64,000 nt of DNA. It comes from Escherichia phage WG01. This document shows positions 1 through 64,000 of the stretch, piece after piece. Both the position numbers and the translations under genes were made by a program. Under the pieces are notes generated by a model. It saw only the letters and a program-made list of their open reading frames with translations. It made no database searches and was not told the DNA's origin. How positions within the stretch are numbered: position 1 is the stretch's first letter; every line of letters begins with the position of its first letter. The stretch lies in sequence record NC_031928.1; one strand, written 5' to 3'.

Positions 1-924
1 CCAGAATTGGCTGATGCTCTTCAAGAAGGTTTAGTGTCATTAACATGTCGTCTGGTTCCTGATGCTGCCCATACCACTAAATTTGAAGCGAGTGATGTAG
101 AAATCTCTGATGCTGTATTCCAGGTTAATAAATGGAATGCTCCGGTTAAGACCCGTAAATTGAAGACGGCTTTGACTGTAGAATTAGCGCAGGATATGGA
201 ATCAAATGGCTTTGACGCGCCGGCGTTCTTAGAAGACCTCTTGGCTACAGTAATGGCAGATGAAATTAATAAAGACGTTCTGCAATCTCTAATAACCGTA
301 TCCAAACGTTATAAAGTTACTGGTGTATCTGATAACGGCATCATCGATTTGTCTTATGACAGTGCTCCTGAATCTGCACGTAAACTTTATGAACTCGTTT
401 GTGAGATGAATTCTGAAATCCAGAAAACTACTTCTTATTCTGGCACGTTTGTTGTGGCTTCAAGTCGTGTGGCTGCAATGCTTGCAGGTTCTGGCTGGTT
501 AAAACATAAACCCGAAGATAATAATTGGCTTCCGGAAACTGCATACGGATATTTGTTGAATGGTCTGCCTCTGTTTTGTGACGTTAACAGTCCATTAGAT
601 TATGTTACCGTTGGTGTTAAAGAGAATTACGGCGGTAATGAAGTTGTCGGTTCTATTTTCTACGCTCCCTATACCGAAGGCTTAGATTTAGATGACCAAG
701 AACACGTCGGTGCTTATAAGGTTATTGTTGACCCGGATTCATTACAACCTTCTATTTCTCTGATGGTTCGTTATGCACTATCAGCTAACCCGTACACCGT
801 GGCTAAAGACGATAAAGAAGCTCGTGTTATCGATGCAACCAATATGGATTTAATGGCTGGACAGAGCAATATGTCTTATCTGGTTGGCGTTAAACTTCCG
901 GCAATTATTTACGAGGCTGATTAA
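1..924 (+). CDS. gp23/gp24-family capsid protein, 5' end cut by window edge; the visible 305 aa are gp24 (vertex)-like
   Basis: Open frame from nt 1 with no start in window; about 55-60% identical by eye to the downstream 426-aa paralog; shared motifs VELAQD, NKDVLQSLITVS, YAPYTEGL, ANPYTVAKDDKEAR. Confidence 0.85.
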   Translation, partial: PELADALQEGLVSLTCRLVPDAAHTTKFEASDVEISDAVFQVNKWNAPVKTRKLKTALTVELAQDMESNGFDAPAFLEDLLATVMADEINKDVLQSLITVSKRYKVTGVSDNGIIDLSYDSAPESARKLYELVCEMNSEIQKTTSYSGTFVVASSRVAAMLAGSGWLKHKPEDNNWLPETAYGYLLNGLPLFCDVNSPLDYVTVGVKENYGGNEVVGSIFYAPYTEGLDLDDQEHVGAYKVIVDPDSLQPSISLMVRYALSANPYTVAKDDKEARVIDATNMDLMAGQSNMSYLVGVKLPAIIYEAD

Positions 925-2204
925 TGTCTAAGATTGTAGACCTAATTAAAGAATCCACATTGACGGCTGCCAGCTCGGTTGGCCGTCCTGCTCTTCTTTC
1001 ATACACCCAAGCAACTAATAAACGAATCTTTAAAGCCCTAGTTGCTGAACAAAAAACAAATCAACCGGTTGCTGCTCTGTATGGGGTACGTGTACTGAAT
1101 CCTGACGACAAAATGACTTATCTTGGTGGAGCAACATTTGCGGGCCAGATTGGTATGACGGAACGTGAAAATATTCCAGAATTTACTGATTCATCTACAG
1201 CTTATGCGGTCGGTGATATGTTCCAGTTTGAAAGCGTAGTGTTTAAAGTTCTAGAAGCATCTCCTTTCGCCGGAACCACAGAAACCAACCTCAGCGAAGT
1301 TATTTCTGAAGCAGTGGCAGCCGGCCATATCCGTATGGTGTCGGATGCTGCTATTACTTCTAAATTTGAACAAGGCCATCCTGAAATTGCTGAAACCGGA
1401 TTCCGTATCGACAAATGGCAATCTGAAGTTAAATCACGTAAACTGAAAACTTCATTGACAGTCGAATTAGCCCAAGACCTAGAATCTAACGGGTTTAATG
1501 CTCCTAATTTCGTTGAAAATCTGCTAGGCATTCAAATGGCAGAAGAAATTAATAAGGATGTATTACAGTCATTAATTACCGTGAGCTCTCGTTTTAAAGT
1601 CCAGGGTGTTTCTGAAAAGGGTGTATTAGACCTTACCAACCCTCGCTACGATAATGCCCAGGACCGTGCTCGCACATTATATTATTATATGTGTGAGATG
1701 AACTCTGCCGTCCAACGACAGACTTCTTTTGCCGGGACTTATGCAGTAGCTAGTTCTCGTTGTGCTGCTATTCTCGCCGCCTCTGGTTGGGTTGAGAAAA
1801 AGGAAGACCAGGACGAATTGGCTTATGGTATATTAAAGAATGGCCTACCACTTTATGCCGATATGAATAGTCCATGTGATTATGTTATTGTTGGTGTAAA
1901 TGCCCAGATGGGTGAAGGACAGACGGTCGCATCTTTATATTATGCGCCTTATACGGAAGGTTTGAATGTGGTTGACGAAGAAGGTGATACTTCAGTTGGT
2001 GAATTTAAGGTTATTGTTGACCCGGAAAGCTTACAACCTACAGTAGCATTGCTTGCCCGTTATGCATTGACTGCAAACCCTTATACCGTCGCTAAGGACG
2101 ATAAAGAAGCCCGCATTATTGATGGTTCTGATATGGACAAAATGGCTAATCAAAGTCAATTGAGTTCTTATCTCGGCGTAAAATTACCGCCTTTAGAAAA
2201 ATAA
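924..2204 (+). CDS. 24: gp24-like capsid vertex protein, 426 aa
   Basis: ATG overlaps upstream stop (TAATG); length matches T4 gp24 (~427 aa); lies immediately upstream of rnlB as in T4. Confidence 0.85.
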   Translation: MSKIVDLIKESTLTAASSVGRPALLSYTQATNKRIFKALVAEQKTNQPVAALYGVRVLNPDDKMTYLGGATFAGQIGMTERENIPEFTDSSTAYAVGDMFQFESVVFKVLEASPFAGTTETNLSEVISEAVAAGHIRMVSDAAITSKFEQGHPEIAETGFRIDKWQSEVKSRKLKTSLTVELAQDLESNGFNAPNFVENLLGIQMAEEINKDVLQSLITVSSRFKVQGVSEKGVLDLTNPRYDNAQDRARTLYYYMCEMNSAVQRQTSFAGTYAVASSRCAAILAASGWVEKKEDQDELAYGILKNGLPLYADMNSPCDYVIVGVNAQMGEGQTVASLYYAPYTEGLNVVDEEGDTSVGEFKVIVDPESLQPTVALLARYALTANPYTVAKDDKEARIIDGSDMDKMANQSQLSSYLGVKLPPLEK

Positions 2205-2226
2205 AAGGGACCTTACGGTCCCTTTA
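2205..2226. terminator. Bidirectional hairpin terminator between convergent gp24-like gene and rnlB
   Basis: AAAGGGACC-TTAC-GGTCCCTTT hairpin flanked by A/T runs on both sides. Confidence 0.6.
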
Positions 2227-2230
2227 TCGT

Positions 2231-3238
2231 TTATTTGGATACTAGTTCAATCCATACATGTCTTAATGTTTCTTTTACACACTCAACGAGCTGCTTTTTA
2301 ACTTCAACGGGATTTTCCGCATCAGTTAATTCCAATTCTTCACGGGCGGCTTCTTCAAGGATATCCTGGACTGTCAAGCCCATCACCTTTCCGAAATCCT
2401 TCGGCGATACTTCGCCAATCTTACTGATGACATTGTTAATGCGGTTAACAGTCACATAATCGGTGAATTGCCACATCAAATCCATATCGTCTTGGGACAA
2501 TACCACTGCAACTTTAATAGGCTTATCAGACTTTTTCTTCTCGCTGAATTTAGAGTTCTTACATTTAATCGCCACACGATTTCCGTTTGGAAGCCAGGTA
2601 GGAACATCAGGTTTCAATACAAAGCCTTCAGCCGTGAATACCTTACCTTCTACCTTAGGAATAAAATCGGTTGAGTTTGCAATAGTTAAGCCTGCGTTAT
2701 CCACTGCAAAATTATAATCAGGAACAACTGAATCAAAATCATTAGGAAGTTTAATAAGGTCTTCAAAGCTACCAGTGGCCAGACATGGAGCTACCTTAAA
2801 CTTATGGATAATACAGAAGGCTTCCATCAATGTATCGGTTAGAACAGATTCTGAGCCATCTTCTTTAGTAACTCGGATATCGAACACATAAAAGTCTTTA
2901 TCGCCGTAGTCCACATTCTTCTGGATACCTGTCCCAGCGAATTCGCCATAAATCTGGTATGACTGATAATTAATCGATTCAATTAGATGTTGAACTGATT
3001 TAATAGAATCAGCGTAGTTCTTAAGTACAATTTCATAACCATAGAAATCTTCAGCAGGGAGGATAGGGCCAGTGCGCTTGGCGCATGTGACTGCGTCACG
3101 TTCTATGATTAAACTAAAGTTGGTTCCATGAATCTTCTCACGTGCTACCCATTCACCACCAGTCAAACCGTTAGTACGGAGTTTTTCGATAAACTTACTG
3201 TTGTAGTGGTTTTCGAGACTGCTATATTTCTTGAACAT
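2231..3238 (-). CDS. rnlB: RNA ligase 2 (Rnl2)
   Basis: 335 aa; N-terminus [20 protein letters not shown] and KIHGTNF adenylation motif closely match remembered T4 Rnl2. Confidence 0.93.
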
Positions 3239-3352
3239 AAATCACCATAATAAATATAATTAAATAGAAGAGCTAGTAGTCTTCTGTCACCAAGCCAAAT
3301 GGTTTAACGGAAGGACCTAGACCCATTATATCACACCTAAATTTAAAGCATA

Positions 3353-3562
3353 TTACTTTGAACTAGAACGCGCTTTGCGCCGAACCTTGTTGTTCAATCT
3401 TTTACGATAAACAACCTTTTCTTTCGCTTTAAATTTGGCCTTGGCTTGTTCTACATCAACCCATGCTTTGGCCATGTCCTTAGCGGTCCCGCCCATTTTT
3501 TTAGCAATTTCTATAAAATTCAACCCAGATTCGTGTAAAAAATGTACTTTAACCTTATCCAT
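3353..3562 (-). CDS. Small basic protein with helix-turn-helix-like segment (69 aa from ATG)
   Basis: Track ORF 3353..3601 starts at GTG; first ATG at 3562 gives MDKVKVHFL...; segment SGLNFIEIAKKMGGTAKDMAKAW and very basic C-terminus; early-type promoter upstream. Confidence 0.5.
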   Translation of the reverse strand: MDKVKVHFLHESGLNFIEIAKKMGGTAKDMAKAWVDVEQAKAKFKAKEKVVYRKRLNNKVRRKARSSSK

Positions 3563-3591
3563 AACAATTCTCTCGTTGAGTTGGTAAACCC

Positions 3592-3621
3592 ATCTTAACA
3601 CAGAATTTTTAACTTGTAAAC
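3592..3621 (-). promoter_or_regulatory. T4-type early promoter candidate
   Basis: Minus strand GTTTAC, 17-nt spacer, TTAAGAT, about 30 nt upstream of ATG at 3562. Confidence 0.4.
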
Positions 3622-3644
3622 AGGAATTTTGTACTTTAATGCAA

Positions 3645-3664
3645 AATGGGCCTTGCGGCCCATT
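3645..3664 (-). terminator. Hairpin terminator downstream of hoc
   Basis: AATGGGCC-GCAA-GGCCCATT followed by U-rich tract on minus strand. Confidence 0.5.
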
Positions 3665-3665
3665 A

Positions 3666-4514
3666 TTAATAAATGTAATCGTATATAATACCAGCTTCTA
3701 AAGCGGTGCGATGAATAATTCGACCATTACGAGATTCTTGTACATCAACCTCTGAATAGTCGGTAATCATTTTTTGAAGTGTATATCGGTGCAAATAATA
3801 CGGGCTATCCGGGTCATCTGTTTTCCAGTCTTTGCCTTCAAGAGTCATTTTCTGGATTTCATCCATAACCCACCAACCAACCCAAATATATGCTGAATTA
3901 CGAACAGGGAGTGGATGAACGTAAGGTAATTCGCCATCCGGAACCGGTGCGACTTTAGCCGTGACTGTTACATTACCGGTTTTTGTGACAGTCGCCGGGT
4001 TATAATCAGTCGCCGAAACCACAACAGAAACTTCAATAACCTGTGAACCTTCAGTGCTTGTATCGATTGCTAGAGTATCCGTGGTGCCAACTACAGGAGA
4101 ACCGTCTTTCTTCCAAGAATAGGCAAAAGTAGCACCAGCAGGAGCGCCGACCACATCCGCTTTAAAAGAAGCTGGAGTGCCTTCCGGAACATTAATCGAA
4201 GCTGGGGTTAATGTCACAGAAACACCGGAAATGGTTTTATTCTGGATAGTTAAAGTTGTTTCGGCTTCAGCTGTTTCTGGTTCGCCGTCAGCCGGTGTAG
4301 TTGTTGCAACAACTTTAATAGTCTTGCTGCCTGCCGGGCCAACAGCAACATAATCCATTGCAGCAGTCACAGAAGATTGAGGAACGCCATCAACGGTCCA
4401 GACAAATGATTCGGTACCTTCAGCTGCAGCACCGGAACCGGTCGCAGTGAAATTGGTTGTTGCTCCAATAACGGCCGTAGCCGCCAAAGGAGCCATATCT
4501 ACGGTATAAGCCAT
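3666..4514 (-). CDS. hoc: Hoc-like outer capsid decoration protein with Ig-like repeats
   Basis: 282 aa; Thr/Val/Ala-rich beta-rich repeats and W-rich C-terminal segment (YIWVGWWVMDEIQKM); position between rnlB and inh as in T4. Confidence 0.7.
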   Translation of the reverse strand: MAYTVDMAPLAATAVIGATTNFTATGSGAAAEGTESFVWTVDGVPQSSVTAAMDYVAVGPAGSKTIKVVATTTPADGEPETAEAETTLTIQNKTISGVSVTLTPASINVPEGTPASFKADVVGAPAGATFAYSWKKDGSPVVGTTDTLAIDTSTEGSQVIEVSVVVSATDYNPATVTKTGNVTVTAKVAPVPDGELPYVHPLPVRNSAYIWVGWWVMDEIQKMTLEGKDWKTDDPDSPYYLHRYTLQKMITDYSEVDVQESRNGRIIHRTALEAGIIYDYIY

Positions 4515-4523
4515 AATAAACCC

Positions 4524-5195
4524 TTATTTTAAAGTGACAAAAGATGAGTTACGAGTTTCACGTACTAATACTGAACCATTACGATTAATGTAATAAATCA
4601 GACTAAATAATGTTTGGTGGGCAGAAGGATGTTGGAAAGCAGTTGGACGTTCTTTCCAATCCGGAGTCTCAGAAATCCATTGGTAAATCCACCAAGGAAC
4701 GGTGCAATAACCTGGGTTCTTACCGATAAGCAAAAGATTAGGACTGAAGTTTTCAGGTAAAGAGAATACAGGTTTTTCAGATTCAACAACCTTGGCTATA
4801 GCCCCTTTGAATTTCTCTTCGTCAAATGGAACATCCTCTTCGATAATCTCTACCTTAGGAAGTTCGGCTACCTCAACGACTTCTACTGCAGCCTCAGGGG
4901 CATCGAACAACAGGGTGGCTTCTTCTTTAGCTGGTTCAGCACCATCAACAAATTCGTTAGCACCTGTAAGTTCGTCGGCAGCATCAATCAAATCAGAAAT
5001 GGACAACCCTTCGGTTTCTGGGAGTGGTTCGTCAGCCAAGGCTTTAAGGCCTTCAGAGATATCGATAATCAAATTATCAAACGAACGGGTTTTCTTAAGT
5101 TTTAAACCGAACTGTTCGCCGTATTCGATTAACTTAGCTTTAGCTTCTTTTTTATCTTCGAGTGCACGAAGCTCTTCAATATATTGAGTATCCAT
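4524..5195 (-). CDS. inh: Inh-like head protein (inhibitor of prohead protease)
   Basis: 223 aa, acidic; position between hoc and uvsW; size matches T4 Inh (~226 aa). Confidence 0.6.
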   Translation of the reverse strand: MDTQYIEELRALEDKKEAKAKLIEYGEQFGLKLKKTRSFDNLIIDISEGLKALADEPLPETEGLSISDLIDAADELTGANEFVDGAEPAKEEATLLFDAPEAAVEVVEVAELPKVEIIEEDVPFDEEKFKGAIAKVVESEKPVFSLPENFSPNLLLIGKNPGYCTVPWWIYQWISETPDWKERPTAFQHPSAHQTLFSLIYYINRNGSVLVRETRNSSFVTLK

Positions 5196-5214
5196 AATTA
5201 GTCTCTTGTTGGTG

Positions 5215-5222
5215 TATAAATA
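5215..5222 (+). promoter_or_regulatory. T4 late promoter TATAAATA for uvsW
   Basis: Exact TATAAATA 29 nt upstream of uvsW ATG. Confidence 0.6.
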
Positions 5223-5228
5223 TAACTA

Positions 5229-5236
5229 TATTTATA
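5229..5236 (-). promoter_or_regulatory. T4 late promoter TATAAATA (minus strand) for inh-hoc
   Basis: Plus-strand tatttata is TATAAATA on minus strand, about 34 nt upstream of inh ATG; divergent with the uvsW late promoter. Confidence 0.55.
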
Positions 5237-5250
5237 ACTGAGAATTACTT

Positions 5251-6747
5251 ATGCAAATTCAAGTACATTTTGATAATTTTAGTCATGTCCGTATTGAATG
5301 CGATGAATCTACATTCTACGAACTCAGAGACTATTTTAGCTTTGAAGCTGATGGATATAAATTCAACCCTAAATTTCGTTATGGTCAATGGGACGGACGT
5401 ATTCGCCTTCTGGATTACAACCGTAAACTTCCTTATGGATTGGTCCCTCAAATTAAAAAGTTCGCTGAACAATTTGAATACTCTCTGTGGATTGACCCAC
5501 GTATTCTTGAACAGGAAGATATTTCTCGTGAAGATTTTGATTCATGGGTGGCTTCTCAAGAAATTTATTCAGGGTCTACCAAGATTGAGCCTCATTGGTA
5601 TCAGAATGAAGCCGTATACAACGGCCTGACAAAACGTCGCGCAATTCTGAATTTACCTACATCTGCAGGTAAATCATTAATCCAGGCACTCCTGAGTCGA
5701 TATTACGTTGAGAACTATGAAGGTAAAATCCTCATCTTAGTTCCTACTACTGCACTTGTCGACCAGATGATTAACGACTTCATCGATTATCGTCTGTTCC
5801 CTAAAGCCGCAATGCTTGGTATTCGTTCAGGTACTGCTCGTGATTCCGATGCAATGATTTATGTTTCAACTTATCAAACCGCTATCAAGCAACCTAAAGA
5901 ATGGTTTGCTCAGTTCGGTATGTTTATGAACGACGAATGCCATTTGGCTACAGGTAAATCTATTTCTACTATCATCGAAGGCCTAACCAACTGTATGTTT
6001 AAATTCGGTTTGTCGGGTTCTTTAAAAGATGGTAAAGCTAATTTAATGCAATATATGGGTTTGTTTGGTGATGTGTTTAAGCCAGTATCCACCTCCCAGT
6101 TAATGGAAGAAGGACAGGTTACTGACCTTAAAATCAACAGTATTTTCCTTCGATACCCAGACGAATTCACGGTTAAAATGAAAGGTAAAGATTACCAATC
6201 AGAAATCAAGGTCATTACTAAGGCTACTCGTCGTAATAAATGGGTTGCTAATTTAGCTGTTAAACTCGCTAAGAAAGAAGAGAACGTATTCCTGATGTTT
6301 AAAAACATCGAACACGGTAAAACTCTTTTTGAAATGGTTAAAGAGCAACATAAAGAAGTTTATTACGTATCAGGTGAAGTTAATACCGAAACGCGTAATG
6401 CTCTGAAAGTAATGGCGGAAAATGGTAAGGGTATTATTGTTGTGGCAAGTTATGGTGTGTTCTCTACTGGTATTTCCGTTAAGAACCTTCACCACGTTGT
6501 ATTTGCCCATCCAGTAAAATCTAAAATCATTGTACTCCAGACAATTGGTCGTGTACTCCGTAAACATGCCTCTAAATCAACAGCACAGGTGTGGGATATC
6601 ATCGACGACATGGGTGTTAAGCCTAAATCAGCTACGGCTAAAAAGAAATATGTTCATTTGAACTACGCCCTCAAACACGCTTTAGAACGTATTCAACGTT
6701 ATGCTGATGAGAAATTTAATTACGTAATGAAACAGGTGGATTTATGA
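5251..6747 (+). CDS. uvsW: UvsW SF2 DNA/RNA helicase
   Basis: 498 aa; N-terminus MQIQVHFDNFSHVRIECDESTFYELRDYFSFEADGYKFNP closely matches remembered T4 UvsW; Walker A PTSAGKS and DECH box. Confidence 0.95.
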   Translation: MQIQVHFDNFSHVRIECDESTFYELRDYFSFEADGYKFNPKFRYGQWDGRIRLLDYNRKLPYGLVPQIKKFAEQFEYSLWIDPRILEQEDISREDFDSWVASQEIYSGSTKIEPHWYQNEAVYNGLTKRRAILNLPTSAGKSLIQALLSRYYVENYEGKILILVPTTALVDQMINDFIDYRLFPKAAMLGIRSGTARDSDAMIYVSTYQTAIKQPKEWFAQFGMFMNDECHLATGKSISTIIEGLTNCMFKFGLSGSLKDGKANLMQYMGLFGDVFKPVSTSQLMEEGQVTDLKINSIFLRYPDEFTVKMKGKDYQSEIKVITKATRRNKWVANLAVKLAKKEENVFLMFKNIEHGKTLFEMVKEQHKEVYYVSGEVNTETRNALKVMAENGKGIIVVASYGVFSTGISVKNLHHVVFAHPVKSKIIVLQTIGRVLRKHASKSTAQVWDIIDDMGVKPKSATAKKKYVHLNYALKHALERIQRYADEKFNYVMKQVDL

Positions 6748-6971
6748 AAACCTTTAAAGAAGTTATTCAAGAAGCATCTATTGAAAGCTTCATGGCTAAA
6801 ATTGGTTCTTGTCAGACTATGGACGGTCTGAAGGAACTAGAGAAGTATTACAAAACTCGTAGTAAGGAAGCTGAACTTCGTGATTCGGACGATATTAGCG
6901 TGCGTGATGCATTGGCTGGTAAGAGAGCTGAATTGGAGTCGATGGACGACGAGGAAGAGGAAGATTTCTAA
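6744..6971 (+). CDS. uvsW.1: UvsW.1 small acidic helicase accessory protein
   Basis: 75 aa, overlaps uvsW stop; acidic C-terminus DDEEEEDF. Confidence 0.8.
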   Translation: MKTFKEVIQEASIESFMAKIGSCQTMDGLKELEKYYKTRSKEAELRDSDDISVRDALAGKRAELESMDDEEEEDF

Positions 6972-6979
6972 ACAAAAAA

Positions 6980-7001
6980 GGCCCAACCTTTCGGAAGGGC
7001 C
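6980..7001. terminator. Hairpin terminator between uvsW.1 and the uvsY operon
   Basis: GGCCC..CC-TTTC-GG..GGGCC hairpin preceded by A7 on plus (U7 on minus). Confidence 0.5.
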
Positions 7002-7030
7002 AATAACCATAAATGGCTATACACACTAGA

Positions 7031-7198
7031 CTAAAGTAGTAATTGGGTTTCGTTCAGCTGTTCTTCAGTGTTTTCCGTAACCGGCAAGCTTTGAACGTAA
7101 TTATAGCATGAGCCCGGATGAACCGGACCTTTTTCTGTTTCAACAACCAATGCAGCATCGATTGGAGTTTTACAGACAACGCAAATCTTATCTGACAT
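7031..7198 (-). CDS. uvsY.-2-like small Cys-containing protein (55 aa)
   Basis: Translated by hand: MSDKICVVCKTPIDAALVVETEKGPVHPGSCYNYVQSLPVTENTEEQLNETQLLL; not in ORF track (under 60 aa); position downstream of uvsY as in T4. Confidence 0.6.
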   Translation of the reverse strand: MSDKICVVCKTPIDAALVVETEKGPVHPGSCYNYVQSLPVTENTEEQLNETQLLL

Positions 7199-7226
7199 GA
7201 TTGTCTCCTTAGTTTAACTTACATAC

Positions 7227-7325
7227 CTATTTATTACTTGCTAAAGCAGCATTAATGAATTCTTGGAGAAGTTTCATCTTATCGGCATCTACTTTAATGG
7301 GTTTGGTATTTTTAGTACGTCTCAT
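7227..7325 (-). CDS. Small ORF (32 aa), possible uvsY.-1 equivalent
   Basis: ATG overlaps uvsY stop (TAATG); MRRTKNTKPIKVDADKMKLLQEFINAALASNK. Confidence 0.35.
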   Translation of the reverse strand: MRRTKNTKPIKVDADKMKLLQEFINAALASNK

Positions 7326-7759
7326 TATTTACCCGCCTCAAATTGTCTCATCTCATGCATGGTCTTAAGGTTAAAACCACGCGCCTTAATAGCATCAAGT
7401 GCTGAACTACAAAAGTCTTGTAATAAAGCCCAATACTGAATTGATGTGTCGATTTTAATTACACTAGAATCCGCAGCCATAACGGTCTTTAATTCAGATT
7501 TCTCATATTGGTCCATACAAACCTCATCACCAGGCTCTCCACGTCCCGTGTAGAAATCTAATCGCTTCTTAAGTGAGGTCTTTTTCTGGATTTCTAATCT
7601 CATTATTTCTTTCTTACAATTCGTATACAGCCTTAGCCATTTGCTGTGCAGCAAAACGTTGTTCTGTACTTCATATTGTAAACGAGTTCCATCAATCTTT
7701 AAATCCTCGTCTAATGCGTCCTGGAATGATTCTAACTTATATTCAATCTCTTTACTCAT
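7325..7759 (-). CDS. uvsY: UvsY recombination mediator
   Basis: Start placed at MSKEIEYK (track ORF extends to 7792); KIDGTRLQYEVQNNVLLHSKWL and C-terminal GFNLKTMHEMRQFEAGK match remembered T4 UvsY. Confidence 0.9.
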   Translation of the reverse strand: MSKEIEYKLESFQDALDEDLKIDGTRLQYEVQNNVLLHSKWLRLYTNCKKEIMRLEIQKKTSLKKRLDFYTGRGEPGDEVCMDQYEKSELKTVMAADSSVIKIDTSIQYWALLQDFCSSALDAIKARGFNLKTMHEMRQFEAGK

Positions 7760-7791
7760 CGCATGTTTCCTGTGTAATAACCATAGGACCA

Positions 7792-7817
7792 TTATACACT
7801 ATTCATTTGAACAGCAA
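7792..7817 (-). promoter_or_regulatory. Possible MotA-dependent middle promoter for uvsY
   Basis: Minus strand TTGCTGTTCA (imperfect MotA box), 13 nt, TATAAT. Confidence 0.3.
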
Positions 7818-8207
7818 TTAACCACTCTGTGAGAGCTGGATTCTAATTTGCTCTAATGTATCTGGGTCATCAACGATACTAAACTGAACGGTCACGATAA
7901 TCGAGTTATCATCGTACACAGGTGTCACACCTACAGCTAGAGCAGAAATTCTGGGTTCGAAGTTCCGCACTGCGGAAACTATATTACGCTTAATGGTATC
8001 CGTGATTAATGGAGTAATATTCTCAAACAATTGGTTGCTGATGTCACAACCGAATTCAGGCATAAAAGGGCGCGAACCCTTGCGAGTAGTAATAATGCCT
8101 AACAAACTATTTTTTACTGCGCGAGCACCTGTAGCTTTAGCGACGTCTCTATTCCAAGACGTCCTCATTTCAGGGTCTAAATCTGAATACATTTTATTGA
8201 TATTCAT
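7818..8207 (-). CDS. 25: Baseplate wedge protein gp25
   Basis: 129 aa; MNINKMYSDLDPEM...LLGIITTRKGSRPFMPEFGCD matches remembered T4 gp25. Confidence 0.92.
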   Translation of the reverse strand: MNINKMYSDLDPEMRTSWNRDVAKATGARAVKNSLLGIITTRKGSRPFMPEFGCDISNQLFENITPLITDTIKRNIVSAVRNFEPRISALAVGVTPVYDDNSIIVTVQFSIVDDPDTLEQIRIQLSQSG

Positions 8208-8830
8208 TACATCACCTTAAAGAACTCTTTAAGTCCCTCAATAACGTGGACGGTGTGTTCACCACATTCACAAGAAATAGGTATAGCCAAAATAGGCTTA
8301 GGGGCGACTAGTGCATCATAAACTTCTTTTATATCTTTTTCTGTTATCACAGAATAAAGGTCATCAAGTTCCGCATCGCTTAAATCGGAAAGAAGAAGCT
8401 TTTCGCCTGCAGAAGTTAAAATATAATCGATACACCCTGCGACCATCATAGCTCTATTTTTATCTTCAAAGAGTTTAGGATATCTGAAAACAATTTTAAA
8501 GTTGCCAAAGTCTTTAATAACATCCGGCTCTTTACCCAATGTTGCTCGAGTTAGTGTCATAGGGACAACCTGTGAGCGGCCACAACTACAACTCCACTCA
8601 CGTTCTATATTCACTTCAGCTAATGAATGGGCCCATAGGTTTATCACCAGGAGCTCAGATTCTTGCTTGTTTAAATCACGGGCATCTGTGCAATTCGAAA
8701 TGAGTTCATTGATAAAGGACTCTATTCTGCCTTCTAATTTAGCTTGGAGCAAGTCCTTATACTCTCTGAGGGTAAATGCTCTGCATTTTATGGTTTTGTT
8801 TTTAATTTTTACGTCAAAAGTATAATTCAT
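8207..8830 (-). CDS. 26: Baseplate hub protein gp26
   Basis: 207 aa; position and size as T4 gp26; overlaps gp25 start. Confidence 0.8.
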   Translation of the reverse strand: MNYTFDVKIKNKTIKCRAFTLREYKDLLQAKLEGRIESFINELISNCTDARDLNKQESELLVINLWAHSLAEVNIEREWSCSCGRSQVVPMTLTRATLGKEPDVIKDFGNFKIVFRYPKLFEDKNRAMMVAGCIDYILTSAGEKLLLSDLSDAELDDLYSVITEKDIKEVYDALVAPKPILAIPISCECGEHTVHVIEGLKEFFKVM

Positions 8831-8848
8831 TGTCTTCTCCTTTAAGCT

Positions 8849-8856
8849 TATTTATA
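8849..8856 (-). promoter_or_regulatory. T4 late promoter TATAAATA (minus strand) for genes 26-25
   Basis: Plus-strand tatttata 19 nt upstream of gp26 ATG; overlaps the divergent gp51 late promoter. Confidence 0.55.
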
Positions 8857-8860
8857 AATA
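8853..8860 (+). promoter_or_regulatory. T4 late promoter TATAAATA for gene 51
   Basis: Exact TATAAATA 21 nt upstream of gp51 ATG (8881). Confidence 0.55.
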
Positions 8861-8880
8861 CATCAATAAGAGGACACCCT

Positions 8881-9633
8881 ATGGCTAATATAGTACGTTG
8901 TGAAATGCCTGATGGAGTCCACCGATTTAAACCTTTTACAGTAGCTGATTATCGTGATTTTATTTTGATTCGAAATGACATGAATAATAAATCACCTGAA
9001 GAGCAAAAACAAATTTTAGATGAGTTACTGGAAGAATACTTCGGTGAATATCCTATGTCATGGCGCCCGTATATGTTCATTGAACTTTACACGTCATCAC
9101 TCGGCAAGACCAAAATTCCTATCCGATACACTTGTAGTAAGTGTGAAAAGGATAGACAAGTTTTATTCAATTTGAAACAGACCAAGTTAGATAATCCCAC
9201 AATTGAAGTGGCCGGCTTGAAGCTAACATTCAAATTTCCGGAAATAGAATATCAAGACAAATCCGAATTGATTCTGAACACCCTCCAAACCGTGGAAGAT
9301 GAAAACGGGAAATATAATTGGACTGACCTTTCTGAAGAAGACCAATTAGCCGTAATAGATGCTATAGACTTATCCACTTTAGAGGATATAGTCAAACAAA
9401 CTAGCCCTATTAATTTTGAACTAAAATATGGATGCTGTAATCGTAGAACAATTACGTATACCGATATTTTAGAGGTGTTTAAGCTTATAGTCAACCCGGA
9501 TGAGATATTTTTATTTTACCAAATAAACCATTTATTGGTAAAGAACAATTATTCATTAGAAAGCATTATGCAGATGATTCCAATCGAACGCGGTATTGCT
9601 TTGTCTTTGGTTGAAAAGGACCTTAAGAAATGA
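8881..9633 (+). CDS. 51: Baseplate hub assembly catalyst gp51
   Basis: Start at [10 protein letters not shown] with SD AGAGGA; 250 aa close to T4 gp51 (249 aa). Confidence 0.8.
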
Positions 9634-10799
9634 GTTCAAAAACTATGCAACGTGAAGGCTTTCCTAATATTAGTATACGCCTTTACGAAGATTATGACGC
9701 CTGGTTAGAGCATCGTTTTGTTGAACTAGGCGCGACATTTACTACTCTAACAATGCGAGATGGGCTTTACGGTAGTAATGAAGGGTTGCTTCAGTTTTAT
9801 GATGCAAAGAACCTTCATACTAAAATGGATGGTGAGCAGATTATTCAAATTTCTGTTAAGAATGCTAACTCTGAACGTACCCAATCAAGAATTTATGGAA
9901 GTAAACACTTTGCTGTAGGAGTGGATTCGAAGGGCGACAATATCATAACAATACAACTCGCCCCAATCCACTTTTTAGAGAATCTTAAATTTAGTCGTAT
10001 GTTCTTCCCGAGTGTTCAAGAAACATTAACTGAAATGATTGGTGTTATTTATCAAGACCGTCCGCTTCTTGCTCCTCCTTTGAACGGGATAAACGTTTAC
10101 GTTCCTAATGTTCCTTGGTGTGATTCAATGGACCGTTATATGGAATTTGTACGAGAAGTAGGTATGGCCGTTGAATCTGATAAATTTGTATTTGTCTGGG
10201 AAGATATAGATGGTATTTCTATCATGGACTACGAATTTATGGTTAACCAAGAGCCTATTAATTTTGTAGTGGGTGAGCCGCGATTAATAGGTCAATACGT
10301 TCAAGATATGGATACACCTATCGCATTTGATTTTGAATGGTTAACTAAAGCCAACCAACATTCCAGAAAACCATATGAAAACGCTACTGTATACGCCCAC
10401 TCTTTCTTAGACAAAAACGCCACACGAATTACTTTTGGTGACGGGCAAAACAGTATATTGGTTTCTCGCTCCGGTGGATATTCTGATTATACCTACCGAA
10501 ACGGTTTTGAAGAAGCCGATAGATTAGTTACTATGGCCCAATACGATGGATACGCTCATTGTAAGGTATATGGTAACTTTGAACTAACTCCAGGCGATAA
10601 GATTAATTTCTATGACCCTAAAAACCAATTCCAGTACGATTTTTATGTAGACGAAGTTATTCATGAAGTGAGTAACAATACATCAATTACAAACCTTTAT
10701 ATGTTTACTAATGGTAAGCCTATTAAGATTGAAGAACCGCCGAAGGTTAAAAATGAACTTAAAACTGATACTCCCGATCAAGAAAATAACGCTGGGTGA
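9630..10799 (+). CDS. 27: Baseplate hub protein gp27
   Basis: 389 aa (T4 gp27 391 aa); overlaps gp51 stop. Confidence 0.85.
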
Positions 10800-11280
10800 C
10801 AAAGAGATTTCCATTCCTAAATTGGGTCTTAAACACCAGAAATTGGTTAAAGATGAAAAGGACCCTTACAAGGCCCTCTATATGACAATGGAATCCATTT
10901 GTAAAGGACTGTCTGCAGCAGAAACAGATTTTGCTGCTTTACACCTTTTAGAATTCAACGGACGATTAAAAGAAAAAGTAACTAAAGATGGATTCACATA
11001 TAATTTAAATGACCTTTATATTTGCCAACGACTTGAATTCCAGTTCCAAGGTAAAACGTTTAAATTTAAATCACATGAACCATTTCAAACATTTGGTCCT
11101 GTTGATAGTGTACTACAATCTCTTTATCTTGGTGATGATGTACCAGATTTTCTGGATATGCCTGCCTTTGTTGCTACATGGGCCGACGATATAACTTCTA
11201 CTGTAGCTATCCCTGGTCCTAATGGTCCTATCAAAGGATTGCTTAAAATCATGGATATCTTAAATGAAGAACGAATCTAA
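10753..11280 (+). CDS. 28: Baseplate hub distal protein gp28
   Basis: ATG at 10753 ([11 protein letters not shown]) gives 175 aa (T4 gp28 177 aa); overlaps gp27 end. Confidence 0.75.
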
Positions 11281-13000
11281 TCAGAATAGTTTTCGTCGCA
11301 ATAAACTGATTGAAGAAATGGCTCCTCAGCGTCGTGCTGAGGCGCTAGCCCAAACTCAGAACGACGAATTAGGAAATATATCAGATGTTTTATCCGATTC
11401 CCAGGCGGCGTCTGAATTGCTCTCTGAAGTTGTTGAGACAAAGTCTAACCAGATTATTAATTCTGTAGACCGAGTAGACAAAAGCGTCCAAGATGTTGTC
11501 GCTGGAACAGAATTAACGGCCGAAGCCATATCAGAACAAACCCAACAGTCTAAAGCTCTTTCGGATGCATTAAACGAAAAGATTAATAAGCTTTCTAATA
11601 TGTTGGAGGCTAAATTTTCTGGTATTTCTATTCCACCGGAAGGGAGCTCATTAAAGGTTATTGAAGACTCTATTCCAGAAGAACCTAAGGCCGAAACTCC
11701 TAAAGTTCCTGCTGTTGTTGAAGATATTCTTCCACCTGAAGATAATAAACCTGACGCCGAATTTATGCCTGAGCCTCCTAAAAATTCAGATGAAGGTAAA
11801 GAAGGTGATAAGACTTCTCTTTCTGATAAAATTGAAGCCCTTACTAAAATAACTGAAAAGGGATTTAAAGCTTCTATAGGCGTCGCTGATAGAATTTCAG
11901 GCATGCTTTTTAAGTATACCATTACCGCTGCCGCTGAAGCTGCTAAACTCGCAGCAGGTTTAGTCCTTTTAATATTTGGTATAGATGCCATTCGCGTATA
12001 CTTCCAATATTTCATGGACCAATTTGAGTCAGGGTGGAAAGAATTTAACGATAAGTTTAAAGAGTGGGGACCATTACTTGAAGGGCTAATGACATGGGCC
12101 AAGAATGCTGAAGCCATGTTTAGTGAAGGAAACTGGTTAGGTCTGGCTGAAGCTATTATTCGTGGTATGGTTAATCTTACCAAAAATATGGCACAACTTT
12201 TAATGCTTGGTATTTCTAAGTTGATTTCTGCTATTTTAAGTAAAATACCTGGTATGGGTGATTTAGCTGAAAACGTAGAGGCTTCTGCTTTAATGTCATA
12301 TCAGCAAAATACCGGAGCCACTTTGGACGATGAAGACCAAACTAAAGTGGCCAAGTACCATGATAGACGTTCAGCCGAGGCTTTAGAAACAGCCGAGAAA
12401 ATGAATAAGAAGTATAAGGATAAACCTGAGCTTATAAACCAGGCAGAGAAATACGGTAATCTTACTAAAGAACAAGCCGACCAATTACGCGCAGGTGGAA
12501 TTGACACAAGCTTCCGTGACCTCCCTGAAGAAGAACGTTTAGAGTATTTCAAGAAACGTGATAAAGCTCAGGCTGATATTATTCGTTTGACACAAACCGC
12601 TGATAATATAATGAAGCCAGATTCTAAAGATATCGAAAATGCTAAAGCATTTAAAGCTGATATCGAGAAACAATTGGCCGACCCTATTATGGCTAAAGGT
12701 GGGGCACCGAAAGACCTTAATATCCAGCAATTACTTGATAAGATGAATAAATCTTTAGAGAAATTTAATGAAGCTGAAAAGCCTAAACCTGCTTCTGTAG
12801 CGGAATCTCCTGAAAATACCCAGGTTAAAAAGGTTGATGAGCAAATGAGAGCAAAGGAAAATGCTAAATATAGTCAGCAAGCTCCAACTCAAATAAATCA
12901 GCAAACGAATATCAAGAAAACGAGTAAGACAAGCTATAATATGCCTCCACAGTCCTCTACTCCTGCTCCTGGTATGCGTCAAGCTACTAAAGTTAATTAG
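11264..13000 (+). CDS. 29: Baseplate hub / tail length determinator gp29
   Basis: 578 aa (T4 gp29 ~590 aa); position between 28 and 48. Confidence 0.85.
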   Translation: MKNESNQNSFRRNKLIEEMAPQRRAEALAQTQNDELGNISDVLSDSQAASELLSEVVETKSNQIINSVDRVDKSVQDVVAGTELTAEAISEQTQQSKALSDALNEKINKLSNMLEAKFSGISIPPEGSSLKVIEDSIPEEPKAETPKVPAVVEDILPPEDNKPDAEFMPEPPKNSDEGKEGDKTSLSDKIEALTKITEKGFKASIGVADRISGMLFKYTITAAAEAAKLAAGLVLLIFGIDAIRVYFQYFMDQFESGWKEFNDKFKEWGPLLEGLMTWAKNAEAMFSEGNWLGLAEAIIRGMVNLTKNMAQLLMLGISKLISAILSKIPGMGDLAENVEASALMSYQQNTGATLDDEDQTKVAKYHDRRSAEALETAEKMNKKYKDKPELINQAEKYGNLTKEQADQLRAGGIDTSFRDLPEEERLEYFKKRDKAQADIIRLTQTADNIMKPDSKDIENAKAFKADIEKQLADPIMAKGGAPKDLNIQQLLDKMNKSLEKFNEAEKPKPASVAESPENTQVKKVDEQMRAKENAKYSQQAPTQINQQTNIKKTSKTSYNMPPQSSTPAPGMRQATKVN

Positions 13001-13008
13001 GATTAATA

Positions 13009-14097
13009 ATGAAAGTAAAAGAACTTGACTTTGATGTAGCCTCCTTGTTTAAAGGAGGTTCAAAGACCTCCGCAGGTCAATCTAAAACACCACCAATAAA
13101 AACCACGGTAACCGCTCAGTATCCAGCTGAGCGGGCTTCAGGTAATGATACCTCAACCGATATGGTATTAAACGACCTCTATAAAAATGGATTGCTTTTT
13201 ACCGCATATAATTTTAGTTCTCGTGTATCTCCGGATTTGCGTAACGACCGTTCGAGTCAAATGACTAAAAAGTTCTCAAGTGCAGCCAGCAAATTAACAG
13301 GCAATAGTGGAACATATAGTGCTGTTAAAAACTTATTTGGTGGAAATACTAAGGGCGTTAAATTTGATACCCAAGCCTTAGCTAATATCCTTTTACCTCG
13401 TTCTAAATCTGATGTGGATTCCGTATCACACAAATTTAATGATGTTGGTGAGTCCTTAATTACTAAAGGCGGTGGTACTGCTACAGGTATTTTAAGTAAC
13501 GTTGCTAGTACCGCGGTATTTGGTGCATTAGAATCTGTGACTAACGGCGTAATGGCTGATTCAGGCGAACAGATATACACTACAGCTCGTAGTATGTACG
13601 CCGGTCCGGATAACCGTACTAAGGTATTCACTTGGGAAATGACTCCACGAAATGCCCAAGACCTTATCCAGATTATTAAAATATACGAAATCTTCAACTA
13701 TTATTCTTACGGCGAAACGGGTAATTCGGCTTTCGCAGGTGAATTAAAAGAGAAGATTGATACTTGGTATCGTTCTACATTTAAAAAAGAAGCTATTGAC
13801 AAGTTTGATGGTAAGCTATTAGGGGAAAGTATTACAAGCTTCCTTTCTAATGTTATTGTGGTAAGTAACCCAACCATTTGGTATATCCGAAACTTTGGTG
13901 ATAGCAGTTCATATGATGGTCGTGAAGATATTTTTGGCCCATGCCAAATCCAGAGTATCCGTTTTGATAAAACTCCGGACGGCCATTTTAACGGATTGGC
14001 TATTGCTCCTAACTTACCATCTACGTTTAGTTTAGAAGTTACTTTCCGTGAAATTATTACTCTGAACCGTGGCTCACTTTATACGGAAGGATTCTAA
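13009..14097 (+). CDS. 48: Baseplate tail-tube junction protein gp48
   Basis: 362 aa (T4 gp48 364 aa). Confidence 0.85.
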   Translation: MKVKELDFDVASLFKGGSKTSAGQSKTPPIKTTVTAQYPAERASGNDTSTDMVLNDLYKNGLLFTAYNFSSRVSPDLRNDRSSQMTKKFSSAASKLTGNSGTYSAVKNLFGGNTKGVKFDTQALANILLPRSKSDVDSVSHKFNDVGESLITKGGGTATGILSNVASTAVFGALESVTNGVMADSGEQIYTTARSMYAGPDNRTKVFTWEMTPRNAQDLIQIIKIYEIFNYYSYGETGNSAFAGELKEKIDTWYRSTFKKEAIDKFDGKLLGESITSFLSNVIVVSNPTIWYIRNFGDSSSYDGREDIFGPCQIQSIRFDKTPDGHFNGLAIAPNLPSTFSLEVTFREIITLNRGSLYTEGF

Positions 14098-15026
14098 TGT
14101 ATACTTTACAAGAATTTCAGAATCAGGCAATTAATATTGACCTACAAAGGAATAACCTGTTTAGTGTGGTATTTGCCACAGTTCCTTCTTCTAAATCTCA
14201 GACGCTCCTCGACCAGTTCGGTGGAGCTTTATTTAACAATATCCCATTGAATAGCGATTTGTTTGGTATTACACAAGGAGAGTTGACCCAAGGTGTTACG
14301 ACATTAGTGACAGCGGGCACTCAGAAGTTGATTCGTAAGTCAGGCATAAGTAAATATTTGATTGGAGCTATGTCATCCAGGGTTGTGCAGAGCTTACTAG
14401 GAGAGTTTGAAGTAGGTACATATCTGATGGATTTTTTCAATATGGCCTATCCTACGGCAGGTCTTTTAGTCCACGCCGTTAAAATCCCGGATAATACTTT
14501 GAACTATGAAATGGATTTGAACCACAACTCACCTAACATCAAAATTACCGGAAGAGAATATTCTCCATTAGTATTAAGCTTCCGTATGGATTCTGAAGCT
14601 GCTAACTACCGTGCTTTTAATGATTGGGTCAATAGTGTTCAAGACCCTATTACACAATTAAGAGCATTACCGGAGGATGTTGAAGCTGACATTCAAGTCA
14701 ACCTTCATTCCCGTAATGGATTACCCCATACAGTAGTAATGCTTAATGGTTGCGTTCCAATGAGCGTATCTTCCCCGGAATTATCTTACGACGGTGATAA
14801 CCAAATTGCTTCATTTGATGTTACATTTGCTTATAGAAGTGTACAGACTGGTGCAGTTGGCAAACAAGCTGCTTATGAATGGTTGGAAGATAAAGTCCTT
14901 AAAGGCGTGGCGGGTATAAGTGAGAGCAATTCCCTGAGTTCTTCAGTAGCTAAATTAAGCCGACTTTCAGGAGCTTCTAGTGGATTAACAGGATTGGTTA
15001 ATAGTGGAATATCGAGGTTGTTATAA
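14097..15026 (+). CDS. 54: Baseplate tail-tube initiator gp54
   Basis: 309 aa; ATG overlaps gp48 stop. Confidence 0.85.
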   Translation: MYTLQEFQNQAINIDLQRNNLFSVVFATVPSSKSQTLLDQFGGALFNNIPLNSDLFGITQGELTQGVTTLVTAGTQKLIRKSGISKYLIGAMSSRVVQSLLGEFEVGTYLMDFFNMAYPTAGLLVHAVKIPDNTLNYEMDLNHNSPNIKITGREYSPLVLSFRMDSEAANYRAFNDWVNSVQDPITQLRALPEDVEADIQVNLHSRNGLPHTVVMLNGCVPMSVSSPELSYDGDNQIASFDVTFAYRSVQTGAVGKQAAYEWLEDKVLKGVAGISESNSLSSSVAKLSRLSGASSGLTGLVNSGISRLL

Positions 15027-15027
15027 C

Positions 15028-15053
15028 AAAAAAGGAGAGCATATGCTCTCCTT
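15028..15053. terminator. Bidirectional palindromic terminator between gp54 and the alt region
   Basis: Perfect palindrome GGAGAGCATATGCTCTCC flanked by A5 and TTT. Confidence 0.65.
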
Positions 15054-15060
15054 TAGGGGT

Positions 15061-15351
15061 TTATTTACGGAACGAAATGAAACCTGCTGTGGTCATTAGT
15101 GGTTGCTTTTTAACAAACACCGTAACCGAAATAGGAGCTTCGGATTCGAGTTGTCCTGTCACTACACCGTTAAAAATGTTTTCGGTTTGTTCTGGATAAG
15201 AAAAATTCTCAACAGGTCGGATATCAAACTGTTTGTCTTCACCGAAAACTCGACGTAATTCATTACCCACTGCACTGTCAAACTCTTCAGAAGCAGGGAT
15301 AACGTTTTCAACTACCAGTTCTTGACCATTAAAACGGAATGCAGATTTCAT
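15061..15351 (-). CDS. Hypothetical protein (96 aa), alt.-x position
   Basis: ORF downstream of the Alt-like cluster; no recognisable motif. Confidence 0.5.
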   Translation of the reverse strand: MKSAFRFNGQELVVENVIPASEEFDSAVGNELRRVFGEDKQFDIRPVENFSYPEQTENIFNGVVTGQLESEAPISVTVFVKKQPLMTTAGFISFRK

Positions 15352-15408
15352 AATGTTCTCCTCATGTTTGTGTAAGGTAATAGTACCACATCCTTGTGGT
15401 GTTGTAAA

Positions 15409-17532
15409 CTACATTTTGAATTTATTTGATAAAGAAGAGATATCCAAAGACGCTGCAAGGATTTCCATAGCCTCGTTGCTTTCAGAAACAGATTCATTAA
15501 CCAAGAATTGACTGAACCCATCCATCAGGCGAACTTCACCAGTTTCCATCAAATGGTCACCATCGTAAACAGATTCGCTGAGCTCTGAAGGAGGTGTTAC
15601 GGTAGCTTCCATAAGGTATTTGTGAGATACTCTATCATTCATGGCAAAAGCCGCTACTTTATCAACCTTCAACAATAATCCACGCGGAAGGATAATTTCT
15701 GCTTCTTCGGCATATTCTGTAAGGTCACCAGGAGCGATAACTTTAACTGCTTCAGCACCTCGAATAACCATACCAATTTCAGCAATTCTATCTGCAGGAC
15801 CTTCAGGTGCAATTGGATTACCAAACTCGTCTTCTTCCCATTCTACCTCTTCGTCATCGACTTCACCTACATCAGATGAACTACCACTAGCCAATTTAAA
15901 CAACTCATCAGCGGAGGATAAAGAACCTTCACCGCCAACAAAAACGGCTTGGTTGTCGAGGGCCATATAATTTTTACCAAATTCACCAAAGATGTTAGGT
16001 TTTAGTGAGGCTGACACAAAGTTCTTAAAGTAAAATGTTTTGTTATCGATATTATGGCGCAGAATTTTGTATGGCAAATCCTGACCACGATACAAAATAG
16101 TACCCTTAGGAAGTTTAATACCCTTAGTAAATGCCGAGTCTAAATCCTTAATCAATTTAATAGCCGTTGTATTGTTTTCGGATTCAGGTTTACCTAAAAG
16201 GAATAAGTTCATAGGAGCATATTCAGCCGCGCAATATTCAATAATAGCATTGCTTTCGTCTTTGGTTAGGTCCTTAGGTTTAATGAGCTCGCCTGAATAA
16301 GCATATGCATCACTAATAGAATCGTTAACCAGTTTATAAACGGCTTCCATAGCGAAAGCAATTCTAGATGCTTTCTCTGAAGGGGAACCCTTAAAACGGG
16401 TACTCAGGTTATTAACAATTTTCTTAATAATATCCAGACTATTGGTTGTATTGATTTGCGAAAGGCCACTTAAAAGTCTATCGACTTCTGTATTAAAAAA
16501 TGCCATATTATTAGAGTAAATTTCAAACCCTTGTTTATCTCTATTAGCATAATTTAGTTTAAATTTACTATCAGTCATTAAAGCGTGTGTGAGAGCAATA
16601 GTGTATCTAAAGTTGGCAAGGTCCTCGCTCTTAGATTTAAACTGAGAAGCCTGACGCATTTTAGTAATGGCACCTTTTTTAAAGTTCTGACTAATCTGTT
16701 CAATACCTTCGTTCTCAGGGCCTTCAGCCGTGTGAACCGGTACAGAAGCTTCAAACTCGTTATAAACCTGCAATTCTTTAGGGGACAAAGTTTCAGGCTC
16801 AGCAGTAGAATACTGCGCCGCCGCTGCCATACGACGCGAAATCTTAGTACGAGTAATGACAGCCTTATCAGTACGTTTCTCTTCAACTTGTGCAATAGAT
16901 GCCGCTACGGCTTCGACCTTACTTACAGCCTGGCCGGTTTTCTTAGAAACATACACTTCGCCAACTTTAGACTCAACTTTAGTATAAAGATCGGCATTAA
17001 TTTCAGGCATACCCTTGATATCTTCAATATTAGCACCACGACGTACTAAAAGAACGTAGGTATGTTTTCCGCTGAATTGGAACATGTCGTCAACAACTTT
17101 AAACTTACCACCGGTACGAGCCATAGCCAAGCGAGCTAATACGCGCTGAACGGTAGGACCTTTACCTTTCATTTTCTTGGTAGGGAACCGGAAAAGAACT
17201 GCATCCATTTTAAGTTTGTTTACTTGTTCGTATACAGTATCAAAAATGGTATTCAGCGTACCAAGTGGGTCAGAACCTAACCCACCTTTCAACTCGGCTG
17301 GGCTACCCTTAGCAGACAAACTCATCAAAATAACATGAACATATTTGTCGCCCGGCTTAACCATTTTAATAGCGTCTCCTTGAGACGCATAAGATACCAT
17401 ACGAGCAACCAGATTATCATTACCTGGTGCTTGGATAGAGAAAATCTGTGGAATACCGGAACCCGGTTTAAGATTTGTTACTGGATAGTTTTTAGCGGAA
17501 TCACTATCAAAAACCTCATTTAAATTTTCCAT
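15409..17532 (-). CDS. alt: Alt-like ADP-ribosyltransferase paralog 1 (707 aa)
   Basis: N-terminal LNEVF (gp21-type L-x-E cleavage context) and conserved packaging region; C-terminal R-S-E motifs YRGQ, FVSASL, EEAEIILPRG. Confidence 0.85.
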   Translation of the reverse strand: MENLNEVFDSDSAKNYPVTNLKPGSGIPQIFSIQAPGNDNLVARMVSYASQGDAIKMVKPGDKYVHVILMSLSAKGSPAELKGGLGSDPLGTLNTIFDTVYEQVNKLKMDAVLFRFPTKKMKGKGPTVQRVLARLAMARTGGKFKVVDDMFQFSGKHTYVLLVRRGANIEDIKGMPEINADLYTKVESKVGEVYVSKKTGQAVSKVEAVAASIAQVEEKRTDKAVITRTKISRRMAAAAQYSTAEPETLSPKELQVYNEFEASVPVHTAEGPENEGIEQISQNFKKGAITKMRQASQFKSKSEDLANFRYTIALTHALMTDSKFKLNYANRDKQGFEIYSNNMAFFNTEVDRLLSGLSQINTTNSLDIIKKIVNNLSTRFKGSPSEKASRIAFAMEAVYKLVNDSISDAYAYSGELIKPKDLTKDESNAIIEYCAAEYAPMNLFLLGKPESENNTTAIKLIKDLDSAFTKGIKLPKGTILYRGQDLPYKILRHNIDNKTFYFKNFVSASLKPNIFGEFGKNYMALDNQAVFVGGEGSLSSADELFKLASGSSSDVGEVDDEEVEWEEDEFGNPIAPEGPADRIAEIGMVIRGAEAVKVIAPGDLTEYAEEAEIILPRGLLLKVDKVAAFAMNDRVSHKYLMEATVTPPSELSESVYDGDHLMETGEVRLMDGFSQFLVNESVSESNEAMEILAASLDISSLSNKFKM

Positions 17533-17535
17533 TAT

Positions 17536-19617
17536 TTACCCTTGGATGAATTTTTCTGGGATGTCATAGAGGTCTATGCATGAAGCCAAAAGAGGCAGTA
17601 CATCAAACCGTGTAGATTTAACAAATGAATCAAAAGATAAGGGGCTTTCGGAAGTATCGAAGTCATCTTGATATACGACCAACTCGCCGGTTTCCATTAG
17701 TACATCACCATCATATACCACAGATTCTTGAAGCTCATCTGTTGTCATAACTTCAGCTTGAATGAGTTTTGTATTACTAGATGTTGTTCCATCATTATTA
17801 GAAGCATCTGTTATTTTATTAACTTTGACCATTAATCCACGCGGTAGAATAACTTCAGCTTCAGTTGCTATTCCGAGATTTCCTGGATATACGACATTAA
17901 CTTTATGGGCCCCATCAATAGCCCATCCTATTTGAACTTTAACATAATCAGGATTTTCTTTATATGCTCTTATTTCATTAGGATTAATAGTTATTCCTTC
18001 TTCATTTTTATCAACTGTCAATTCGTTGCGAACTTCCGGTTCTAAAAGACCAATACCAGCGTGCGTAACACCAAAACGTCCGAAAATTATAGGAGTTAAA
18101 GAAGTAGATACAAAATTTCTAAAATAAAACACTTTATTTTTAACTAGTGCTTCGTATATAGGAGCAGTCATACTCTGGGCACGATAAACTGTAATGCCTT
18201 CCGGTATACGGTCACCATTTTCAAAAGCTGAATCTAAATTATTTACAGCGGATTCGATATCTTTTTCGCTCATAACCTCATAGTTCTGAGGATTATAACG
18301 TCCTAAAAGAAGATTATTTATGTCTGTATATCCTGAACCACAATATTCTCTGATACCACGCTTTTGTGATGGAGTATATTTAGAACCTTCACGAGCAATA
18401 GTAATATCAACCATAATACCACCACCCACACCAGCAAAACTATACACGCGTTTTTTAATGAACTTAGTCTTGGCTGCTTTCCACTTGGCCTCTGTCAATT
18501 CGTTCCAAAGGTCATCAGGTTGGCCTTTACGAGTTCTGTTATGGATAGCCAGCCACTCGCCTTTATATTCTTCGAAAATGGTATTAATAGCAGAGGCATA
18601 TTTTTCTAGAGCTTTAACAGATGTCAAAGGTTCGTTTTTTATTGCTGTAAGAATTTTCTCTTTAATTTTCTCTTGGATTTCACCAATACCGTGAAGTGGG
18701 AACAATTTATAGTCGTAATGCAATTCTTCAGCAGTGCCTTCAGCTACTATATTAGCAACCTTATTTTTAGCCGCAGGAGAATTGTTATTAGTAACCATTT
18801 CCTGAGCCTCAGGGATTAATGGAACTGTTGCCGGTTTATTAAAATCCGCTGCAGTAGCTTCATATTTCTTAAACAATTCACTTTCATTACGATAAGATTC
18901 CAATGATTGGCTTGCTGCAATGGCGCGCCTAGAAATCTTAGTCTTGGTTATAACCATTTTATCAGTGCGACGTTCTTCAACCTTAGCAATACTACCGGCG
19001 ATAGCAGTTTCTTTAGTAACCTGCACGCCTTCTTTTTTAGAAATATAAACTTCACCGACATCAGAATCTACCTTAGTATACAATTCAGCATTAATTCCAG
19101 GCATACCTTTGATATCTTCTATATCAGCTTGTTTACGAACTACCAGGATGTAAGTATGTTTACCGGTAAATTGGTACATAGCCGGAACTACTTTAAAACG
19201 TCCACCTGTTTTCTGTGCTACCAAACGTTGGATAATCCGTTGAACGATAGGGCCTTGACCTTTCATTTTCTTAGTAGGGAAACGGAACATCACGGCATCC
19301 ATACGAAGCTTTTTAACCTGTTCGAATACTACGTCGAAAATGGTATTAATAGCATCAATAGGAGTAGGGCCTAAGCCACCTTTAAGTTCTGCTGGAGTAC
19401 CTTTAGCTGAAAGGCTCATAAGGATAACGTGGGCATATTTATCACCCATCTTAACCTGTTTAATAGCATCGCCTTCAGAAGCATAGGATACCATACGTGC
19501 TACTAACTGAGACTCCGCGTCTCCAATCTTCCAAATCTGAGGTACTTTAAGTTTTGGGTTCAAGTTCACAACAGGCAGTGTACCTTCGGACTCGAACACT
19601 TCATTTAATTGGGTCAT
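17536..19617 (-). CDS. Alt-like ADP-ribosyltransferase paralog 2 (693 aa)
   Basis: Same N-terminal module (MTQLNEVF...MDAVMFRFPTKKMKGQ...ISRRAIAASQSLESY as remembered for T4 Alt); C-terminal YRAQ, FVSTSL, EAEVILPRG. Confidence 0.85.
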   Translation of the reverse strand: MTQLNEVFESEGTLPVVNLNPKLKVPQIWKIGDAESQLVARMVSYASEGDAIKQVKMGDKYAHVILMSLSAKGTPAELKGGLGPTPIDAINTIFDVVFEQVKKLRMDAVMFRFPTKKMKGQGPIVQRIIQRLVAQKTGGRFKVVPAMYQFTGKHTYILVVRKQADIEDIKGMPGINAELYTKVDSDVGEVYISKKEGVQVTKETAIAGSIAKVEERRTDKMVITKTKISRRAIAASQSLESYRNESELFKKYEATAADFNKPATVPLIPEAQEMVTNNNSPAAKNKVANIVAEGTAEELHYDYKLFPLHGIGEIQEKIKEKILTAIKNEPLTSVKALEKYASAINTIFEEYKGEWLAIHNRTRKGQPDDLWNELTEAKWKAAKTKFIKKRVYSFAGVGGGIMVDITIAREGSKYTPSQKRGIREYCGSGYTDINNLLLGRYNPQNYEVMSEKDIESAVNNLDSAFENGDRIPEGITVYRAQSMTAPIYEALVKNKVFYFRNFVSTSLTPIIFGRFGVTHAGIGLLEPEVRNELTVDKNEEGITINPNEIRAYKENPDYVKVQIGWAIDGAHKVNVVYPGNLGIATEAEVILPRGLMVKVNKITDASNNDGTTSSNTKLIQAEVMTTDELQESVVYDGDVLMETGELVVYQDDFDTSESPLSFDSFVKSTRFDVLPLLASCIDLYDIPEKFIQG

Positions 19618-19625
19618 AATCTATC

Positions 19626-21521
19626 CTATTTAAATAAATTTGCTAATTTTTCCATAGAATCTTCATACATAATTCTATCATAATTTCCAAACGAGAATCC
19701 GGTGCTATATGAATTTTCCTCTGTGATTTGCTCGGTAGCTACAACTTCACATTCCACTAAAACATATTTACCAATTGAACCCATAGGTCCCTTGGAAGCA
19801 CCGTATACTTTATTAATCTTAAGCATAACCCCACGAGGAAGAATTACTTCGGTTTCTGTAGACCAATTAGCCAAGTCACCGGGCACAATAACCTTAATTT
19901 TATCAGCACCTTTAATAATTAACCCTAGCTTAATGGTATCTCTAGCACTTCCGGTCGCACTTTTAATGGTGTCTTCAAGATTACTATCTATATCGCTAGA
20001 AAGAGCTTCAGGGTCTAAGTTGGATTGAGCATGACCCATTTCACCGAAAATATTAGGAGCCAATGAAGTTGATGCAAAAATAGGAAGATACATCACCTTA
20101 TGTTTTATAGAATTCAAAGCCATTTCGGTAGGCATTATCTGAGAACGATACACTATGGTTCCTTTAGGAAGTTTTGTACCATTTTCAAATGTAGAATCCA
20201 ACTCACCAATCATTTTTATCATTTCATCGGTGGTATCTGTTTTACCTAGCAAAAAGTTGTTTATATGGTTGTAGCCGCCACGAGTATACTTTTTGACTGC
20301 CTCTTCTTGAGGTTTGGATAAATTAGGATTATCAGATATCTTAAACAACGGTTGGATAGATTTTGTATAAACTGCTACTAAGGATTTTATTACTTCCTTG
20401 ATTTTAGATTCTCTAGCCCAAGTACCTTTAACTGAATCATCTAAAAGGGCCGCAGCGACTAGTCTAAGAATGTCTACATGAGATTTACCTGATTTTAAAG
20501 CCTCTATGACACTATTAGATTTATCTAAAGAATCTGATGCCTCTAAAGCAAACTTTATATCAGCAATTAGTTTAAGTTTGCGCTCGTCTACTTCAAATGA
20601 TGGATTAACACCGTTAAAAATATAATCCAAATATTCTGCCATTTCTTTAGAGGCGTCTTTTAATATTTTATTACTGGCTAAAGCTATTTGGCTTTCTTTA
20701 GAATCTTCAGAAGAATGAACGGAACTAGTAGCAGAATAATCTGCATAAGCTTTTTTGTGCTCTGCCGAAAATTTACTCAATCCTGTAGGCTCGGCGGTAG
20801 AATATAACGCATTTATAGCGGCCCGTTTAGAAACCTTAGTCTTGGTTATAACCATTTTATCAGAACGTGATTTTTCTATTTCGTCTATAGACTTAGCTAT
20901 AGCTTCTAATTTGGTAACATCTTCGCCTGTTTTCTTTGAAACATACACATCACCGACTTCAGATTCGACTTTAGTATACAATTCCGGATTAATATTAGGA
21001 ATACCGTTTATTGATTCTATATTTTTATTTTTACGATAGATAAAAACATATGAATGTTTGCCTGTATATTGATACAAGGCATCAAGGACCTTGAATTGCC
21101 CACCTGCTCTAGTAGCTATTAATTTGGCTAGAACTCGTTGTACAGCTTTTTCCTGACCTTTCATTTTCTTAGTAGGAAAACGGAACATAACGGCATCCAT
21201 ACGGAGCTTTTTAACTTGTTCATAAACCGTATCAAATATAGAACGAATAGCGGAAATGGGGTTACTACCTAAACCACCTTTGAGTTCTGCCGGGGCCCCT
21301 TTAGATGATAGGCTCATTAAAATAATATGAACGTATTTGTCACCCGGTTTAACTTGGCGGATTGTATCACCTTCAGAAGTATATGAAACCATGCGTGCAA
21401 CAAGGTTCTCATTACCTTCAGCCTTTATATTCCAAATCTGTGGTACTTTAAGTTTAGGGTTTAAATTGACAGCTGATAAATCTATAGCGCCGTCAAATAC
21501 CTCATTCAATTGTTCGGACAT
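19626..21521 (-). CDS. Alt-like ADP-ribosyltransferase paralog 3 (631 aa)
   Basis: Same N-terminal module; C-terminal YRSQ, FASTSL, ETEVILPRG; divergent central region. Confidence 0.85.
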   Translation of the reverse strand: MSEQLNEVFDGAIDLSAVNLNPKLKVPQIWNIKAEGNENLVARMVSYTSEGDTIRQVKPGDKYVHIILMSLSSKGAPAELKGGLGSNPISAIRSIFDTVYEQVKKLRMDAVMFRFPTKKMKGQEKAVQRVLAKLIATRAGGQFKVLDALYQYTGKHSYVFIYRKNKNIESINGIPNINPELYTKVESEVGDVYVSKKTGEDVTKLEAIAKSIDEIEKSRSDKMVITKTKVSKRAAINALYSTAEPTGLSKFSAEHKKAYADYSATSSVHSSEDSKESQIALASNKILKDASKEMAEYLDYIFNGVNPSFEVDERKLKLIADIKFALEASDSLDKSNSVIEALKSGKSHVDILRLVAAALLDDSVKGTWARESKIKEVIKSLVAVYTKSIQPLFKISDNPNLSKPQEEAVKKYTRGGYNHINNFLLGKTDTTDEMIKMIGELDSTFENGTKLPKGTIVYRSQIMPTEMALNSIKHKVMYLPIFASTSLAPNIFGEMGHAQSNLDPEALSSDIDSNLEDTIKSATGSARDTIKLGLIIKGADKIKVIVPGDLANWSTETEVILPRGVMLKINKVYGASKGPMGSIGKYVLVECEVVATEQITEENSYSTGFSFGNYDRIMYEDSMEKLANLFK

Positions 21522-21543
21522 AATAATTCCTCTTTAATAACCT

Positions 21544-21551
21544 TATTTATG
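21544..21551 (-). promoter_or_regulatory. Late-promoter-like CATAAATA upstream of Alt paralog 3
   Basis: 7/8 match to TATAAATA on minus strand, 22 nt upstream of ATG at 21521. Confidence 0.3.
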
Positions 21552-21555
21552 CCAG

Positions 21556-21573
21556 AAAAGGCCCGAAGGCCTT
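21556..21573 (-). terminator. Hairpin terminator upstream of the alt cluster
   Basis: AAAGGCC-UUCG-GGCCUUUU on minus strand. Confidence 0.55.
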
Positions 21574-21754
21574 AAAGTGGTAGCAACGTACGGTATACTT
21601 CAAATTTAGGACCCTTTTCATAGCGGTCGAAATTATCTTTAAAATCAGCGAATGCGATTTCATTTTCAAATTCAAGGACAATTTGGGACACTGCAGTGGA
21701 GACATCCCCACCTTCTTTATATCCAATAACCACGGTTTCTAAATAAGCTTTCAT
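21572..21754 (-). CDS. Hypothetical small protein (60 aa from ATG)
   Basis: ATG at 21754 sits 2 nt after the ligase stop; track ORF extends to 21796. Confidence 0.45.
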   Translation of the reverse strand: MKAYLETVVIGYKEGGDVSTAVSQIVLEFENEIAFADFKDNFDRYEKGPKFEVYRTLLPL

Positions 21755-21755
21755 A

Positions 21756-23279
21756 TTATAGTCCAGTTTGAGACCAATCACCAAATACATCTTCAAATGT
21801 ATCAGCTTCTGTTTTATCGAAACGCCAACCTTTAATGATTGGAAGGAAAATACCTACAGTATCGGTACGTCCTTTAGAATGAACCCAACCATTACATTCA
21901 CAGTCAGCAATACGTCCAATCAACTTACCTTCACGAGCTTGTTTCATAAGAAGTTCACGGTCTAAATCAGGACGGTCTTCCAATGGAATCAATACTTTTT
22001 TACCTGATTTATCTTTCTTATGGGTGGTATCTTTAAAGCCTGAACCACAGTCGCTTGTAATTCGACGACAACGTGATACCAACTCGACACCACCTAGCTT
22101 GTTAGGGTCCTTCGAGTGTTCATAATAACCCACCACTTCTAAAGCAATATCGATTACTTCTTTGAACTTGATAAGATTCTTAGAACGACGGTTTTCCCAG
22201 TAGGAGTCCATGTTCTTAAGGATAATGCCTTCCAGACCTTGGTCGACATATTTCTTATAAACGACTTTAGCTTCTTCAAGATTATTAACCCACTGGTTTT
22301 CGATAGCTTCAACACGCGTTGTACCATGCGATACGACATTATGAGCAACCATAAGTTCTAAGGCTGTAAAGCGTACATCATACTTATCGCCTTTAATTTT
22401 ACCTTCGGAATATACGACATCCAATGGGACATAATCCCATGCCTGTAATACCATACCAGCGGCTTCAGTAGCCGAAATAGTTCCTTGAAGAGCTTTGTTA
22501 GCCAAGCCATTTGACGTAGAACGATCGGCGACAGTTTGGAATTCCTTAGCCTTACTTAATTCAGGAAGTTCCTCGTCAAACATACTAAACAAATCATTAG
22601 ATGCTTTAGGTTCTACCTTAGGAGTATGGTAAACTAATTCGCCATCAATCATAACGCCATTAGGATGGCGTTGTCGAGCTTCTTCGGTCATGGCCATTAA
22701 TTCAGCCGCCAAAAGATTAAGCCCTTGATATTCGTTACCACCACGAGTAAGGAATGTCACACCATCGTTACGAACTTCGGCAAAACAACGAGCACCATCA
22801 GCTTTTAATTGAGCAAACGCTGGCCATTTAATATTTTTCTTAATCAAAGCTTCATCATAAGAACTCGCCAACATCTGCGGTTGTTCAGGGATTAAACCTT
22901 TCCAAACCTTGTTAGCAATAGAAATCGATGCACCACATTCAAGGTCGCGCATCATTACACGACGTAATACCTCGGCATCCGGGGCCTTAGCATCAGCAAT
23001 GATTTGAGCCAGTTCTTCAATAGCCGCATTACCCGTAATCTTACGTGTGGCTAATGTGAATTCAGCGAAATCAAGAAGGTCTTCAAGAGTAATCATACCA
23101 AAGGATTGAGATGTAAATCCAGGTTCTGGCCACTTTTTAATACCGTAGTTCAGACGACGGGTATAAGCCATACGATAAACACGTTTCAGAAGCTCATTGT
23201 TCTTTTCACGAGCAATAATGGCTTCTTTAGCTTTAGTAGAATCAATAGCAGCAATTTCGTTTAAAATATCTAAAATCAT
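21756..23279 (-). CDS. 30: ATP-dependent DNA ligase
   Basis: Start at MILDILNEIAAIDSTKAKEAIIAREKNNELLKRVYRMAYTR, close to remembered T4 ligase N-terminus; SD GAGGTGAT; adenylation Lys in IKKW context. Confidence 0.93.
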   Translation of the reverse strand: MILDILNEIAAIDSTKAKEAIIAREKNNELLKRVYRMAYTRRLNYGIKKWPEPGFTSQSFGMITLEDLLDFAEFTLATRKITGNAAIEELAQIIADAKAPDAEVLRRVMMRDLECGASISIANKVWKGLIPEQPQMLASSYDEALIKKNIKWPAFAQLKADGARCFAEVRNDGVTFLTRGGNEYQGLNLLAAELMAMTEEARQRHPNGVMIDGELVYHTPKVEPKASNDLFSMFDEELPELSKAKEFQTVADRSTSNGLANKALQGTISATEAAGMVLQAWDYVPLDVVYSEGKIKGDKYDVRFTALELMVAHNVVSHGTTRVEAIENQWVNNLEEAKVVYKKYVDQGLEGIILKNMDSYWENRRSKNLIKFKEVIDIALEVVGYYEHSKDPNKLGGVELVSRCRRITSDCGSGFKDTTHKKDKSGKKVLIPLEDRPDLDRELLMKQAREGKLIGRIADCECNGWVHSKGRTDTVGIFLPIIKGWRFDKTEADTFEDVFGDWSQTGL

Positions 23280-23289
23280 AATCACCTCA

Positions 23290-23601
23290 TTAGTCATGGA
23301 TTCTATTATAAGCCACATCAGCCAAAAGCAAGTCTAATCGCTTATGATAAGAGAACACAAATCTCATTCGCCCATCAGATTTGAACTTGGACATAAAGTG
23401 GACATAAATGAATCCCTGTTCGACGCATTCGCGCCAAACAGGATGGTCTTTAGCCGGATTTACATCAAATGAGTAATCATGATTCACATGACGAATAAAC
23501 TGGTTTACATGACCATAATCCATTGTAGTGGTAGGACCATAGTCTGAAATTGTATGAACTACAAACATATTAACCTCGAGCAATCCATTCAACTGCGGCA
23601 T
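23290..23601 (-). CDS. Hypothetical protein (30.1 position, 103 aa)
   Basis: ORF in conserved 30.x cluster position. Confidence 0.5.
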   Translation of the reverse strand: MPQLNGLLEVNMFVVHTISDYGPTTTMDYGHVNQFIRHVNHDYSFDVNPAKDHPVWRECVEQGFIYVHFMSKFKSDGRMRFVFSYHKRLDLLLADVAYNRIHD

Positions 23602-24208
23602 TATTACGAAGGGATTCGATTGCTGCGATATCGTCCCATGAATTAACCTTTACGGCTAAATTAGGTTTAAAGTCACGTTCACCACGAGCTAACCAATAAA
23701 CTTGGATATCCATGAGAACATTAGATGCAGCATCACAGTGGTGAGCCAAATCATCAACATAAAACTTAATACGTTTACCGTAAGTATTTTTAGCTCTTAT
23801 GAAGAGGTCTTCTTTTGATTCTGAATGACCACACATCAGAATCTCCTTGAATGCGCCAGGGAACAAAGCATTCAAATTGAATTGTCTATTCAGCAGGGCA
23901 TCAATTGAGTCGCCTAGCGCAGTCACGGCTACAAAATCGAAGTCTTTTTTGAGCCTGTTGATATGTTTTAATGCGTCCATGTAAGGAGACAGATAACGAA
24001 TAAAATCTGACTGATTATATTTCTCGATTAAACGAGCGCCTAATTCATTATCACAATTAAACAGCTCGCCTGGAGATAAGAAACGTTCGTCCTGAATCAT
24101 ATTCAAAATATGTTCTAAAGGCAAATTATATTTCTGTGCGAAATAAGGCAAGCCGGACTGCCAACTTAAACATACTCCATCGATATCTGTTAAGATAACT
24201 GGTTTCAT
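23570..24208 (-). CDS. HAD-superfamily hydrolase-like protein (possible 5'-nucleotidase), 30.2 position
   Basis: N-terminal ILTDIDGV (HAD motif I) and later YVDDL (motif IV-like). Confidence 0.55.
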   Translation of the reverse strand: MKPVILTDIDGVCLSWQSGLPYFAQKYNLPLEHILNMIQDERFLSPGELFNCDNELGARLIEKYNQSDFIRYLSPYMDALKHINRLKKDFDFVAVTALGDSIDALLNRQFNLNALFPGAFKEILMCGHSESKEDLFIRAKNTYGKRIKFYVDDLAHHCDAASNVLMDIQVYWLARGERDFKPNLAVKVNSWDDIAAIESLRNNAAVEWIARG

Positions 24209-24663
24209 AATAAATCTCTCAATTTGTTTAGGATGTCGATAAACTCTTTTTCAGTTAGTATTGTATCACATTCTGTAAGGTGGCTCGCCATCGAATGCTT
24301 TAAAACTTTGCCCTTTGTAGCTTGTAATGCGTCGCGGAATCCTTTGTTTTGGAGCGCTGCTTCAAAATAAGCATTTGTATACAACTCTTTCCATGATGCA
24401 GAGTATCTTGAAAAGGGAATTCCAAGCCAGAAAAGCGTCCCACGGTCCGCAGCTCTTGCATAAGCTCTTCCAGTTTGTTGTGCGGCCAGACCGGACATCC
24501 CAAATATACGTTTTTGTTGTTCATGATTTCTCACCTTACACCCTTGGAGGAATCCTTCGAGCCCTCCAAATTGGATACCATCCATAACGAAAGGCCATTT
24601 AGCAAAGTTACTTAATGCACACGATGGCCACGGAAAATTACTTCTGATTTCTAACTCAGACAT
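24205..24663 (-). CDS. NADAR (YbiA/DUF1768)-like protein, 30.3 position (152 aa from ATG)
   Basis: SNFAKWPFVMDGIQFGGLEGFLQGCK resembles the NADAR signature FSNF..WP...DG....E.....K; start ATG overlaps upstream stop (ATGTCTGA). Confidence 0.55.
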   Translation of the reverse strand: MSELEIRSNFPWPSCALSNFAKWPFVMDGIQFGGLEGFLQGCKVRNHEQQKRIFGMSGLAAQQTGRAYARAADRGTLFWLGIPFSRYSASWKELYTNAYFEAALQNKGFRDALQATKGKVLKHSMASHLTECDTILTEKEFIDILNKLRDLL

Positions 24664-24868
24664 CTTTGACACTGATAATCTTGGTTGCATACCACATGCC
24701 ATGGTCTGGCAATCTTTCTTTAATTGACTGCCCGCGATATGTTTTTCGCATAACAACAGTTTTAATAGCATCTTCATCGCAAGCATATGGCGGTGATAAA
24801 TCAATAACACGATAAGTCACTTCAACCAGTTCCAAGCCAAACAGCTTTTTAAATAATTTCTTAATCAT
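24656..24868 (-). CDS. Small protein (70 aa), tandem paralog A
   Basis: Paralog of 24878..25090; shared EVTYRV.DLSP and C-terminal IISVKD(V/I). Confidence 0.6.
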   Translation of the reverse strand: MIKKLFKKLFGLELVEVTYRVIDLSPPYACDEDAIKTVVMRKTYRGQSIKERLPDHGMWYATKIISVKDV

Positions 24869-24877
24869 GAAGACTCC

Positions 24878-25090
24878 TTAAATATCTTTGACACTGATAA
24901 TCTCTACATCAGCCCAATGACCATAACCAGGTAGACGGTCTTTAATAGATAATCCGCCGTCAGATTTCAGCATTTTAATTGTTTTAGTATATGGTTCATC
25001 TTGTGGATGCACAGGAGATAAATCAGTTACACGATAAGTCACTTCGACCATTTCCGTACCTAATAATTTCTGAATCAATTTCTTAAACAT
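24878..25090 (-). CDS. Small protein (70 aa), tandem paralog B
   Basis: Paralog of 24656..24868; the 3' ends share an identical 23-nt stretch. Confidence 0.6.
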   Translation of the reverse strand: MFKKLIQKLLGTEMVEVTYRVTDLSPVHPQDEPYTKTIKMLKSDGGLSIKDRLPGYGHWADVEIISVKDI

Positions 25091-25091
25091 A

Positions 25092-25286
25092 TTATCCTCG
25101 CTTTAAACATTTGATTACAGACAGTTCACCGCCCATGCGAACGTCTTCAGTTCCATCGACCCATAAGACGGTGTAGGCTTCTTTAATAGTAACATTACCT
25201 AATTTAAAAGCAGGTAGAACCTTTGAAATCATTCCAGGAATACCTACGCCTTTTAACTGGACTGTTTGCGATAAAAATAGTTGCAT
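25092..25286 (-). CDS. Hypothetical protein (64 aa)
   Basis: Tightly packed ORF in 30.x cluster. Confidence 0.45.
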   Translation of the reverse strand: MQLFLSQTVQLKGVGIPGMISKVLPAFKLGNVTIKEAYTVLWVDGTEDVRMGGELSVIKCLKRG

Positions 25287-25573
25287 TAGAACCTCATCTG
25301 AAAGCCGTGTGATTTAACATTACCACCATAGATGTCAGAGGTATTGACTTCACGGGCGACACTTGGGTCGATATTGATATCATGGTTTAGCTTAGTGATT
25401 GCTAAGGTATCACGACCATTAACAGTACGGAATTCTACTGGACATACAACATCAGCATAGGCCTTAATAGATTCACGAGTAGGTTGTTTGTCGGCAGGAA
25501 CGTCTTTACCTGCTTTAGAGAAAACAACTTCACAGAAATTTTTACGAGTATCGAAATAAGTGGTCATAAACAT
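25286..25573 (-). CDS. Hypothetical protein (about 95 aa from ATG at 25573)
   Basis: Track ORF start at 25606 lies inside an intergenic hairpin; ATG at 25573 follows SD GAGGAAAAT. Confidence 0.5.
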   Translation of the reverse strand: MFMTTYFDTRKNFCEVVFSKAGKDVPADKQPTRESIKAYADVVCPVEFRTVNGRDTLAITKLNHDINIDPSVAREVNTSDIYGGNVKSHGFQMRF

Positions 25574-25589
25574 AATATTTTCCTCAAAG

Positions 25590-25605
25590 GAGGCCGAAGC
25601 CTCCA
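25590..25605 (-). terminator. Intergenic UUCG-tetraloop hairpin
   Basis: GGAGGC-UUCG-GCCUCC; identical copy at 62970..62985. Confidence 0.45.
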
Positions 25606-25614
25606 TTTTTAAGA

Positions 25615-25980
25615 TTAGATGTCGAATTCGTTCAGAACTACATCAAAGATTGCTTCCAGGTGTTCAGGTTTAGCTCGGTTGCTCAGGATGTGACGAATCC
25701 AAGTTTTAACCAGAAGCTTACGATTAACACCGTTCCAGCAAGGATGGGTACCTAAATCACGTTGACGGAAATCATCATCTAAAGCGATTTTAAAAGTAGA
25801 ACCTTCCATTGTGATTGAAACCGTAATACCATTTTCAAAGCGCATATAAACGTAGTTAGGAGTCATGCACTGTTCGATTTCGCACACTGTACCGTTTTCG
25901 TGTTTCCACAGGCAAATAACTTCGGAAGAACCAGCGATACCGTTAGAAACATATTTACGTTCGAAGTTGATGTAGTTCAT
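25615..25980 (-). CDS. Hypothetical protein (121 aa from MNYINFERK)
   Basis: ATG at 25980 follows conserved leader GGAGAATAAAA; track ORF extends further upstream. Confidence 0.5.
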   Translation of the reverse strand: MNYINFERKYVSNGIAGSSEVICLWKHENGTVCEIEQCMTPNYVYMRFENGITVSITMEGSTFKIALDDDFRQRDLGTHPCWNGVNRKLLVKTWIRHILSNRAKPEHLEAIFDVVLNEFDI

Positions 25981-26022
25981 TTTTATTCTCCAGTTTGTTT
26001 TCGTATTATTTGGTACAGGTCT

Positions 26023-26052
26023 ATAATAACACAACCTGTACCAAAGTAAAAC
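26023..26052 (-). promoter_or_regulatory. Early-type promoter with 12-bp inverted repeat flanking the -10
   Basis: Minus TTTTAC, 17 nt, TATTAT; TTTGGTACAGGT / ACCTGTACCAAA inverted repeat at 26009..26020 and 26034..26045. Confidence 0.45.
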
Positions 26053-26054
26053 AT

Positions 26055-26387
26055 TTATTTCACGACATTCCAATTTTTCATATCAAGTTTACCAACTTTT
26101 TTCATCTGAGCAATCAGACGTTCAGCGCGTGTACGGGCATTAACATAATAGAATTCACCATTTTTGTTTTCTTCAATACGACCAGTAATTACAGTTTTCA
26201 GTTCATAAATCCAACCTGTAAAGAAGTTGTGAAGCTCGATGGTGAATGTAAAATCAGTACCCATACCTTCAGTTGTTTCAACTTCGATGATATCACCTTC
26301 AACTGCAGTCAGGACCCACATGGTTTCTTGATATTCACCGTTGAAACATTTAGCTTTAACAGATGCATTCAGATTTACAGTTTTCAT
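26055..26387 (-). CDS. Hypothetical protein (110 aa)
   Basis: ORF preceded by a leader nearly identical to that of 25615..25980. Confidence 0.55.
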   Translation of the reverse strand: MKTVNLNASVKAKCFNGEYQETMWVLTAVEGDIIEVETTEGMGTDFTFTIELHNFFTGWIYELKTVITGRIEENKNGEFYYVNARTRAERLIAQMKKVGKLDMKNWNVVK

Positions 26388-26428
26388 TTTATTCTCCAGT
26401 TTGTTTTAGTATTATTTGGTACATGTCT

Positions 26429-26457
26429 ATAGTATCACGCCTACCGGAGATGTATAC
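26429..26457 (-). promoter_or_regulatory. T4-type early promoter
   Basis: Minus GTATAC, 17 nt, TACTAT, conserved leader, SD GGAG. Confidence 0.5.
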
Positions 26458-26486
26458 CCTTTTTTTTAAAGATTTAGAAACAAAAA

Positions 26487-26508
26487 TGGGACTCCGAAGA
26501 GTCCCATA
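26487..26508 (-). terminator. Rho-independent terminator
   Basis: AUGGGACUC-UUCG-GAGUCCCAU followed by UUUUUGUUU on minus strand. Confidence 0.6.
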
Positions 26509-26510
26509 AC

Positions 26511-26672
26511 TTATGCCTGAGGCTTACCAAAGCAAGCAGCATCTGCACGCAATACTGCACGAGCACGAGCTTGAAGCTTATCAACTACCTGATTGATACG
26601 CTTGTTGGACGCACGCTTGTAACCAGCGCGTTTAGAGGTACCGTCAACTACTTTAACTTCTTTCTTAGCCAT
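26511..26672 (-). CDS. Small basic protein (53 aa), 30.9 position
   Basis: Translated by hand: MAKKEVKVVDGTSKRAGYKRASNKRINQVVDKLQARARAVLRADAACFGKPQA; not in ORF track. Confidence 0.4.
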   Translation of the reverse strand: MAKKEVKVVDGTSKRAGYKRASNKRINQVVDKLQARARAVLRADAACFGKPQA

Positions 26673-26884
26673 TTTAAATCTCTTAAATTAGGATGCAGGA
26701 CTTATTGGCGTTGCCTGCGCAAGCCCTCAAGGGGAACATAGGTTTCGGATATTTAACGACAGGATAACCATAAACCTCGTCATCATACCAACCACGACTT
26801 AGACAGATAACCTTTTTCTGACGCGTGATAGTACAAAATACATTCAAGAGGTACACCGTAAAACTGTTGGGGTCTTAAAACTAT

Positions 26885-26904
26885 AATGATTCGCAAATCA
26901 TTAA
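26885..26904 (-). terminator. AT-rich hairpin downstream of rIII
   Basis: TAATGATT-TGCG-AATCATTA followed by TAGTTTT on minus strand; weak stem. Confidence 0.3.
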
Positions 26905-26934
26905 TCAAACAGTTCGACGGCTCCTCGATTTAAC

Positions 26935-27183
26935 TTACTTCAGGGTAATAATAAAATGACGTACTGCTTTACGAGCTGCTGAAGCCAAAGGCTTAGCAAA
27001 TTTCAGTTCATCTTTATCTTCCAGTTCAGCAGCCAGAGTAGCCTGAGCAGGATTCAGATGTTTGAAATAACGCAGGATTTCCAGTGCTTCGGCTTCAACA
27101 TCAATAGATGCGCCGTAGTTTTCGTGACCGTTGTTCCAAGCGTTGCGTTGCAGTTCAAGAGCGTGATTCAATTGTTTGTTCAT
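26935..27183 (-). CDS. rIII: rIII lysis-inhibition accessory protein
   Basis: 82 aa; MNKQLNHALELQRNAWNNGHENYGASIDVEAEALEILRYFKHLNPAQ closely matches remembered T4 rIII. Confidence 0.92.
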   Translation of the reverse strand: MNKQLNHALELQRNAWNNGHENYGASIDVEAEALEILRYFKHLNPAQATLAAELEDKDELKFAKPLASAARKAVRHFIITLK

Positions 27184-27321
27184 TTTAGTTTCTCAATTCG
27201 AGATAAAGATTGGTGGACACGTTCTTCTGAATTTCACTTCCTTTCGGCAAGTCTCTCAGTTGTAGTCCACCGCTTAGGATTCTCCGGTTAACTAACTAGT
27301 CCGGCAGCCAATCCATATTAT

Positions 27322-27329
27322 TATTTATA
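27322..27329 (-). promoter_or_regulatory. Late promoter TATAAATA (minus strand) upstream of rIII
   Basis: Plus tatttata just downstream of gene 31 stop, about 140 nt upstream of rIII. Confidence 0.35.
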
Positions 27330-27653
27330 TCACTTATAAAGGCAAGGAATAGCTTTATAGTGACAGGTAACGAATTTTTGTTTAATTTCTTTAGGTTGTT
27401 TAATACCCAATGCAACCAAAGGATGAGGCACGTTAGCAATCTTACCAACAGGAAGTGGAGTCAAATCACCTACTTCACAAAAATCTTCAGGGACATCAGG
27501 TCCTACAGAATAAATTTCACAAAGTTCAGGGATTTCACCTTGATGAAGTTTGCCAATAACGATACCAGATGCAGTAGTTTCTTCATCACCAGCTTGTTTT
27601 GGTTCGGAAACGAGAATAACATATTCTCCGACCGCTTTAATAGGAAGTTCCAT
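27330..27653 (-). CDS. 31: gp31 co-chaperonin (GroES analogue)
   Basis: 107 aa; C-terminus [25 protein letters not shown] matches remembered T4 gp31. Confidence 0.93.
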
Positions 27654-27684
27654 ATTTAATCCATATTGTTTTGTTGATAGATTA

Positions 27685-27711
27685 ATAATAACACGCTATT
27701 CTTAAAGCATA
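27685..27711 (-). promoter_or_regulatory. MotA-dependent middle promoter for gene 31
   Basis: Minus TATGCTTTA (MotA box), 12 nt, TATTAT. Confidence 0.55.
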
Positions 27712-28011
27712 TTACAGGACAAGCAGAGTTTCAGTCTGAAGGCCGTTAATAGAAATCAGCTTATCGAAACGGAATGAGCGCCAATCATTAACCTTGGTAT
27801 CAAATACTCTGATATAATTAACAGGTTCTTTATTGGCTTCTGGCCCAGGGGCCTGGACTTCTTTATACGGCAGCAGGTCTAAGTCGCGAGTACAAGTCAT
27901 ACGACGGGCACTACCATCAGCTTTTTCAAACAGGACTTCGTGAAAACCAACAGACAAAATAGTCTTGACTTTTTCACGGAGACGAATAGTTTCTTGTTCG
28001 GTTAAAATCAT
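27712..28011 (-). CDS. Hypothetical protein (31.1 position, 99 aa)
   Basis: ORF in conserved position upstream of gene 31. Confidence 0.55.
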   Translation of the reverse strand: MILTEQETIRLREKVKTILSVGFHEVLFEKADGSARRMTCTRDLDLLPYKEVQAPGPEANKEPVNYIRVFDTKVNDWRSFRFDKLISINGLQTETLLVL

Positions 28012-28013
28012 AA

Positions 28014-28247
28014 TTATTCCAGAATAGTTTTGATAGTGGTTGCATTACGCTCTTTTAGAGCTCTTAATAGGCTATGGCAATTATCAAGAATAGGCACCGT
28101 TTTATATTTCATTTCAGCGCGAACCCACTCGGATTTATAGTACGATTTCCAACGAGAGAAAAAGTACTTTTTATATTCTACTGAATAGGCTATCAGGTTT
28201 TCACCTTTTGAGTTCAGACCTGAAAATTTAACTAGACGAAATTTCAT
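28014..28247 (-). CDS. Hypothetical protein (77 aa)
   Basis: ORF between cd and the 31.1-position gene. Confidence 0.5.
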   Translation of the reverse strand: MKFRLVKFSGLNSKGENLIAYSVEYKKYFFSRWKSYYKSEWVRAEMKYKTVPILDNCHSLLRALKERNATTIKTILE

Positions 28248-28792
28248 TATTCACCACAATAGTTTTGAATTGATTCCCAGTTCAAAGAACGGAGACCTGT
28301 ACGATTATACTGGATAACTTCGATGCCTGATTCACGGAGGATATCGTCCCACCCTTCAGGATTTCGGTCATAGAGCTCAGCATAAACCAATGTTTTAATT
28401 CCAGACTGTGCAATAGACTTAGCACAATCAGCGCACGGAGATAACGTCACGTACATCGTAGCGCCATCAATAGAACTTCCGGTACGAGCTGCAAACAAAA
28501 TAGCATTCAGTTCGGCATGGATTTCATTTTTAGATGACCATGCAGCGTGAGCCATACGGTGTTCTTTAAGAAGAACGGATTTGTGCGACATCCGAGTTGG
28601 GTCATACACAACACGAGTCCAGTCTTGTTCTACAGCATGGTCGCAACAGTTAACACCACCGGAAGGTGAACCATTATAACCTGTAGAGATAATGCGGCCA
28701 TTCTTTTCGATAACCGCACCCACTTTCCATGAACAACATTTTGATTCTTGAGAAATCAGATATGCAATCTGAAGGTATGTGCTTGCTTTCAT
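28247..28792 (-). CDS. cd: dCMP deaminase
   Basis: 181 aa; zinc motifs HAE and PCADC (IHAELNAILFAAR...LSPCADCAKSI). Confidence 0.9.
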   Translation of the reverse strand: MKASTYLQIAYLISQESKCCSWKVGAVIEKNGRIISTGYNGSPSGGVNCCDHAVEQDWTRVVYDPTRMSHKSVLLKEHRMAHAAWSSKNEIHAELNAILFAARTGSSIDGATMYVTLSPCADCAKSIAQSGIKTLVYAELYDRNPEGWDDILRESGIEVIQYNRTGLRSLNWESIQNYCGE

Positions 28793-29022
28793 TCTATGAA
28801 CACTCGCTGCGCTTCGACCAGACCATCAGAACCAAGTTTCAACTGGGTAATCTGGCCGCCATTTTTAGGATTAACGATAACCAATACCGCACGTGGTGAT
28901 TCCTGAATTACTCGCAGAGTTGCATCAGGAAAATGTACAGAAACCTTATTAATCAGGGCCTGAGCAAATTCTTTAACTTTAACTTGGAACTGCTCTACAG
29001 TAATAGGTTGTTCGCTCAGCAT
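28789..29022 (-). CDS. Hypothetical protein (cd.1 position, 77 aa)
   Basis: ORF overlapping cd start by 4 nt. Confidence 0.5.
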   Translation of the reverse strand: MLSEQPITVEQFQVKVKEFAQALINKVSVHFPDATLRVIQESPRAVLVIVNPKNGGQITQLKLGSDGLVEAQRVFIE

Positions 29023-29576
29023 TAGATGGTCTCCAACTTAAGTTGTTTGGTAGTGGTAGCTTGGGTAACGTCGCCTTTAACAATATAACACACTTGTTGG
29101 AACGAACTGGTCAAAAGCTCTTCAGCCTGACGATCGGCTTGTTCCTTTGTGTTATGGCGAGAATGAACTTCAATCTTACCATTTTTAACAATAAGCACTT
29201 TCCAATCGGCCGGAGTTTTAATAGGTTTGATTTCAGGGTTCTGGAAAACTAACTGCAGTTCTTTAGGGTCTACCACTTCGATAAAGTATTCGAATTCATG
29301 GCTAAAAAAGCCTGATGAATTAAAAAGAACACTATTTGCATCATTAGGATTACCTGTCATTTTGCTCGGGTCGACAAACATCATCTCGTCATATACACGA
29401 ATTCGGCTTACACGTGGCTTCCCGTTATGGTAATCAATTTCAACTTCAAACGGATTCATACCCACATACTTAGCAAAAGCTGTATTGAGGCCATAAGCAC
29501 CGTTATTAGTGAATTTGTTTTTAGTGTATTCACCAACGAACTTATAAAACTTACGCTCTTCAAAGAACTGGCTCAT
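29022..29576 (-). CDS. Hypothetical protein (184 aa from MSQFFEERKF)
   Basis: ATG at 29576 preceded by SD GAGGAAAT and an early promoter; track ORF extends to 29687. Confidence 0.55.
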   Translation of the reverse strand: MSQFFEERKFYKFVGEYTKNKFTNNGAYGLNTAFAKYVGMNPFEVEIDYHNGKPRVSRIRVYDEMMFVDPSKMTGNPNDANSVLFNSSGFFSHEFEYFIEVVDPKELQLVFQNPEIKPIKTPADWKVLIVKNGKIEVHSRHNTKEQADRQAEELLTSSFQQVCYIVKGDVTQATTTKQLKLETI

Positions 29577-29606
29577 TTCGATTTCCTCATTTGTTTCGGT
29601 AGGACT

Positions 29607-29636
29607 ACTATACCACAGTCCTACCATAGTGTAAAC
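29607..29636 (-). promoter_or_regulatory. T4-type early promoter
   Basis: Minus GTTTAC, 18 nt, TATAGT. Confidence 0.45.
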
Positions 29637-29638
29637 AC

Positions 29639-29917
29639 TTAAATTGCTTCGACAACTACCGTTTGTTTCTGGAAGTCCATTTTGCATGAAATAGCCAAAA
29701 TGTGGTTATCAATTTTAAATGGGACAATTGCAATTGCTGCACCAGGCGTGAGTTGAACAGTGATTGCATCAACTGCATCCGGGAACATGATTTCCAGAAT
29801 AGCAGACAAACGACCATGCACCTTTAGTTCAGTCGACGTGTCGACGGGTTCGTATAGGTAATCAGATACAATCTGACTAAAAACTACTTTAACAATTTCA
29901 GAATAAGTAGGGAACAT
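29639..29917 (-). CDS. Hypothetical protein (92 aa)
   Basis: ORF in cd-pseT intergenic cluster. Confidence 0.5.
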   Translation of the reverse strand: MFPTYSEIVKVVFSQIVSDYLYEPVDTSTELKVHGRLSAILEIMFPDAVDAITVQLTPGAAIAIVPFKIDNHILAISCKMDFQKQTVVVEAI

Positions 29918-29924
29918 AATTACC

Positions 29925-30140
29925 TCAGTGTACTGTATGGACCTTCACGTTAACAATAAACCGGTCAACGACTTCAGTCAGAGGAACGAACTCAACATAG
30001 TACTCGCCTTTGTAACGTTCATTGAGGTCATTACGAAGGGCCGCTAGTGAGTTAATGAGGGTAGGAGACATATTCTGACCTACCAGTTTCTGAAGCTCTT
30101 TATAAGCTTCTTCTTCAACTTCGTGGTGTTTGTTATACAT
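29925..30140 (-). CDS. Hypothetical protein (71 aa from ATG at 30140)
   Basis: Track ORF 29925..30245 overlaps the upstream gene; internal ATG avoids overlap. Confidence 0.45.
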   Translation of the reverse strand: MYNKHHEVEEEAYKELQKLVGQNMSPTLINSLAALRNDLNERYKGEYYVEFVPLTEVVDRFIVNVKVHTVH

Positions 30141-30329
30141 AATGTTCTTCCAAGAAGGCAAGGAGTTCAGGAGCGGATTTAAAAATACCACCATCGACCT
30201 TGTCTTCATCTTTATAGTCCATAACATCCAGGCCAATACGTCCATCAGTTAAAGGCCATACGCCGAAGAAAAAGCATTTACGTTTTTCAATTTCTTCGAT
30301 TGTACGAAAAATCTTTTCGATATTATTCA

Positions 30330-30330
<1 letters not shown>
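30133..30330 (-). CDS. Hypothetical protein (65 aa)
   Basis: ORF immediately downstream of pseT. Confidence 0.45.
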
Positions 30331-31530
<1,200 letters not shown>

Positions 31531-31534
<4 letters not shown>

Positions 31535-32013
31535 ACACCAAGTTCCTTATAAAGTTCTTCACGGCAAGTTTTAAGGGTTTTACCTGATTCGTAAGCAACA
31601 CTTTCAGGAACATCACCGAGGGTTACTGCGGATTGCATTTGTCCATGGCGTTTAGCCGCATATTCAAAACTTTTTACTAGCTCGCGAATACGTTCTTTTT
31701 CATTGTACTCTTCAATGAATTCAGGGTATTCCCAAACCGGGCGCATCATACGATACCACTGTTGGATGGTGATATAATTACTTCCATTCAAATTAATAAT
31801 CTGCGAAGGCTCAATAGACCCTGGAGCATAAAAAGTTACCTGTCTTACTACATCAATACCGTCCACAATAGCCCAAGCAAAATTGAAAGTTGCCTTCTTT
31901 TCAAGCGGTGTACTTGCACAGGACCCTAATTTTAAGAGCTTTTGTAATACAGGAGATTTAACGCCTGAAATGTATTCAGGCTTAGCCACAAAACTGTTAT
32001 CACGTAAAGTCAT
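31531..32013 (-). CDS. Hypothetical protein (160 aa from MTLRDNSF)
   Basis: ATG at 32013 with SD GAGGAAAT; track ORF extends to 32049. Confidence 0.5.
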
Positions 32014-32076
32014 AATAATTTCCTCAAATTTTATAATCCGTAGGAGCATTATACTCTGCTCCCAAGAGTTTGTAAA

Positions 32077-32184
32077 CTACTTTCCGAAAAGACCGCCAAT
32101 ACATATACTAATCAGAATTCCAAAACAAAAGCAGACAAAACCAAATCTAACAATATCCCATCCATCAGTACACGCTTCAATCAT
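32077..32184 (-). CDS. Possible small membrane protein (35 aa) overlapping the o-spanin 3' end
   Basis: Internal ATG of track ORF 32077..32271; C-terminal hydrophobic stretch FGFVCFCFGILISICIGGLF. Confidence 0.25.
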   Translation of the reverse strand: MIEACTDGWDIVRFGFVCFCFGILISICIGGLFGK

Positions 32185-32471
32185 TTGCACTTCTCCTCTT
32201 TTAGACCGGAACGATAATAACATAACATGGATTTCTGGTCTTGTACATATCTTTTTACGTCGTTCAACCAAATACGATGTTCTTGGGAATCTTCAAATGG
32301 CATTCCAACCCAGGCCTTACCGTCGATTACCTTAACCTGCCATTTAACATTATGTTCGGCGATAGGTTGTGGCCACGAAGGATGTAGTTGTTGCTTAGGC
32401 ACTACAGGGATGTCCTGGGCACATCCAACTAACAAGCCAATAGATAATACTACTACAGATAATTTAATCAT
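32181..32471 (-). CDS. o-spanin (outer-membrane lipoprotein), pseT.2 equivalent
   Basis: Signal peptide with lipobox LVGC; paired with upstream i-spanin. Confidence 0.8.
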   Translation of the reverse strand: MIKLSVVVLSIGLLVGCAQDIPVVPKQQLHPSWPQPIAEHNVKWQVKVIDGKAWVGMPFEDSQEHRIWLNDVKRYVQDQKSMLCYYRSGLKEEKCK

Positions 32472-32821
32472 TCTGTAATGCTCCTGAAGTCTTCTGTAAA
32501 GGAATCGAAGGACTTGTTGATTTGTTTTTCGACCAATCCTGGCTTACTTGCCACCACGTGCGCCTTCTTCGAATCTTTACGGAGCTTTTCATTTTCTACC
32601 TTAATTTTATCCATTCGGGCATTCATTTCAGTAGTACGGAATTCAATATCAGAGTATTGGCCACGTAGGTCATCTACGGCTTCGGCATTCTGTTTGGCCG
32701 TTTGCTGGGTTGTTTTCAGTTCTTCAGTAAGGGTATCAATACGACTTGATTGATACGAAATAAAACCATAAGCACCTACTGCAATGGCTCCAGCTAAAAG
32801 GTAAATACTTAATTTAGACAT
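32468..32821 (-). CDS. i-spanin (inner-membrane spanin), pseT.3 equivalent
   Basis: N-terminal TMD LLAGAIAVGAYGFI followed by coiled-coil region; stop overlaps o-spanin start. Confidence 0.8.
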   Translation of the reverse strand: MSKLSIYLLAGAIAVGAYGFISYQSSRIDTLTEELKTTQQTAKQNAEAVDDLRGQYSDIEFRTTEMNARMDKIKVENEKLRKDSKKAHVVASKPGLVEKQINKSFDSFTEDFRSITE

Positions 32822-33309
32822 TTGGTAATAATCTCGATGATGTCATCACGTGACAGGGAATTAATAAGAACCGTTTTAGGATTTTCACACTGAATTTTAT
32901 ACGTTTCAAACATAAAACATAATTCTTCAGCAGTATGGTAAGGACTTGAAATGCCAAGGCGATTAAACTTGTCGCTTAATGGGTCGCAAATCAAATAGAA
33001 CGTGATGCCTGAGATTTTAACATTAGGTTGGCTAATATTAATAAACACCTCGGCATCGTATTTGGAAAGGTTGTTTTGGAGAAACTCGACCATAGAGTTA
33101 ACAGCTTGAGGCATTGCTTCACGCTTTTCTTCAGCGTAACGGGTAGAGTATTCTTTTTGCTTGATTTTCTTTTTAGCATTTTTAGCTAAAGTAACACGAA
33201 GATCGGTCAGGTAACCTACTGCACGAGAACCTTTAAAAACTTGGATGCCGTCAGTAGAGTCACCAAAAGCCTTAACAACCATTTCGTTAGTAATCATTTG
33301 CATATTCAT
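32809..33309 (-). CDS. alc: Alc-like protein (host transcription shutoff)
   Basis: 166 aa (T4 Alc 167 aa); position between spanins and rnlA as in T4. Confidence 0.55.
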   Translation of the reverse strand: MNMQMITNEMVVKAFGDSTDGIQVFKGSRAVGYLTDLRVTLAKNAKKKIKQKEYSTRYAEEKREAMPQAVNSMVEFLQNNLSKYDAEVFINISQPNVKISGITFYLICDPLSDKFNRLGISSPYHTAEELCFMFETYKIQCENPKTVLINSLSRDDIIEIITKCLN

Positions 33310-33339
33310 TTTGTTTTCTCCTCATTAGTTGGTAAGTCT

Positions 33340-33368
33340 ATACTAACACGTCATGAGGAGATGTAAAC
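33340..33368 (-). promoter_or_regulatory. T4-type early promoter for alc
   Basis: Minus GTTTAC, 17 nt, TAGTAT, conserved leader CTAATGAGGAGAAAA. Confidence 0.5.
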
Positions 33369-34516
33369 TACTCTACCACAATTTCTTTCAAATATTTTTC
33401 AGGGATTTGGGCCTTATGATTTTTCAAGAACACAGAGTTAATCTGGTCCATGACCGTATCATAATTAATACCGCCTACGTACGCCTGCATAAGAATAGAG
33501 AACAACCCTGGGAAGTCCTTAAGGATTAGCTGTCCAGTAACGGCATAGTCTTTACGGTCGCGACCTTTGAGTTGAGAGTAAGCTGCTTCTAACAAGGCTA
33601 ATGATTGTTCTAGGTAATCTAAATGGATGCGTTCAAAGGCATCGATTTTCTCGATAGCAAAGGAATCTGTACTGAACAGACCACGAAGGTCATCAGTTCC
33701 ACCAGCCACTACAACTTCAAACAAACGTTCGTTGTTGTTAATGGAATCTTTGGTATGATGCAGTGCACTGTACCAGGCGGTTTTGAGTTTAAAGAACGTA
33801 CCATCTTTCAGTACAAAGATGAAACCTTCAATACCTTCTTGTTTACGGATGTTTTCTACGAAATCACCTTCAGCGAGGTCATAGCTTTCAACCAAATGCT
33901 TACGCAGGGCCCCATCTTTAAACAATTCAGCATACGGAATATATTCACCTGTTTCATTATTACGAACGTTTAACAGGATGAGGTTTGTTTCTTGGTAAGC
34001 CAGCACGATACGGTTGGTAGGTGCTACATATTCAAGGTTGCAGGTATACCCAGCTTTGGTGATTTCTTCTAGACGTGCGGCAAAAGCCTCGTTCTCAGGG
34101 AGACGAAGGAACCGTAAAGAATCATGCACCATTGATGAATGGATAGAGCCTTTAGATTTAACAGAAAGATACTGTCGGTCCATGAATGTAGAAATCAGAG
34201 AACCATCTTCCTTAGCCATTACGAGGTCGATATTTTCTGGCGACAAATCTAGACCGATAGTCATAGGGTTTTCGTCGAGGTTAAAGAACTTTTGCATAGG
34301 ACGAGCGGCAATACGTACAGGACCTTTCTCGTCCATTTCAAACATAATGCCTCGGCACTCTAGTGCGCCGTCTTCCAACCAATCACTGTATGATGCGTAG
34401 TTATAACTAAAGATGCGATAGTTGACTCCTAGAGCACTCTGAAAGTCTTTAAAGAAGAACTTAGATTTAGTCGAGTTTTTAACCAGGGCCATCAAGTTAT
34501 CATATAATTCAATCAT
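33368..34516 (-). CDS. rnlA: RNA ligase 1 (Rnl1)
   Basis: 382 aa; YRIFSYNYASYSDWLEDGALECRGIMFEMD matches remembered T4 Rnl1. Confidence 0.93.
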   Translation of the reverse strand: MIELYDNLMALVKNSTKSKFFFKDFQSALGVNYRIFSYNYASYSDWLEDGALECRGIMFEMDEKGPVRIAARPMQKFFNLDENPMTIGLDLSPENIDLVMAKEDGSLISTFMDRQYLSVKSKGSIHSSMVHDSLRFLRLPENEAFAARLEEITKAGYTCNLEYVAPTNRIVLAYQETNLILLNVRNNETGEYIPYAELFKDGALRKHLVESYDLAEGDFVENIRKQEGIEGFIFVLKDGTFFKLKTAWYSALHHTKDSINNNERLFEVVVAGGTDDLRGLFSTDSFAIEKIDAFERIHLDYLEQSLALLEAAYSQLKGRDRKDYAVTGQLILKDFPGLFSILMQAYVGGINYDTVMDQINSVFLKNHKAQIPEKYLKEIVVE

Positions 34517-34926
34517 TGCTTTATCCTATGTTGGGTATTCCAAGGTGGATTAAATTTCTTTATGAACATTGGCTCTTCAAGAGACATGGTCTCAACTGAC
34601 ATAGTTCCAAGTTCGTTAGTCATCGACAGATTAAAGCACTGCCGTGCATAGAACTCTACCTTTTTACCTGCCATTAATGCTTCATGAATCAGAATGGACT
34701 TGGTCGAATCTGACGTTTGGTCCTTACGATTAATAGCGGTTCGGTAGTAGTTGATGCGCTTACGAAGATTTTTAGTCTTCCCGATGTAGACTAGTATATC
34801 ATCAACCGCTATAGCATATATGACATTTTGTTTATTTGGTACTGTGAGTGGAGCAATGCTGGCGTCATCTTGGAGTTCTAGGGTGACGTACTTGATAAAG
34901 CTAAATTCGTCTGCGATTTCTTTCAT
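34513..34926 (-). CDS. denA: Endonuclease II (GIY-YIG family)
   Basis: VIYAIAVDDILVYIGKT GIY-YIG-like motif; start placed at MKEIADEF (track ORF to 34950 includes a hairpin). Confidence 0.75.
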   Translation of the reverse strand: MKEIADEFSFIKYVTLELQDDASIAPLTVPNKQNVIYAIAVDDILVYIGKTKNLRKRINYYRTAINRKDQTSDSTKSILIHEALMAGKKVEFYARQCFNLSMTNELGTMSVETMSLEEPMFIKKFNPPWNTQHRIKQ

Positions 34927-34930
34927 AGCA

Positions 34931-34947
34931 ATAAGGGGCCGAAGCCC
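34931..34947 (-). terminator. UUCG hairpin between nrdB and denA
   Basis: GGGGC-UUCG-GCCCC immediately downstream of nrdB stop. Confidence 0.45.
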
Positions 34948-34953
34948 CATTCC

Positions 34954-36162
34954 TTAAAAATATTTCTTGTACGATGCCATTACTTTTTCATCGACATCGT
35001 TATCAATTTGTGCTACAAGGTAAGAACTGATTTCCACTTCCTGAGGAGCAGCCTGTACAGCATCAGAGTTCAGGTATTCGCGAATCCAAGGATAAGGATG
35101 GCGGGCAGGAGCATCGGTAATAGGACACGGTAAGCCACATTGCTTCATACGAGAAACTGTCAGGTAATCGACAAAAGCACCCATGTTCTGAGTATTTAAT
35201 CCAGGGCAAGTACCATCTTTGAACAGGTGAGCAGCCCATTCTTTTTCTTGACGGTTAACTTCCATGAAAATATCAACTGCTTCTTGTTCACACTCTTGAG
35301 CAATTTTAACCCATTCGTCACCGTCAGTACCAAGTTGGAGTTGACGAATAATGTACTGAGTACCTTTAAGGTGAAGCTGTTCATCACGTGCAATGAACTT
35401 CATAATCTTAGCATTACCTTCCATGATTTCCATGTTTTTATGGAAGTTAAAGGTGCATGCGAAAGATACATAAAAACGAATAGCTTCCAATGCGTTGATT
35501 ACATGAAGGCAAAGGTAAAGGGATTTCATTAGCTCACGCTTCCAATACATCTCATGCTCAATAGCATCTTCAATATCGTCTTCGTCTGCATTAATTTCTT
35601 TTTGGTATTCGATATCAGCTTTAGCATTCTGCCAATAGCGAGTTTTCTCAATAACGTCGTCGTAATAACGACCAATAGATTCAGCACGTTTCATAATAGC
35701 GTCATCTAACAGAATTTCATCAAATACCTTTGACGGGTCTGTATAGAGGTTACGCATGATATGGGTATATGAACGAGAGTGAATAGTCTCACTAAAGGTC
35801 CATGTAGCCACCCATGTATCAAGGCTAGGGTCTGAAATCAAGGCTTGAAGTGCAGCAGAAGGAGCACGTCCTTGGATACTATCCAGAAGTGATTGATACT
35901 TCAGGTTATTGGTAAAAATATTTTGTTGGAATTGTGGAAGCTTATTAAATTGAGCAGCATCCATCATCAAGTTGACTTCTTCTGGACGCCAGAAAAAACT
36001 CAACTGCTTTTCACAAAGCTCTTCGAATACTTTATGACGTTGGATATCATAACGAGCAATACCCAATCCTGAACCAAAGAACATCGGTTCGGCTAAAACA
36101 TCAACTGGGGTGGTATTAAAAACTGTAGACATGTTATTCTCATTTGTTAGTGACTCATCCAT
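34954..36162 (-). CDS. nrdB: Ribonucleotide reductase small subunit, uninterrupted
   Basis: 402 aa continuous ORF; ferritin-like diiron subunit; no intron-sized gap. Confidence 0.9.
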   Translation of the reverse strand: MDESLTNENNMSTVFNTTPVDVLAEPMFFGSGLGIARYDIQRHKVFEELCEKQLSFFWRPEEVNLMMDAAQFNKLPQFQQNIFTNNLKYQSLLDSIQGRAPSAALQALISDPSLDTWVATWTFSETIHSRSYTHIMRNLYTDPSKVFDEILLDDAIMKRAESIGRYYDDVIEKTRYWQNAKADIEYQKEINADEDDIEDAIEHEMYWKRELMKSLYLCLHVINALEAIRFYVSFACTFNFHKNMEIMEGNAKIMKFIARDEQLHLKGTQYIIRQLQLGTDGDEWVKIAQECEQEAVDIFMEVNRQEKEWAAHLFKDGTCPGLNTQNMGAFVDYLTVSRMKQCGLPCPITDAPARHPYPWIREYLNSDAVQAAPQEVEISSYLVAQIDNDVDEKVMASYKKYF

Positions 36163-36185
36163 GAGCCAATTATAATCAGATTTTA

Positions 36186-38441
36186 TTAAAGCTTACAAGC
36201 TGCACAATCGTCGGCTTTAGGAGTTTCGATTTCATAGTCATCAGTACCAGAGCCATCACGGGTATTATGATAGTAAAGGTTCTTACCACCGTAGTACCAG
36301 AAATACAGCAGGTCATCAAGCATTACCGACATCGGAACTTTTCCTTTTGGAAAAATCTGTGGGTCATAATATGTATTAGCTGATGCCGATTGACACACCC
36401 ATTTCAACGCTATTGCCACTTGGGTAAGATAAGGTTTATTACCTTTCTTAGCGAGGCTCCAAGCGTAATCGTAGAGTCCTTGGTTATGTTCTACATTAGG
36501 AACTACCTGACGGAAGTTACCTTCTTTAGATTCTTTAATACTTACCGGACCACGTGGAGGTTCGATACCGTTTGTAGAGTTGGAAACCTGGCTGCTTGAT
36601 TCACACGGCATAAGTGCTGATAATGTGCTATTACGGATGCCATGTTTAGCCAAGTCTTCCCGCAACGACGTCCAGTCACAAACATAGTTAGGGGCTGCGA
36701 TTTGGTCAATCTTTTTATTGTACCAGTCGATAGGTAATTCGCCTCGAGACCATTTAGTGTCTGAATAATACTCGCAATGTCCTTTTTCTTCGGCCAGCTT
36801 GATGGATGCTCGGATAAGTCCATATTGTAATCTCTCAAACAATTCATGAGTTAAATCGTTAGCGTCTTCATAAGAAGCAAAGTTGCTTGCTAACCAAGCG
36901 GCGTAGTTCGTAACACCAATACCCAGGTTACGACGTTTCTTAGCCTTCAGAGCTTCAGGAACAGGATAATCTTGGTAGTCCAACAGGTTATCAAGTGCAC
37001 GTACCTGGACTTCAGCAAGTTCGTTGATTTTGTCTTGGTCCTGCCAATCGAAGTTATCCAGCACAAATGCAGACAACGTACACAATCCGATTTCAGCGTC
37101 CGGACTATTCACATCAGTAGTTGGGATAGCAATTTCACAACACAAGTTGCTCTGGCGAATAGGAGCTTTCTCACGAATAAATGGTGTGAAGTTGTTAGTG
37201 TTATCAACGAATTGAGGATAAATTCGTGCAGTGCCTGAACGTTCAGTCATGAACAATTCAAAGAGGTCACGTGCCTTAATACGTTTCTTACGAATACTAG
37301 GGTCTTTTTCTGCGGCTTCATACAATTCACGGAAACGGTCTTGGTCTTCGAAATAAGAATAGTAAAGCTCACCACCCATTTCATGAGGACTAAACAGAGT
37401 AATGTAATCATTCTTACCGAAACGTTCCATCATCAGGTCGTTCAACTGGATTCCATAGTCCATATGACGAATACGGTTCTCATCGACACCCTTGTTGTTT
37501 TTCAGAACGAGCAGATTTTCAACTTCCAAATGCCAAATAGGATAATAAGCAGTAGCAGCGCCGCCACGGATTCCACCTTGTGAACATGATTTAACAGCAG
37601 TCTGGAAATGTTTCCAGAATGGAATAACACCGGTATGCTTGACTTCGCCCATGCCAATACGAGAACCTTCAGCACGAATCATACCAACGTTGATACCAAT
37701 ACCGGCACGTTTAGAAATGTATTCAATTATTGAGTTAGCAGTTTTGTTAATAGATTTCAGTGAGTCGCCTGCTTCAATAACCACACAAGAACTAAATTGA
37801 CGGGTTGGTGTACGTGCTCCAGCCATAATAGGAGTTGGTAATGAAACCTGACGGGTACTTACAGCATCATAAAAACGAATAATATGTGCTAAACGATTAC
37901 CCGGCTCGTCTTGGTGTAAGGCCATACCAATACACATGATAGCGAACTGAGGGGTTTCGTAGATTTTACCGGTTGTTTTATCTTTAACCAGATATTTCTC
38001 TTTAAGCTGCATCGCACCAGCATAAGTCAATTCGAAATCGCGTTCATGCTTTATATGAGATTCTAAGAAAGTAATTTCTTCTGCAGAATATCGAGACAAC
38101 AATTCAGGGTCATATTTACCTTCGTTAACACAATAGGAAATATGGTCGATAAAGCTACGTGGTTCGAACTGCCCATAAACTTCTTTACGCAGTGCAAACA
38201 TCAATTCTTTTGCAGCAACATATTGGTAATCAGGCTCTTCAACCGAGATAAGGTTGGCTGCTACCTTAACAGTCAGATTTTGGATATCTTTGGTAGTCAT
38301 ACCGTCACGAAGATGGGATTTGATTTCTTCGTATAATTCATAGGGGTCGATTTGGGTTCCTTCACAGCCCCAAGTCAGAACTTTAATAATTTTTTGTGCG
38401 TCAAAATCTTGGGATACACCACTACTTTTTTGTACTTGCAT
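36186..38441 (-). CDS. nrdA: Ribonucleotide reductase large subunit
   Basis: 751 aa (T4 NrdA 754 aa); C-terminal CxxC-type tail. Confidence 0.93.
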   Translation of the reverse strand: MQVQKSSGVSQDFDAQKIIKVLTWGCEGTQIDPYELYEEIKSHLRDGMTTKDIQNLTVKVAANLISVEEPDYQYVAAKELMFALRKEVYGQFEPRSFIDHISYCVNEGKYDPELLSRYSAEEITFLESHIKHERDFELTYAGAMQLKEKYLVKDKTTGKIYETPQFAIMCIGMALHQDEPGNRLAHIIRFYDAVSTRQVSLPTPIMAGARTPTRQFSSCVVIEAGDSLKSINKTANSIIEYISKRAGIGINVGMIRAEGSRIGMGEVKHTGVIPFWKHFQTAVKSCSQGGIRGGAATAYYPIWHLEVENLLVLKNNKGVDENRIRHMDYGIQLNDLMMERFGKNDYITLFSPHEMGGELYYSYFEDQDRFRELYEAAEKDPSIRKKRIKARDLFELFMTERSGTARIYPQFVDNTNNFTPFIREKAPIRQSNLCCEIAIPTTDVNSPDAEIGLCTLSAFVLDNFDWQDQDKINELAEVQVRALDNLLDYQDYPVPEALKAKKRRNLGIGVTNYAAWLASNFASYEDANDLTHELFERLQYGLIRASIKLAEEKGHCEYYSDTKWSRGELPIDWYNKKIDQIAAPNYVCDWTSLREDLAKHGIRNSTLSALMPCESSSQVSNSTNGIEPPRGPVSIKESKEGNFRQVVPNVEHNQGLYDYAWSLAKKGNKPYLTQVAIALKWVCQSASANTYYDPQIFPKGKVPMSVMLDDLLYFWYYGGKNLYYHNTRDGSGTDDYEIETPKADDCAACKL

Positions 38442-38471
38442 AATTTCCTCAATATGTTAGGTTCTATAATT

Positions 38472-38498
38472 ATTCTATCATAGAACCTGTTAAGCATG
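38472..38498 (-). promoter_or_regulatory. MotA-dependent middle promoter for nrdA
   Basis: Minus ATGCTTAA (MotA box, 1 mismatch), 12 nt, TAGAAT, SD GAGGAAAT. Confidence 0.5.
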
Positions 38499-38862
38499 GA
38501 CTGATATTTATAGGTCTTCTAATGAGAACGTGTCTTTGAAAAGTTTGTTAACAACCAGGGCTATCATATCCCCATGACAGTCCTTAGGTTTACAGGTACA
38601 CGCTATACGCATACCTCTAAGGGTTTCAAGATGTTCTCTTTTAATTTCGCCCGATTTTATTTTAGCAATAAAGTATTCTTTAAAGTTCTTGATGTTTTCC
38701 TCGCGGGTTCCATCTTTAAATGGATTACCCCACATAGTTCCACGTTGGATATTGACATCAAAGTCTTCTTTATACTTGTTAACAACTCTGCAAACTCTCA
38801 TTATAGCACCAAATTCAGCCCAACCATAATAACCAAAAACAGAGTACAGATTATTTGAATTT

Positions 38863-40548
<1,686 letters not shown>

Positions 40549-40573
40549 TTTATTCTCCTTAGTTGATAAGGCT

Positions 40574-40603
40574 ATAGTATCACTACCATAGCCTGGTGTA
40601 AAC
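40574..40603 (-). promoter_or_regulatory. T4-type early promoter cassette
   Basis: Minus GTTTAC, 18 nt, TACTAT, leader CTTATCAACTAAGGAGAA. Confidence 0.5.
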
Positions 40604-40831
40604 TTATTTTTGAATTAGGCCCATATAAAATTTAGCGTCTTCCGGGTGCATACCGTCACAATACTCGTCAGCCATAAAGCGGGTAAGGTCTTCAAGAGGA
40701 CCTTGGACTTCAATTTGCATACTACAGAATTGAGTATCTTTAATATGGGTCATAACTAAAGAAGGATAACGATTACGGATAACTTCGTAAGTGTATTCAA
40801 AATCAACGATATCAATATTAACCTTAGCCAT
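40604..40831 (-). CDS. Hypothetical protein (75 aa from MAKVNIDIV)
   Basis: Second ATG chosen because the first lies inside the conserved promoter leader. Confidence 0.5.
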
Positions 40832-40863
40832 TTTATTTTCCTCACTCATTAGTTGATAGGTCT

Positions 40864-40892
40864 ATAGTATCATGTTTAAAGGCGTTGTAAAC
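40864..40892 (-). promoter_or_regulatory. T4-type early promoter cassette
   Basis: Minus GTTTAC, 17 nt, TACTAT, leader AGACCTATCAACTAATGAGTGAGGAAAA. Confidence 0.55.
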
Positions 40893-40894
40893 AT

Positions 40895-41155
40895 TTATTT
40901 TTGAATTTTATCAAGCCATTTACCAAGTTTAATCATTTCTTTGGTAGCTTTTTCCATACTTCTAAATTTAACCAGTAAAGGTTGGGCATCAACACCCATA
41001 ACTAAGGTGGTTACAAGACTATGTTCACCTACAAGCCATAATGAATAAGTTTGGATATCGAGCCCGTAATTTCGGTCTTTATGAACTCGTACACCCATCA
41101 CTTCAAATTTCTCACTGGCTTTTTCTACTGCATCCAGGAAATCATCTTTAGTCAT
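40895..41155 (-). CDS. Hypothetical protein (86 aa from MTKDDFLDAV)
   Basis: Internal ATG avoids 62-nt overlap with upstream gene. Confidence 0.45.
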   Translation of the reverse strand: MTKDDFLDAVEKASEKFEVMGVRVHKDRNYGLDIQTYSLWLVGEHSLVTTLVMGVDAQPLLVKFRSMEKATKEMIKLGKWLDKIQK

Positions 41156-41156
41156 A

Positions 41157-41546
41157 TTAGGCCTTAAAAGTTTTTTGCAAAAGTTCAATGATTTGGTCAA
41201 CGTTCTGTTCGGTGACAATGCAATGGATTTGAGTCACACCGGCCTTAGCAATAGGCTCATCGATTTCTTTATCTTCCACAACATATTCACAGAAGCAATA
41301 GAACTCATCTTCATGCAACTCAAAATAATTTGGCACCAACCCAAATGCATTATAAATCTCGCCATTTGCACATTCGATTTCAGTCACAAATTTGTCGCCA
41401 TCCATAGTCAACATATCCTTTACTTCAAACCAACCTCCGTTGTCTTGGATAAGGTCGACCATGCTTTTATTATTTTCATATTCGTCCATTTCAATAAAGT
41501 CTTTAATGCATTCAGGACGAAGTTCATAAGTTTTACCGATTTCCAT
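41157..41546 (-). CDS. Hypothetical acidic protein (129 aa)
   Basis: ATG at 41546 with SD GAGGAAAT; early promoter upstream. Confidence 0.55.
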   Translation of the reverse strand: MEIGKTYELRPECIKDFIEMDEYENNKSMVDLIQDNGGWFEVKDMLTMDGDKFVTEIECANGEIYNAFGLVPNYFELHEDEFYCFCEYVVEDKEIDEPIAKAGVTQIHCIVTEQNVDQIIELLQKTFKA

Positions 41547-41577
41547 TTTATTTCCTCATCTATTAGTTGATAGGTCT

Positions 41578-41606
41578 ATAGTATCACGTTTAAAGGCGTT
41601 GTAAAC
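41578..41606 (-). promoter_or_regulatory. T4-type early promoter cassette
   Basis: Minus GTTTAC, 17 nt, TACTAT; near-identical to the copy at 40864..40892. Confidence 0.55.
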
Positions 41607-41622
41607 CATTAAATGCCAAAAA

Positions 41623-41642
41623 GGGAAGACCGAAGTCTTCCC
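41623..41642 (-). terminator. Rho-independent terminator downstream of gene 32
   Basis: GGGAAGAC-UUCG-GUCUUCCC followed by UUUUU on minus strand. Confidence 0.65.
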
Positions 41643-41658
41643 ATTATAAATCAATAAC

Positions 41659-42564
41659 TTATAGACCAGCTAACAGGTCGTCCAGACCATCGTCATCAGA
41701 AGGACTTACTGACGGCTCAGGAGTAGTGGAACGAGTCGGTGTAGATGGTTTAGAATCATATGCATCAAGGTCTGCACTGAATGCGTCCAGGTCATCACCA
41801 ATCTTATCAGCGGCTGCAGAAGCTTTAGCGGCAGCACCACCAAGAGCAGCTGTACCAACAACTTTCTTAAACTTGGCTTCGTTAGTTTCGAATGATTTGA
41901 AATCGAGCAGTTTAGAAAGGTCGTGCATTTCTTCCATCAATTTAGCTTGGTAAGCTTCATCATTGATGTTAGGAATTTCAGACTGACCCATGAATTTGGA
42001 ATCGTCATAGTTCTTGAAGTCGCCAACTTTCTTAGATTTCAGTACGAAGTTCGCACCATCAAACGGACATGTTACGTCAACCGGCACTTCACCAATATCG
42101 GTATCAACTTCAACCATCTGGTTGATTTTATCCATAATTTTCTGACCGAAACGGAATTTAAACACTTTACCTTCGTTAGCAGGCACTGCACTATCCTTAA
42201 TAACAAGGATGTTAGCCCAGAAGGAAGTTTTACGTTTCATCAGTTTGTATTCGGCATTATTAGTATTAAAGGTATCATTCTGGTTCATGTATTTACATAC
42301 AGGACATGAATCGAAATCACCGTGTGTAGACGTACAGTTTTCAATGTACCATTGACCATTTTTCTTAAAGCCGTGGTTAACGAGCTTAATGAATGGAGAT
42401 GGATTTTCTTCGTTTTTCGAAGGTAGGAAACGAATTACCGCAGTACCAACGCCATTGTCATCTTTCAATTTCCATTCAGCTTTATCATCGGAAGAGAAAG
42501 AAGAACCACCTTTCATTGCAGACAGTTGAGCAGCCAGTTGGGAAGGGTCTTTACGTTTAAACAT
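41659..42564 (-). CDS. 32: gp32 single-stranded DNA-binding protein
   Basis: 301 aa; [14 protein letters not shown]...[34 protein letters not shown] matches remembered T4 gp32; acidic C-terminus. Confidence 0.95.
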
Positions 42565-42628
42565 ATTATTTACCTTAGCAGATTTAGCAGTTATATTTTA
42601 TTAACAGTTTTTAACAGATTGAGTTAGT

Positions 42629-42655
42629 ATATTAACACAGTTGGTTTGAAGCATT
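42629..42655 (-). promoter_or_regulatory. MotA-dependent middle promoter for gene 32, with AU-rich leader
   Basis: Minus AATGCTTCA (MotA box), 12 nt, TAATAT; about 55-nt AU-rich leader. Confidence 0.5.
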
Positions 42656-43307
42656 AAAACTTACAAGATTTGATAGTTTCAATGAACAATTTACGAGCTT
42701 CTAAATTATCGATTATAAGAATTTTCTTATAAGCATTTAATTTAGTCGAATACTTAGACCACACTAAATCGTTGGTCTGTTCATCATGTTTATCAATTAT
42801 ATCCATAAATGAATCAAGCAAAATAAACGTTTCGAATGAAATAACATTCGATTGAAGGAGCTTAAAAATATAGCTCGAGTTAACTTTTTTATTATAATCA
42901 AAAATTTCAGAAAGCGCTTTAACTTCCACTTTCTTACTGAAATAATAGATGTTTTTGATATCGTCCTCAAAAACTTGTTTTATTCTTTTAAGTCTACCGA
43001 TATATTCTCGGTAAAAGACTAAGGCGTCGGCATCACTGATGTCGCCAATCCATGCGTCTTGGTTAGCCACCAAGTTACTCATGAAAATAAGAGCAAGCTC
43101 TTTCAAAGTGTATTTATCACTCAATTTCTCAAAGAAATATTTGTCACGACGTTTTTGATAAGCCGTATCAGAGATTCGCATGACCCAGTTATATTTTATA
43201 ACGTCGTATTTGGCATTGAAGTGATGTTTGAGCATTAAGTATAGTGAATATACGCTCTTACCATTCACCATACGGTTATTGTTTGGTGGCATGCGAATCT
43301 TAATCAT
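42654..43307 (-). CDS. 59: gp59 helicase loader
   Basis: 217 aa; KYDVIKYNWVMRISDTAYQKRRDKYFFEKL closely matches remembered T4 gp59. Confidence 0.95.
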   Translation of the reverse strand: MIKIRMPPNNNRMVNGKSVYSLYLMLKHHFNAKYDVIKYNWVMRISDTAYQKRRDKYFFEKLSDKYTLKELALIFMSNLVANQDAWIGDISDADALVFYREYIGRLKRIKQVFEDDIKNIYYFSKKVEVKALSEIFDYNKKVNSSYIFKLLQSNVISFETFILLDSFMDIIDKHDEQTNDLVWSKYSTKLNAYKKILIIDNLEARKLFIETIKSCKF

Positions 43308-43606
43308 AACAAGAAATCCAGAGTATTAGTTTTTTGCGTTCGAGCCATTGAAGGTCGAAGCAAGTTATCATCAATGGCTTCGTTCATAATTTTATCAATA
43401 ATTCCTGCAGGCAAATAACGAGCAAAGTTACCTTCAGGGATGCTATTCTCTTCCAACCATGCGGTAGCCGCTTCGAGGTAACTACAACCTTCAGCTTCAA
43501 CAAAGGCCTCAATATCAAGGCCATTCTGTTGTTTGTTTACTAATACATGGACAGGTTCGGAAGCGGTATTAACCGCTCCATCAAAATCATTCAAAGATTG
43601 TGTCAT
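43304..43606 (-). CDS. 33: gp33 late transcription co-activator
   Basis: 100 aa; position between dsbA and 59; C-terminal LDFLL. Confidence 0.8.
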   Translation of the reverse strand: MTQSLNDFDGAVNTASEPVHVLVNKQQNGLDIEAFVEAEGCSYLEAATAWLEENSIPEGNFARYLPAGIIDKIMNEAIDDNLLRPSMARTQKTNTLDFLL

Positions 43607-43856
43607 ACAGTTCTACCACTTCAGTTTTTTCGTCTTCGAAACGTTCACGAGTGCCTTTATGGTACAGGGAGAACAGTTGGTTAAACATTTTACCGTCTAC
43701 ACCAAGTTCAGTCTTAGCACGGTCTTTGATATCTTTAATTTCGTCACCGTAAGCTTCCATTTTTAATTTAGTATCAGAAGCCGACTTAATCAGTTGTGCC
43801 AATGTGTTACCATGTTCTTCTTGATTGAATTCAACTTTCACTTTTTCTTTAGCCAT
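43587..43856 (-). CDS. dsbA: DsbA double-stranded DNA-binding protein
   Basis: 89 aa from MAKEKVKV (track start is GTG); SD AAGGTGAA. Confidence 0.8.
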   Translation of the reverse strand: MAKEKVKVEFNQEEHGNTLAQLIKSASDTKLKMEAYGDEIKDIKDRAKTELGVDGKMFNQLFSLYHKGTRERFEDEKTEVVELYDTIFE

Positions 43857-43866
43857 TATATTCACC

Positions 43867-44814
43867 TTAATAAAAATCAGCTACTGTAGCAGTTAGTTTA
43901 GACAAACCAGATTTAACGAAATAAGGATAAACTTTAGATTTCGAAGGTTTGTTATACGTATTATATCTTTCAGTAATTAAAGCAACAATATCATCTGGAA
44001 TAAAGTCCATATCAATTAAGATTTGGTTTTCACAGAAACGTTCATATTGTTCTTCAGTAAGAAGTGTTTTAATTATATCATGGTCGTAATAATTCAGAGC
44101 AATTGCTTCAAGTTCCTTGGCACGAGTGCTAGGAGTACGTTCGCCTTCAACCATCGTCAACCAGTAATCACCACGAACTTTAATACTCGCGACGTTATCT
44201 TTACGGTCACCTTTAACAACCTTAGTCACGCAATCAAGCAATGAATCGCCAGATTTTGTTTTGACGAATTTTTTCTGCATTGGAGACCATTGTTTTACCC
44301 CAGGGAATTTATGGAGCTGGGTAAAGTCACCATCCGAAGAACCGATCATAACAGGATGGCCTAAAGCCGTGAGGATTCGGGTTAAAACAGCAATATGGTC
44401 ATCAGCTTCGATTGTATCGATATTCATAACAATATAAGGCATGTTTTGTTCCAGTTCATCAACAATAATATGCATTGCTGTGAATAAACCTTCCCAATCA
44501 AATGGTGATTCGTCACGTGCCTTAGCACGGTTTTTCTTATAATAAGGTGAATAGCGACGACGCCAATAACCTGATTTAGAGTTATCAACACAAATAACCA
44601 GTTGGTTGTACCCCTGTTTTTTAAAGTCTTTAATATTTTTCTTAATTGAATTCAACACGAGGTGTCGAAGCATTGCTGTAGTTACTTTAGGAAATCCAGC
44701 ATTCTCACCAAACTCTTGGAAAGCTGCAGCCATAATGATTTGGCTGAAATCTAGGAGTAAAAATCCATCTTTTTGTTGGTCTTCTTCAGGAAGTAAAAAA
44801 TCTAAATCGTTCAT
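43867..44814 (-). CDS. rnh: RNase H (5'-3' exonuclease / flap endonuclease)
   Basis: Start at MNDLDFLL; motifs ICVDNSKSGYWRR, EADDHIAVL, SSDGDFTQL match remembered T4 RNase H. Confidence 0.92.
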   Translation of the reverse strand: MNDLDFLLPEEDQQKDGFLLLDFSQIIMAAAFQEFGENAGFPKVTTAMLRHLVLNSIKKNIKDFKKQGYNQLVICVDNSKSGYWRRRYSPYYKKNRAKARDESPFDWEGLFTAMHIIVDELEQNMPYIVMNIDTIEADDHIAVLTRILTALGHPVMIGSSDGDFTQLHKFPGVKQWSPMQKKFVKTKSGDSLLDCVTKVVKGDRKDNVASIKVRGDYWLTMVEGERTPSTRAKELEAIALNYYDHDIIKTLLTEEQYERFCENQILIDMDFIPDDIVALITERYNTYNKPSKSKVYPYFVKSGLSKLTATVADFY

Positions 44815-44881
44815 ATGAACCTCTGTCCAATTAGTGTAGAGGTTCATTATATCACGACCCTAGAAGAAGTAAACACTTTGC

Positions 44882-44889
44882 TATAAATA
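44882..44889 (+). promoter_or_regulatory. T4 late promoter TATAAATA for gene 34
   Basis: Exact TATAAATA 33 nt upstream of gp34 ATG. Confidence 0.6.
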
Positions 44890-44921
44890 GTTCTATACCC
44901 TGAAAACGAAAAGGAAATAAA

Positions 44922-47900
44922 ATGGCCGATATTTTAAAACCTGCCTTCCGTGCTACATCCGGACTCGATGCTGCAGGCGAGAAAGTTATCAATGTTGCCA
45001 AAGCCGATTACAATGTATTAGACGACGGCGTCAACGTTGAATTCTTTATAGATGAGAACACCATCCAGGCGTACGACGAGACGCGCGGATATAAGAAAGG
45101 GTTTGCCGTAATCCATGACCAACGTATCTGGGTTGCTCAACGTGATATCGATGCTCCAGCAGGAACCTTTGTACCGGGTTATTGGACTGCAACTCGTACT
45201 GACCCTAAATGGATTACCGTAGCATCTCCTACACGCCAGCTGGCTTCCGGTGAATATATTGCTGTGGATTCTGCTGCTAGCTTTACTACATTTACCCTGC
45301 CTCCGAACCCTACTGATGGTGATACCATCGTAATCAAGGATATTGGTGGCCGTGTAGGTTATAATGAAATTAAGCTCCAGTCTAGTTCTGCTCCAGGTGG
45401 TGGTAATCAGAAAATTGTCCGTTTCGGTAACCAGTTCACTGAGACCTTAATTACGAAGCCTTTTTCCTATAATATGATTATCTTTGCCAACCGTTTATGG
45501 CATTTCTGGGAAGCAGCTAATGAAGAACGTGGTATTCGTGTAGAACCGAACACCGCCCAGTTCCAATCACAAGCGGGTGATAACGTTTTACGTCGTTATA
45601 CTTCAGGTGCAGTAATTAAGTTTACTCTTCCTAAGTATGCGAACCAAGGTGATATTATTAAAACCGTTGATATCGATGGTTTAGGAAGTAAATTCCACTT
45701 AATCGTTGAAACATTTGATGCGTCATCTTCATTAGGTAAGCCCGGCCAGCATAGCATGGAATTCCGTACTTCAGGTGATGGATTCTTTGTTTATAACTCT
45801 ACCGAAAAATTATGGTATGTTTGGGACGGCGACCGACAAACTCGTTTACGTGTAATTCGTGACGATGTTGAACTCTTGGCTAACGAAAGTGTTATTGTTT
45901 TTGGTCCTAATAACACGACACCCCAGACAATTAATATCACATTACCTACCGGTGTGGCCCAGGGTGATGTCGTTAAGATTGCTCTGAACTATCTCCGTAA
46001 AGCTCAGACGGTAAATATTAAGGCTGCCGTAGGAGATAAGATTGCTTCATCCGTCCAGTTGCTTCAATTCCCTAAACGTTCAGAATATCCGCCAGAAACC
46101 GAATGGGTATTGAATGACGTACTGACCTTTAATGGCAATATAAGTTATACTCCGGTTATTGAACTGAGTTATATCGAAGACACCACTACAGGTGGCAAAT
46201 ATTGGGTTGTTGCCCAGAACGTTCCTACTATAGAACGTGTGGATTCTAAAGATGATTTAACTCGTGCTCGTTTAGGTGTTATTGCCCTTGCGTCCCAGAC
46301 TCAAGCAAACGTCGACCATGAAAATAATCCTGAAAAAGAACTGGCAATTACTCCGCAGACTTTAGCTAATCGTGTAGCGACTGAATCTCGTCGTGGTATT
46401 GCTCGTATTGCTACTACTGCTCAAGTGAACCAGGACACAACCTTCGCATTCCAGGACGATTTGATTATTTCTCCTAAGAAATTAAACGAACGTACTGCAA
46501 CCGAAACACGTCGTGGTGTTGCTGAAATTGCTACGCAAGTTGAAACCAATGCTGGTACAGATGATACTACAATCATCACTCCTAAGAAGCTACAAGCACG
46601 CCAGGGTTCGGAAAGTCTTTCAGGTATTGTAACATATACCTCTACTGTAGGAACCACTCCTGCGACTGCTAGGGACACCGTAGGTACTAACGTTTATAAT
46701 AAGAACGTAGGCAATTTGGTTATTTCTCCTAAAGCTCTTGACCAGTATAAAGCTACCCAAGTTCAACAGGGTACGGTATATCTTTCTAACCAATCTGAAG
46801 TTAACGCAGGTCAAACTGCAAGTGGATTTGCCAACAGTGCTGTTTCTCCTGAAACATTACATGCTCGTGTGGCTCTTGATACTCGTACAGGGTTAATTGA
46901 AATTGCTACGCAACAGGAAACTGATACTGGAACAGATTATACTCGTGCAGTAACGCCTAAAACGTTAAATGATAGGAAAGCTACGGAAGGATTGACTGGT
47001 ATTGCTAGAATTGCAACACAGGTAGAATTTGATGCTGGTACGTTAGATAATGTTATTTCAACTCCGTTGAAAGTTAAAACAAGATTTAATGATACTGCTA
47101 GAACTTCTGTCTCAGCAGCCAGTGGTTTGGTTGAATCAGGAACCTTATGGAACCATTATACACTAGATATTAGAGAAGCAAATGAGACTCAACGTGGTAC
47201 TGCTCGCCTGGCAACCCAGACCGAAGTCAACGTTGGTACCGATGATAAAACTATCATCACTCCTTTGAAATTGCATTCTAAAAAATCTACTGAAAGTTCT
47301 GAAGGTATTATTCGTGTTGCAACGAATACCGAAACAACTGCAGGAACTTCTAAAGTTCTGGCTGTAAGCCCTTCTGGTTTAAAATATGTAGTACAAACCG
47401 AAACCACTTGGGAAGCTACTGCACTTCGTCGTGGATTTGTTAAACTAACCGAAGGTGCTTTAACCCATTCAGGAAATAAAGTTACTGGTTCTGGTGTTAA
47501 ATTTAACTCAGGTACAGGCCTTTACGAGAACGATGATACTGTTCTGAATGCAGCGAACTATCCTAAAACAGGTTATGCTGTTTCATCTTACGAGATGAAT
47601 AAAACTTTACAGAACTTTTTACCTATAAATGCTACGGCTGTGAACTCCGAGAAATTGGATGGCCTAGATTCACTTCAGTTCATTCGTAGAGACGTTGACC
47701 AAACGGTTAATGGTTCTTTAACGTTGACAAAACAATTGAACCTGGCAGCTCCTCTAGTGTCTTCTAGTACTGCTAATATTACCGGCAATACTATTTTAGG
47801 TTCTCTGGAAGTAACCGGAAATTCTACTTTTAAAAATGATGTATCTGTTAGCTCAGGTAAATCTATTAAATTTGTAGGCCCTCAGTCAGGCGCTGGTACT

Positions 47901-48971
47901 TGGAACTCTCAAGGTGATACTTTAGCTCCGATTTTTGCCGAGATAAATTCGACCCCAGATGCCAAGTTCCATCCTATTGTTAAACAACGTTTAGGGCAAG
48001 GTACGTTCTCTTTAGGCACTGTAAATGATGGAACTCGTGATTTTAAAATACATTATCTTCCATCGCCGGGTTCTTTAGAATCTTTCTACTGGACCTTTAA
48101 TACGACTGGTGACTTTGCTGTTAATAGTGGTTCCATTAGTATTTCTAAGAATGCTAATATCACAGGTATAACCACTTCTAACGGTGTTTCTACAACTACA
48201 TTAAATGCTTCTGCTCTGTCTTCATTACAAAACGTAACTACTTCAGGTACTATCGTTTCCACCGGACAGGTATCGGCAAATAATGGTTTGGTTGCTCAAA
48301 AATACGTCCGCTCTGTTGGTGTTAAACCTACATTAGCATCGCAGGCCCCTACTGCAGAAACAGTTGGCTTCTGGTCTGTCGATATCAATGATTCGGCTAC
48401 ATTTAACCTATTCCCAGGTTATTGGACGATGAAAACTAAACGTCAGGTTAATATTGATACGGTCCAAACTAAACCTGCCGGTGTTTCTGATGAGATATGG
48501 AATGCTTCTGGTTGGTTGACAGAAACGGGTGCATTTAGTTCTCCGGCTATTCGTTATCGTAACGAAGACGGTAGTTTTGGTGACGAAGTTCTCAGTACGA
48601 CGGGTCAGAAATTACGTGGTACTTGGTTTGATTATTCTGTTCGTGATAAGGAAGTTAAATATCCTGGTACGTTAACTCAGTTTGGTAATACATTGGATTC
48701 ATGTTATCAGGATTGGGTGTGCTATCCTACAGGACCGAATGGTGGTACTATTCGTTATACACGTACCTGGCAGAAAAATAAAAACGCATGGACTACGTTC
48801 TCTATGGTCTATACGGCAGATAACCCTCCTTCTGCGGAAGAGGTTGGTGCATTGCCTGCTGATAACGCTACAATGGGTAACATTACAATCCTTGATTGGT
48901 TACGTATTGGTAACGTTCGTATTATTCCTGACCCGGTCACTAAATCCGTTAAGTTTGAGTGGATTGAATAA
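44922..48971 (+). CDS. 34: Long tail fibre proximal subunit gp34
   Basis: 1349 aa; N-terminus and internal repeats (ETRRG(I/V)A.IAT...PK.L) typical of gp34. Confidence 0.92.
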   Translation: MADILKPAFRATSGLDAAGEKVINVAKADYNVLDDGVNVEFFIDENTIQAYDETRGYKKGFAVIHDQRIWVAQRDIDAPAGTFVPGYWTATRTDPKWITVASPTRQLASGEYIAVDSAASFTTFTLPPNPTDGDTIVIKDIGGRVGYNEIKLQSSSAPGGGNQKIVRFGNQFTETLITKPFSYNMIIFANRLWHFWEAANEERGIRVEPNTAQFQSQAGDNVLRRYTSGAVIKFTLPKYANQGDIIKTVDIDGLGSKFHLIVETFDASSSLGKPGQHSMEFRTSGDGFFVYNSTEKLWYVWDGDRQTRLRVIRDDVELLANESVIVFGPNNTTPQTINITLPTGVAQGDVVKIALNYLRKAQTVNIKAAVGDKIASSVQLLQFPKRSEYPPETEWVLNDVLTFNGNISYTPVIELSYIEDTTTGGKYWVVAQNVPTIERVDSKDDLTRARLGVIALASQTQANVDHENNPEKELAITPQTLANRVATESRRGIARIATTAQVNQDTTFAFQDDLIISPKKLNERTATETRRGVAEIATQVETNAGTDDTTIITPKKLQARQGSESLSGIVTYTSTVGTTPATARDTVGTNVYNKNVGNLVISPKALDQYKATQVQQGTVYLSNQSEVNAGQTASGFANSAVSPETLHARVALDTRTGLIEIATQQETDTGTDYTRAVTPKTLNDRKATEGLTGIARIATQVEFDAGTLDNVISTPLKVKTRFNDTARTSVSAASGLVESGTLWNHYTLDIREANETQRGTARLATQTEVNVGTDDKTIITPLKLHSKKSTESSEGIIRVATNTETTAGTSKVLAVSPSGLKYVVQTETTWEATALRRGFVKLTEGALTHSGNKVTGSGVKFNSGTGLYENDDTVLNAANYPKTGYAVSSYEMNKTLQNFLPINATAVNSEKLDGLDSLQFIRRDVDQTVNGSLTLTKQLNLAAPLVSSSTANITGNTILGSLEVTGNSTFKNDVSVSSGKSIKFVGPQSGAGTWNSQGDTLAPIFAEINSTPDAKFHPIVKQRLGQGTFSLGTVNDGTRDFKIHYLPSPGSLESFYWTFNTTGDFAVNSGSISISKNANITGITTSNGVSTTTLNASALSSLQNVTTSGTIVSTGQVSANNGLVAQKYVRSVGVKPTLASQAPTAETVGFWSVDINDSATFNLFPGYWTMKTKRQVNIDTVQTKPAGVSDEIWNASGWLTETGAFSSPAIRYRNEDGSFGDEVLSTTGQKLRGTWFDYSVRDKEVKYPGTLTQFGNTLDSCYQDWVCYPTGPNGGTIRYTRTWQKNKNAWTTFSMVYTADNPPSAEEVGALPADNATMGNITILDWLRIGNVRIIPDPVTKSVKFEWIE

Positions 48972-48979
48972 GAGGTATT

Positions 48980-50101
48980 ATGGAAAGATTTATGGCAGAA
49001 TTTGGACAAGGATATGTCCAGGTTCCTACATTATCTGAAAACAATGCTGTAAGGTATAAACTTAGTATAGCGGGTAGTTGTACTAAGTCTACCACAAAAG
49101 CATATGTTAAATTTCAAGATGGGAACTTCGGTTCCCAGAATTTTCAAAATGGATTAAACCTTATAGAAATTGATGTTAGTGCTGAACCTAAAATAGTGGC
49201 TAACAAAACTTATAGTTTTACAAAAGATTTTGATGTTATTTCTGAAGCTTTTATAACGTATATAAATTCTATACCGGCCAATAGAATAGTTTGTTTAGTA
49301 TCTTCTGGTAGATTAAATGCTTCACAAAAACTTATCGATTGGTTCCGTGCAGCAGGAAGTACCGCATTCCCGTCTAAATGGTTGATAGACCGGTTTGAGC
49401 CGTCTTATTCTGCATTTTATGTTTCAGGAAGGAATGCTATAGTAATGGAACATGTGCTTTATAATGATGGGGTATTGGTCGAAGATGTTTCTACTCCATT
49501 AGAAGTGGTATTTGATGATATCAGTGATGTCGGTGGTACAGGATATCCTGTCAGAATTGTTGAAGACGAAAGCACTTATCTAAGCAATGATGGAGATGAA
49601 ATTAAGCGATTTCCTACCGAATCTCCTACCACCCCATTAACAGATTATAACATGAAGCCAGGTGAATTCTTTTACCTTAAGTTTCAATTAATGCGCGACC
49701 AAGCTTTAAAAGACGTAGGGACTTCTCAGATGTCTGTTAGATTTTTTAATGCCTCAGGTGCTTTAACTGGGACAGTTAATATGGACGTTCCTTCCAACGT
49801 TCCTGCTGGCGCATGGATGACATTTGAACGGGTAGTAATGGTTCCTGAAGGTACTACAGACTTTACTCTTTATGCCAGAAAAACAGCTTCGGCTGGCCAA
49901 GGCGGAGTTCGAAATGTTATGTTCGGTGAGATATCTGAATCAGAACCTCAGCCAAAACCTGCTGAATTTGGTGTTAACGGTATTCGTATGAACTTTGGTA
50001 CGGAAACTAAAAATATGGGTACTACCATAGCCCAGCTATATGATAAAACAGGCACTAAACCTGGTCAGGTTTGGGTCGCTGAATTTAGAGAAAAATATTA
50101 A
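48980..50101 (+). CDS. 35: Long tail fibre hinge protein gp35
   Basis: 373 aa (T4 gp35 372 aa); position. Confidence 0.85.
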   Translation: MERFMAEFGQGYVQVPTLSENNAVRYKLSIAGSCTKSTTKAYVKFQDGNFGSQNFQNGLNLIEIDVSAEPKIVANKTYSFTKDFDVISEAFITYINSIPANRIVCLVSSGRLNASQKLIDWFRAAGSTAFPSKWLIDRFEPSYSAFYVSGRNAIVMEHVLYNDGVLVEDVSTPLEVVFDDISDVGGTGYPVRIVEDESTYLSNDGDEIKRFPTESPTTPLTDYNMKPGEFFYLKFQLMRDQALKDVGTSQMSVRFFNASGALTGTVNMDVPSNVPAGAWMTFERVVMVPEGTTDFTLYARKTASAGQGGVRNVMFGEISESEPQPKPAEFGVNGIRMNFGTETKNMGTTIAQLYDKTGTKPGQVWVAEFREKY

Positions 50102-50127
50102 GGAACCTTCGGGTTCCTTTTTCGTTT
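50102..50127 (+). terminator. Rho-independent terminator after gene 35
   Basis: GGAACC-UUCG-GGUUCC followed by UUUUUCGUUUU. Confidence 0.65.
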
Positions 50128-50135
50128 TCTACGGC

Positions 50136-50143
50136 CATAAATA
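50136..50143 (+). promoter_or_regulatory. Late-promoter-like CATAAATA upstream of gene 36
   Basis: 7/8 match to TATAAATA, 34 nt upstream of gp36 ATG. Confidence 0.35.
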
Positions 50144-50176
50144 TATAAAAGGCTATAACTCCCAAAGGAAACTCAA

Positions 50177-50824
50177 ATGGCAGATTTAAAATTAGGTTCT
50201 ACAGCAGGAGGTTCAGTATTATGGCACCAAGGTAATTTTCCCTTAACGCCTGTATCAAATGACCTTCTTTACAAAACATATAAAGTTTATACCGAATATA
50301 ATAAACCGCAAGCCACTGATAACGACTTTGTTTCAAAAGCAAATGGTGGTAATTATAAGAATAACGTGTATTTTGAAAAAGGGCTGACCTTTAATGATAC
50401 TAATGGATACGGTATTAAATTAGGAACAAGAACTGGTGGAGCACCGTTCACGGCTTCTTTCCGTATTAAAGGCGCTTTTGGATATGAAACGGAAGATGGT
50501 ACTCCGTTCATGATATTCAACCCAAGTACAGTAGTAGGTGCTAAACGCCTCACAGTAATGGGTGATTCATTATTCAGACAAGTATATGACGAATCAGGTC
50601 GTGTATTCAGTCCAGGCAACACCCCTACTAAAGCTCAAGTAGGATTATCGTTAGTAGATAACGCAAAACAGGTCCAAATAAATAATACTAACATGCAAAC
50701 AATGACCGGGGTACTTGCTGCTCCTAACTTTATTTCGCTGAATCCGGCCTCTGACGCAGGACACGTTCCTCGTTTTGACCAGATTGTTATTAAAGATTCT
50801 ATTCAAGATTTTGGTTATTATTAA
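50177..50824 (+). CDS. 36: Long tail fibre proximal connector gp36
   Basis: 215 aa (T4 gp36 221 aa); position. Confidence 0.85.
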   Translation: MADLKLGSTAGGSVLWHQGNFPLTPVSNDLLYKTYKVYTEYNKPQATDNDFVSKANGGNYKNNVYFEKGLTFNDTNGYGIKLGTRTGGAPFTASFRIKGAFGYETEDGTPFMIFNPSTVVGAKRLTVMGDSLFRQVYDESGRVFSPGNTPTKAQVGLSLVDNAKQVQINNTNMQTMTGVLAAPNFISLNPASDAGHVPRFDQIVIKDSIQDFGYY

Positions 50825-50832
50825 GAGGCATT

Positions 50833-53800
50833 ATGGCTACTTTAAAGCAAATCCAATTTAAAAGAAGTAAAGTAGCCGGTGTACGTCCGGCACCGGCCCA
50901 GTTGGCTGAAGGCGAACTGGCTATTAACTTAAAGGACCGTTTACTTTTTACTAAAGACGATACTGGAGCGATTATCGACCTTGGCTTTGCTAAGGGTGGA
51001 AATATCGATGGTAATGTTATTCATAAAGGCAATTACAACCAAACCGGCGATTATACACTTAATGGTGTATTTACTCAAATTGGTGATTTCAATCTCAATG
51101 GTATTGCTCGTGTAACTCGTGACATTATTGCCGCTGGCCAGATAATGACCGAAGGCGGCGAGCTTATTTCTAAGAGCGCCTCAACTTCTCACCTTCGTTT
51201 CTTTGATGGTGATGATCGTGAACGTGGTATTATCTTTTCTCCAAATAATGCGGGTCTTACCAATCAAGTAGTTAATATTCGCGTCCAAGATTACGCTGCA
51301 GGAAGTGAAAGCACCTACGCGTTTTCAGGCAATGGTGTATTTTCTTCACCAGAAGTTTTTGGGTGGAAATCTGTATCAACTCCGGTAATTTATACCAATA
51401 AAGTTATTACTAATAAAAAGGTTAAAGGTGATTATGACATCTATTCGTTGGCTGACAACACTCCATTTGAAGAAGGCGAAACGGCTATTAACCACCTCCG
51501 TGTTATGCGAAATGCTGTAGGAGCAGGTATTTTCCACGAAGTTAATGTTAATGACGGAATAACCTGGTATTCCGGAGATGGCTTAGACACTTATCTTTGG
51601 TCGTTTAACTGGGCCGGTGGATTGAAAGCCGGTCATTCTATTTCTGTAGGTCTTCCAGGTGGTTCTAAAGGATATTCTGAATTAGGAACTGCATCAATTG
51701 CTCTTGGTGATAATGACACCGGGTTAAAATGGCACCAAGATGGTTATTTCTTTAGTGTAAACAACGGCACAAGAACTTTCCTGAGCGGCCCTGCAGAAAC
51801 CACCAGTCTTAGAAAAATGGTTATGGGTTATTCTGTAAACGGTACCGATTTAACCACTCCTCCGTCGGAAAACTATGCTTTGGCGACGGTTGTCACTTAT
51901 CATGATAATAACGCGTATGGCGACGGTCAAACTCTTTTAGGTTATTATCAAGGTGGCAATTATCACCACTATTTCCGTGGTAAAGGTACTACAAACGTTA
52001 ACACCGCTGGTGGTTTGTTAGTTACTCCGGGTAATATTGATGTTGTTGGCGGTTCGGTTAATATTGATGGCCGCAACAATGCTTCTACACTAATGTTCAG
52101 AGGAAATACTACAGGAAGTAGTTCAGTTGATAATATGACTATCGCCGTTTGGGGTAATACCTTTACTAATGTTGATGGTGACCGTAAAAACGTAATGGAA
52201 ATATCTGATGCCACTAGTTGGATGTGGTATATTCAGCGCAAAACCGATGACAAAGTTGAAGCCCATTTAAACGGTGCCTTACGTGTAAATGGAAGCATCG
52301 ACGTCGGCAGAGAAGTTAACGTCTCCGGCACTATTGCTGGTAATGCGGTCAATGCTCTTAGAATTTGGAACGACGACTACGGTGCCATTTTCCGCCGTTC
52401 GGAAGGAAGTCTTCATATTATTCCTACCGCCTTTGGCGAAGGTAAAACTGGTGATATCGGACCACTTCGTCCATTTAGTTTGGCATTAGATACTGGTAAG
52501 GTTGTTATTCCTGACCTGGATTTGAGTCATACAACTTTTGCTGAAAATGGTTTTATTAAATTTGGCGGTCATGGTGCAGGTGCAGGTGGTTATGATATTC
52601 AATATGCACAAGCAGCTCCTATTTTCCAAGAAATTGATGATGACGCAGTAAGTAAATATTATCCTATTGTTAAGCAGAAATTCTTACAAGGAAAAGCTGT
52701 TTGGTCTTTAGGTACTGAAATTAATTCCGGGACTTTTGTTTTGCATCATTACAAAGAAGACGGGACCCAAGGTCATACATCAAGATTTAATGCTGATGGT
52801 ACAGTTAATTTCCCGGATAACGTACAGGTCGGTGGTGGTGAAGCTACTATTGCTAGAAATGGTAATATTTTCTCTGATATTTGGAACGGATTTAATGGTG
52901 CAGGTAATATAACTAACATTCGCGATGCCATTGCTACTCGTGTTTCTAAAGAAGGTGACACGATGACAGGCCGCTTAACTCTTAAAACCAACTCAGATGC
53001 CGTGGTTATTGATTATCCAGCAGATGAAGCAGGTTATGTTAAGGGTAAAAAAGGTGGTGTTGATAACTGGTATGTAGGTAATGGTGGTGCTGATAATGGT
53101 TTAGCCTTCTGGAGCTTCCAATCCCAAGGCGGTATTAATATTAACCCGAATGGTGAGGTTATTCTATCTCCACAGGGCACTAGTATATTCAGTATAAACC
53201 GCGACCGCATCTATATGAACGGTGCCCACTGGGTTGCGCGTAAATCTGGTGCGTGGGGCGACCAATGGGGTTTAGAAGCACCTTATTTCCTTGAGTTTGG
53301 TAGCGTGGGTGAAGACAGTTATTATCCCATTATTAAAGGCCGATCTGTAATTAGTGGTCAGGGTTATACTACTTCTGTTGAATTAGGCATGCGTCGTACT
53401 CCACAACAATGGGGACAAGCTATAATTCGTGTTGGCAACGCTGAACGTGGCGACGGTCCCGTAGGTATTTTCGAATTCCACTCTAGTGGTAGATTTTACT
53501 CCCCGTCTTCAGTCCAGACCCCTTCAATTTCTGTCAATACTGATAATGGATTGGGCGCTTCTAGTATTGCTATTGGTGATAACGACACAGGTTTAGTCCA
53601 TGGTGGTGACGGCCGAATTAATATGTATGCCAATAGTATGCATATTGCAAGCTGGGGAGCCGGTTACCATATCCATGAAGGTCTTTGGGATACCACTGGT
53701 GCCTTGTGGACTGAAACAGGAAGAGCTATTATTTCTTTTGGTCATTTAGTCCAACAAAACGATAGCTATTCAACATTTGTTCGTGACGTTTATGTTCGTT

Positions 53801-54135
53801 CTGATATTCGTGTTAAAAAAGACCTTGTTAAATTTGAAAATGCTTCACAGACACTTTCAAAAATTAACGGTTACACTTATATGCAGAAACGTGGCCTGGA
53901 TGAAGAAGGTAATCAGAAATGGGAACCTAATGCCGGTTTAATTGCTCAAGAAGTTCAAGCTATTTTACCTGAATTGGTTGAAGGCGACCCTGACGGTGAA
54001 GCTTTACTTCGTTTAAACTATAACGGTGTAATTGGTTTAAATACAGCTGCAATCAATGAGCACACTGCAGAAATAGCAGAATTGAAATCAGAGATTGAAG
54101 AACTTAAAGCACTAATTAAATCATTGTTAAAATAA
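50833..54135 (+). CDS. 37: Long tail fibre distal subunit gp37 with C-terminal intramolecular chaperone-like domain
   Basis: 1100 aa; C-terminal ~110 aa (SDIRVKKDL...[15 protein letters not shown]...coiled coil) resembles the S74/endosialidase-chaperone fold. Confidence 0.88.
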
Positions 54136-54139
54136 TAAG

Positions 54140-54155
54140 AGGGGCTTAGGCCCCT
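54140..54155 (+). terminator. Hairpin between genes 37 and 38
   Basis: GGGGC-UUAG-GCCCC immediately followed by SD GGAGG for gp38. Confidence 0.4.
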
Positions 54156-54166
54156 TGGAGGTTTAT

Positions 54167-54964
54167 ATGGCAGTTGGAGGACCGTGGGTAGGATCGTCTG
54201 CAGTAGCTAATACAGGACAAAATTGGATGGGCGGCGCCGCTCAACGATTGAGAATGGGTATTCCGTTTTGGATGAGTAATATGAACGGTCGGTCTGTTGA
54301 AGTAATTCACACCATAACAGCAAACCATAATTTTAATGGCCAGTGGTTCCGCGACCGCTGTTTTGAAGCAGGCAGCGCACCTATTGTGTTTAATATCACA
54401 GGCGATATAGTATCTTACGACCGTAATGTTCCATTGTTCTTTATGAATGCCGACACACCTAATGAATATGTCAATTTGACTATTCATGGAGGCGTGCATA
54501 TGTGGGGCCGAGGCGGCCACGGTGGGTGGACCCATTCAGGTGGCGACGGTAACGGTCAATGGGGCGGTGATTGTATAGTCAACCATATAGGTCATAGACT
54601 ACGTATTTGGAACTATGGGGTTATCTGTGGCGGTGGCGGTGGTGGTGGTGGCATTGCGTATCGTCCTCACTCAGGTGCTAACTGGCAAGATATCGGTGGT
54701 GGTGGTGGACGTCCATTTGGTCCTGGTGGCGGTGGTGGATACTCCGGTGGTGGTGCTTCTTATGAAAGCCCTGGCGGTGGATACGATTATGGTAATGCCC
54801 ACTCAGGTCGTGGCGGTGATGCTGGCGGCGCTGGCGGCAACGCATGGAATGATGGTGGTAAAGTTCTTAAAGTTGGGGCTGGGGGCGGTTCTGGGGCTGC
54901 TGTTGCCGTTTCTGCTCCTGCATGGGGCGCGACAGGTACGATTTACGGTCCTTGGCTTAGTTAA
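54167..54964 (+). CDS. 38: gp38 tail-fibre tip adhesin, T2-type with glycine-rich motifs
   Basis: Start [13 protein letters not shown]; [25 protein letters not shown]; several poly-Gly tracts (GGGGGGGG, GGGGG) separated by variable segments. Confidence 0.85.
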
Positions 54965-54969
54965 GAATT

Positions 54970-54977
54970 TATAAATA
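54970..54977 (+). promoter_or_regulatory. T4 late promoter TATAAATA for holin gene t
   Basis: Exact TATAAATA 19 nt upstream of t ATG. Confidence 0.6.
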
Positions 54978-54995
54978 TCTTTAAAGGAGAAAAGT

Positions 54996-55649
54996 ATGGA
55001 ACCAAAAGTAGGAATATCATTATCAGACCTACTTTTTGGACTTCTTGATAGAATTTTTAAAGATACTTCTTCCGGGAAAGTAGTTTTTTCCCGGGTCCTA
55101 GTCGTGATATTATTGTTCTTTATGGCATTGGTTTGGTATAAAGGCGAGTATATTCTAAACTTTTATAAAGAGACTACTTATGCCTCTTATACTGAAATGA
55201 TTAGACAAGACCAGGACAATAGATTTAAAATTGCGGCTATCGAGCAGCTCCGAATAGTGCATTCTTCTTCAGGCGCAGACTTCACAGCAATATATTCTTT
55301 TAGACCAACCAACATGAATTATTTTGTGGATATGGTGGCTTACGAGGGTAAATTACCGGAAACGGTAGACGCAAAAAATACGGGAGGGTTTCCAATTGAC
55401 AAAACGTCAGTAGAATATATGGCGGGAGTTAACGGGAACTATTTTGAATCAAGTACCGAAACTGTATTCCTTCCTACAAAGAAGAAAACACAATTCACGT
55501 ATATGTTTTCATGCCCGTTTTTTAATTTGGATAACGTCTACGCCGGCTCGATATCGTTGTACTGGTATGATATCAAACCGGATTTAGGATTTCCTAGACT
55601 TTCGTCTATGTGCGGTCAGGCTGGGAGGACATTAGGTCGAACACGTTAG
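54996..55649 (+). CDS. t: Holin T
   Basis: 217 aa; DLLFGLLDRIFKDTSSGKVVFSRVLVVILLFFMALVWYKG and YSFRPTNMNYFVDMVAYEGKLP match remembered T4 holin; single N-terminal TMD. Confidence 0.93.
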   Translation: MEPKVGISLSDLLFGLLDRIFKDTSSGKVVFSRVLVVILLFFMALVWYKGEYILNFYKETTYASYTEMIRQDQDNRFKIAAIEQLRIVHSSSGADFTAIYSFRPTNMNYFVDMVAYEGKLPETVDAKNTGGFPIDKTSVEYMAGVNGNYFESSTETVFLPTKKKTQFTYMFSCPFFNLDNVYAGSISLYWYDIKPDLGFPRLSSMCGQAGRTLGRTR

Positions 55650-55921
55650 AAATTGGAGGTATACATCATTAAGTAACGGTGTATATCTTCATACCCTTCA
55701 TTAAATTGCTCAATAAGAGTGTCACGTTCATCTTCAGTTAATGACTTAAATAATTTGTTATAAGACAAACCATTAAGTTCCTTTCCATGTTCATTACGAA
55801 TACCCAACTCATTCAAAAAGGCAATAAACTCATCACGACGTTGCATGATGTCTTCACAATCCGTTTTAATCAAAATGGAAACAATAGTAGCAATTTCGGA
55901 AACAATTTCAATTTTAGTCAT
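55646..55921 (-). CDS. asiA: AsiA anti-sigma-70 factor
   Basis: 91 aa; IATIVSILIK...FIAFLNELGI...LIEQFNEGYEDIHRYLMMYT matches remembered T4 AsiA. Confidence 0.9.
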   Translation of the reverse strand: MTKIEIVSEIATIVSILIKTDCEDIMQRRDEFIAFLNELGIRNEHGKELNGLSYNKLFKSLTEDERDTLIEQFNEGYEDIHRYLMMYTSNF

Positions 55922-55962
55922 AATATTCTCTTCAATTCAGTACGCCATTATCTGATAGGGCT

Positions 55963-55991
55963 ATACTAACATATCCTTAGGGATTGTAAAC
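55963..55991 (-). promoter_or_regulatory. T4-type early promoter for asiA
   Basis: Minus GTTTAC, 17 nt, TAGTAT, leader AGCCCTATCAGATAATGG. Confidence 0.5.
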
Positions 55992-56224
55992 ATGTTCTTC
56001 GTTCTTTTTAACATATTCCTGATACATCTCTTCTATTGGTTCCTGGAACTTAAAATCAGCTCCCAGGAATTCCTCAAAGCCCTCCTGCTCACGTGTACGC
56101 ATGCCTGTTACTGTATTCTCTAAGTTATGACTCATAGCCTTTACCCTTATGTTTCTGCTTACGTTTAGACTCTTTAAGATTTTTCTTCTTGTCCTTATGG
56201 ACAGAAGCCTTATTGAAATCGTGC

Positions 56225-56506
56225 TTAGCTACCAGATTGTTCACGTAATTTCCTTAATTGATATTCAAGAGAGCTGATAATTTCTTTATTAGTTGCAATA
56301 TACATATCACGTAGGAACGGCTTCAACCCTTCCATATTACCATGGATTGTCTTAGAACTAATATTCTTTATATATTCGTGGTCTAAAGCATCCCAAGCCG
56401 GTTGGTTGACATAAGTTCCCCAGTTGTCTTCCAGCATGACATTAAGACGTTTAACATGATTAATATGGGTTTCGATTGCATCGATTTGAAGTTGTTTAAG
56501 ATTCAT
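56225..56506 (-). CDS. Hypothetical protein (93 aa); Arn-sized, function unverified
   Basis: ORF in asiA-motA interval where T4 carries arn (92 aa); sequence not recognised. Confidence 0.45.
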   Translation of the reverse strand: MNLKQLQIDAIETHINHVKRLNVMLEDNWGTYVNQPAWDALDHEYIKNISSKTIHGNMEGLKPFLRDMYIATNKEIISSLEYQLRKLREQSGS

Positions 56507-56994
56507 TAGTAAAGGTCCTCAGAGTAAAGTTCTTTTTCACTACCACCACGTTCAATACGAACTTGATTAGCATAAGTCGCAATAATCATTGCTTCTTCGC
56601 GAGTCCAATAATTACCATATTGGTCGACAAAGCCTTGGTCATCATCACAGACAAATCGTGTTACCAATTTATCTTCAACCGCCTTGATAACCGCACCCAT
56701 ATCTTTAGAGTAATGACGTGTCGCAGGAATAACCAGAGTTCCACCATCTTTTAACTTAAAACGGTTTGCAGCACACACAATTCGACGCTGGAATTTTTGG
56801 TCTTCGCACCAATGAGCGATTTGCCAACAGATTTCAGGAACCTCTTCCAAAACATCCTCTTCTGTATATTCGGTGTAATCGCCATAAGCCCGTAATTTAG
56901 CTGCTAGACTTTCAGGCGTCTCACGAGAAAGAGCTTTATCTAATAAAGCCATACGGTCTTTAAAGGATAATGCTTTACCTTTTAATAGATTCAT
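56506..56994 (-). CDS. Hypothetical protein (162 aa)
   Basis: ORF with overlapping start/stop with neighbours. Confidence 0.5.
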
Positions 56995-57338
56995 TTGAAA
57001 ATCACCTTATGACCATTATCTTTAGCAAATTCTTGAATTTTGGTGGCAGTTTCAATTAAATCACCTTTATAATAGGATGATAATTTAATATTAACTGTTT
57101 GGCCCTCGCCATACGAAGTTATATTTACCTTTTCAATAAAAATAATCTCAAGAAATCGTAATAACTGCATACCAAATTCAAGATAAACGTTATCAATCTG
57201 GAGATCGAGTTGGTAAATTTTCTTAATACCGCTTACCAAAGCTACACGCTCGTCCCAATCATTACGTTGTTCTTCAATCAATTTAAGGGAATGACCTTCA
57301 CCGTCCCAGTTAAGTTCCATCGGAATCATTTGAACCAT
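56991..57338 (-). CDS. Hypothetical protein (115 aa)
   Basis: ORF, translationally coupled to neighbours. Confidence 0.5.
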
Positions 57339-57655
57339 CCTTTAACACGTTGCCATAAAGTTTTCTGTTGAGCTTTATTTACACCAATTGAACGAATAAC
57401 AGGTTGTGATTCCTGGTATTCTTTGTAGTCTGCTTGGTACACCTCACCAGCAGCATCAACGAAAGAACCTAATGCCGCCATAAAAGTATCACGAGAACCG
57501 TATGGAGCGCCTGAATCATTACGGACGATTAAGTATTTACCGACTTTAACCTTTATGATACTTCCAAGATAAGCACCGTGATACCAGATATCCCAACCTT
57601 CTTGGGTGTTTTCTTTACAACGCTGTAATTCACACAGAATATTAAACTTGTTCAT
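57326..57655 (-). CDS. Hypothetical protein (109 aa), motA.1 position
   Basis: ORF immediately downstream of motA. Confidence 0.5.
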   Translation of the reverse strand: MNKFNILCELQRCKENTQEGWDIWYHGAYLGSIIKVKVGKYLIVRNDSGAPYGSRDTFMAALGSFVDAAGEVYQADYKEYQESQPVIRSIGVNKAQQKTLWQRVKGWFK

Positions 57656-57669
57656 AATAATTTCCTCAG

Positions 57670-58305
57670 TCAGATAATTGCGTTGGTTACGGTTTTGATA
57701 ACTTCAGATGATACATTTTGGAAGTCGATATAAGTATTCTTACCACCGGTCTTAATCTTAACATCAAGATTCAAGGAAGTAAACACTTGTTTTTCTTTAT
57801 CGGTCATATTATAACCGAAGATGCGCATCATTCCGTCACGACGGACTTCAATTTGACGAATACCATTGGTACGTTTGGCGAATCGAACTTCAAGGTTGCT
57901 ACGGTTTTCAGCAATTTCACGAATCTCGATACGGTCTTCTAATAAAGCTTTAACTTCATCAGCCAGTGTTACCATTTCAGGAGTAACACCACGTGAACTA
58001 CGCGTTTTACGTTTTTCCAACATCTCTGGAGCATTTTCAGAAGCGAACAAGTCAGCAGCTTTTTGAACTAGGTCCATTGCTTCACCTGTAGCCACTAGTC
58101 CGTCACCAGATTTTTCGATGAATCCTTTCTTAATTAATACACCGATATTAGAGTTAACTACCGCAGCACTAAATTGCTCACTCAGGGCTTCACGGACTTC
58201 GCCTGAAGTGATGAAGTTATGCTTGATGATATGTACTAAGATCGAAGCCGTTTTTTCATTCAGGGCGTCTTCAGAAGCTTTGATGATATAAGTAATTTTA
58301 GACAT
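57670..58305 (-). CDS. motA: MotA middle-transcription activator
   Basis: 211 aa; MSKITYIIKASEDALNEKTASILV...VVNSNIGVLIKKGFIEKSGDGL closely matches remembered T4 MotA. Confidence 0.95.
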   Translation of the reverse strand: MSKITYIIKASEDALNEKTASILVHIIKHNFITSGEVREALSEQFSAAVVNSNIGVLIKKGFIEKSGDGLVATGEAMDLVQKAADLFASENAPEMLEKRKTRSSRGVTPEMVTLADEVKALLEDRIEIREIAENRSNLEVRFAKRTNGIRQIEVRRDGMMRIFGYNMTDKEKQVFTSLNLDVKIKTGGKNTYIDFQNVSSEVIKTVTNAII

Positions 58306-58340
58306 TTTGTATCTCCGATAACCATTTATTTGATAGGTCT

Positions 58341-58369
58341 ATAGTATCATGTTTAAAGCAGATGTAAAC
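58341..58369 (-). promoter_or_regulatory. T4-type early promoter for motA
   Basis: Minus GTTTAC, 17 nt, TACTAT, leader AGACCTATCAAATAAATGG. Confidence 0.55.
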
Positions 58370-58392
58370 TCTTTTTGCACTAAACCTAAAAA

Positions 58393-58412
58393 AAGGAACC
58401 CGAAGGTTCCTT
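58393..58412 (-). terminator. Rho-independent terminator
   Basis: AAGGAACC-UUCG-GGUUCCUU followed by U7 on minus strand. Confidence 0.65.
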
Positions 58413-58515
58413 ACTTTTTAAAGTTGGCTGCTATTAAACCTATAGCTAAGCCTGTCGCCAGGCCTAGGATAACAGCAAAGATACAGAGTAACAAGAACTC
58501 GACTCCAAGGCTCAT
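58411..58515 (-). CDS. Small hydrophobic membrane peptide (34 aa)
   Basis: Translated by hand: MSLGVEFLLLCIFAVILGLATGLAIGLIAANFKK; ATG overlaps gene 52 stop (ATGA); not in ORF track. Confidence 0.45.
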   Translation of the reverse strand: MSLGVEFLLLCIFAVILGLATGLAIGLIAANFKK

Positions 58516-59891
58516 AGAGCCTCCAAATCTTTAACATACTCAGTTACAACATCAGTGGTTTTCCAATATTGATGCTCTTCTTTCTTAGCCTTGGCTTCCA
58601 AAGCCAGTTTCTTGGCTTCATCAGAAGTGATATGGAAAATGTTCATGGCCACTAGTTTATCAGCGTATTCGCCATAGACTTTATTACTAGCCAATTCTTC
58701 GGTTAAAACCTTGCGAGTCTTACCTTGGATAACCACTACACCATCAATAACATCTTTGATGAATGTGGCTTTAGCCAATGCCAGTTTGAAAGCTTCTTCA
58801 GTTTCGATGATTTTACCATCAATACGTTTCTGTACAAAGGTCTTACGGACCTCAACGAAATCACGAATCAGTTCAACTGCATCTTCGTAAACCTTAAGTT
58901 TACCTTTCTCATTAATGACAGTCAGGTTTTGTGAACGGCGTTCAATTAACCCGAAGTCCTTCATGATTTTTTCATGCTTCTTGTTTTCATCAGTAGGCAA
59001 TTCGTATTCTTTACGAATCTTAACCTTGAAGCCAAAACCGTTCTCGTCACAGTCATCATCATATGTGATATACCCTTTGTCTTCCAGAGGGTCTAATACC
59101 TTAGCCACATATGTTTCACGGTCGTATTTGTATGGGATTTCCGTGATATGCATTTGGGTTCGAGATGTGAACTTATACGTTCCACGAATCTCATAACTAC
59201 CAGGTTCAATCTCAACAACTTCACCACGGAATTCAGGATAAGCCACTTTAGGTTTGGTTACTCGTTTTTCCTGAAGAACTTGCAATACAGCTTTCTTAAC
59301 AGAATCAAAACTATGAGGAAGAATATTAGTTGCATAACCAGTTGCAATACCGGAAATACCATTAAGAAGAACAGTAGGAATAATAGGCAGATAAAAAGCC
59401 GGTGGCTTATGTTCGACATCCGCATGAACCGGAGCATATTCTATGTCCTTATAAACTTTTGCAAAGTTACTTCCGATACGAGCAAAAATATAACGAGAGG
59501 CTGCAGCCTTTTGAACCAATCGAGAACCGAAGTTACCTTGACCGTCTAACAATGGATAGTTGTTGTTCCATGTGTTAGCCATCAAAGCCCCTGCTTCCTG
59601 AGCAGAACCTTCACCATGGTGATATCCAAGGTCGGCTACGCCACCAGCAATAGAAGCTAGTTTGTGGAATTTTTCTTTATTACCACGAGCCATATCAAGA
59701 CAACGAGCAACTACAAAACGTTGTACAGGTTTAAAGCCGTCAATCATATTTGGAATGGCTCGGTTTTCGACAGTATACATTGCATAAGCCAATGCTTCGT
59801 TGTCGATAATACTTTTTAAGTCACGACGAGTGAAAGAATCATCGTAAACATCTAAAGCCTGTTTAAAAAGGGTATCAATTACATCAGCCAT
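58512..59891 (-). CDS. 52: DNA topoisomerase II medium subunit gp52
   Basis: 459 aa; AIPNMIDGFKPVQRFVV and catalytic-Tyr region AASRYIFARI typical of gp52/GyrA-like. Confidence 0.93.
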   Translation of the reverse strand: MADVIDTLFKQALDVYDDSFTRRDLKSIIDNEALAYAMYTVENRAIPNMIDGFKPVQRFVVARCLDMARGNKEKFHKLASIAGGVADLGYHHGEGSAQEAGALMANTWNNNYPLLDGQGNFGSRLVQKAAASRYIFARIGSNFAKVYKDIEYAPVHADVEHKPPAFYLPIIPTVLLNGISGIATGYATNILPHSFDSVKKAVLQVLQEKRVTKPKVAYPEFRGEVVEIEPGSYEIRGTYKFTSRTQMHITEIPYKYDRETYVAKVLDPLEDKGYITYDDDCDENGFGFKVKIRKEYELPTDENKKHEKIMKDFGLIERRSQNLTVINEKGKLKVYEDAVELIRDFVEVRKTFVQKRIDGKIIETEEAFKLALAKATFIKDVIDGVVVIQGKTRKVLTEELASNKVYGEYADKLVAMNIFHITSDEAKKLALEAKAKKEEHQYWKTTDVVTEYVKDLEAL

Positions 59892-59895
59892 AATT

Positions 59896-60036
59896 TTACC
59901 ATACTAGTGAATGAATAGCCATAATAACATCGGAAATAAAAAGCACAACTTGGATAAGTCCGAACATTACTCCGTAATACAGCGCTACTAATAAAGCAGC
60001 AAGGGCTAACGAGTAGCCCAGGATTTTATTAATCAT
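59896..60036 (-). CDS. Small hydrophobic membrane peptide (46 aa from MINKILGYSL)
   Basis: Internal ATG of track ORF 59896..60084; start overlaps the stop of the upstream 54-aa peptide gene. Confidence 0.4.
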   Translation of the reverse strand: MINKILGYSLALAALLVALYYGVMFGLIQVVLFISDVIMAIHSLVW

Positions 60037-60190
60037 TTTTAATCGTCTTAAGTAAACCGACAAAAGTAGAAAGAACCCAACCAATAAGCAGAAAACTTAA
60101 GAATATCGGACCAGGGGTCCACACACCTAAAAAGAAGCAAACTGAACAGACTATAGCCATAATAAGTTCAATAAAAACTAGGATAACCAT
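60026..60190 (-). CDS. Small hydrophobic membrane peptide (54 aa)
   Basis: Translated by hand: MVILVFIELIMAIVCSVCFFLGVWTPGPIFLSFLLIGWVLSTFVGLLKTIKND; SD GAGGAAAAT; not in ORF track. Confidence 0.4.
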
Positions 60191-60202
60191 ATTTTCCTCA
60201 TT

Positions 60203-60217
60203 AGCGTCCGAAGACGC
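60203..60217 (-). terminator. UUCG hairpin downstream of ndd
   Basis: GGCGUC-UUCG-GACGC between ndd stop and the small peptide gene. Confidence 0.4.
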
Positions 60218-60277
60218 CTTTAGTTTTAAGATTGTTACGATAGAACTGCATCACATGCTCGTTATGGAAATTACTCA

Positions 60278-60727
60278 TTAGTAAGCCTGCAGGATGAATT
60301 TAAAGTTATCAGCCAACATACGGTTCATTTCTTCCAGTGTCTGGAGGTCGGAACTATGATTACGAGTGAAAGCCATTGCAATTTGACCCTTACCAAAACC
60401 TGTAGTCAGGGGTTTCATCTTAGAAGCCGGTACATAAAGAACTTCATACACAACACCGTTCACTGCCATAGTGCGAGCTGATTGAGAACGTTTCTTACGA
60501 ATGTTAGCCACGATACCGTCGAGCCCTTGGGCCGAACGTTGATTACCGACATAAAAACGAGCCGCTACGACACGAGAATCAGCACCACCTTTAACAAAGA
60601 AGTAGAAGCCTGGTTGAGCAGAGATTTCTTTAGAAGGTTTACCATTTTGGTATTCACCGTTCTTAACATAAGCAACAGTAGTAGCACCAGCAGACAGAAC
60701 GTTACGGCGAGTCATATAAGTATTCAT
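60278..60727 (-). CDS. ndd: Ndd nucleoid disruption protein
   Basis: 149 aa; C-terminal half [47 protein letters not shown] matches remembered T4 Ndd. Confidence 0.93.
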
Positions 60728-60776
60728 ATCAATTTCCTCAGTAGATTAATGTTTTGTTATCCGGTCAACGAGAACC

Positions 60777-60805
60777 ATTATAACATGATTCTCGAGGTTG
60801 TAAAC
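60777..60805 (-). promoter_or_regulatory. T4-type early promoter for ndd
   Basis: Minus GTTTAC, 17 nt, TATAAT, SD GAGGAAAT. Confidence 0.5.
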
Positions 60806-61173
60806 TATTTTTGTAGCTGTTCTAAAATAAATCCGCTGGTGTAAAGGCTTGCATTATACAGGCGGTCAAGAGACAACGAATCCAATCCATAAGCTTCGCG
60901 AATTGCATTGATAGCACTCTCATAACTTGTATAATAAACATCGCGATAATCGCGGTCCATAGTCATGCGGAACTTAATAAATTTGTAGAAACCAGTTTCA
61001 GGGTCCTGATAGAATGCAAATTCTGCAGACGCTAAATTTTTAAGGTTAACAGCTTTTGTGTCGCCTGAATAACTTAAATCAAATGTTTCTGACATGCTAA
61101 TCTGTTTAAAGAACATAATGTTGCGATTACCAAAAAATAATTTAGACATAATATTTTCCTTATTCAGCGTCAA
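60805..61173 (-). CDS. Hypothetical protein (122 aa), ndd.x position
   Basis: ORF upstream of ndd. Confidence 0.5.
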   Translation of the reverse strand: MTLNKENIMSKLFFGNRNIMFFKQISMSETFDLSYSGDTKAVNLKNLASAEFAFYQDPETGFYKFIKFRMTMDRDYRDVYYTSYESAINAIREAYGLDSLSLDRLYNASLYTSGFILEQLQK

Positions 61174-61414
61174 CAGAAATAGCCATCAGTTCATCAACAG
61201 TAAGGCATTGCACACTAGGGCCTACACAAAAACGCTTAGTTGAATCATAAAGGTCTGTAGCATTAACAGGTTGTAATTCAGTCCCAACTTGCAAAGGAGA
61301 AATGCGAATCAGTTGTTGGCCATTATGCAATACAAAGCTCTCGCCGACTACCACATCTTTAAAAAGTTTCATAATATTTTCCTCAGAAGTTAAAGAATAC
61401 ACGTACATGGTCAA
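61160..61414 (-). CDS. Hypothetical protein (84 aa)
   Basis: ORF overlapping downstream gene start by 14 nt. Confidence 0.5.
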   Translation of the reverse strand: MTMYVYSLTSEENIMKLFKDVVVGESFVLHNGQQLIRISPLQVGTELQPVNATDLYDSTKRFCVGPSVQCLTVDELMAISVDAE

Positions 61415-61498
61415 TCATAAAAACGATTGGGAAAATGCTCAATACCATTAACAACACAAACATGTTCCAAATTGCTTTAAGTAAGTTTTTCATAATCA
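61390..61498 (-). CDS. Possible small membrane peptide (35 aa)
   Basis: Translated by hand: MKNLLKAIWNMFVLLMVLSIFPIVFMIDHVRVFFNF; SD GGAGATGA downstream of early promoter; not in ORF track. Confidence 0.3.
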
Positions 61499-61519
61499 TC
61501 TCCATTAGTTGATAGGTCT

Positions 61520-61548
61520 ATAATATCATGATTAATGGAGATGTATAC
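61520..61548 (-). promoter_or_regulatory. T4-type early promoter cassette (variant -35 GTATAC)
   Basis: Minus GTATAC, 17 nt, TATTAT, leader AGACCTATCAACTAATGGAGATG. Confidence 0.45.
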
Positions 61549-61638
61549 TGATTTATGCCAATTTCCACAACAATAAACTAAAACACACGCAAATCACTGG
61601 GATACAGGCCATCCAAATAAGGCACCACGTTTTGCTAC

Positions 61639-61905
61639 TCAAAACACCACCTCTTTTATCTCAATCAATCCCCTGTACAATGCCGTGCGGAGGTCATAAA
61701 GAATATCTATGCCGTCAACATTATCCAGTTTTCCATCAATAAGCTTTTCTAAATCTTCCTTTGATGCGATTAAGGGACGGAGAAATTTACATTCAGAAAG
61801 AGATAACTCTGTAGTAACATCACCACCTTCACCTGATGCATCGTACATAGCGGCAACAACCGTACCTGTAACTTTGTGTTTAGCGTAATATAATTTAATA
61901 TCCAT
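61639..61905 (-). CDS. Hypothetical protein (88 aa from MDIKLYYAKHK)
   Basis: Internal ATG with SD GAGGAGAA; track ORF start lies inside the promoter cassette. Confidence 0.5.
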   Translation of the reverse strand: MDIKLYYAKHKVTGTVVAAMYDASGEGGDVTTELSLSECKFLRPLIASKEDLEKLIDGKLDNVDGIDILYDLRTALYRGLIEIKEVVF

Positions 61906-61933
61906 TTTGTTCTCCTCATTAGTTGATAGGAAG

Positions 61934-61963
61934 ATAGTAACACCATCCATGGTGTATGTAAAC
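61934..61963 (-). promoter_or_regulatory. T4-type early promoter cassette
   Basis: Minus GTTTAC, 18 nt, TACTAT, leader CTTCCTATCAACTAATGAGGAGAA. Confidence 0.5.
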
Positions 61964-61975
61964 ACTTATTTTAAA

Positions 61976-62533
61976 TTATAAGGCGAGATACCAGCCGTTG
62001 TAATTGCTCTTACGGACTAGCTTTGTGATGGCTTCTCTGTCACCAGAGAACTTAGGAGTGAACAGGACATCGCCTGCCTCATTTACTGAAGTGTCGAATA
62101 TGATTATACAGTCTGCAACTTTATGATTCAAGAGCGGACCCAGGTTAATCCCTGTTCCATAAGGGAAGTCACCAGAGTATCCTGTAGTACAGGAAATCCA
62201 CTTAGAATCTGATTGATGGGTCTTAACCTCTACACGGAGTCCACAATACATAGGATGAGCTAAAACATCCCATGCATAGGTATAAGGGTCGTCATGGTCT
62301 TCCAGACCACTGTTAACATATCCTTTCAACCAATCAGCAACCATGTACTCGGCATACGTTGCAATGACACACCGAGTCAATACTTCTTTCTTATCTTGGG
62401 ACGGGTCTTGGCTTAAGGAATACAATACGGTATCCTTAATCTTAACCTTCATTTCACCTGTTAAATCAGATGTCTTCAGGGTAAATGTCGGCATCGCTGC
62501 CAATCGGAGTAGTCCCGGGTTCGTCTTCACCAT
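61976..62533 (-). CDS. denB: Endonuclease IV
   Basis: 185 aa from MVKTNPGLL (T4 EndoIV 185 aa); position between ndd cluster and rIIB. Confidence 0.65.
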   Translation of the reverse strand: MVKTNPGLLRLAAMPTFTLKTSDLTGEMKVKIKDTVLYSLSQDPSQDKKEVLTRCVIATYAEYMVADWLKGYVNSGLEDHDDPYTYAWDVLAHPMYCGLRVEVKTHQSDSKWISCTTGYSGDFPYGTGINLGPLLNHKVADCIIIFDTSVNEAGDVLFTPKFSGDREAITKLVRKSNYNGWYLAL

Positions 62534-62774
62534 AAATGCCTCGAATATGAAGTTCACCGTAATAAATTCGGTCGTCGGGTTCTAAAGTATCAGAATCTGC
62601 TAAAGGAAATTCGCCTTCGACCACCTCATCGCATTCTAGAAAAGCGTAATGAACATCACCCGGGTGTTTAACGAGCTTAGCACAATAAACAGTACCTGCT
62701 TTATGGAATCCACGCAAATTAGAAATCTTGATACCACGTTCACCGACATTCAGGTAATTAATCATTTTACTCAC
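62466..62774 (-). CDS. Hypothetical acidic protein (102 aa)
   Basis: ORF whose 3' end overlaps denB start region by about 67 nt; boundaries uncertain. Confidence 0.4.
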   Translation of the reverse strand: MSKMINYLNVGERGIKISNLRGFHKAGTVYCAKLVKHPGDVHYAFLECDEVVEGEFPLADSDTLEPDDRIYYGELHIRGIYGEDEPGTTPIGSDADIYPEDI

Positions 62775-62964
62775 CGAAATAAGAAATACGAACCTCTAAA
62801 CAATGAGCATAAGCGCCCATCGCATCCAGTTGTGCAATCAGTAACCCTTGTTGACGGATATCAAGAGTTTCAAAAACACCACCTTCAATAAAGGTTTCTA
62901 GTGCGTTAATTTTAAGAACCAACTGGTCGTATTCTTCAACTACACGTGCTTGGTAACCTAACAT
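62767..62964 (-). CDS. Hypothetical protein (65 aa)
   Basis: ORF immediately downstream of rIIB, preceded by the GGAGGC-UUCG-GCCUCC hairpin. Confidence 0.45.
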   Translation of the reverse strand: MLGYQARVVEEYDQLVLKINALETFIEGGVFETLDIRQQGLLIAQLDAMGAYAHCLEVRISYFGE

Positions 62965-62969
62965 AATTC

Positions 62970-62985
62970 CTCATTAGGAGGCCGA
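62970..62985 (-). terminator. UUCG-tetraloop hairpin downstream of rIIB
   Basis: GGAGGC-UUCG-GCCUCC, identical to the copy at 25590..25605. Confidence 0.45.
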
Positions 62986-63001
62986 AGCCTCCATTATTGA
63001 T

Positions 63002-63970
63002 TTAGTATTTGTATTCGTTTGCGAACTGTTCGGTGACGTCTTCTAGAACTTCATAATAACATACACGCATTTTAGCATCACCGTAATCGACCGGAATACT
63101 AACAACATCACGTGGGTTAACTTTACATGAAACCACTTTACAGCTTGAGTTACCAAAATGACCGATATAACTACGAGAGCAAACGTGCAGACCACTTGAA
63201 CAGGTTACTTCATCATCGTCATTTACACGAGAACGAGGCATTTTAACCGGTTTGCCTGGTGAGTTATCAAACGTACCGGTACGGCAGTCGGTGTAATCGG
63301 AGTTAACCACCTTCCACGTAATAAAGTGACCATCTTCAGTAATTTTGATGTCGTTTGCCACCAAGAAGTCGAACAAACGTTGTACAGCTTTTTCGCTTGG
63401 GTTTTCTAACAGGTTCTCAAGGAACGGCAGGTAGAATTCGAAGTCTTCACCGTTTTCCATTGAAGTGATAATACGGTCAATCAACCCTGAACGCAATTCA
63501 ATGCCTTGGTAAACCAGACGTCCACCTTCAATACGAACGTTGCCTTTAACAAAGGCCTTAACGGCTTCTTTAATGGAAATCAGTTTAATCGCGTCATCGA
63601 AACGAGATTCTTTAAGAGCCTGTACGATGGCATCAAAATGTTTGTTCTTATTAGTGGTGTTCCATACTGTACGACCTTCAGTGATGGATACGAATTTAGA
63701 ACTCGCGTTCCAGATAATTTCAGGGCGAGAGCCGCCAATAGTAACTTCAACGGGAACTTCACGAGGCTCGTTAGGAACTGTTACTTTGATATTTCCGGTA
63801 ATAACTACCTGGGCCTGTCCAGCTCCTTTAGCATTTTTCAGGACTTTACGGATTGTATCAACTGATACACTGTACCAGTCAGCCAACTCATTCTGAGTAT
63901 AATTACCAGAAATATATAACTTAACGATTTCAACTTGCTCAGAGGAGGTCAAACACTTAATATTGTACAT
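63002..63970 (-). CDS. rIIB: rIIB membrane-associated protein
   Basis: 322 aa; MYNIKCLTSSEQVEIVKLYISGNYTQNELADW and C-terminal VSIPVDYGDAKMRVCYYEVLEDVTEQF match remembered T4 rIIB. Confidence 0.93.
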   Translation of the reverse strand: MYNIKCLTSSEQVEIVKLYISGNYTQNELADWYSVSVDTIRKVLKNAKGAGQAQVVITGNIKVTVPNEPREVPVEVTIGGSRPEIIWNASSKFVSITEGRTVWNTTNKNKHFDAIVQALKESRFDDAIKLISIKEAVKAFVKGNVRIEGGRLVYQGIELRSGLIDRIITSMENGEDFEFYLPFLENLLENPSEKAVQRLFDFLVANDIKITEDGHFITWKVVNSDYTDCRTGTFDNSPGKPVKMPRSRVNDDDEVTCSSGLHVCSRSYIGHFGNSSCKVVSCKVNPRDVVSIPVDYGDAKMRVCYYEVLEDVTEQFANEYKY

Positions 63971-64000
63971 AATATTTCCTTAGATTAAGCCGCTTCCACG

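Follow-up and report, generated by a model that had tools for sequence, protein, structure and literature searches.

Are the promoter-leader sequences that recur through the early regions of Escherichia phage WG01 copies of a single cassette, or are they independent promoters? The question was raised by the initial annotation of a 64,000-nt stretch of this genome (NC_031928.1; hereafter the window), which described a family of eight near-identical copies on the minus strand. The window comes from a Dhakavirus, a JS98/MX01-like T4-type phage, and is 99% identical to MX01 and E33, 96% to IME08 and 91% to JS98, which all belong to this genus. All eight copies are present, and with the further members described below they bring the family to 16 cassettes, which are named here by the upstream end of the -35 and given in the following list together with two neighbouring terminator hairpins.

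61903-61963, minus strand: cassette before an 88-aa ORF that is similar to RB69 ORF270c and lies downstream of denB; -35 at 61958-61963, -10 TACTAT at 61934-61939, ATG at 61903-61905, downstream block CTTCCTATCAACTAAT; no significant hairpin (z -0.07).
61491-61548, minus strand: cassette GTATAC/TATTAT before a 36-aa ORF; fold z -3.53, the spacer ATCTCCATTA being predicted to pair with the SD-containing leader sequence TAATGGAGAT, with the -10 and the predicted +1 (61513) in the loop.
60725-60805, minus strand: ndd promoter of the TATAAT type; stem CGAGAATC/GGTTCTCG around the -10, z -2.53.
58393-58412, minus strand: hairpin AAGGAACCTTCGGGTTCCTT of an intrinsic terminator, with a T run after it; its end is 24 nt upstream of the -35 of motA.
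58303-58369, minus strand: motA cassette; -35 at 58364-58369, -10 at 58341-58346, ATG at 58303-58305, downstream block AGACCTATCAAATAAA, SD inside CGGAGAT.
55919-55991, minus strand: asiA cassette; -10 TAGTAT at 55963-55968, block AGCCCTATCAGATAAT, 35-nt leader; no significant hairpin (z -0.70).
44812-44874, minus strand: rnh promoter of the TATAAT type; 10-bp leader hairpin that includes the SD.
41623-41642, minus strand: terminator of gene 32, a hairpin (GGGAAGACTTCGGTCTTCCC) with a T run after it, which stops 17 nt before the frd.2 cassette -35.
41544-41606, minus strand: cassette of frd.2, directly after gene 32; -10 at 41578-41583, block AGACCTATCAACTAAT, spacer identical to that of the 40892 copy at 16 of 17 positions.
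40829-40892, minus strand: frd.3 cassette; -35 beginning 2 nt past the orf86 stop, block AGACCTATCAACTAAT; no significant hairpin (z +0.10).
40546-40603, minus strand: frd.1 cassette; -35 abutting the frd.3 stop codon, 7-bp stem AGGCTAT/ATAGCCT around the TGn and -10, fold z -3.05.
33307-33368, minus strand: alc cassette; -10 TAGTAT, block AGACTTACCAACTAAT, fold z -3.12, the spacer TCTCCTCAT being predicted to pair with the SD-containing ATGAGGAGA.
32011-32077, minus strand: promoter of the TATAAT type; stem GGGAGCA/GCTCC around the -10, z -2.43.
29574-29636, minus strand: early promoter of the TATAGT type; 9-10-bp stem GGTAGGACT/AGTCCTACC around the TGn and -10, z -3.47.
26385-26457, minus strand: gene 30.8 cassette GTATAC/TACTAT; block beginning AGACATGTACCAAATAATAC, preceded by a terminator at 26486-26507; repeat family D10.
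25978-26051, minus strand: gene 30.7 cassette TTTTAC/TATTAT; 12-bp stem TTTGGTACAGGT/ACCTGTACCAAA around the -10, z -5.53.
15349-15409, minus strand: alt.-3 cassette; matches the exact promoter pattern, with a differing block (TACCTTACAC) and a small spacer hairpin CCACAAGGATGTGG.
3560-3621, minus strand: gene 24.3 promoter (-10 TAAGAT), preceded by the terminator hairpin GGGCCGCAAGGCCC.

When the window was searched with the pattern GTTTAC-N16-19-TANTAT, eight exact matches were found, every one of them on the minus strand, as compared with 0.21 expected from shuffles of the window. Seven of the eight are sites that had been listed from the outset, and the eighth is an additional site at 15380-15409. 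The shared hexamers GTTTAC and TA(C/G)TAT that had been ascribed to the whole family therefore hold for seven of the eight listed copies and fail at 61520-61548, which has GTATAC and TATTAT and so lies outside the exact pattern. An independent repeat finder also recovered the family, as six copies of 66 nt, seven of 46 nt and five of 39 nt. Its other members beyond the earlier list are a second sub-family at 26429-26457 and 26023-26051, whose 52-nt leaders are 92% alike, and promoters of the TATAAT/TATAGT type at 60805, 44874, 32077, 29636 and 3621. Cassettes with the exact core number 10-12 per Dhakavirus genome. A 41-nt match in 'Salmonella phage SHP1', considered as a possible cassette outside T4-type phages, was rejected, as this record is a partial Dhakavirus genome. 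A generic sigma-70 consensus scan of the window had no discriminating power, with 51 sites where 54.6 are expected in one run and 61 where 49.7 are expected in another, and it does not pick these sites out, so that the promoter call rests on the T4-specific consensus.

Alignment of the copies upheld the proposal that conservation extends beyond the hexamers. TGn lies directly 5' of the -10 in all eight listed sites, and the -10 is followed by about 15 conserved bases (AGACCTATCAACTAA), information content being high from -6 to about +9 of the predicted start (AGACCT, then ATCAACTAA from the start onwards) and dropping before the SD. The exact 11-mer CTATCAACTAA occurs four times, each time inside a cassette. 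The distance from this block to the -10 is invariant, but SD and ATG follow it at varying distances, with leaders of 19-35 nt (19-43 nt when all cassettes are counted); for this reason the 24-mer originally quoted as the conserved initial transcribed sequence exists in no copy as such, but only as a consensus, with just two sites within three mismatches of it. The 25 nt upstream of the promoters are 68-80% A+T, as against 60.5% for the window as a whole, with the exception of 41606 (60%), where a terminator fills that space. At the level of sequence, the description of the sites as early promoter-leader cassettes is thus borne out, each combining an AT-rich upstream tract, GTTTAC, a 17-18 nt spacer, TGn, TA(C/G/T)TAT, an SD and an ATG. 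The term 'near-identical' fits four of the listed copies (61548, 58369, 41606 and 40892), in which the spacers agree at 12-16 of 17 positions; what the remaining four have in common, with 6-10 of 17 spacer positions agreeing, is limited to the promoter elements and the block downstream. The cassettes are intergenic, being spread over the frd.x, ndd.x, 30.x and 52.1-motA regions, and the genes directly downstream encode, by Pfam, MotA, AsiA, ALC, FRD2, FRD3 and DUF5417 (Frd.1), with small ORFs following the other sites.

How much of this conservation is expected of any early promoter in a T4-type phage? As the T4 GenBank record has no annotated promoter features, we located the T4 promoters by our own scan. 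T4 early promoters have the same -35 GTTTAC, TGn and A/T-rich upstream tract, a -10 of the form TAnnnT (often TACTAT) and early genes on the minus strand, and matching promoters are found in T4 at motA, asiA, frd.1 and rnh, after gene 32 and after denB. A post--10 element, CTATCAACTA, is also common to both phages, and CTATCAAC is present in T4 at motA, at frd.1, after gene 32 and after denB (examples are TACTAT-ACAACTATCAACTAC and TACTAT-TACCCTATCAA). Given these T4-like positions and the presence of CTATCAACTA in T4, we infer that the sites are T4-type early promoters, with their 'early' timing and the position of +1 assigned by analogy with T4. The two phages differ in emphasis. Here conservation is strongest downstream of the -10 (AGACCTATCAACTAA), whereas T4 is more uniform in its upstream tract, AAAAATTTTTTCACAAAAC-GTTTAC; the T4 discriminator is ACAACT or TACCCT; and the spacer is mostly 17 nt here versus 18 nt in T4. 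Since T4 has the downstream element, and since T4 early promoters have been described as UP/-35/TGn/-10 promoters with 'additional regions of consensus' (PMC2988021), selection on the promoter class explains part of the conservation, and by this comparison much of the extended conservation appears to be a property of the T4-type early promoter class.

This raises the possibility that the sites are independent promoters and nothing else, made alike by convergence or by purifying selection for optimal polymerase binding and escape, in which case junctions at cassettes would be coincidental and the sites would have no role in recombination. The presence of the CTATCAAC block and of the promoter positions in T4 is what such a reading predicts, as is the fixed register of the block relative to the -10. 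However, four copies have near-identical spacers, and paralogous cassettes within the window are more alike than T4 orthologues: in the 16 nt after the -10, mean agreement is 13.1/16 within the window; when the window is compared with T4 it is 10.1, and orthologous pairs agree at 8-11. Variants specific to one genome are, moreover, common to adjacent paralogues. The IME08 copies beside motA carry common IME08-specific changes, and the spacer of the frd.3 promoter differs between the window, IME08 and JS98, each version matching the paralogues. In JS98 there is also a chimeric cassette, in which the NrdC.8 promoter bears the spacer of the ndd.x promoter. The initial claim of copying from one cassette, as opposed to independent promoters, is thus only partly right: the spacers, the paralogue-shared variants and the JS98 chimera show copying and exchange, but the downstream element is present in T4 too. 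For the conserved downstream block, selection and gene conversion are not cleanly separable as causes.

Differences between relatives bear on the same issue. At the 52.1-motA locus, which is ~800, ~1100-1146 or 1423 bp long and contains 0, 1 or 2 ORFs in relatives, orf253 of JS98 is bracketed by cassettes identical at 40 of 40 positions, while a single cassette in the window joins the left flank of copy A to copy B's right flank; both ends of this difference fall within a 40-bp perfect repeat. IME08 has two ORFs and three cassettes here. In addition, the IME08 allele of gene 30.8 is only ~55% identical to that of the window and yet is sharply bounded by two cassettes of at least 97% identity, which points to an allele swap. 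Further cases are frd.2a, which the window lacks and which sits in one cassette-bounded slot in JS98 and in another in LHE83; the frd.1 cassette of LHE83, which has been replaced by a different module; and a 982-bp insertion in IME08 directly upstream of the -35 of the gene 24.3 promoter (3621). When positions were compared across relatives, the idea that cassettes mark indel junctions therefore held at specific loci and failed for most of the large differences, a majority of indels lying elsewhere, as promoters with no role in recombination would allow. Only ~4-5 of ~33 large indels or replacements relative to JS98, IME08 and MX01 fall at cassettes. As the main source of indels the cassettes can be rejected, since they account for 1-2 of 13 large gaps against JS98, 3 of 14 against IME08 and 0 of ~6 against MX01; most of the plasticity of the window is unrelated to them and involves alt paralogues, tail-fibre genes, a homing endonuclease and ORF insertions with start/stop overlaps. 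The frd.2a/frd.2b difference in JS98 beside 41606 was likewise rejected as cassette-mediated, being a tandem gene duplication, and comparison with MX01 was uninformative on whether cassettes form the edges of a fine-scale identity mosaic, since switches between at least 99% and 90-97% identity occur every few hundred bases over the whole window. Taken together, the spacers, the paralogue-shared variants, the chimera and the two sharply bounded loci make it unlikely that independent promoters are the full explanation.

Two other readings concern the conserved block itself. Instead of belonging to the promoter, it might act mainly as an RNA element where the early mRNAs begin, enhancing translation, determining stability or giving a nuclease its point of entry. 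The block would be the first ~9 nt of every transcript, and the leaders are A-rich and unstructured, with GGAG sites of the RegB type. The RegB/S1 consensus, GGAGRAYARAA (PMC3014915), has four exact matches in the window, where 0.45 are expected, and all four lie in cassette leaders, including GGAGAACAAAA in the leader of 61963 and GGAGAATAAAA in the frd.1 cassette. As in the RegB targets of T4 early leaders, most of the other cassettes also have GGAG in the SD, whereas some (40892, 41606) have GAGG without GGAG; the regB gene is not in the window. Against an RNA element, however, 6 of the ~15 conserved bases (AGACCT) precede the predicted start, the block keeps its distance from the -10 but not from the SD or ATG, and Rfam at gathering thresholds returned 0 matches in the window, so that we consider this reading improbable.

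Alternatively, the -6 to +9 block could be the binding site of a phage-encoded modulator of early promoters, acting for example in shut-off or in Alt-dependent stimulation. The consensus is ACAACT/ATCAACTAC in T4 and AGACCT/ATCAACTAA here, although both phages use E. coli RNA polymerase, and reviews describe the mechanism of early-promoter shut-off as not understood (PMC2988021, PMC3014915). Yet no candidate protein was found, gene conversion accounts equally well for lineage-specific variants, and the block is missing from some early promoters, all of which makes a phage-factor site very unlikely.

We therefore favour the reading that the sites are sigma-70-dependent early promoters of Dhakavirus, forming compact expression modules that serve as recombination crossover points, and on the sequence evidence we regard this as very probable. 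Each module would consist, in order, of an A/T-rich tract, GTTTAC, a 17-18 nt spacer ending in TGn, TA(C/G/T)TAT, AGACCT/ATCAACTAA, an A-rich leader, a GGAG or GAGG SD and the ATG. Right after infection, host RNA polymerase would start ~7 nt past the -10, probably at the A of ATCAAC, to give mRNAs of motA, asiA, alc, frd.1-3 and small accessory ORFs, whose GGAG-containing A-rich leaders would be the kind of site later cut by the phage RegB/S1 nuclease. Two forces may account for the extended identity: selection on the promoter class, which would keep the block that is common to T4 in register with the -10 and not with the ATG, and exchange among copies, which would explain why the spacer, a segment that is not read base by base, is common to four of them. 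Dispersed direct repeats of 40-65 bp, in a phage with very active homologous recombination, would be expected to act as crossover points, and crossovers at cassettes would insert, remove, exchange or move small ORFs that lie between two of them. Comparison with relatives supports modular shuffling of this kind, as described for the promoter-early stem-loop (PeSL) elements of T4-type phages.

Many cassettes appear to have an additional layer, in the form of a helix between the spacer and the post--10 region or, in a subset, between the spacer and the SD. A stem-loop is tied to the promoter in 11 of the 16 cassettes, including five of the eight listed copies (all except 61963, 55991 and 40892). 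Seven of the 16 promoters lie in embedded hairpins, with the -10 in the loop and fold z-scores of -2.4 or below; as no U tract follows these hairpins, their function as terminators is doubtful. Canonical terminators are found 17-28 nt upstream in four of the 16. In the 61548 cassette, the predicted probability that the SD is unpaired is 0.65 in the cassette's own transcript and 0.01 in read-through RNA, and in the alc cassette (33368) it falls from 0.89 to 0.26. Such pairing between spacer and SD was rejected as a general property of the cassettes, since mean SD accessibility in read-through RNA is 0.43, as against 0.45 in shuffled sequences; only 5 of 28 Dhakavirus promoters and 1 of 12 T4 promoters exceed shuffled controls, making it a sub-family trait. 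Compensatory changes were nevertheless seen across phages in both types of helix, that around the -10 and that between spacer and SD. For the 11-bp spacer-SD helix of the 61548 type, 93.8% of alignment cells are paired, as against 30-56% when the register is slid, and three pairs change on both sides; the 29636 helix covaries across T4-like phages, and covariation was upheld in two alignments (29636 and 61548 types).

Tentatively, then, and as a possibility that we place somewhat below an even chance, the compensatory changes and sense-strand G.U pairs suggest that the spacer/post--10 helix is kept by selection and that the cassette distinguishes its own transcript from read-through RNA. Because the transcription start lies in the loop, own transcripts would not contain the 5' arm, so that the helix could form only in read-through RNA. 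In the gating sub-family the 3' arm would be the SD/RegB site itself: in the cassette's own transcript the SD would be open, sensitive to RegB and translated, and in read-through RNA it would be closed, protected and untranslated. If this is the case, neighbouring modules would be insulated from one another, and expression of each ORF would be tied to the brief period in which early promoters fire.

These cassettes provide a natural example, in a genus of phages used in therapy, of promoters that may serve as portable homology for the gain, loss and relocation of small early genes, and they help in reading the variable regions of T4-like genomes. The list given above can also guide annotation, as a map of the predicted early transcription units. 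The covarying helices, for their part, suggest a form of control that can be put to the test, in which early promoters may tell their own transcripts from read-through RNA, and which bears on how T4-type phages bring early gene expression to an end, a question of long standing.

The proposed gating has a close parallel in T4, where the genes e, soc, 49 and I-TevI have hairpin-gated translation initiation regions (PMC3014915). The predicted layout is the same, with a promoter inside the hairpin and the 3' arm over the SD; long transcripts started upstream hide the SD and transcripts from the internal promoter have no 5' arm, as is predicted here. The internal promoter is late in those T4 genes, whereas here it is an early sigma-70 promoter, and gating of this type is predicted for a subset only, namely 61548 and 33368 in the window. 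With respect to the architecture as a whole, the cassettes are a known kind of element, the T4-type early promoter/PeSL, found here in a further phage. PeSL cassettes have been described in RB49/phi1, PST/T4 and nt-1/KVP40 (Arbiol 2010, PMC2839356; Comeau 2014, PMC4122927), and PeSL-like sequences in JS98 have received a passing mention in earlier literature. Unlike the PeSLs of RB49, the cassettes described here do not have G-run/C-run stems; 5 of 16 (3 of the 8 listed) are without a significant stem-loop, and they explain only a minority of the differences in the window. The resemblance that had been suggested nonetheless stands, as the anatomy fits the published definition and specific indels and replacements in relatives have their junctions in cassettes. 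Both combine an AT-rich tract with an early promoter, an SD and an ATG, to which a stem-loop is added in the PeSLs and in 11 of the 16 cassettes here. In both, the stem-loop can lie upstream, as does the hairpin at 58393-58412 before motA, in the spacer, or over the -10, and both cluster among small non-essential ORFs, with relatives differing by the gain, loss or replacement of ORFs at the cassettes.

A search for GTTTAC-N16-19-TANTAT revealed eight exact matches in the window, all on the minus strand, where dinucleotide shuffles gave an expectation of 0.21. Seven of the eight sites listed in the initial annotation match this pattern exactly; the other, 61520-61548, is real but carries GTATAC and TATTAT. 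The eighth exact match, at 15380-15409, is an additional and related member of the family. Further unlisted relatives were identified at 26457 and 26051 (52-nt leader, 92% identical), together with TATAAT/TATAGT-type promoters at 60805, 44874, 32077, 29636 and 3621. The same families were recovered by an independent repeat finder; generic sigma-70 scans of the window did not single out the cassette sites, and Rfam matched no family.

Minus-strand cassettes, named by their upper coordinate (start of the -35), with the associated gene where named
61934-61963, minus: 61963, initially listed
61520-61548, minus: 61548, initially listed (36-aa ORF)
58341-58369, minus: 58369, initially listed (motA)
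55963-55991, minus: 55991, initially listed (asiA)
41578-41606, minus: 41606, initially listed (frd.2)
40864-40892, minus: 40892, initially listed (frd.3)
40574-40603, minus: 40603, initially listed (frd.1)
33340-33368, minus: 33368, initially listed (alc)
15380-15409, minus: 15409, additional (alt.-3)
26457, minus: additional (30.8)
26051, minus: additional (30.7)
60805, minus: additional (ndd)
44874, minus: additional (rnh)
3621, minus: additional (24.3)
29636 and 32077, minus: additional

Identity over positions 40300-42000 of the window is 99.4% with Escherichia phage MX01 and vB_EcoM-E33, 96% with IME08 and 91% with JS98 and JS10, all members of the genus Dhakavirus (Straboviridae, Tevenvirinae). 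From the annotation of these relatives the window extends from gene 24 to rIIB, and its minus-strand stretches carry the genes that are classically early or middle in T4 (alt, 30.x, cd, pseT, alc, nrd, td, frd, 32, motA, asiA, ndd, denB). Several differences in gene content were seen along the way. The RNA polymerase ADP-ribosyltransferase gene alt is present as three tandem paralogues (707, 693 and 631 aa; 15409-21521), likewise in MX01, and as two in JS98 and IME08, the copy-number difference mapping within the paralogues rather than at a cassette. MX01 has a homing-endonuclease gene, ORF236 (147393-148010), between genes 32 and 59 (compare segG in T4), which is missing from the window at ~42612-42656. 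A 115-aa ORF between arn.3 and arn.4 (56991-57338), shared with IME08 (orf242) and absent in MX01, has been inserted so that start and stop codons overlap, with no cassette in the vicinity. Finally, tandem paralogous 70-aa ORFs at 24656-24868 and 24878-25090 share a 77-nt repeat of 78% identity (family D7).

Every cassette runs as far as the start codon (ATG) of an ORF on the minus strand, and the products downstream, by Pfam, include MotA, AsiA, ALC, FRD2, FRD3 and DUF5417 (Frd.1). The genes for these products are hallmarks of the T4 immediate-early set. When T4 itself was scanned, the same architecture was found at motA, asiA, frd.1, downstream of gene 32, downstream of denB and at rnh, together with a shared element after the -10 (TACTAT-ACAACTATCAACTAC and TACTAT-TACCCTATCAA). 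The proposal that these are early promoter-leader cassettes is therefore supported at the sequence level, since architecture, downstream genes and positions all match T4 early promoters. Reviews describe the latter as UP/-35/TGn/-10 with "additional regions of consensus" (PMC2988021), and comparative work has shown early promoters of the GTTTAC type to occur across the T4-like phages (PMC1524935). The window has four exact matches to GGAGRAYARAA, the target consensus of RegB/S1 (PMC3014915), where 0.45 are expected; every one is in a cassette leader, as would fit early mRNAs. Separately, a 10-bp hairpin in the rnh leader (44812-44845), TGAACCTCTA...GAGGTTCA, takes in the SD (GAGG), and does so even when transcription starts at rnh's own promoter.

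The copies were aligned on the -10. This bore out the claim that conservation extends beyond the hexamers: TGn is present in 8/8 listed copies, and strong conservation continues for ~15 nt past the -10 (AGACCTATCAACTAA) before decaying ahead of the SD. Four exact copies of the 11-mer CTATCAACTAA are present, each inside a cassette. The 24-mer quoted initially is valid as a consensus, but only two copies lie within three mismatches of it, because leader length varies from 19 to 35 nt. As the block after the -10 keeps an invariant register to the -10 while the SD and ATG follow it at variable distances, we infer that it is part of the promoter (discriminator plus initial transcribed sequence, ITS) and not a translation signal. 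At 40892 and 40603 the repeat extends a further 12 nt beyond the -35 on its upstream side and so takes in the final codons of two ORFs that are not related (family D11), because orf86 and frd.3 both terminate in ATTCAAAAATAA (Ile-Gln-Lys-stop; 40893-40907 and 40604-40616).

Are these copies of one cassette, or independent promoters? The answer is both: orthologous, ancient promoter positions, with sequence exchange among the promoters. The initial preference for copies is upheld by the exchange, but not by the positions, nor by conservation shared with T4 as a class. Over the 16 nt that follow the -10, copies in the window agree on average at 13.1/16 positions and copies in T4 at 10.0; comparisons of window with T4 average only 10.1/16, with orthologous pairs at 8-11. 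The motA and post-gene 32 promoters of T4 have the same 30 nt ahead of the -35 (TTTTTATTTTAAAAATTTTTTCACAAAACG), and others of its promoters come close, so that the homogenised part is the upstream tract in T4 but the downstream block in this phage. Spacer agreement is 12-16/17 positions among 61548, 58369, 41606 and 40892; the other four listed copies have unrelated spacers (6-10/17). The frd.3 promoter has three different spacers in the window, IME08 and JS98, each matching cassettes elsewhere, and the IME08 cassettes adjoining motA have IME08-specific changes in common (ACGTGTTATTAT). In JS98, the NrdC.8 promoter has its own leader CTACTGGAGG joined to a spacer identical over all 17 nt to that of the ndd.x promoter (JS98 L141, the IMG/VR copy of NC_010105; compare MX01 L008, position 48792). 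This promoter is chimeric, the crossover lying within the conserved core, and it disrupts a spacer-SD helix kept at the NrdC.8 locus in other Dhakavirus genomes. By BLAST, a 64-nt cassette is found at 13-17 places per Dhakavirus genome, at 15 in VR5 and at 1-4 in other Tevenvirinae, while with the exact-core pattern each Dhakavirus or VR5 genome yields 10-12 copies. One record with a cassette near tRNA genes, KY979109.1 ("Salmonella phage SHP1, complete genome"; L006), is classified as Dhakavirus and at 62.8 kb looks like a partial genome.

The likeness to promoter-early stem-loop (PeSL) elements is also supported, with the qualifications that T4 shares much of the extended conservation, as a property of the promoter class, and that cassette-mediated events make up a minority of the differences. 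PeSLs comprise an AT-rich tract, early promoter, stem-loop, SD and ATG, the stem-loop lying upstream, in the spacer, or overlapping the -35 or -10; they are enriched in hyperplastic regions, and insertion/deletion junctions fall in the cassettes (PMC2839356, PMC4122927). The PeSL authors had already pointed to PeSL-like sequences in JS98, and to analogues built on T4 early promoters at the internal-protein loci of T-even phages. Here, canonical terminators precede four cassettes (41606, 58369, 26457, 3621), and seven others fold significantly better than shuffles (61548, 60805, 40603, 33368, 32077, 29636, 26051; z -2.4 to -5.5), the -10 sitting in the loop of all seven. By these terminator and fold-versus-shuffle tests, five cassettes, including 3/8 listed copies, have no stem-loop. 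Two other repeats were noted: an identical 20-nt terminator hairpin, AAGGAACCTTCGGGTTCCTT, after gene 52.1 (58393-58412, minus strand) and gene 35 (50100-50119, plus strand), and a promoterless intergenic cassette on the minus strand (family D8; 25575-25607, 60189-60221, 62963-62995), whose three 33-nt copies, 76-79% identical to the reference, consist of a UUCG-loop hairpin (GGAGGCTTCGGCCTCC; one variant, GGCGTCTTCGGACGC) with TTTGAGGAAAATAT and ATG immediately after it.

Cassettes marked junctions of insertion, deletion or replacement in relatives at specific loci, but not at most large gaps. Between gene 52.1 and motA, JS98 has orf253 between two 40/40-identical cassettes, IME08 has two ORFs and three cassettes, and the window has a single cassette whose upstream flank is that of JS98's first and downstream flank that of its second; locus length across relatives is ~800, ~1100-1146 or 1423 bp. 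The 3' end of JS98 orf253 (merged locus ~59990-60010) reads ...ATTAAAGACCTATCAATCTAA, with a remnant, AGACCTATCAA, inside the coding end just before the next cassette that may be a decayed half-cassette. At gene 30.8, the IME08 coding sequence is ~55% identical while both bounding cassettes are at least 97% identical. The frd.2a protein is 92% identical between JS98 and LHE83, and its gene is missing from the window and IME08. In JS98 this gene immediately follows the post-gene 32 promoter; in LHE83 it sits between frd.3 and frd.1 and has a hairpin promoter of its own. The LHE83 module takes the place of the window's 40603 cassette, its limits being exactly the frd.3 stop codon and the frd.1 SD, and the end of LHE83 frd.3 diverges exactly from the shared terminal repeat ATTCAAAAATAA onward. 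Gene order differs as well (T4, frd.3-frd.2-frd.1; window, frd.2-orf86-frd.3-frd.1). In a systematic list, large gaps fell at cassettes in 1-2/13 cases against JS98, 3/14 against IME08 and 0/~6 against MX01. Judged by comparison with relatives, cassettes are real crossover points, but not the main source of plasticity in the window.

No U tract follows the embedded hairpins, making a role as intrinsic terminators unlikely. For the TATAGT type (29636), we scanned IMG/VR with a pattern fixing only the hexamers and four downstream bases, obtaining 19 distinct TGn-bearing promoters, T4's and JS98's included. In these, a 10-bp helix joins spacer to discriminator/ITS, with 89.5% of cells paired (22-60% in slid registers), both-sided changes in five pairs and 16 double-change cells versus 6.4 +/- 2.3 in shuffles (0/500); chance pattern matches lacking TGn and SD have stems of <=4 bp. 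For the main family, selection on the 3' arm alone (ATCAACTANNGGAG) gave 16 distinct cassettes, 14 of them with the complementary [A/T]TCTCCnnTAG in the spacer. Their 11-bp helix has 93.8% of cells paired (30-56% slid) and double changes at three pairs (one being A-U x7, U-A x6, G-U x2), giving 9 double-change cells versus 3.3 +/- 1.1 in shuffles (0/500). Both alignments comprise related sequences, and one structure was derived from an alignment member. G.U pairs occur on the sense strand, which favours a putative helix of RNA over a DNA cruciform. Because the predicted start lies in the loop, the modelled helix should form only in read-through RNA. Within the window, 61548 and 33368 are the cassettes concerned: the predicted probability that the SD is unpaired is 0.65 in the cassette's own transcript and 0.01 in read-through RNA for 61548, and 0.89 versus 0.26 for 33368. 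SD hiding is not general, with only 5/28 Dhakavirus and 1/12 T4 promoters exceeding shuffled controls. These covarying spacer-leader helices are the only part of the picture that possibly goes beyond earlier descriptions. In T4 genes e, soc, 49 and I-TevI, a late promoter lies inside an SD-sequestering hairpin (PMC3014915); the logic predicted here from sequence would be the same, but applied to early instead of late promoters.

Follow-up and report, generated by a model that had tools for sequence, protein, structure and literature searches.

The gene 37-gene 38 locus

The window analysed here, a 64,000-nucleotide stretch of DNA, belongs to a Dhakavirus, a T-even-like coliphage, and carries the distal long tail fibre genes in the order gp35-gp36-gp37-gp38-t, an order also found in QL01, T2 and S16. 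Gene 38 lies directly downstream of gene 37 and upstream of the holin gene t. The genes and the signals between them are:

50833..54135, + strand: gene 37, long tail fibre distal subunit precursor, 1100 aa (open reading frame; PHROG 1699)
54140..54155, + strand: intercistronic RNA hairpin AGGGGC-UUAG-GCCCCU, between the gp37 stop codon and the gp38 ribosome-binding site (RNA fold)
54158..54162, + strand: Shine-Dalgarno sequence GGAGG for gene 38, 4 nt upstream of the ATG at 54167 (read from the sequence)
54167..54964, + strand: gene 38, T2/S16-type tail-fibre tip adhesin, 265 aa (Pfam and PDB matches)
54970..54977, + strand: TATAAATA, a match to the consensus of T4 late promoters, upstream of gene t (pattern search)
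54996-55649: holin gene t (Pfam Phage_holin_T, 222.5 bits)

RNA folding of positions 54120-54180 yields -17.8 kcal/mol with a z value of -1.96. A hairpin occupies the same position in KIT01, T2, JS98 and S16, with different, compensating stems and mostly UNCG loops across the set. The stem and the Shine-Dalgarno sequence seen here are the same in FB, QL01 and KIT01, the loop being TTAG in FB and QL01 and TTCG in KIT01. The hairpin was also considered as an intrinsic terminator. The terminator scan flagged the minus strand only and the coding strand lacks a U-tract, and the element is therefore treated as an intercistronic RNA hairpin. An upstream in-frame TTG at 54155 was rejected as the gp38 start, because the ATG at 54167 has the GGAGG and all homologues, as well as Pfam Gp38_N, start at MAV. 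The octamer at 54970..54977 is presumably a late promoter, by analogy with those of T4.

The gp37 shaft and its C-terminal chaperone domain

Over its full length gp37 matches PHROG 1699, 'long tail fiber protein distal subunit', with 1293.6 bits. Within the shaft Pfam detects a Gp34_trimer match, and a gp37_trimer match that stays below threshold (18.5 bits versus a cut-off of 21.7). The body of the protein is a patchwork whose segments are 99-100% identical to different Dhakavirus phages, and near-perfect identity to QL01 begins at the second GDNDTG motif (aa 915, nt 53575). The features from this motif to the stop codon are:

53575..53799, + strand: distal tip of the predicted mature form, beginning at the second GDNDTG motif and ending with Arg989, where gp38 is predicted to dock (aligned with S16 gp37 chain 6F45_A)
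53800..54135, + strand: C-terminal intramolecular chaperone domain (Peptidase_S74), 111 aa plus stop (Pfam PF13884)
53800..53817, + strand: predicted autocleavage site and catalytic dyad, Ser990 (53800-53802) to Lys995 (53815-53817) (alignment to the S16 site)
54019..54129, + strand: C-terminal long helix/coiled coil of the chaperone domain, aa 1063-1099 (AlphaFold model)

Over its last 211 aa, gp37 matches chain 6F45_A, which is S16 gp37, with an E value of 1.3e-45, and the approximately 85 aa that precede the chaperone domain align with the beta-helix tip of that chain. The preliminary description had likened the last ~110 aa of gp37 to the chaperone domain of endosialidase-type tail fibres, with a conserved Ser as the cleavage position and a coiled coil at the end, and the domain, its conserved Ser and a long terminal helix are borne out, with cleavage at the Ser as a prediction. 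The C-terminus of gp37 is a Peptidase_S74 intramolecular chaperone domain. PF13884 matches aa 990-1049 with 45.4 bits against a gathering cut-off of 22 (E 1e-11, profile positions 1-57 of 58), and the segment from Ser990 to the end of the protein comprises 111 of the 1100 residues, located at the extreme C-terminus directly after the fibre/beta-helix passenger.

A word-indexed search with the domain returned 23 short proteins, all 23 of which carry PF13884, and these served as the basis for both a homologue profile and a shallow AlphaFold alignment. The profile search retrieved the S16 gp37 chain (2e-41), the ICA domain of MyRF (7dc3, 2.5e-7) and 8jov (1e-4). The GA-1 chaperone fragment 3gud, a chain that starts at the aligned Ser, was retrieved with an E value of 0.09, which alone is not significant. 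The AlphaFold model describes a 126-aa fragment as a monomer, whereas the real domain is an intertwined trimer, and its confidence is no more than moderate (pLDDT 67), 23 homologues being too few for a better one. The Foldseek ranks 1-9 for this model are all S74-type chaperone structures, including 7dc3, 3gud and 3gw6; the best, 7dc3, has an E value of 2.8e-5 and a probability of 1.00, with TM values of 0.34-0.46 over the top ranks. The model places a single long helix at fragment residues 89-125 (pLDDT 66-93 over the block, highest in the last 25 residues), which would correspond to the coiled-coil tail.

The predicted autocleavage site

Ser990 is found at the N-terminal edge of the S74 domain in the motif RSDIRVK, with Lys995 five residues further on. 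The gp37 sequence VYVR^SDIRVKK aligns with DLNVS^SDRRIKK of S16 gp37, at which a passage of PMC7917993, citing Dunne 2018, places the S16 autocleavage. The scissile bond is preceded by Arg in the present gp37 and by Ser in that of S16. Both the Ser and the Lys of the dyad are kept in every row of the homologue alignment in which the region is present. Among the structural relatives, the counterpart of Ser990 is an Ala in MyRF (chain 7dc3), and in GA-1 it is the first residue of chain 3gud. By analogy to S16, cleavage is expected between Arg989 and Ser990, and the chaperone most likely cuts itself off.

The gp38 adhesin

The 265-aa product of gene 38 is a T2/S16-type adhesin and not a T4-type chaperone. 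Pfam Gp38_N covers aa 1-39 (72.9 bits, cut-off 25, E 2e-20), and Pfam GP38 covers aa 45-264 over the entire profile (positions 1-218 of 218; 212.1 bits, cut-off 25, E 1.1e-62). The protein further matches PHROG 2056 (342.5 bits) and the PDB entries 9V85 (1.8e-58) and, over its full length, 6F45_D (2.5e-47). Only the first ~62 aa also match PHROG 1121 ('tail fiber adhesin', 181 positions). The domains and the longest glycine tracts are:

54167..54283, + strand: N-terminal attachment domain with Trp7, Trp20 and Trp35 (Pfam Gp38_N)
54527..54961, + strand: receptor-specificity domain, aa 121-265, glycine motifs alternating with hypervariable segments (seven-sequence alignment)
54629..54652, + strand: G8 run, aa 155-162, codons GGC GGT GGC GGT GGT GGT GGT GGC
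54695..54739, + strand: two G5 runs, aa 177-181 (54695-54709) and aa 187-191 (54725-54739), flanking RPFGP

Trp7, Trp20 and Trp35 align with the tryptophans of S16 gp38 in 6F45_D, which PMC6851490 describes as prongs that insert into pockets of gp37. The poly-Gly tracts and the GGT/GGC codon usage reported in the preliminary description are present as described: besides the G8 and the two G5 runs there are three further G3 runs, Gly accounts for 26% of gp38 and 37% of aa 105-265, and GGT or GGC encodes 57 of its 70 Gly residues. Alignment of seven gp38 sequences gives invariant Gly columns, among them GRGG, GGGGG(GGG), GGGGGRP-G-GG and G-GG--G, whereas in the stretches between the motifs identity drops to 41-54%. 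The G8 run aligns with S16 gp38 151-GGGGGGGG-158, which is polyglycine-II (PGII) helix 3.

The gp38 variant was detected by megablast in only 17 phage records. Where a genus is stated, it is mostly Dhakavirus or Gaprivervirus, and poultry or avian-pathogenic E. coli is the source of several of the phages. In UPEC07 and several other records the gp38 homologue is labelled 'distal long tail fiber assembly catalyst', an annotation carried over from T4.

Assembly and receptor recognition

Taken together, the domain identities, the conserved Ser/Lys dyad, the docking tryptophans, the glycine motifs and the gene order make it very probable that the distal end of the long tail fibre is built in the T2/S16 way, with a chaperone tail on gp37 and a glycine-rich gp38 cap. 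By homology to these systems, gp37 would be made as a 1100-aa precursor whose last 111 residues trimerise via the C-terminal helix and template the folding of the preceding trimeric beta-helix. Ser990, activated by Lys995, would then attack the Arg989-Ser990 bond, so that the chaperone removes itself and uncovers the hydrophobic end of the trimer of mature, 989-aa gp37. One gp38 molecule would dock there (a 3:1 stoichiometry) via an N-terminal three-helix domain containing Trp7, Trp20 and Trp35. The glycine-rich motifs of the C-terminal part of gp38 presumably pack as a PGII sandwich from which the hypervariable loops project to bind an outer-membrane protein, most likely OmpA for the present variant. 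Confidence in this explanation as a whole is high; its cleavage, stoichiometry, PGII fold and receptor are transferred from homologues.

It is conceivable that the S74-like domain is instead retained, with full-length gp37 in the virion and gp38 acting only as an assembly factor, as in T4. The match of the N-terminal ~62 aa to PHROG 1121 does indicate a domain shared with a second gp38 family, the 'assembly catalyst' labels would fit such a role, and processing of gp37 in the present phage is a prediction from homology. Yet gp37 retains both residues of the dyad, in alignment with the site reported for S16, and a passage of PMC3157838, citing Drexler 1986, describes C-terminal proteolytic cleavage of T2 and T6 gp37 followed by gp38 capping. 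Moreover, the labels derive from T4, gp38 possesses a complete adhesin domain (Pfam GP38, 212 bits; 6F45_D over the full length) in addition to the docking tryptophans, and no T4-type C-terminal receptor-binding tip was found in gp37 after the beta-helix. Retention of the domain is thus highly improbable. Over aa 121-265, gp38 is 85% identical to GP213 of the Dhakavirus LHE83, which carries the same set of hypervariable segments, and 41-54% identical to other characterised adhesins. The attachment domain of GP213 is JS98-type, and over aa 1-44 the identity is only 59%. OmpA was mapped as the receptor of LHE83 (PMC10987938), and gp38 adhesins that are close relatives share their receptor (PMC12032242); the identity in the specificity domain therefore tentatively suggests OmpA as the most likely receptor here. 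For QL01, KIT01, FB and UPEC07, a literature search on receptors returned genome announcements only. With the architecture as described, there is a little less than an even chance that the receptor is one other than OmpA, namely OmpC, LamB, Tsx, OmpF, FadL or a structure specific to poultry strains, possibly together with a second receptor. About 22 of the 145 residues of the specificity domain differ from GP213, several of them in loops (at 199-201, 207, 215, 224, 228 and 248-258), and a passage of PMC12892980 reports that point changes in hypervariable segments can switch receptors. Furthermore, adsorption of LHE83 on BL21 ΔompA was reduced by only about 50% (PMC10987938), and the beta-helix region of gp38 shares 80% identity with its counterpart in PP01, which binds OmpC. 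Against this stand the LHE83 type of the hypervariable segments, compared with 41-54% identity to adhesins for OmpC, LamB, FadL/OmpF or uncharacterised receptors, and the general sharing of receptors among related gp38 variants. A further reading, in which gp38 binds a receptor or an OmpA loop allele unlike that of LHE83, for example a second receptor behind the OmpA-independent adsorption of LHE83, appears improbable; if true, a new specificity would be defined by the ~22 positions at which gp38 differs from LHE83.

The glycine-codon runs had also been proposed as natural recombination points for host-range switching, a proposal that stands in part. A passage of PMC3157838, citing Tétart 1996 and 1998, locates exchanges 'within or near' conserved motifs, and KIT01 differs mainly in one short gp38 patch (codons 210-224) with Gly motifs on both sides. 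The visible breakpoints, however, lie at cassette borders: sharp identity transitions among six relatives occur at gp37 ~53565-53600 (QL01), near gp38 codon 47 (PSD2002) and at the gp38/t junction, and none was found inside a Gly-codon run among the six. Among the 14 chimeras from the crosses of Trojet, none had recombined between GRM1 and GRM5. The core role of the motifs in a PGII sandwich would be enough to explain their conservation, and it is unlikely that the runs are mainly recombination hotspots that shuffle single hypervariable loops.

Comparison with known fibre tips

The tip architecture itself is already known. Published work (Drexler 1986; Tétart 1998; Trojet 2011; Dunne 2018) covers the processing of gp37 at its C-terminus, the capping by gp38, the glycine motifs with hypervariable loops and recombination near conserved motifs, and the observation made in the preliminary description is real and its reading essentially right, with nothing new in it. 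Its value is mainly that of a correct annotation: the phage uses the common T2/S16-type fibre tip, and exact coordinates are now assigned to the predicted cleavage site and to the adhesin specificity domain, which may serve host-range prediction and adhesin engineering. Such uses rest on an established framework, and an identical gp38 protein is already present in a deposited phage genome.

The closest relatives are other Dhakavirus phages. The gp38 protein is 100% identical to that of vB_EcoM_FB, 98.9% to QL01 and 98.5% to KIT01, and the chaperone domain is 98-100% identical to all three. In contrast, the gp37 shaft is a different mosaic, with overall identities of 84.6% (FB), 59.0% (QL01) and 78.2% (KIT01); the best gp37 match among the phages compared is PSD2002 (86.4%). 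Because of low-complexity filtering, tblastn with gp38 ended at aa 176, and identities over the Gly-rich part were computed in Python instead.

Phage S16 (PDB 6F45; Dunne et al. 2018) shares the gene order, an S74 chaperone on gp37 that is 55% identical, and the aligned cleavage site. Its gp38 likewise combines a three-Trp attachment domain, a beta-helix and a glycine-motif (PGII) domain with a G8 run. The two systems differ in the length of gp37 (1100 aa here versus 749 aa in S16, 28.5% identity overall) and in the hypervariable loops, which are unrelated although gp38 is 46% identical. The S16 receptor is Salmonella OmpC.

Phage T2 binds FadL and OmpF. Its gp37 undergoes C-terminal processing, after which a glycine-rich gp38 adhesin caps it (Drexler 1986; Riede/Henning). 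The T2 site motif VYIR^SDIRLK is nearly identical to VYVR^SDIRVKK here, whereas gp38 is 44.5% identical and the chaperone domain, shorter in T2 (99 aa), is only 31% identical. The more distant S74 structures, those of endosialidase (3GW6), GA-1 gp12 (3GUD) and MyRF (7DC3), share the Pfam family, the Ser...Lys(+5) dyad and the C-terminal place after a trimeric beta-helix, but their sequence identity to the gp37 domain is only 12-26%, and the passenger is a sialidase, an appendage or a transcription factor rather than a tail-fibre shaft.

T4 has the same locus and the same fibre scaffold (gp34-gp37). In the T4-type tip, receptor binding is a function of the end of gp37 itself, and gp38, a short non-structural chaperone, is released after assembly and has no part in host recognition. 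The present phage differs in having an S74 domain at the end of gp37 and a 265-aa adhesin as gp38, a tip of the T2/S16 type rather than the T4 type, as had been proposed.

Organization of the tail-fibre block

The T-even long-tail-fibre genes occupy window positions 48980-55649 on the + strand, as assigned by ORF, Pfam and PHROG analysis.

Genes of the long-tail-fibre block
48980-50101, +, gp35, proximal hinge connector
50177-50824, +, gp36
50833-54135, +, gp37, long tail fibre distal subunit precursor, 1100 aa
54167-54964, +, gp38, tail-fibre tip adhesin, 265 aa
54996-55649, +, t, holin

The region 53780-54964 takes in the final ~118 codons of gene 37, a 31-nt spacer and the whole of gene 38, and all strings quoted for it in the preliminary description are found in the window sequence. 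The gp38 start is the ATG at 54167, preceded by GGAGG at 54158-54162. An in-frame TTG at 54155, chosen by the ORF lister, was rejected because all homologues and Pfam Gp38_N begin at MAV.

The gp37 stop (TAATAA) is followed, ahead of the gp38 Shine-Dalgarno sequence, by a GC-rich hairpin, AGGGGC-UUAG-GCCCCU (54140-54155). At this position other genera have hairpins whose stems differ in a compensating way and whose loops are mostly of the UNCG type. The forms compared were GGGGC-UUCG-GCCCC (KIT01, UPEC07), AGAGGGC-UUCG-GCCCUCU (T2), AGGGCC-CUCG-GGCCCU (JS98) and GAGCC-UACG-GGCUC (S16); the window, QL01, FB and PSD2002 have UUAG instead of UNCG. The hairpin looks akin to the intercistronic C(UUCG)G hairpins classically described for T4 (Tuerk et al. 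1988) and could help to stabilise the mRNA or to adjust gp38 translation.

Elsewhere in the block, gp35 gives a marginal Pfam ILEI match ('Interleukin-like EMT inducer', aa 57-130, 28.4 bits; cut-off 27). The sequence TATAAATA at 54970-54977, 18 nt upstream of the t start codon and inside the 31-nt gp38-t spacer, fits the T4 late-promoter consensus and is a candidate promoter.

The gp37 C-terminal chaperone

The proposal that gp37 ends in an intramolecular chaperone is borne out by the HMM search, in which Pfam Peptidase_S74 ('Chaperone of endosialidase', PF13884) matches aa 990-1049 with 45.4 bits (gathering score 22). Over its last 211 aa, gp37 matches the S16 gp37 chain as deposited (6F45_A, 1.3e-45) and, weakly, the MyRF ICA domain, where the query Ser lies opposite an Ala of the crystallised chain, presumably a cleavage-dead mutant. 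When the database was searched with the final 126 aa, 23 proteins were obtained; PF13884 is present in every one of them, and the RSDxRxK motif is kept wherever the homologue alignment includes that region. The profile built from this alignment matched 6F45_A (2e-41), MyRF 7dc3 (2.5e-7) and tail-fibre protein 8jov (1e-4); the match to the phage GA-1 neck-appendage chaperone 3gud (E 0.09) is not significant alone, and the first residue of the 3gud chain is exactly the aligned Ser.

The AlphaFold model of the chaperone region rests on a shallow alignment and reaches moderate quality (pLDDT 67), with a confident C-terminal helix (aa 1063-1099). Foldseek places 7dc3, 3gud and 3gw6 at ranks 1-9 (best E 2.8e-5); these are the three S74-type chaperones whose structures have been solved. 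The TM-scores are modest (0.34-0.46), which is no surprise when an intertwined trimer is modelled as a monomer.

The window sequence FVRDVYVR^SDIRVKKD (^, cleavage point) aligns column for column with published gp37 cleavage sites (S16), and this alignment strongly argues for processing at Arg989/Ser990. The putative nucleophile Ser990 is encoded at 53800-53802 and Lys995, five residues downstream, at 53815-53817; the predicted products would be a 111-aa released fragment and a 989-aa mature gp37.

Among the homologues of 53755-54132 are also collagen-repeat (PF01391) tail-fibre proteins from E. coli, Shigella, Salmonella and Photorhabdus genomes that end in an S74 domain 42-48% identical to that of gp37. 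These are probably prophage fibres, and the domain would thus be common to them and to T-even fibres.

A T2/S16-type gp38 adhesin

Pfam Gp38_N (aa 1-39, 72.9 bits) and GP38 (aa 45-264, 212.1 bits, entire profile spanned) cover gp38, which matches the PP01 gp38 RBD (9V85, 1.8e-58) and, at full length, S16 gp38 (6F45_D, 2.5e-47). Its Trp7, Trp20 and Trp35 line up with the three tryptophans that S16 gp38 inserts into pockets of gp37 (PMC6851490). Glycine content is 37% over residues 105-265. GGT and GGC account for 57 of the 70 Gly codons, in agreement with the poly-Gly tracts first described; three G3 runs accompany the longer ones.

Longer glycine runs of gp38
54629-54652, +, G8, aa 155-162, GGC GGT GGC GGT GGT GGT GGT GGC
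G5, aa 177-181
G5, aa 187-191

In the alignment with S16, the counterpart of the G8 run is 151-GGGGGGGG-158, which forms polyglycine-II helix 3 of the 'polyglycine sandwich' (PMC6851490). Seven gp38 sequences (window, Bp7, LHE83, JS98, T2, S16, PP01) share invariant Gly motifs, with variable segments between them. The annotated Bp7 gp38 (NC_019500.1; 1659-2450 of the compared stretch) diverges completely from the others beyond ~aa 225 (...IITYLDLAVVLLVERYSEVSNVGRYRRYLWLLVIIRKY), a pattern more like a frameshift in the deposited sequence than a true variant.

The T4 arrangement is excluded, as the preliminary description had held, because gp37 has no receptor-binding tip beyond the beta-helix and the match of gp38 to PHROG 1121, another gp38 family (181 positions), is limited to the first ~62 aa of the protein.

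Mosaicism and recombination

The window comes from a Dhakavirus and, over positions 30000-50000, shows 98% identity to PSD9 and QL01. Protein identity of gp38 is 100% with vB_EcoM_FB, 98.9% with QL01 and 98.5% with KIT01, and the gp37 chaperone domain is 98-100% identical to those of the same three phages. At megablast level the gp38 specificity region is found in only 17 phage records, Dhakavirus or Gaprivervirus where the genus is given, several from poultry or avian-pathogenic E. coli. The gp37 shaft (50833-53600) is a mosaic of segments near-identical to different Dhakavirus phages, and the highest whole-gp37 protein identity among the phages compared is 86.4% (PSD2002). Such patchwork is known behaviour of T-even fibre genes.

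Nucleotide segments of gp37 and their relatives
~50977-51377, KIT01, 100% identity
51477-51677, JS98, 99-100%
52577-52777, FB and PSD2002, 96-100%
53077-53377, the six relatives compared, 39-71%
52950-53570 (slightly wider), CEV1 and JS10, ~89%
~53600 onward, QL01, 100%

The sharp identity transitions that could be resolved fall at the second (A/S)IA(L/I)GDNDTGL motif of gp37 (~53565-53600, against QL01), near gp38 codon 47 at the attachment domain/beta-helix border (against PSD2002), and at the gp38/t junction. gp37 has two copies of the motif, one at aa 292 (window 51706) and one at aa 915 (window 53575). The second copy starts a tip cassette common to QL01 and many other phages, and query position 65-68 is where most megablast matches to 53500-55000 start; the motif is a candidate conserved recombination motif.

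The Gly-codon runs had also been put forward as recombination points. The idea is already published, exchanges having been reported in or close to conserved motifs (Trojet et al., PMC3157838), and KIT01 gp38 has one small divergent patch (codons 210-224) with Gly motifs on both sides. However, no identity transition was resolved inside the gp38 Gly-codon runs among the six relatives, and in the crosses of Trojet et al. recombination between glycine-rich motifs GRM1 and GRM5 occurred in none of 14 chimeras. The window comparisons thus lend the proposal weak support.

Receptor and fibre-tip mechanism

Over the specificity domain (aa 121-265) gp38 is 85% identical to LHE83 GP213 and 41-54% identical to Bp7, JS98, T2, S16 and PP01. 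LHE83 resistance was traced to an ompA frameshift, and adsorption was ~50% lower on BL21 ΔompA and restored by complementation (PMC10987938). Closely related gp38 adhesins generally share a receptor (PMC12032242). Taken together, these points make OmpA our best guess for the receptor, held with not quite even confidence, and a second receptor is possible.

In the proposed mechanism, the gp37 trimer would fold with the help of the chaperone, which would cleave itself off at Ser990, the putative nucleophile; a single gp38 would cap the end so exposed, and its hypervariable loops on the polyglycine-II sandwich would bind an outer-membrane protein. Overall, the observation in the preliminary description is confirmed and its interpretation supported. 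The gp38 is not new, an identical protein having been deposited (vB_EcoM_FB), and the fibre-tip mechanism is already established for T2, T6 and S16.
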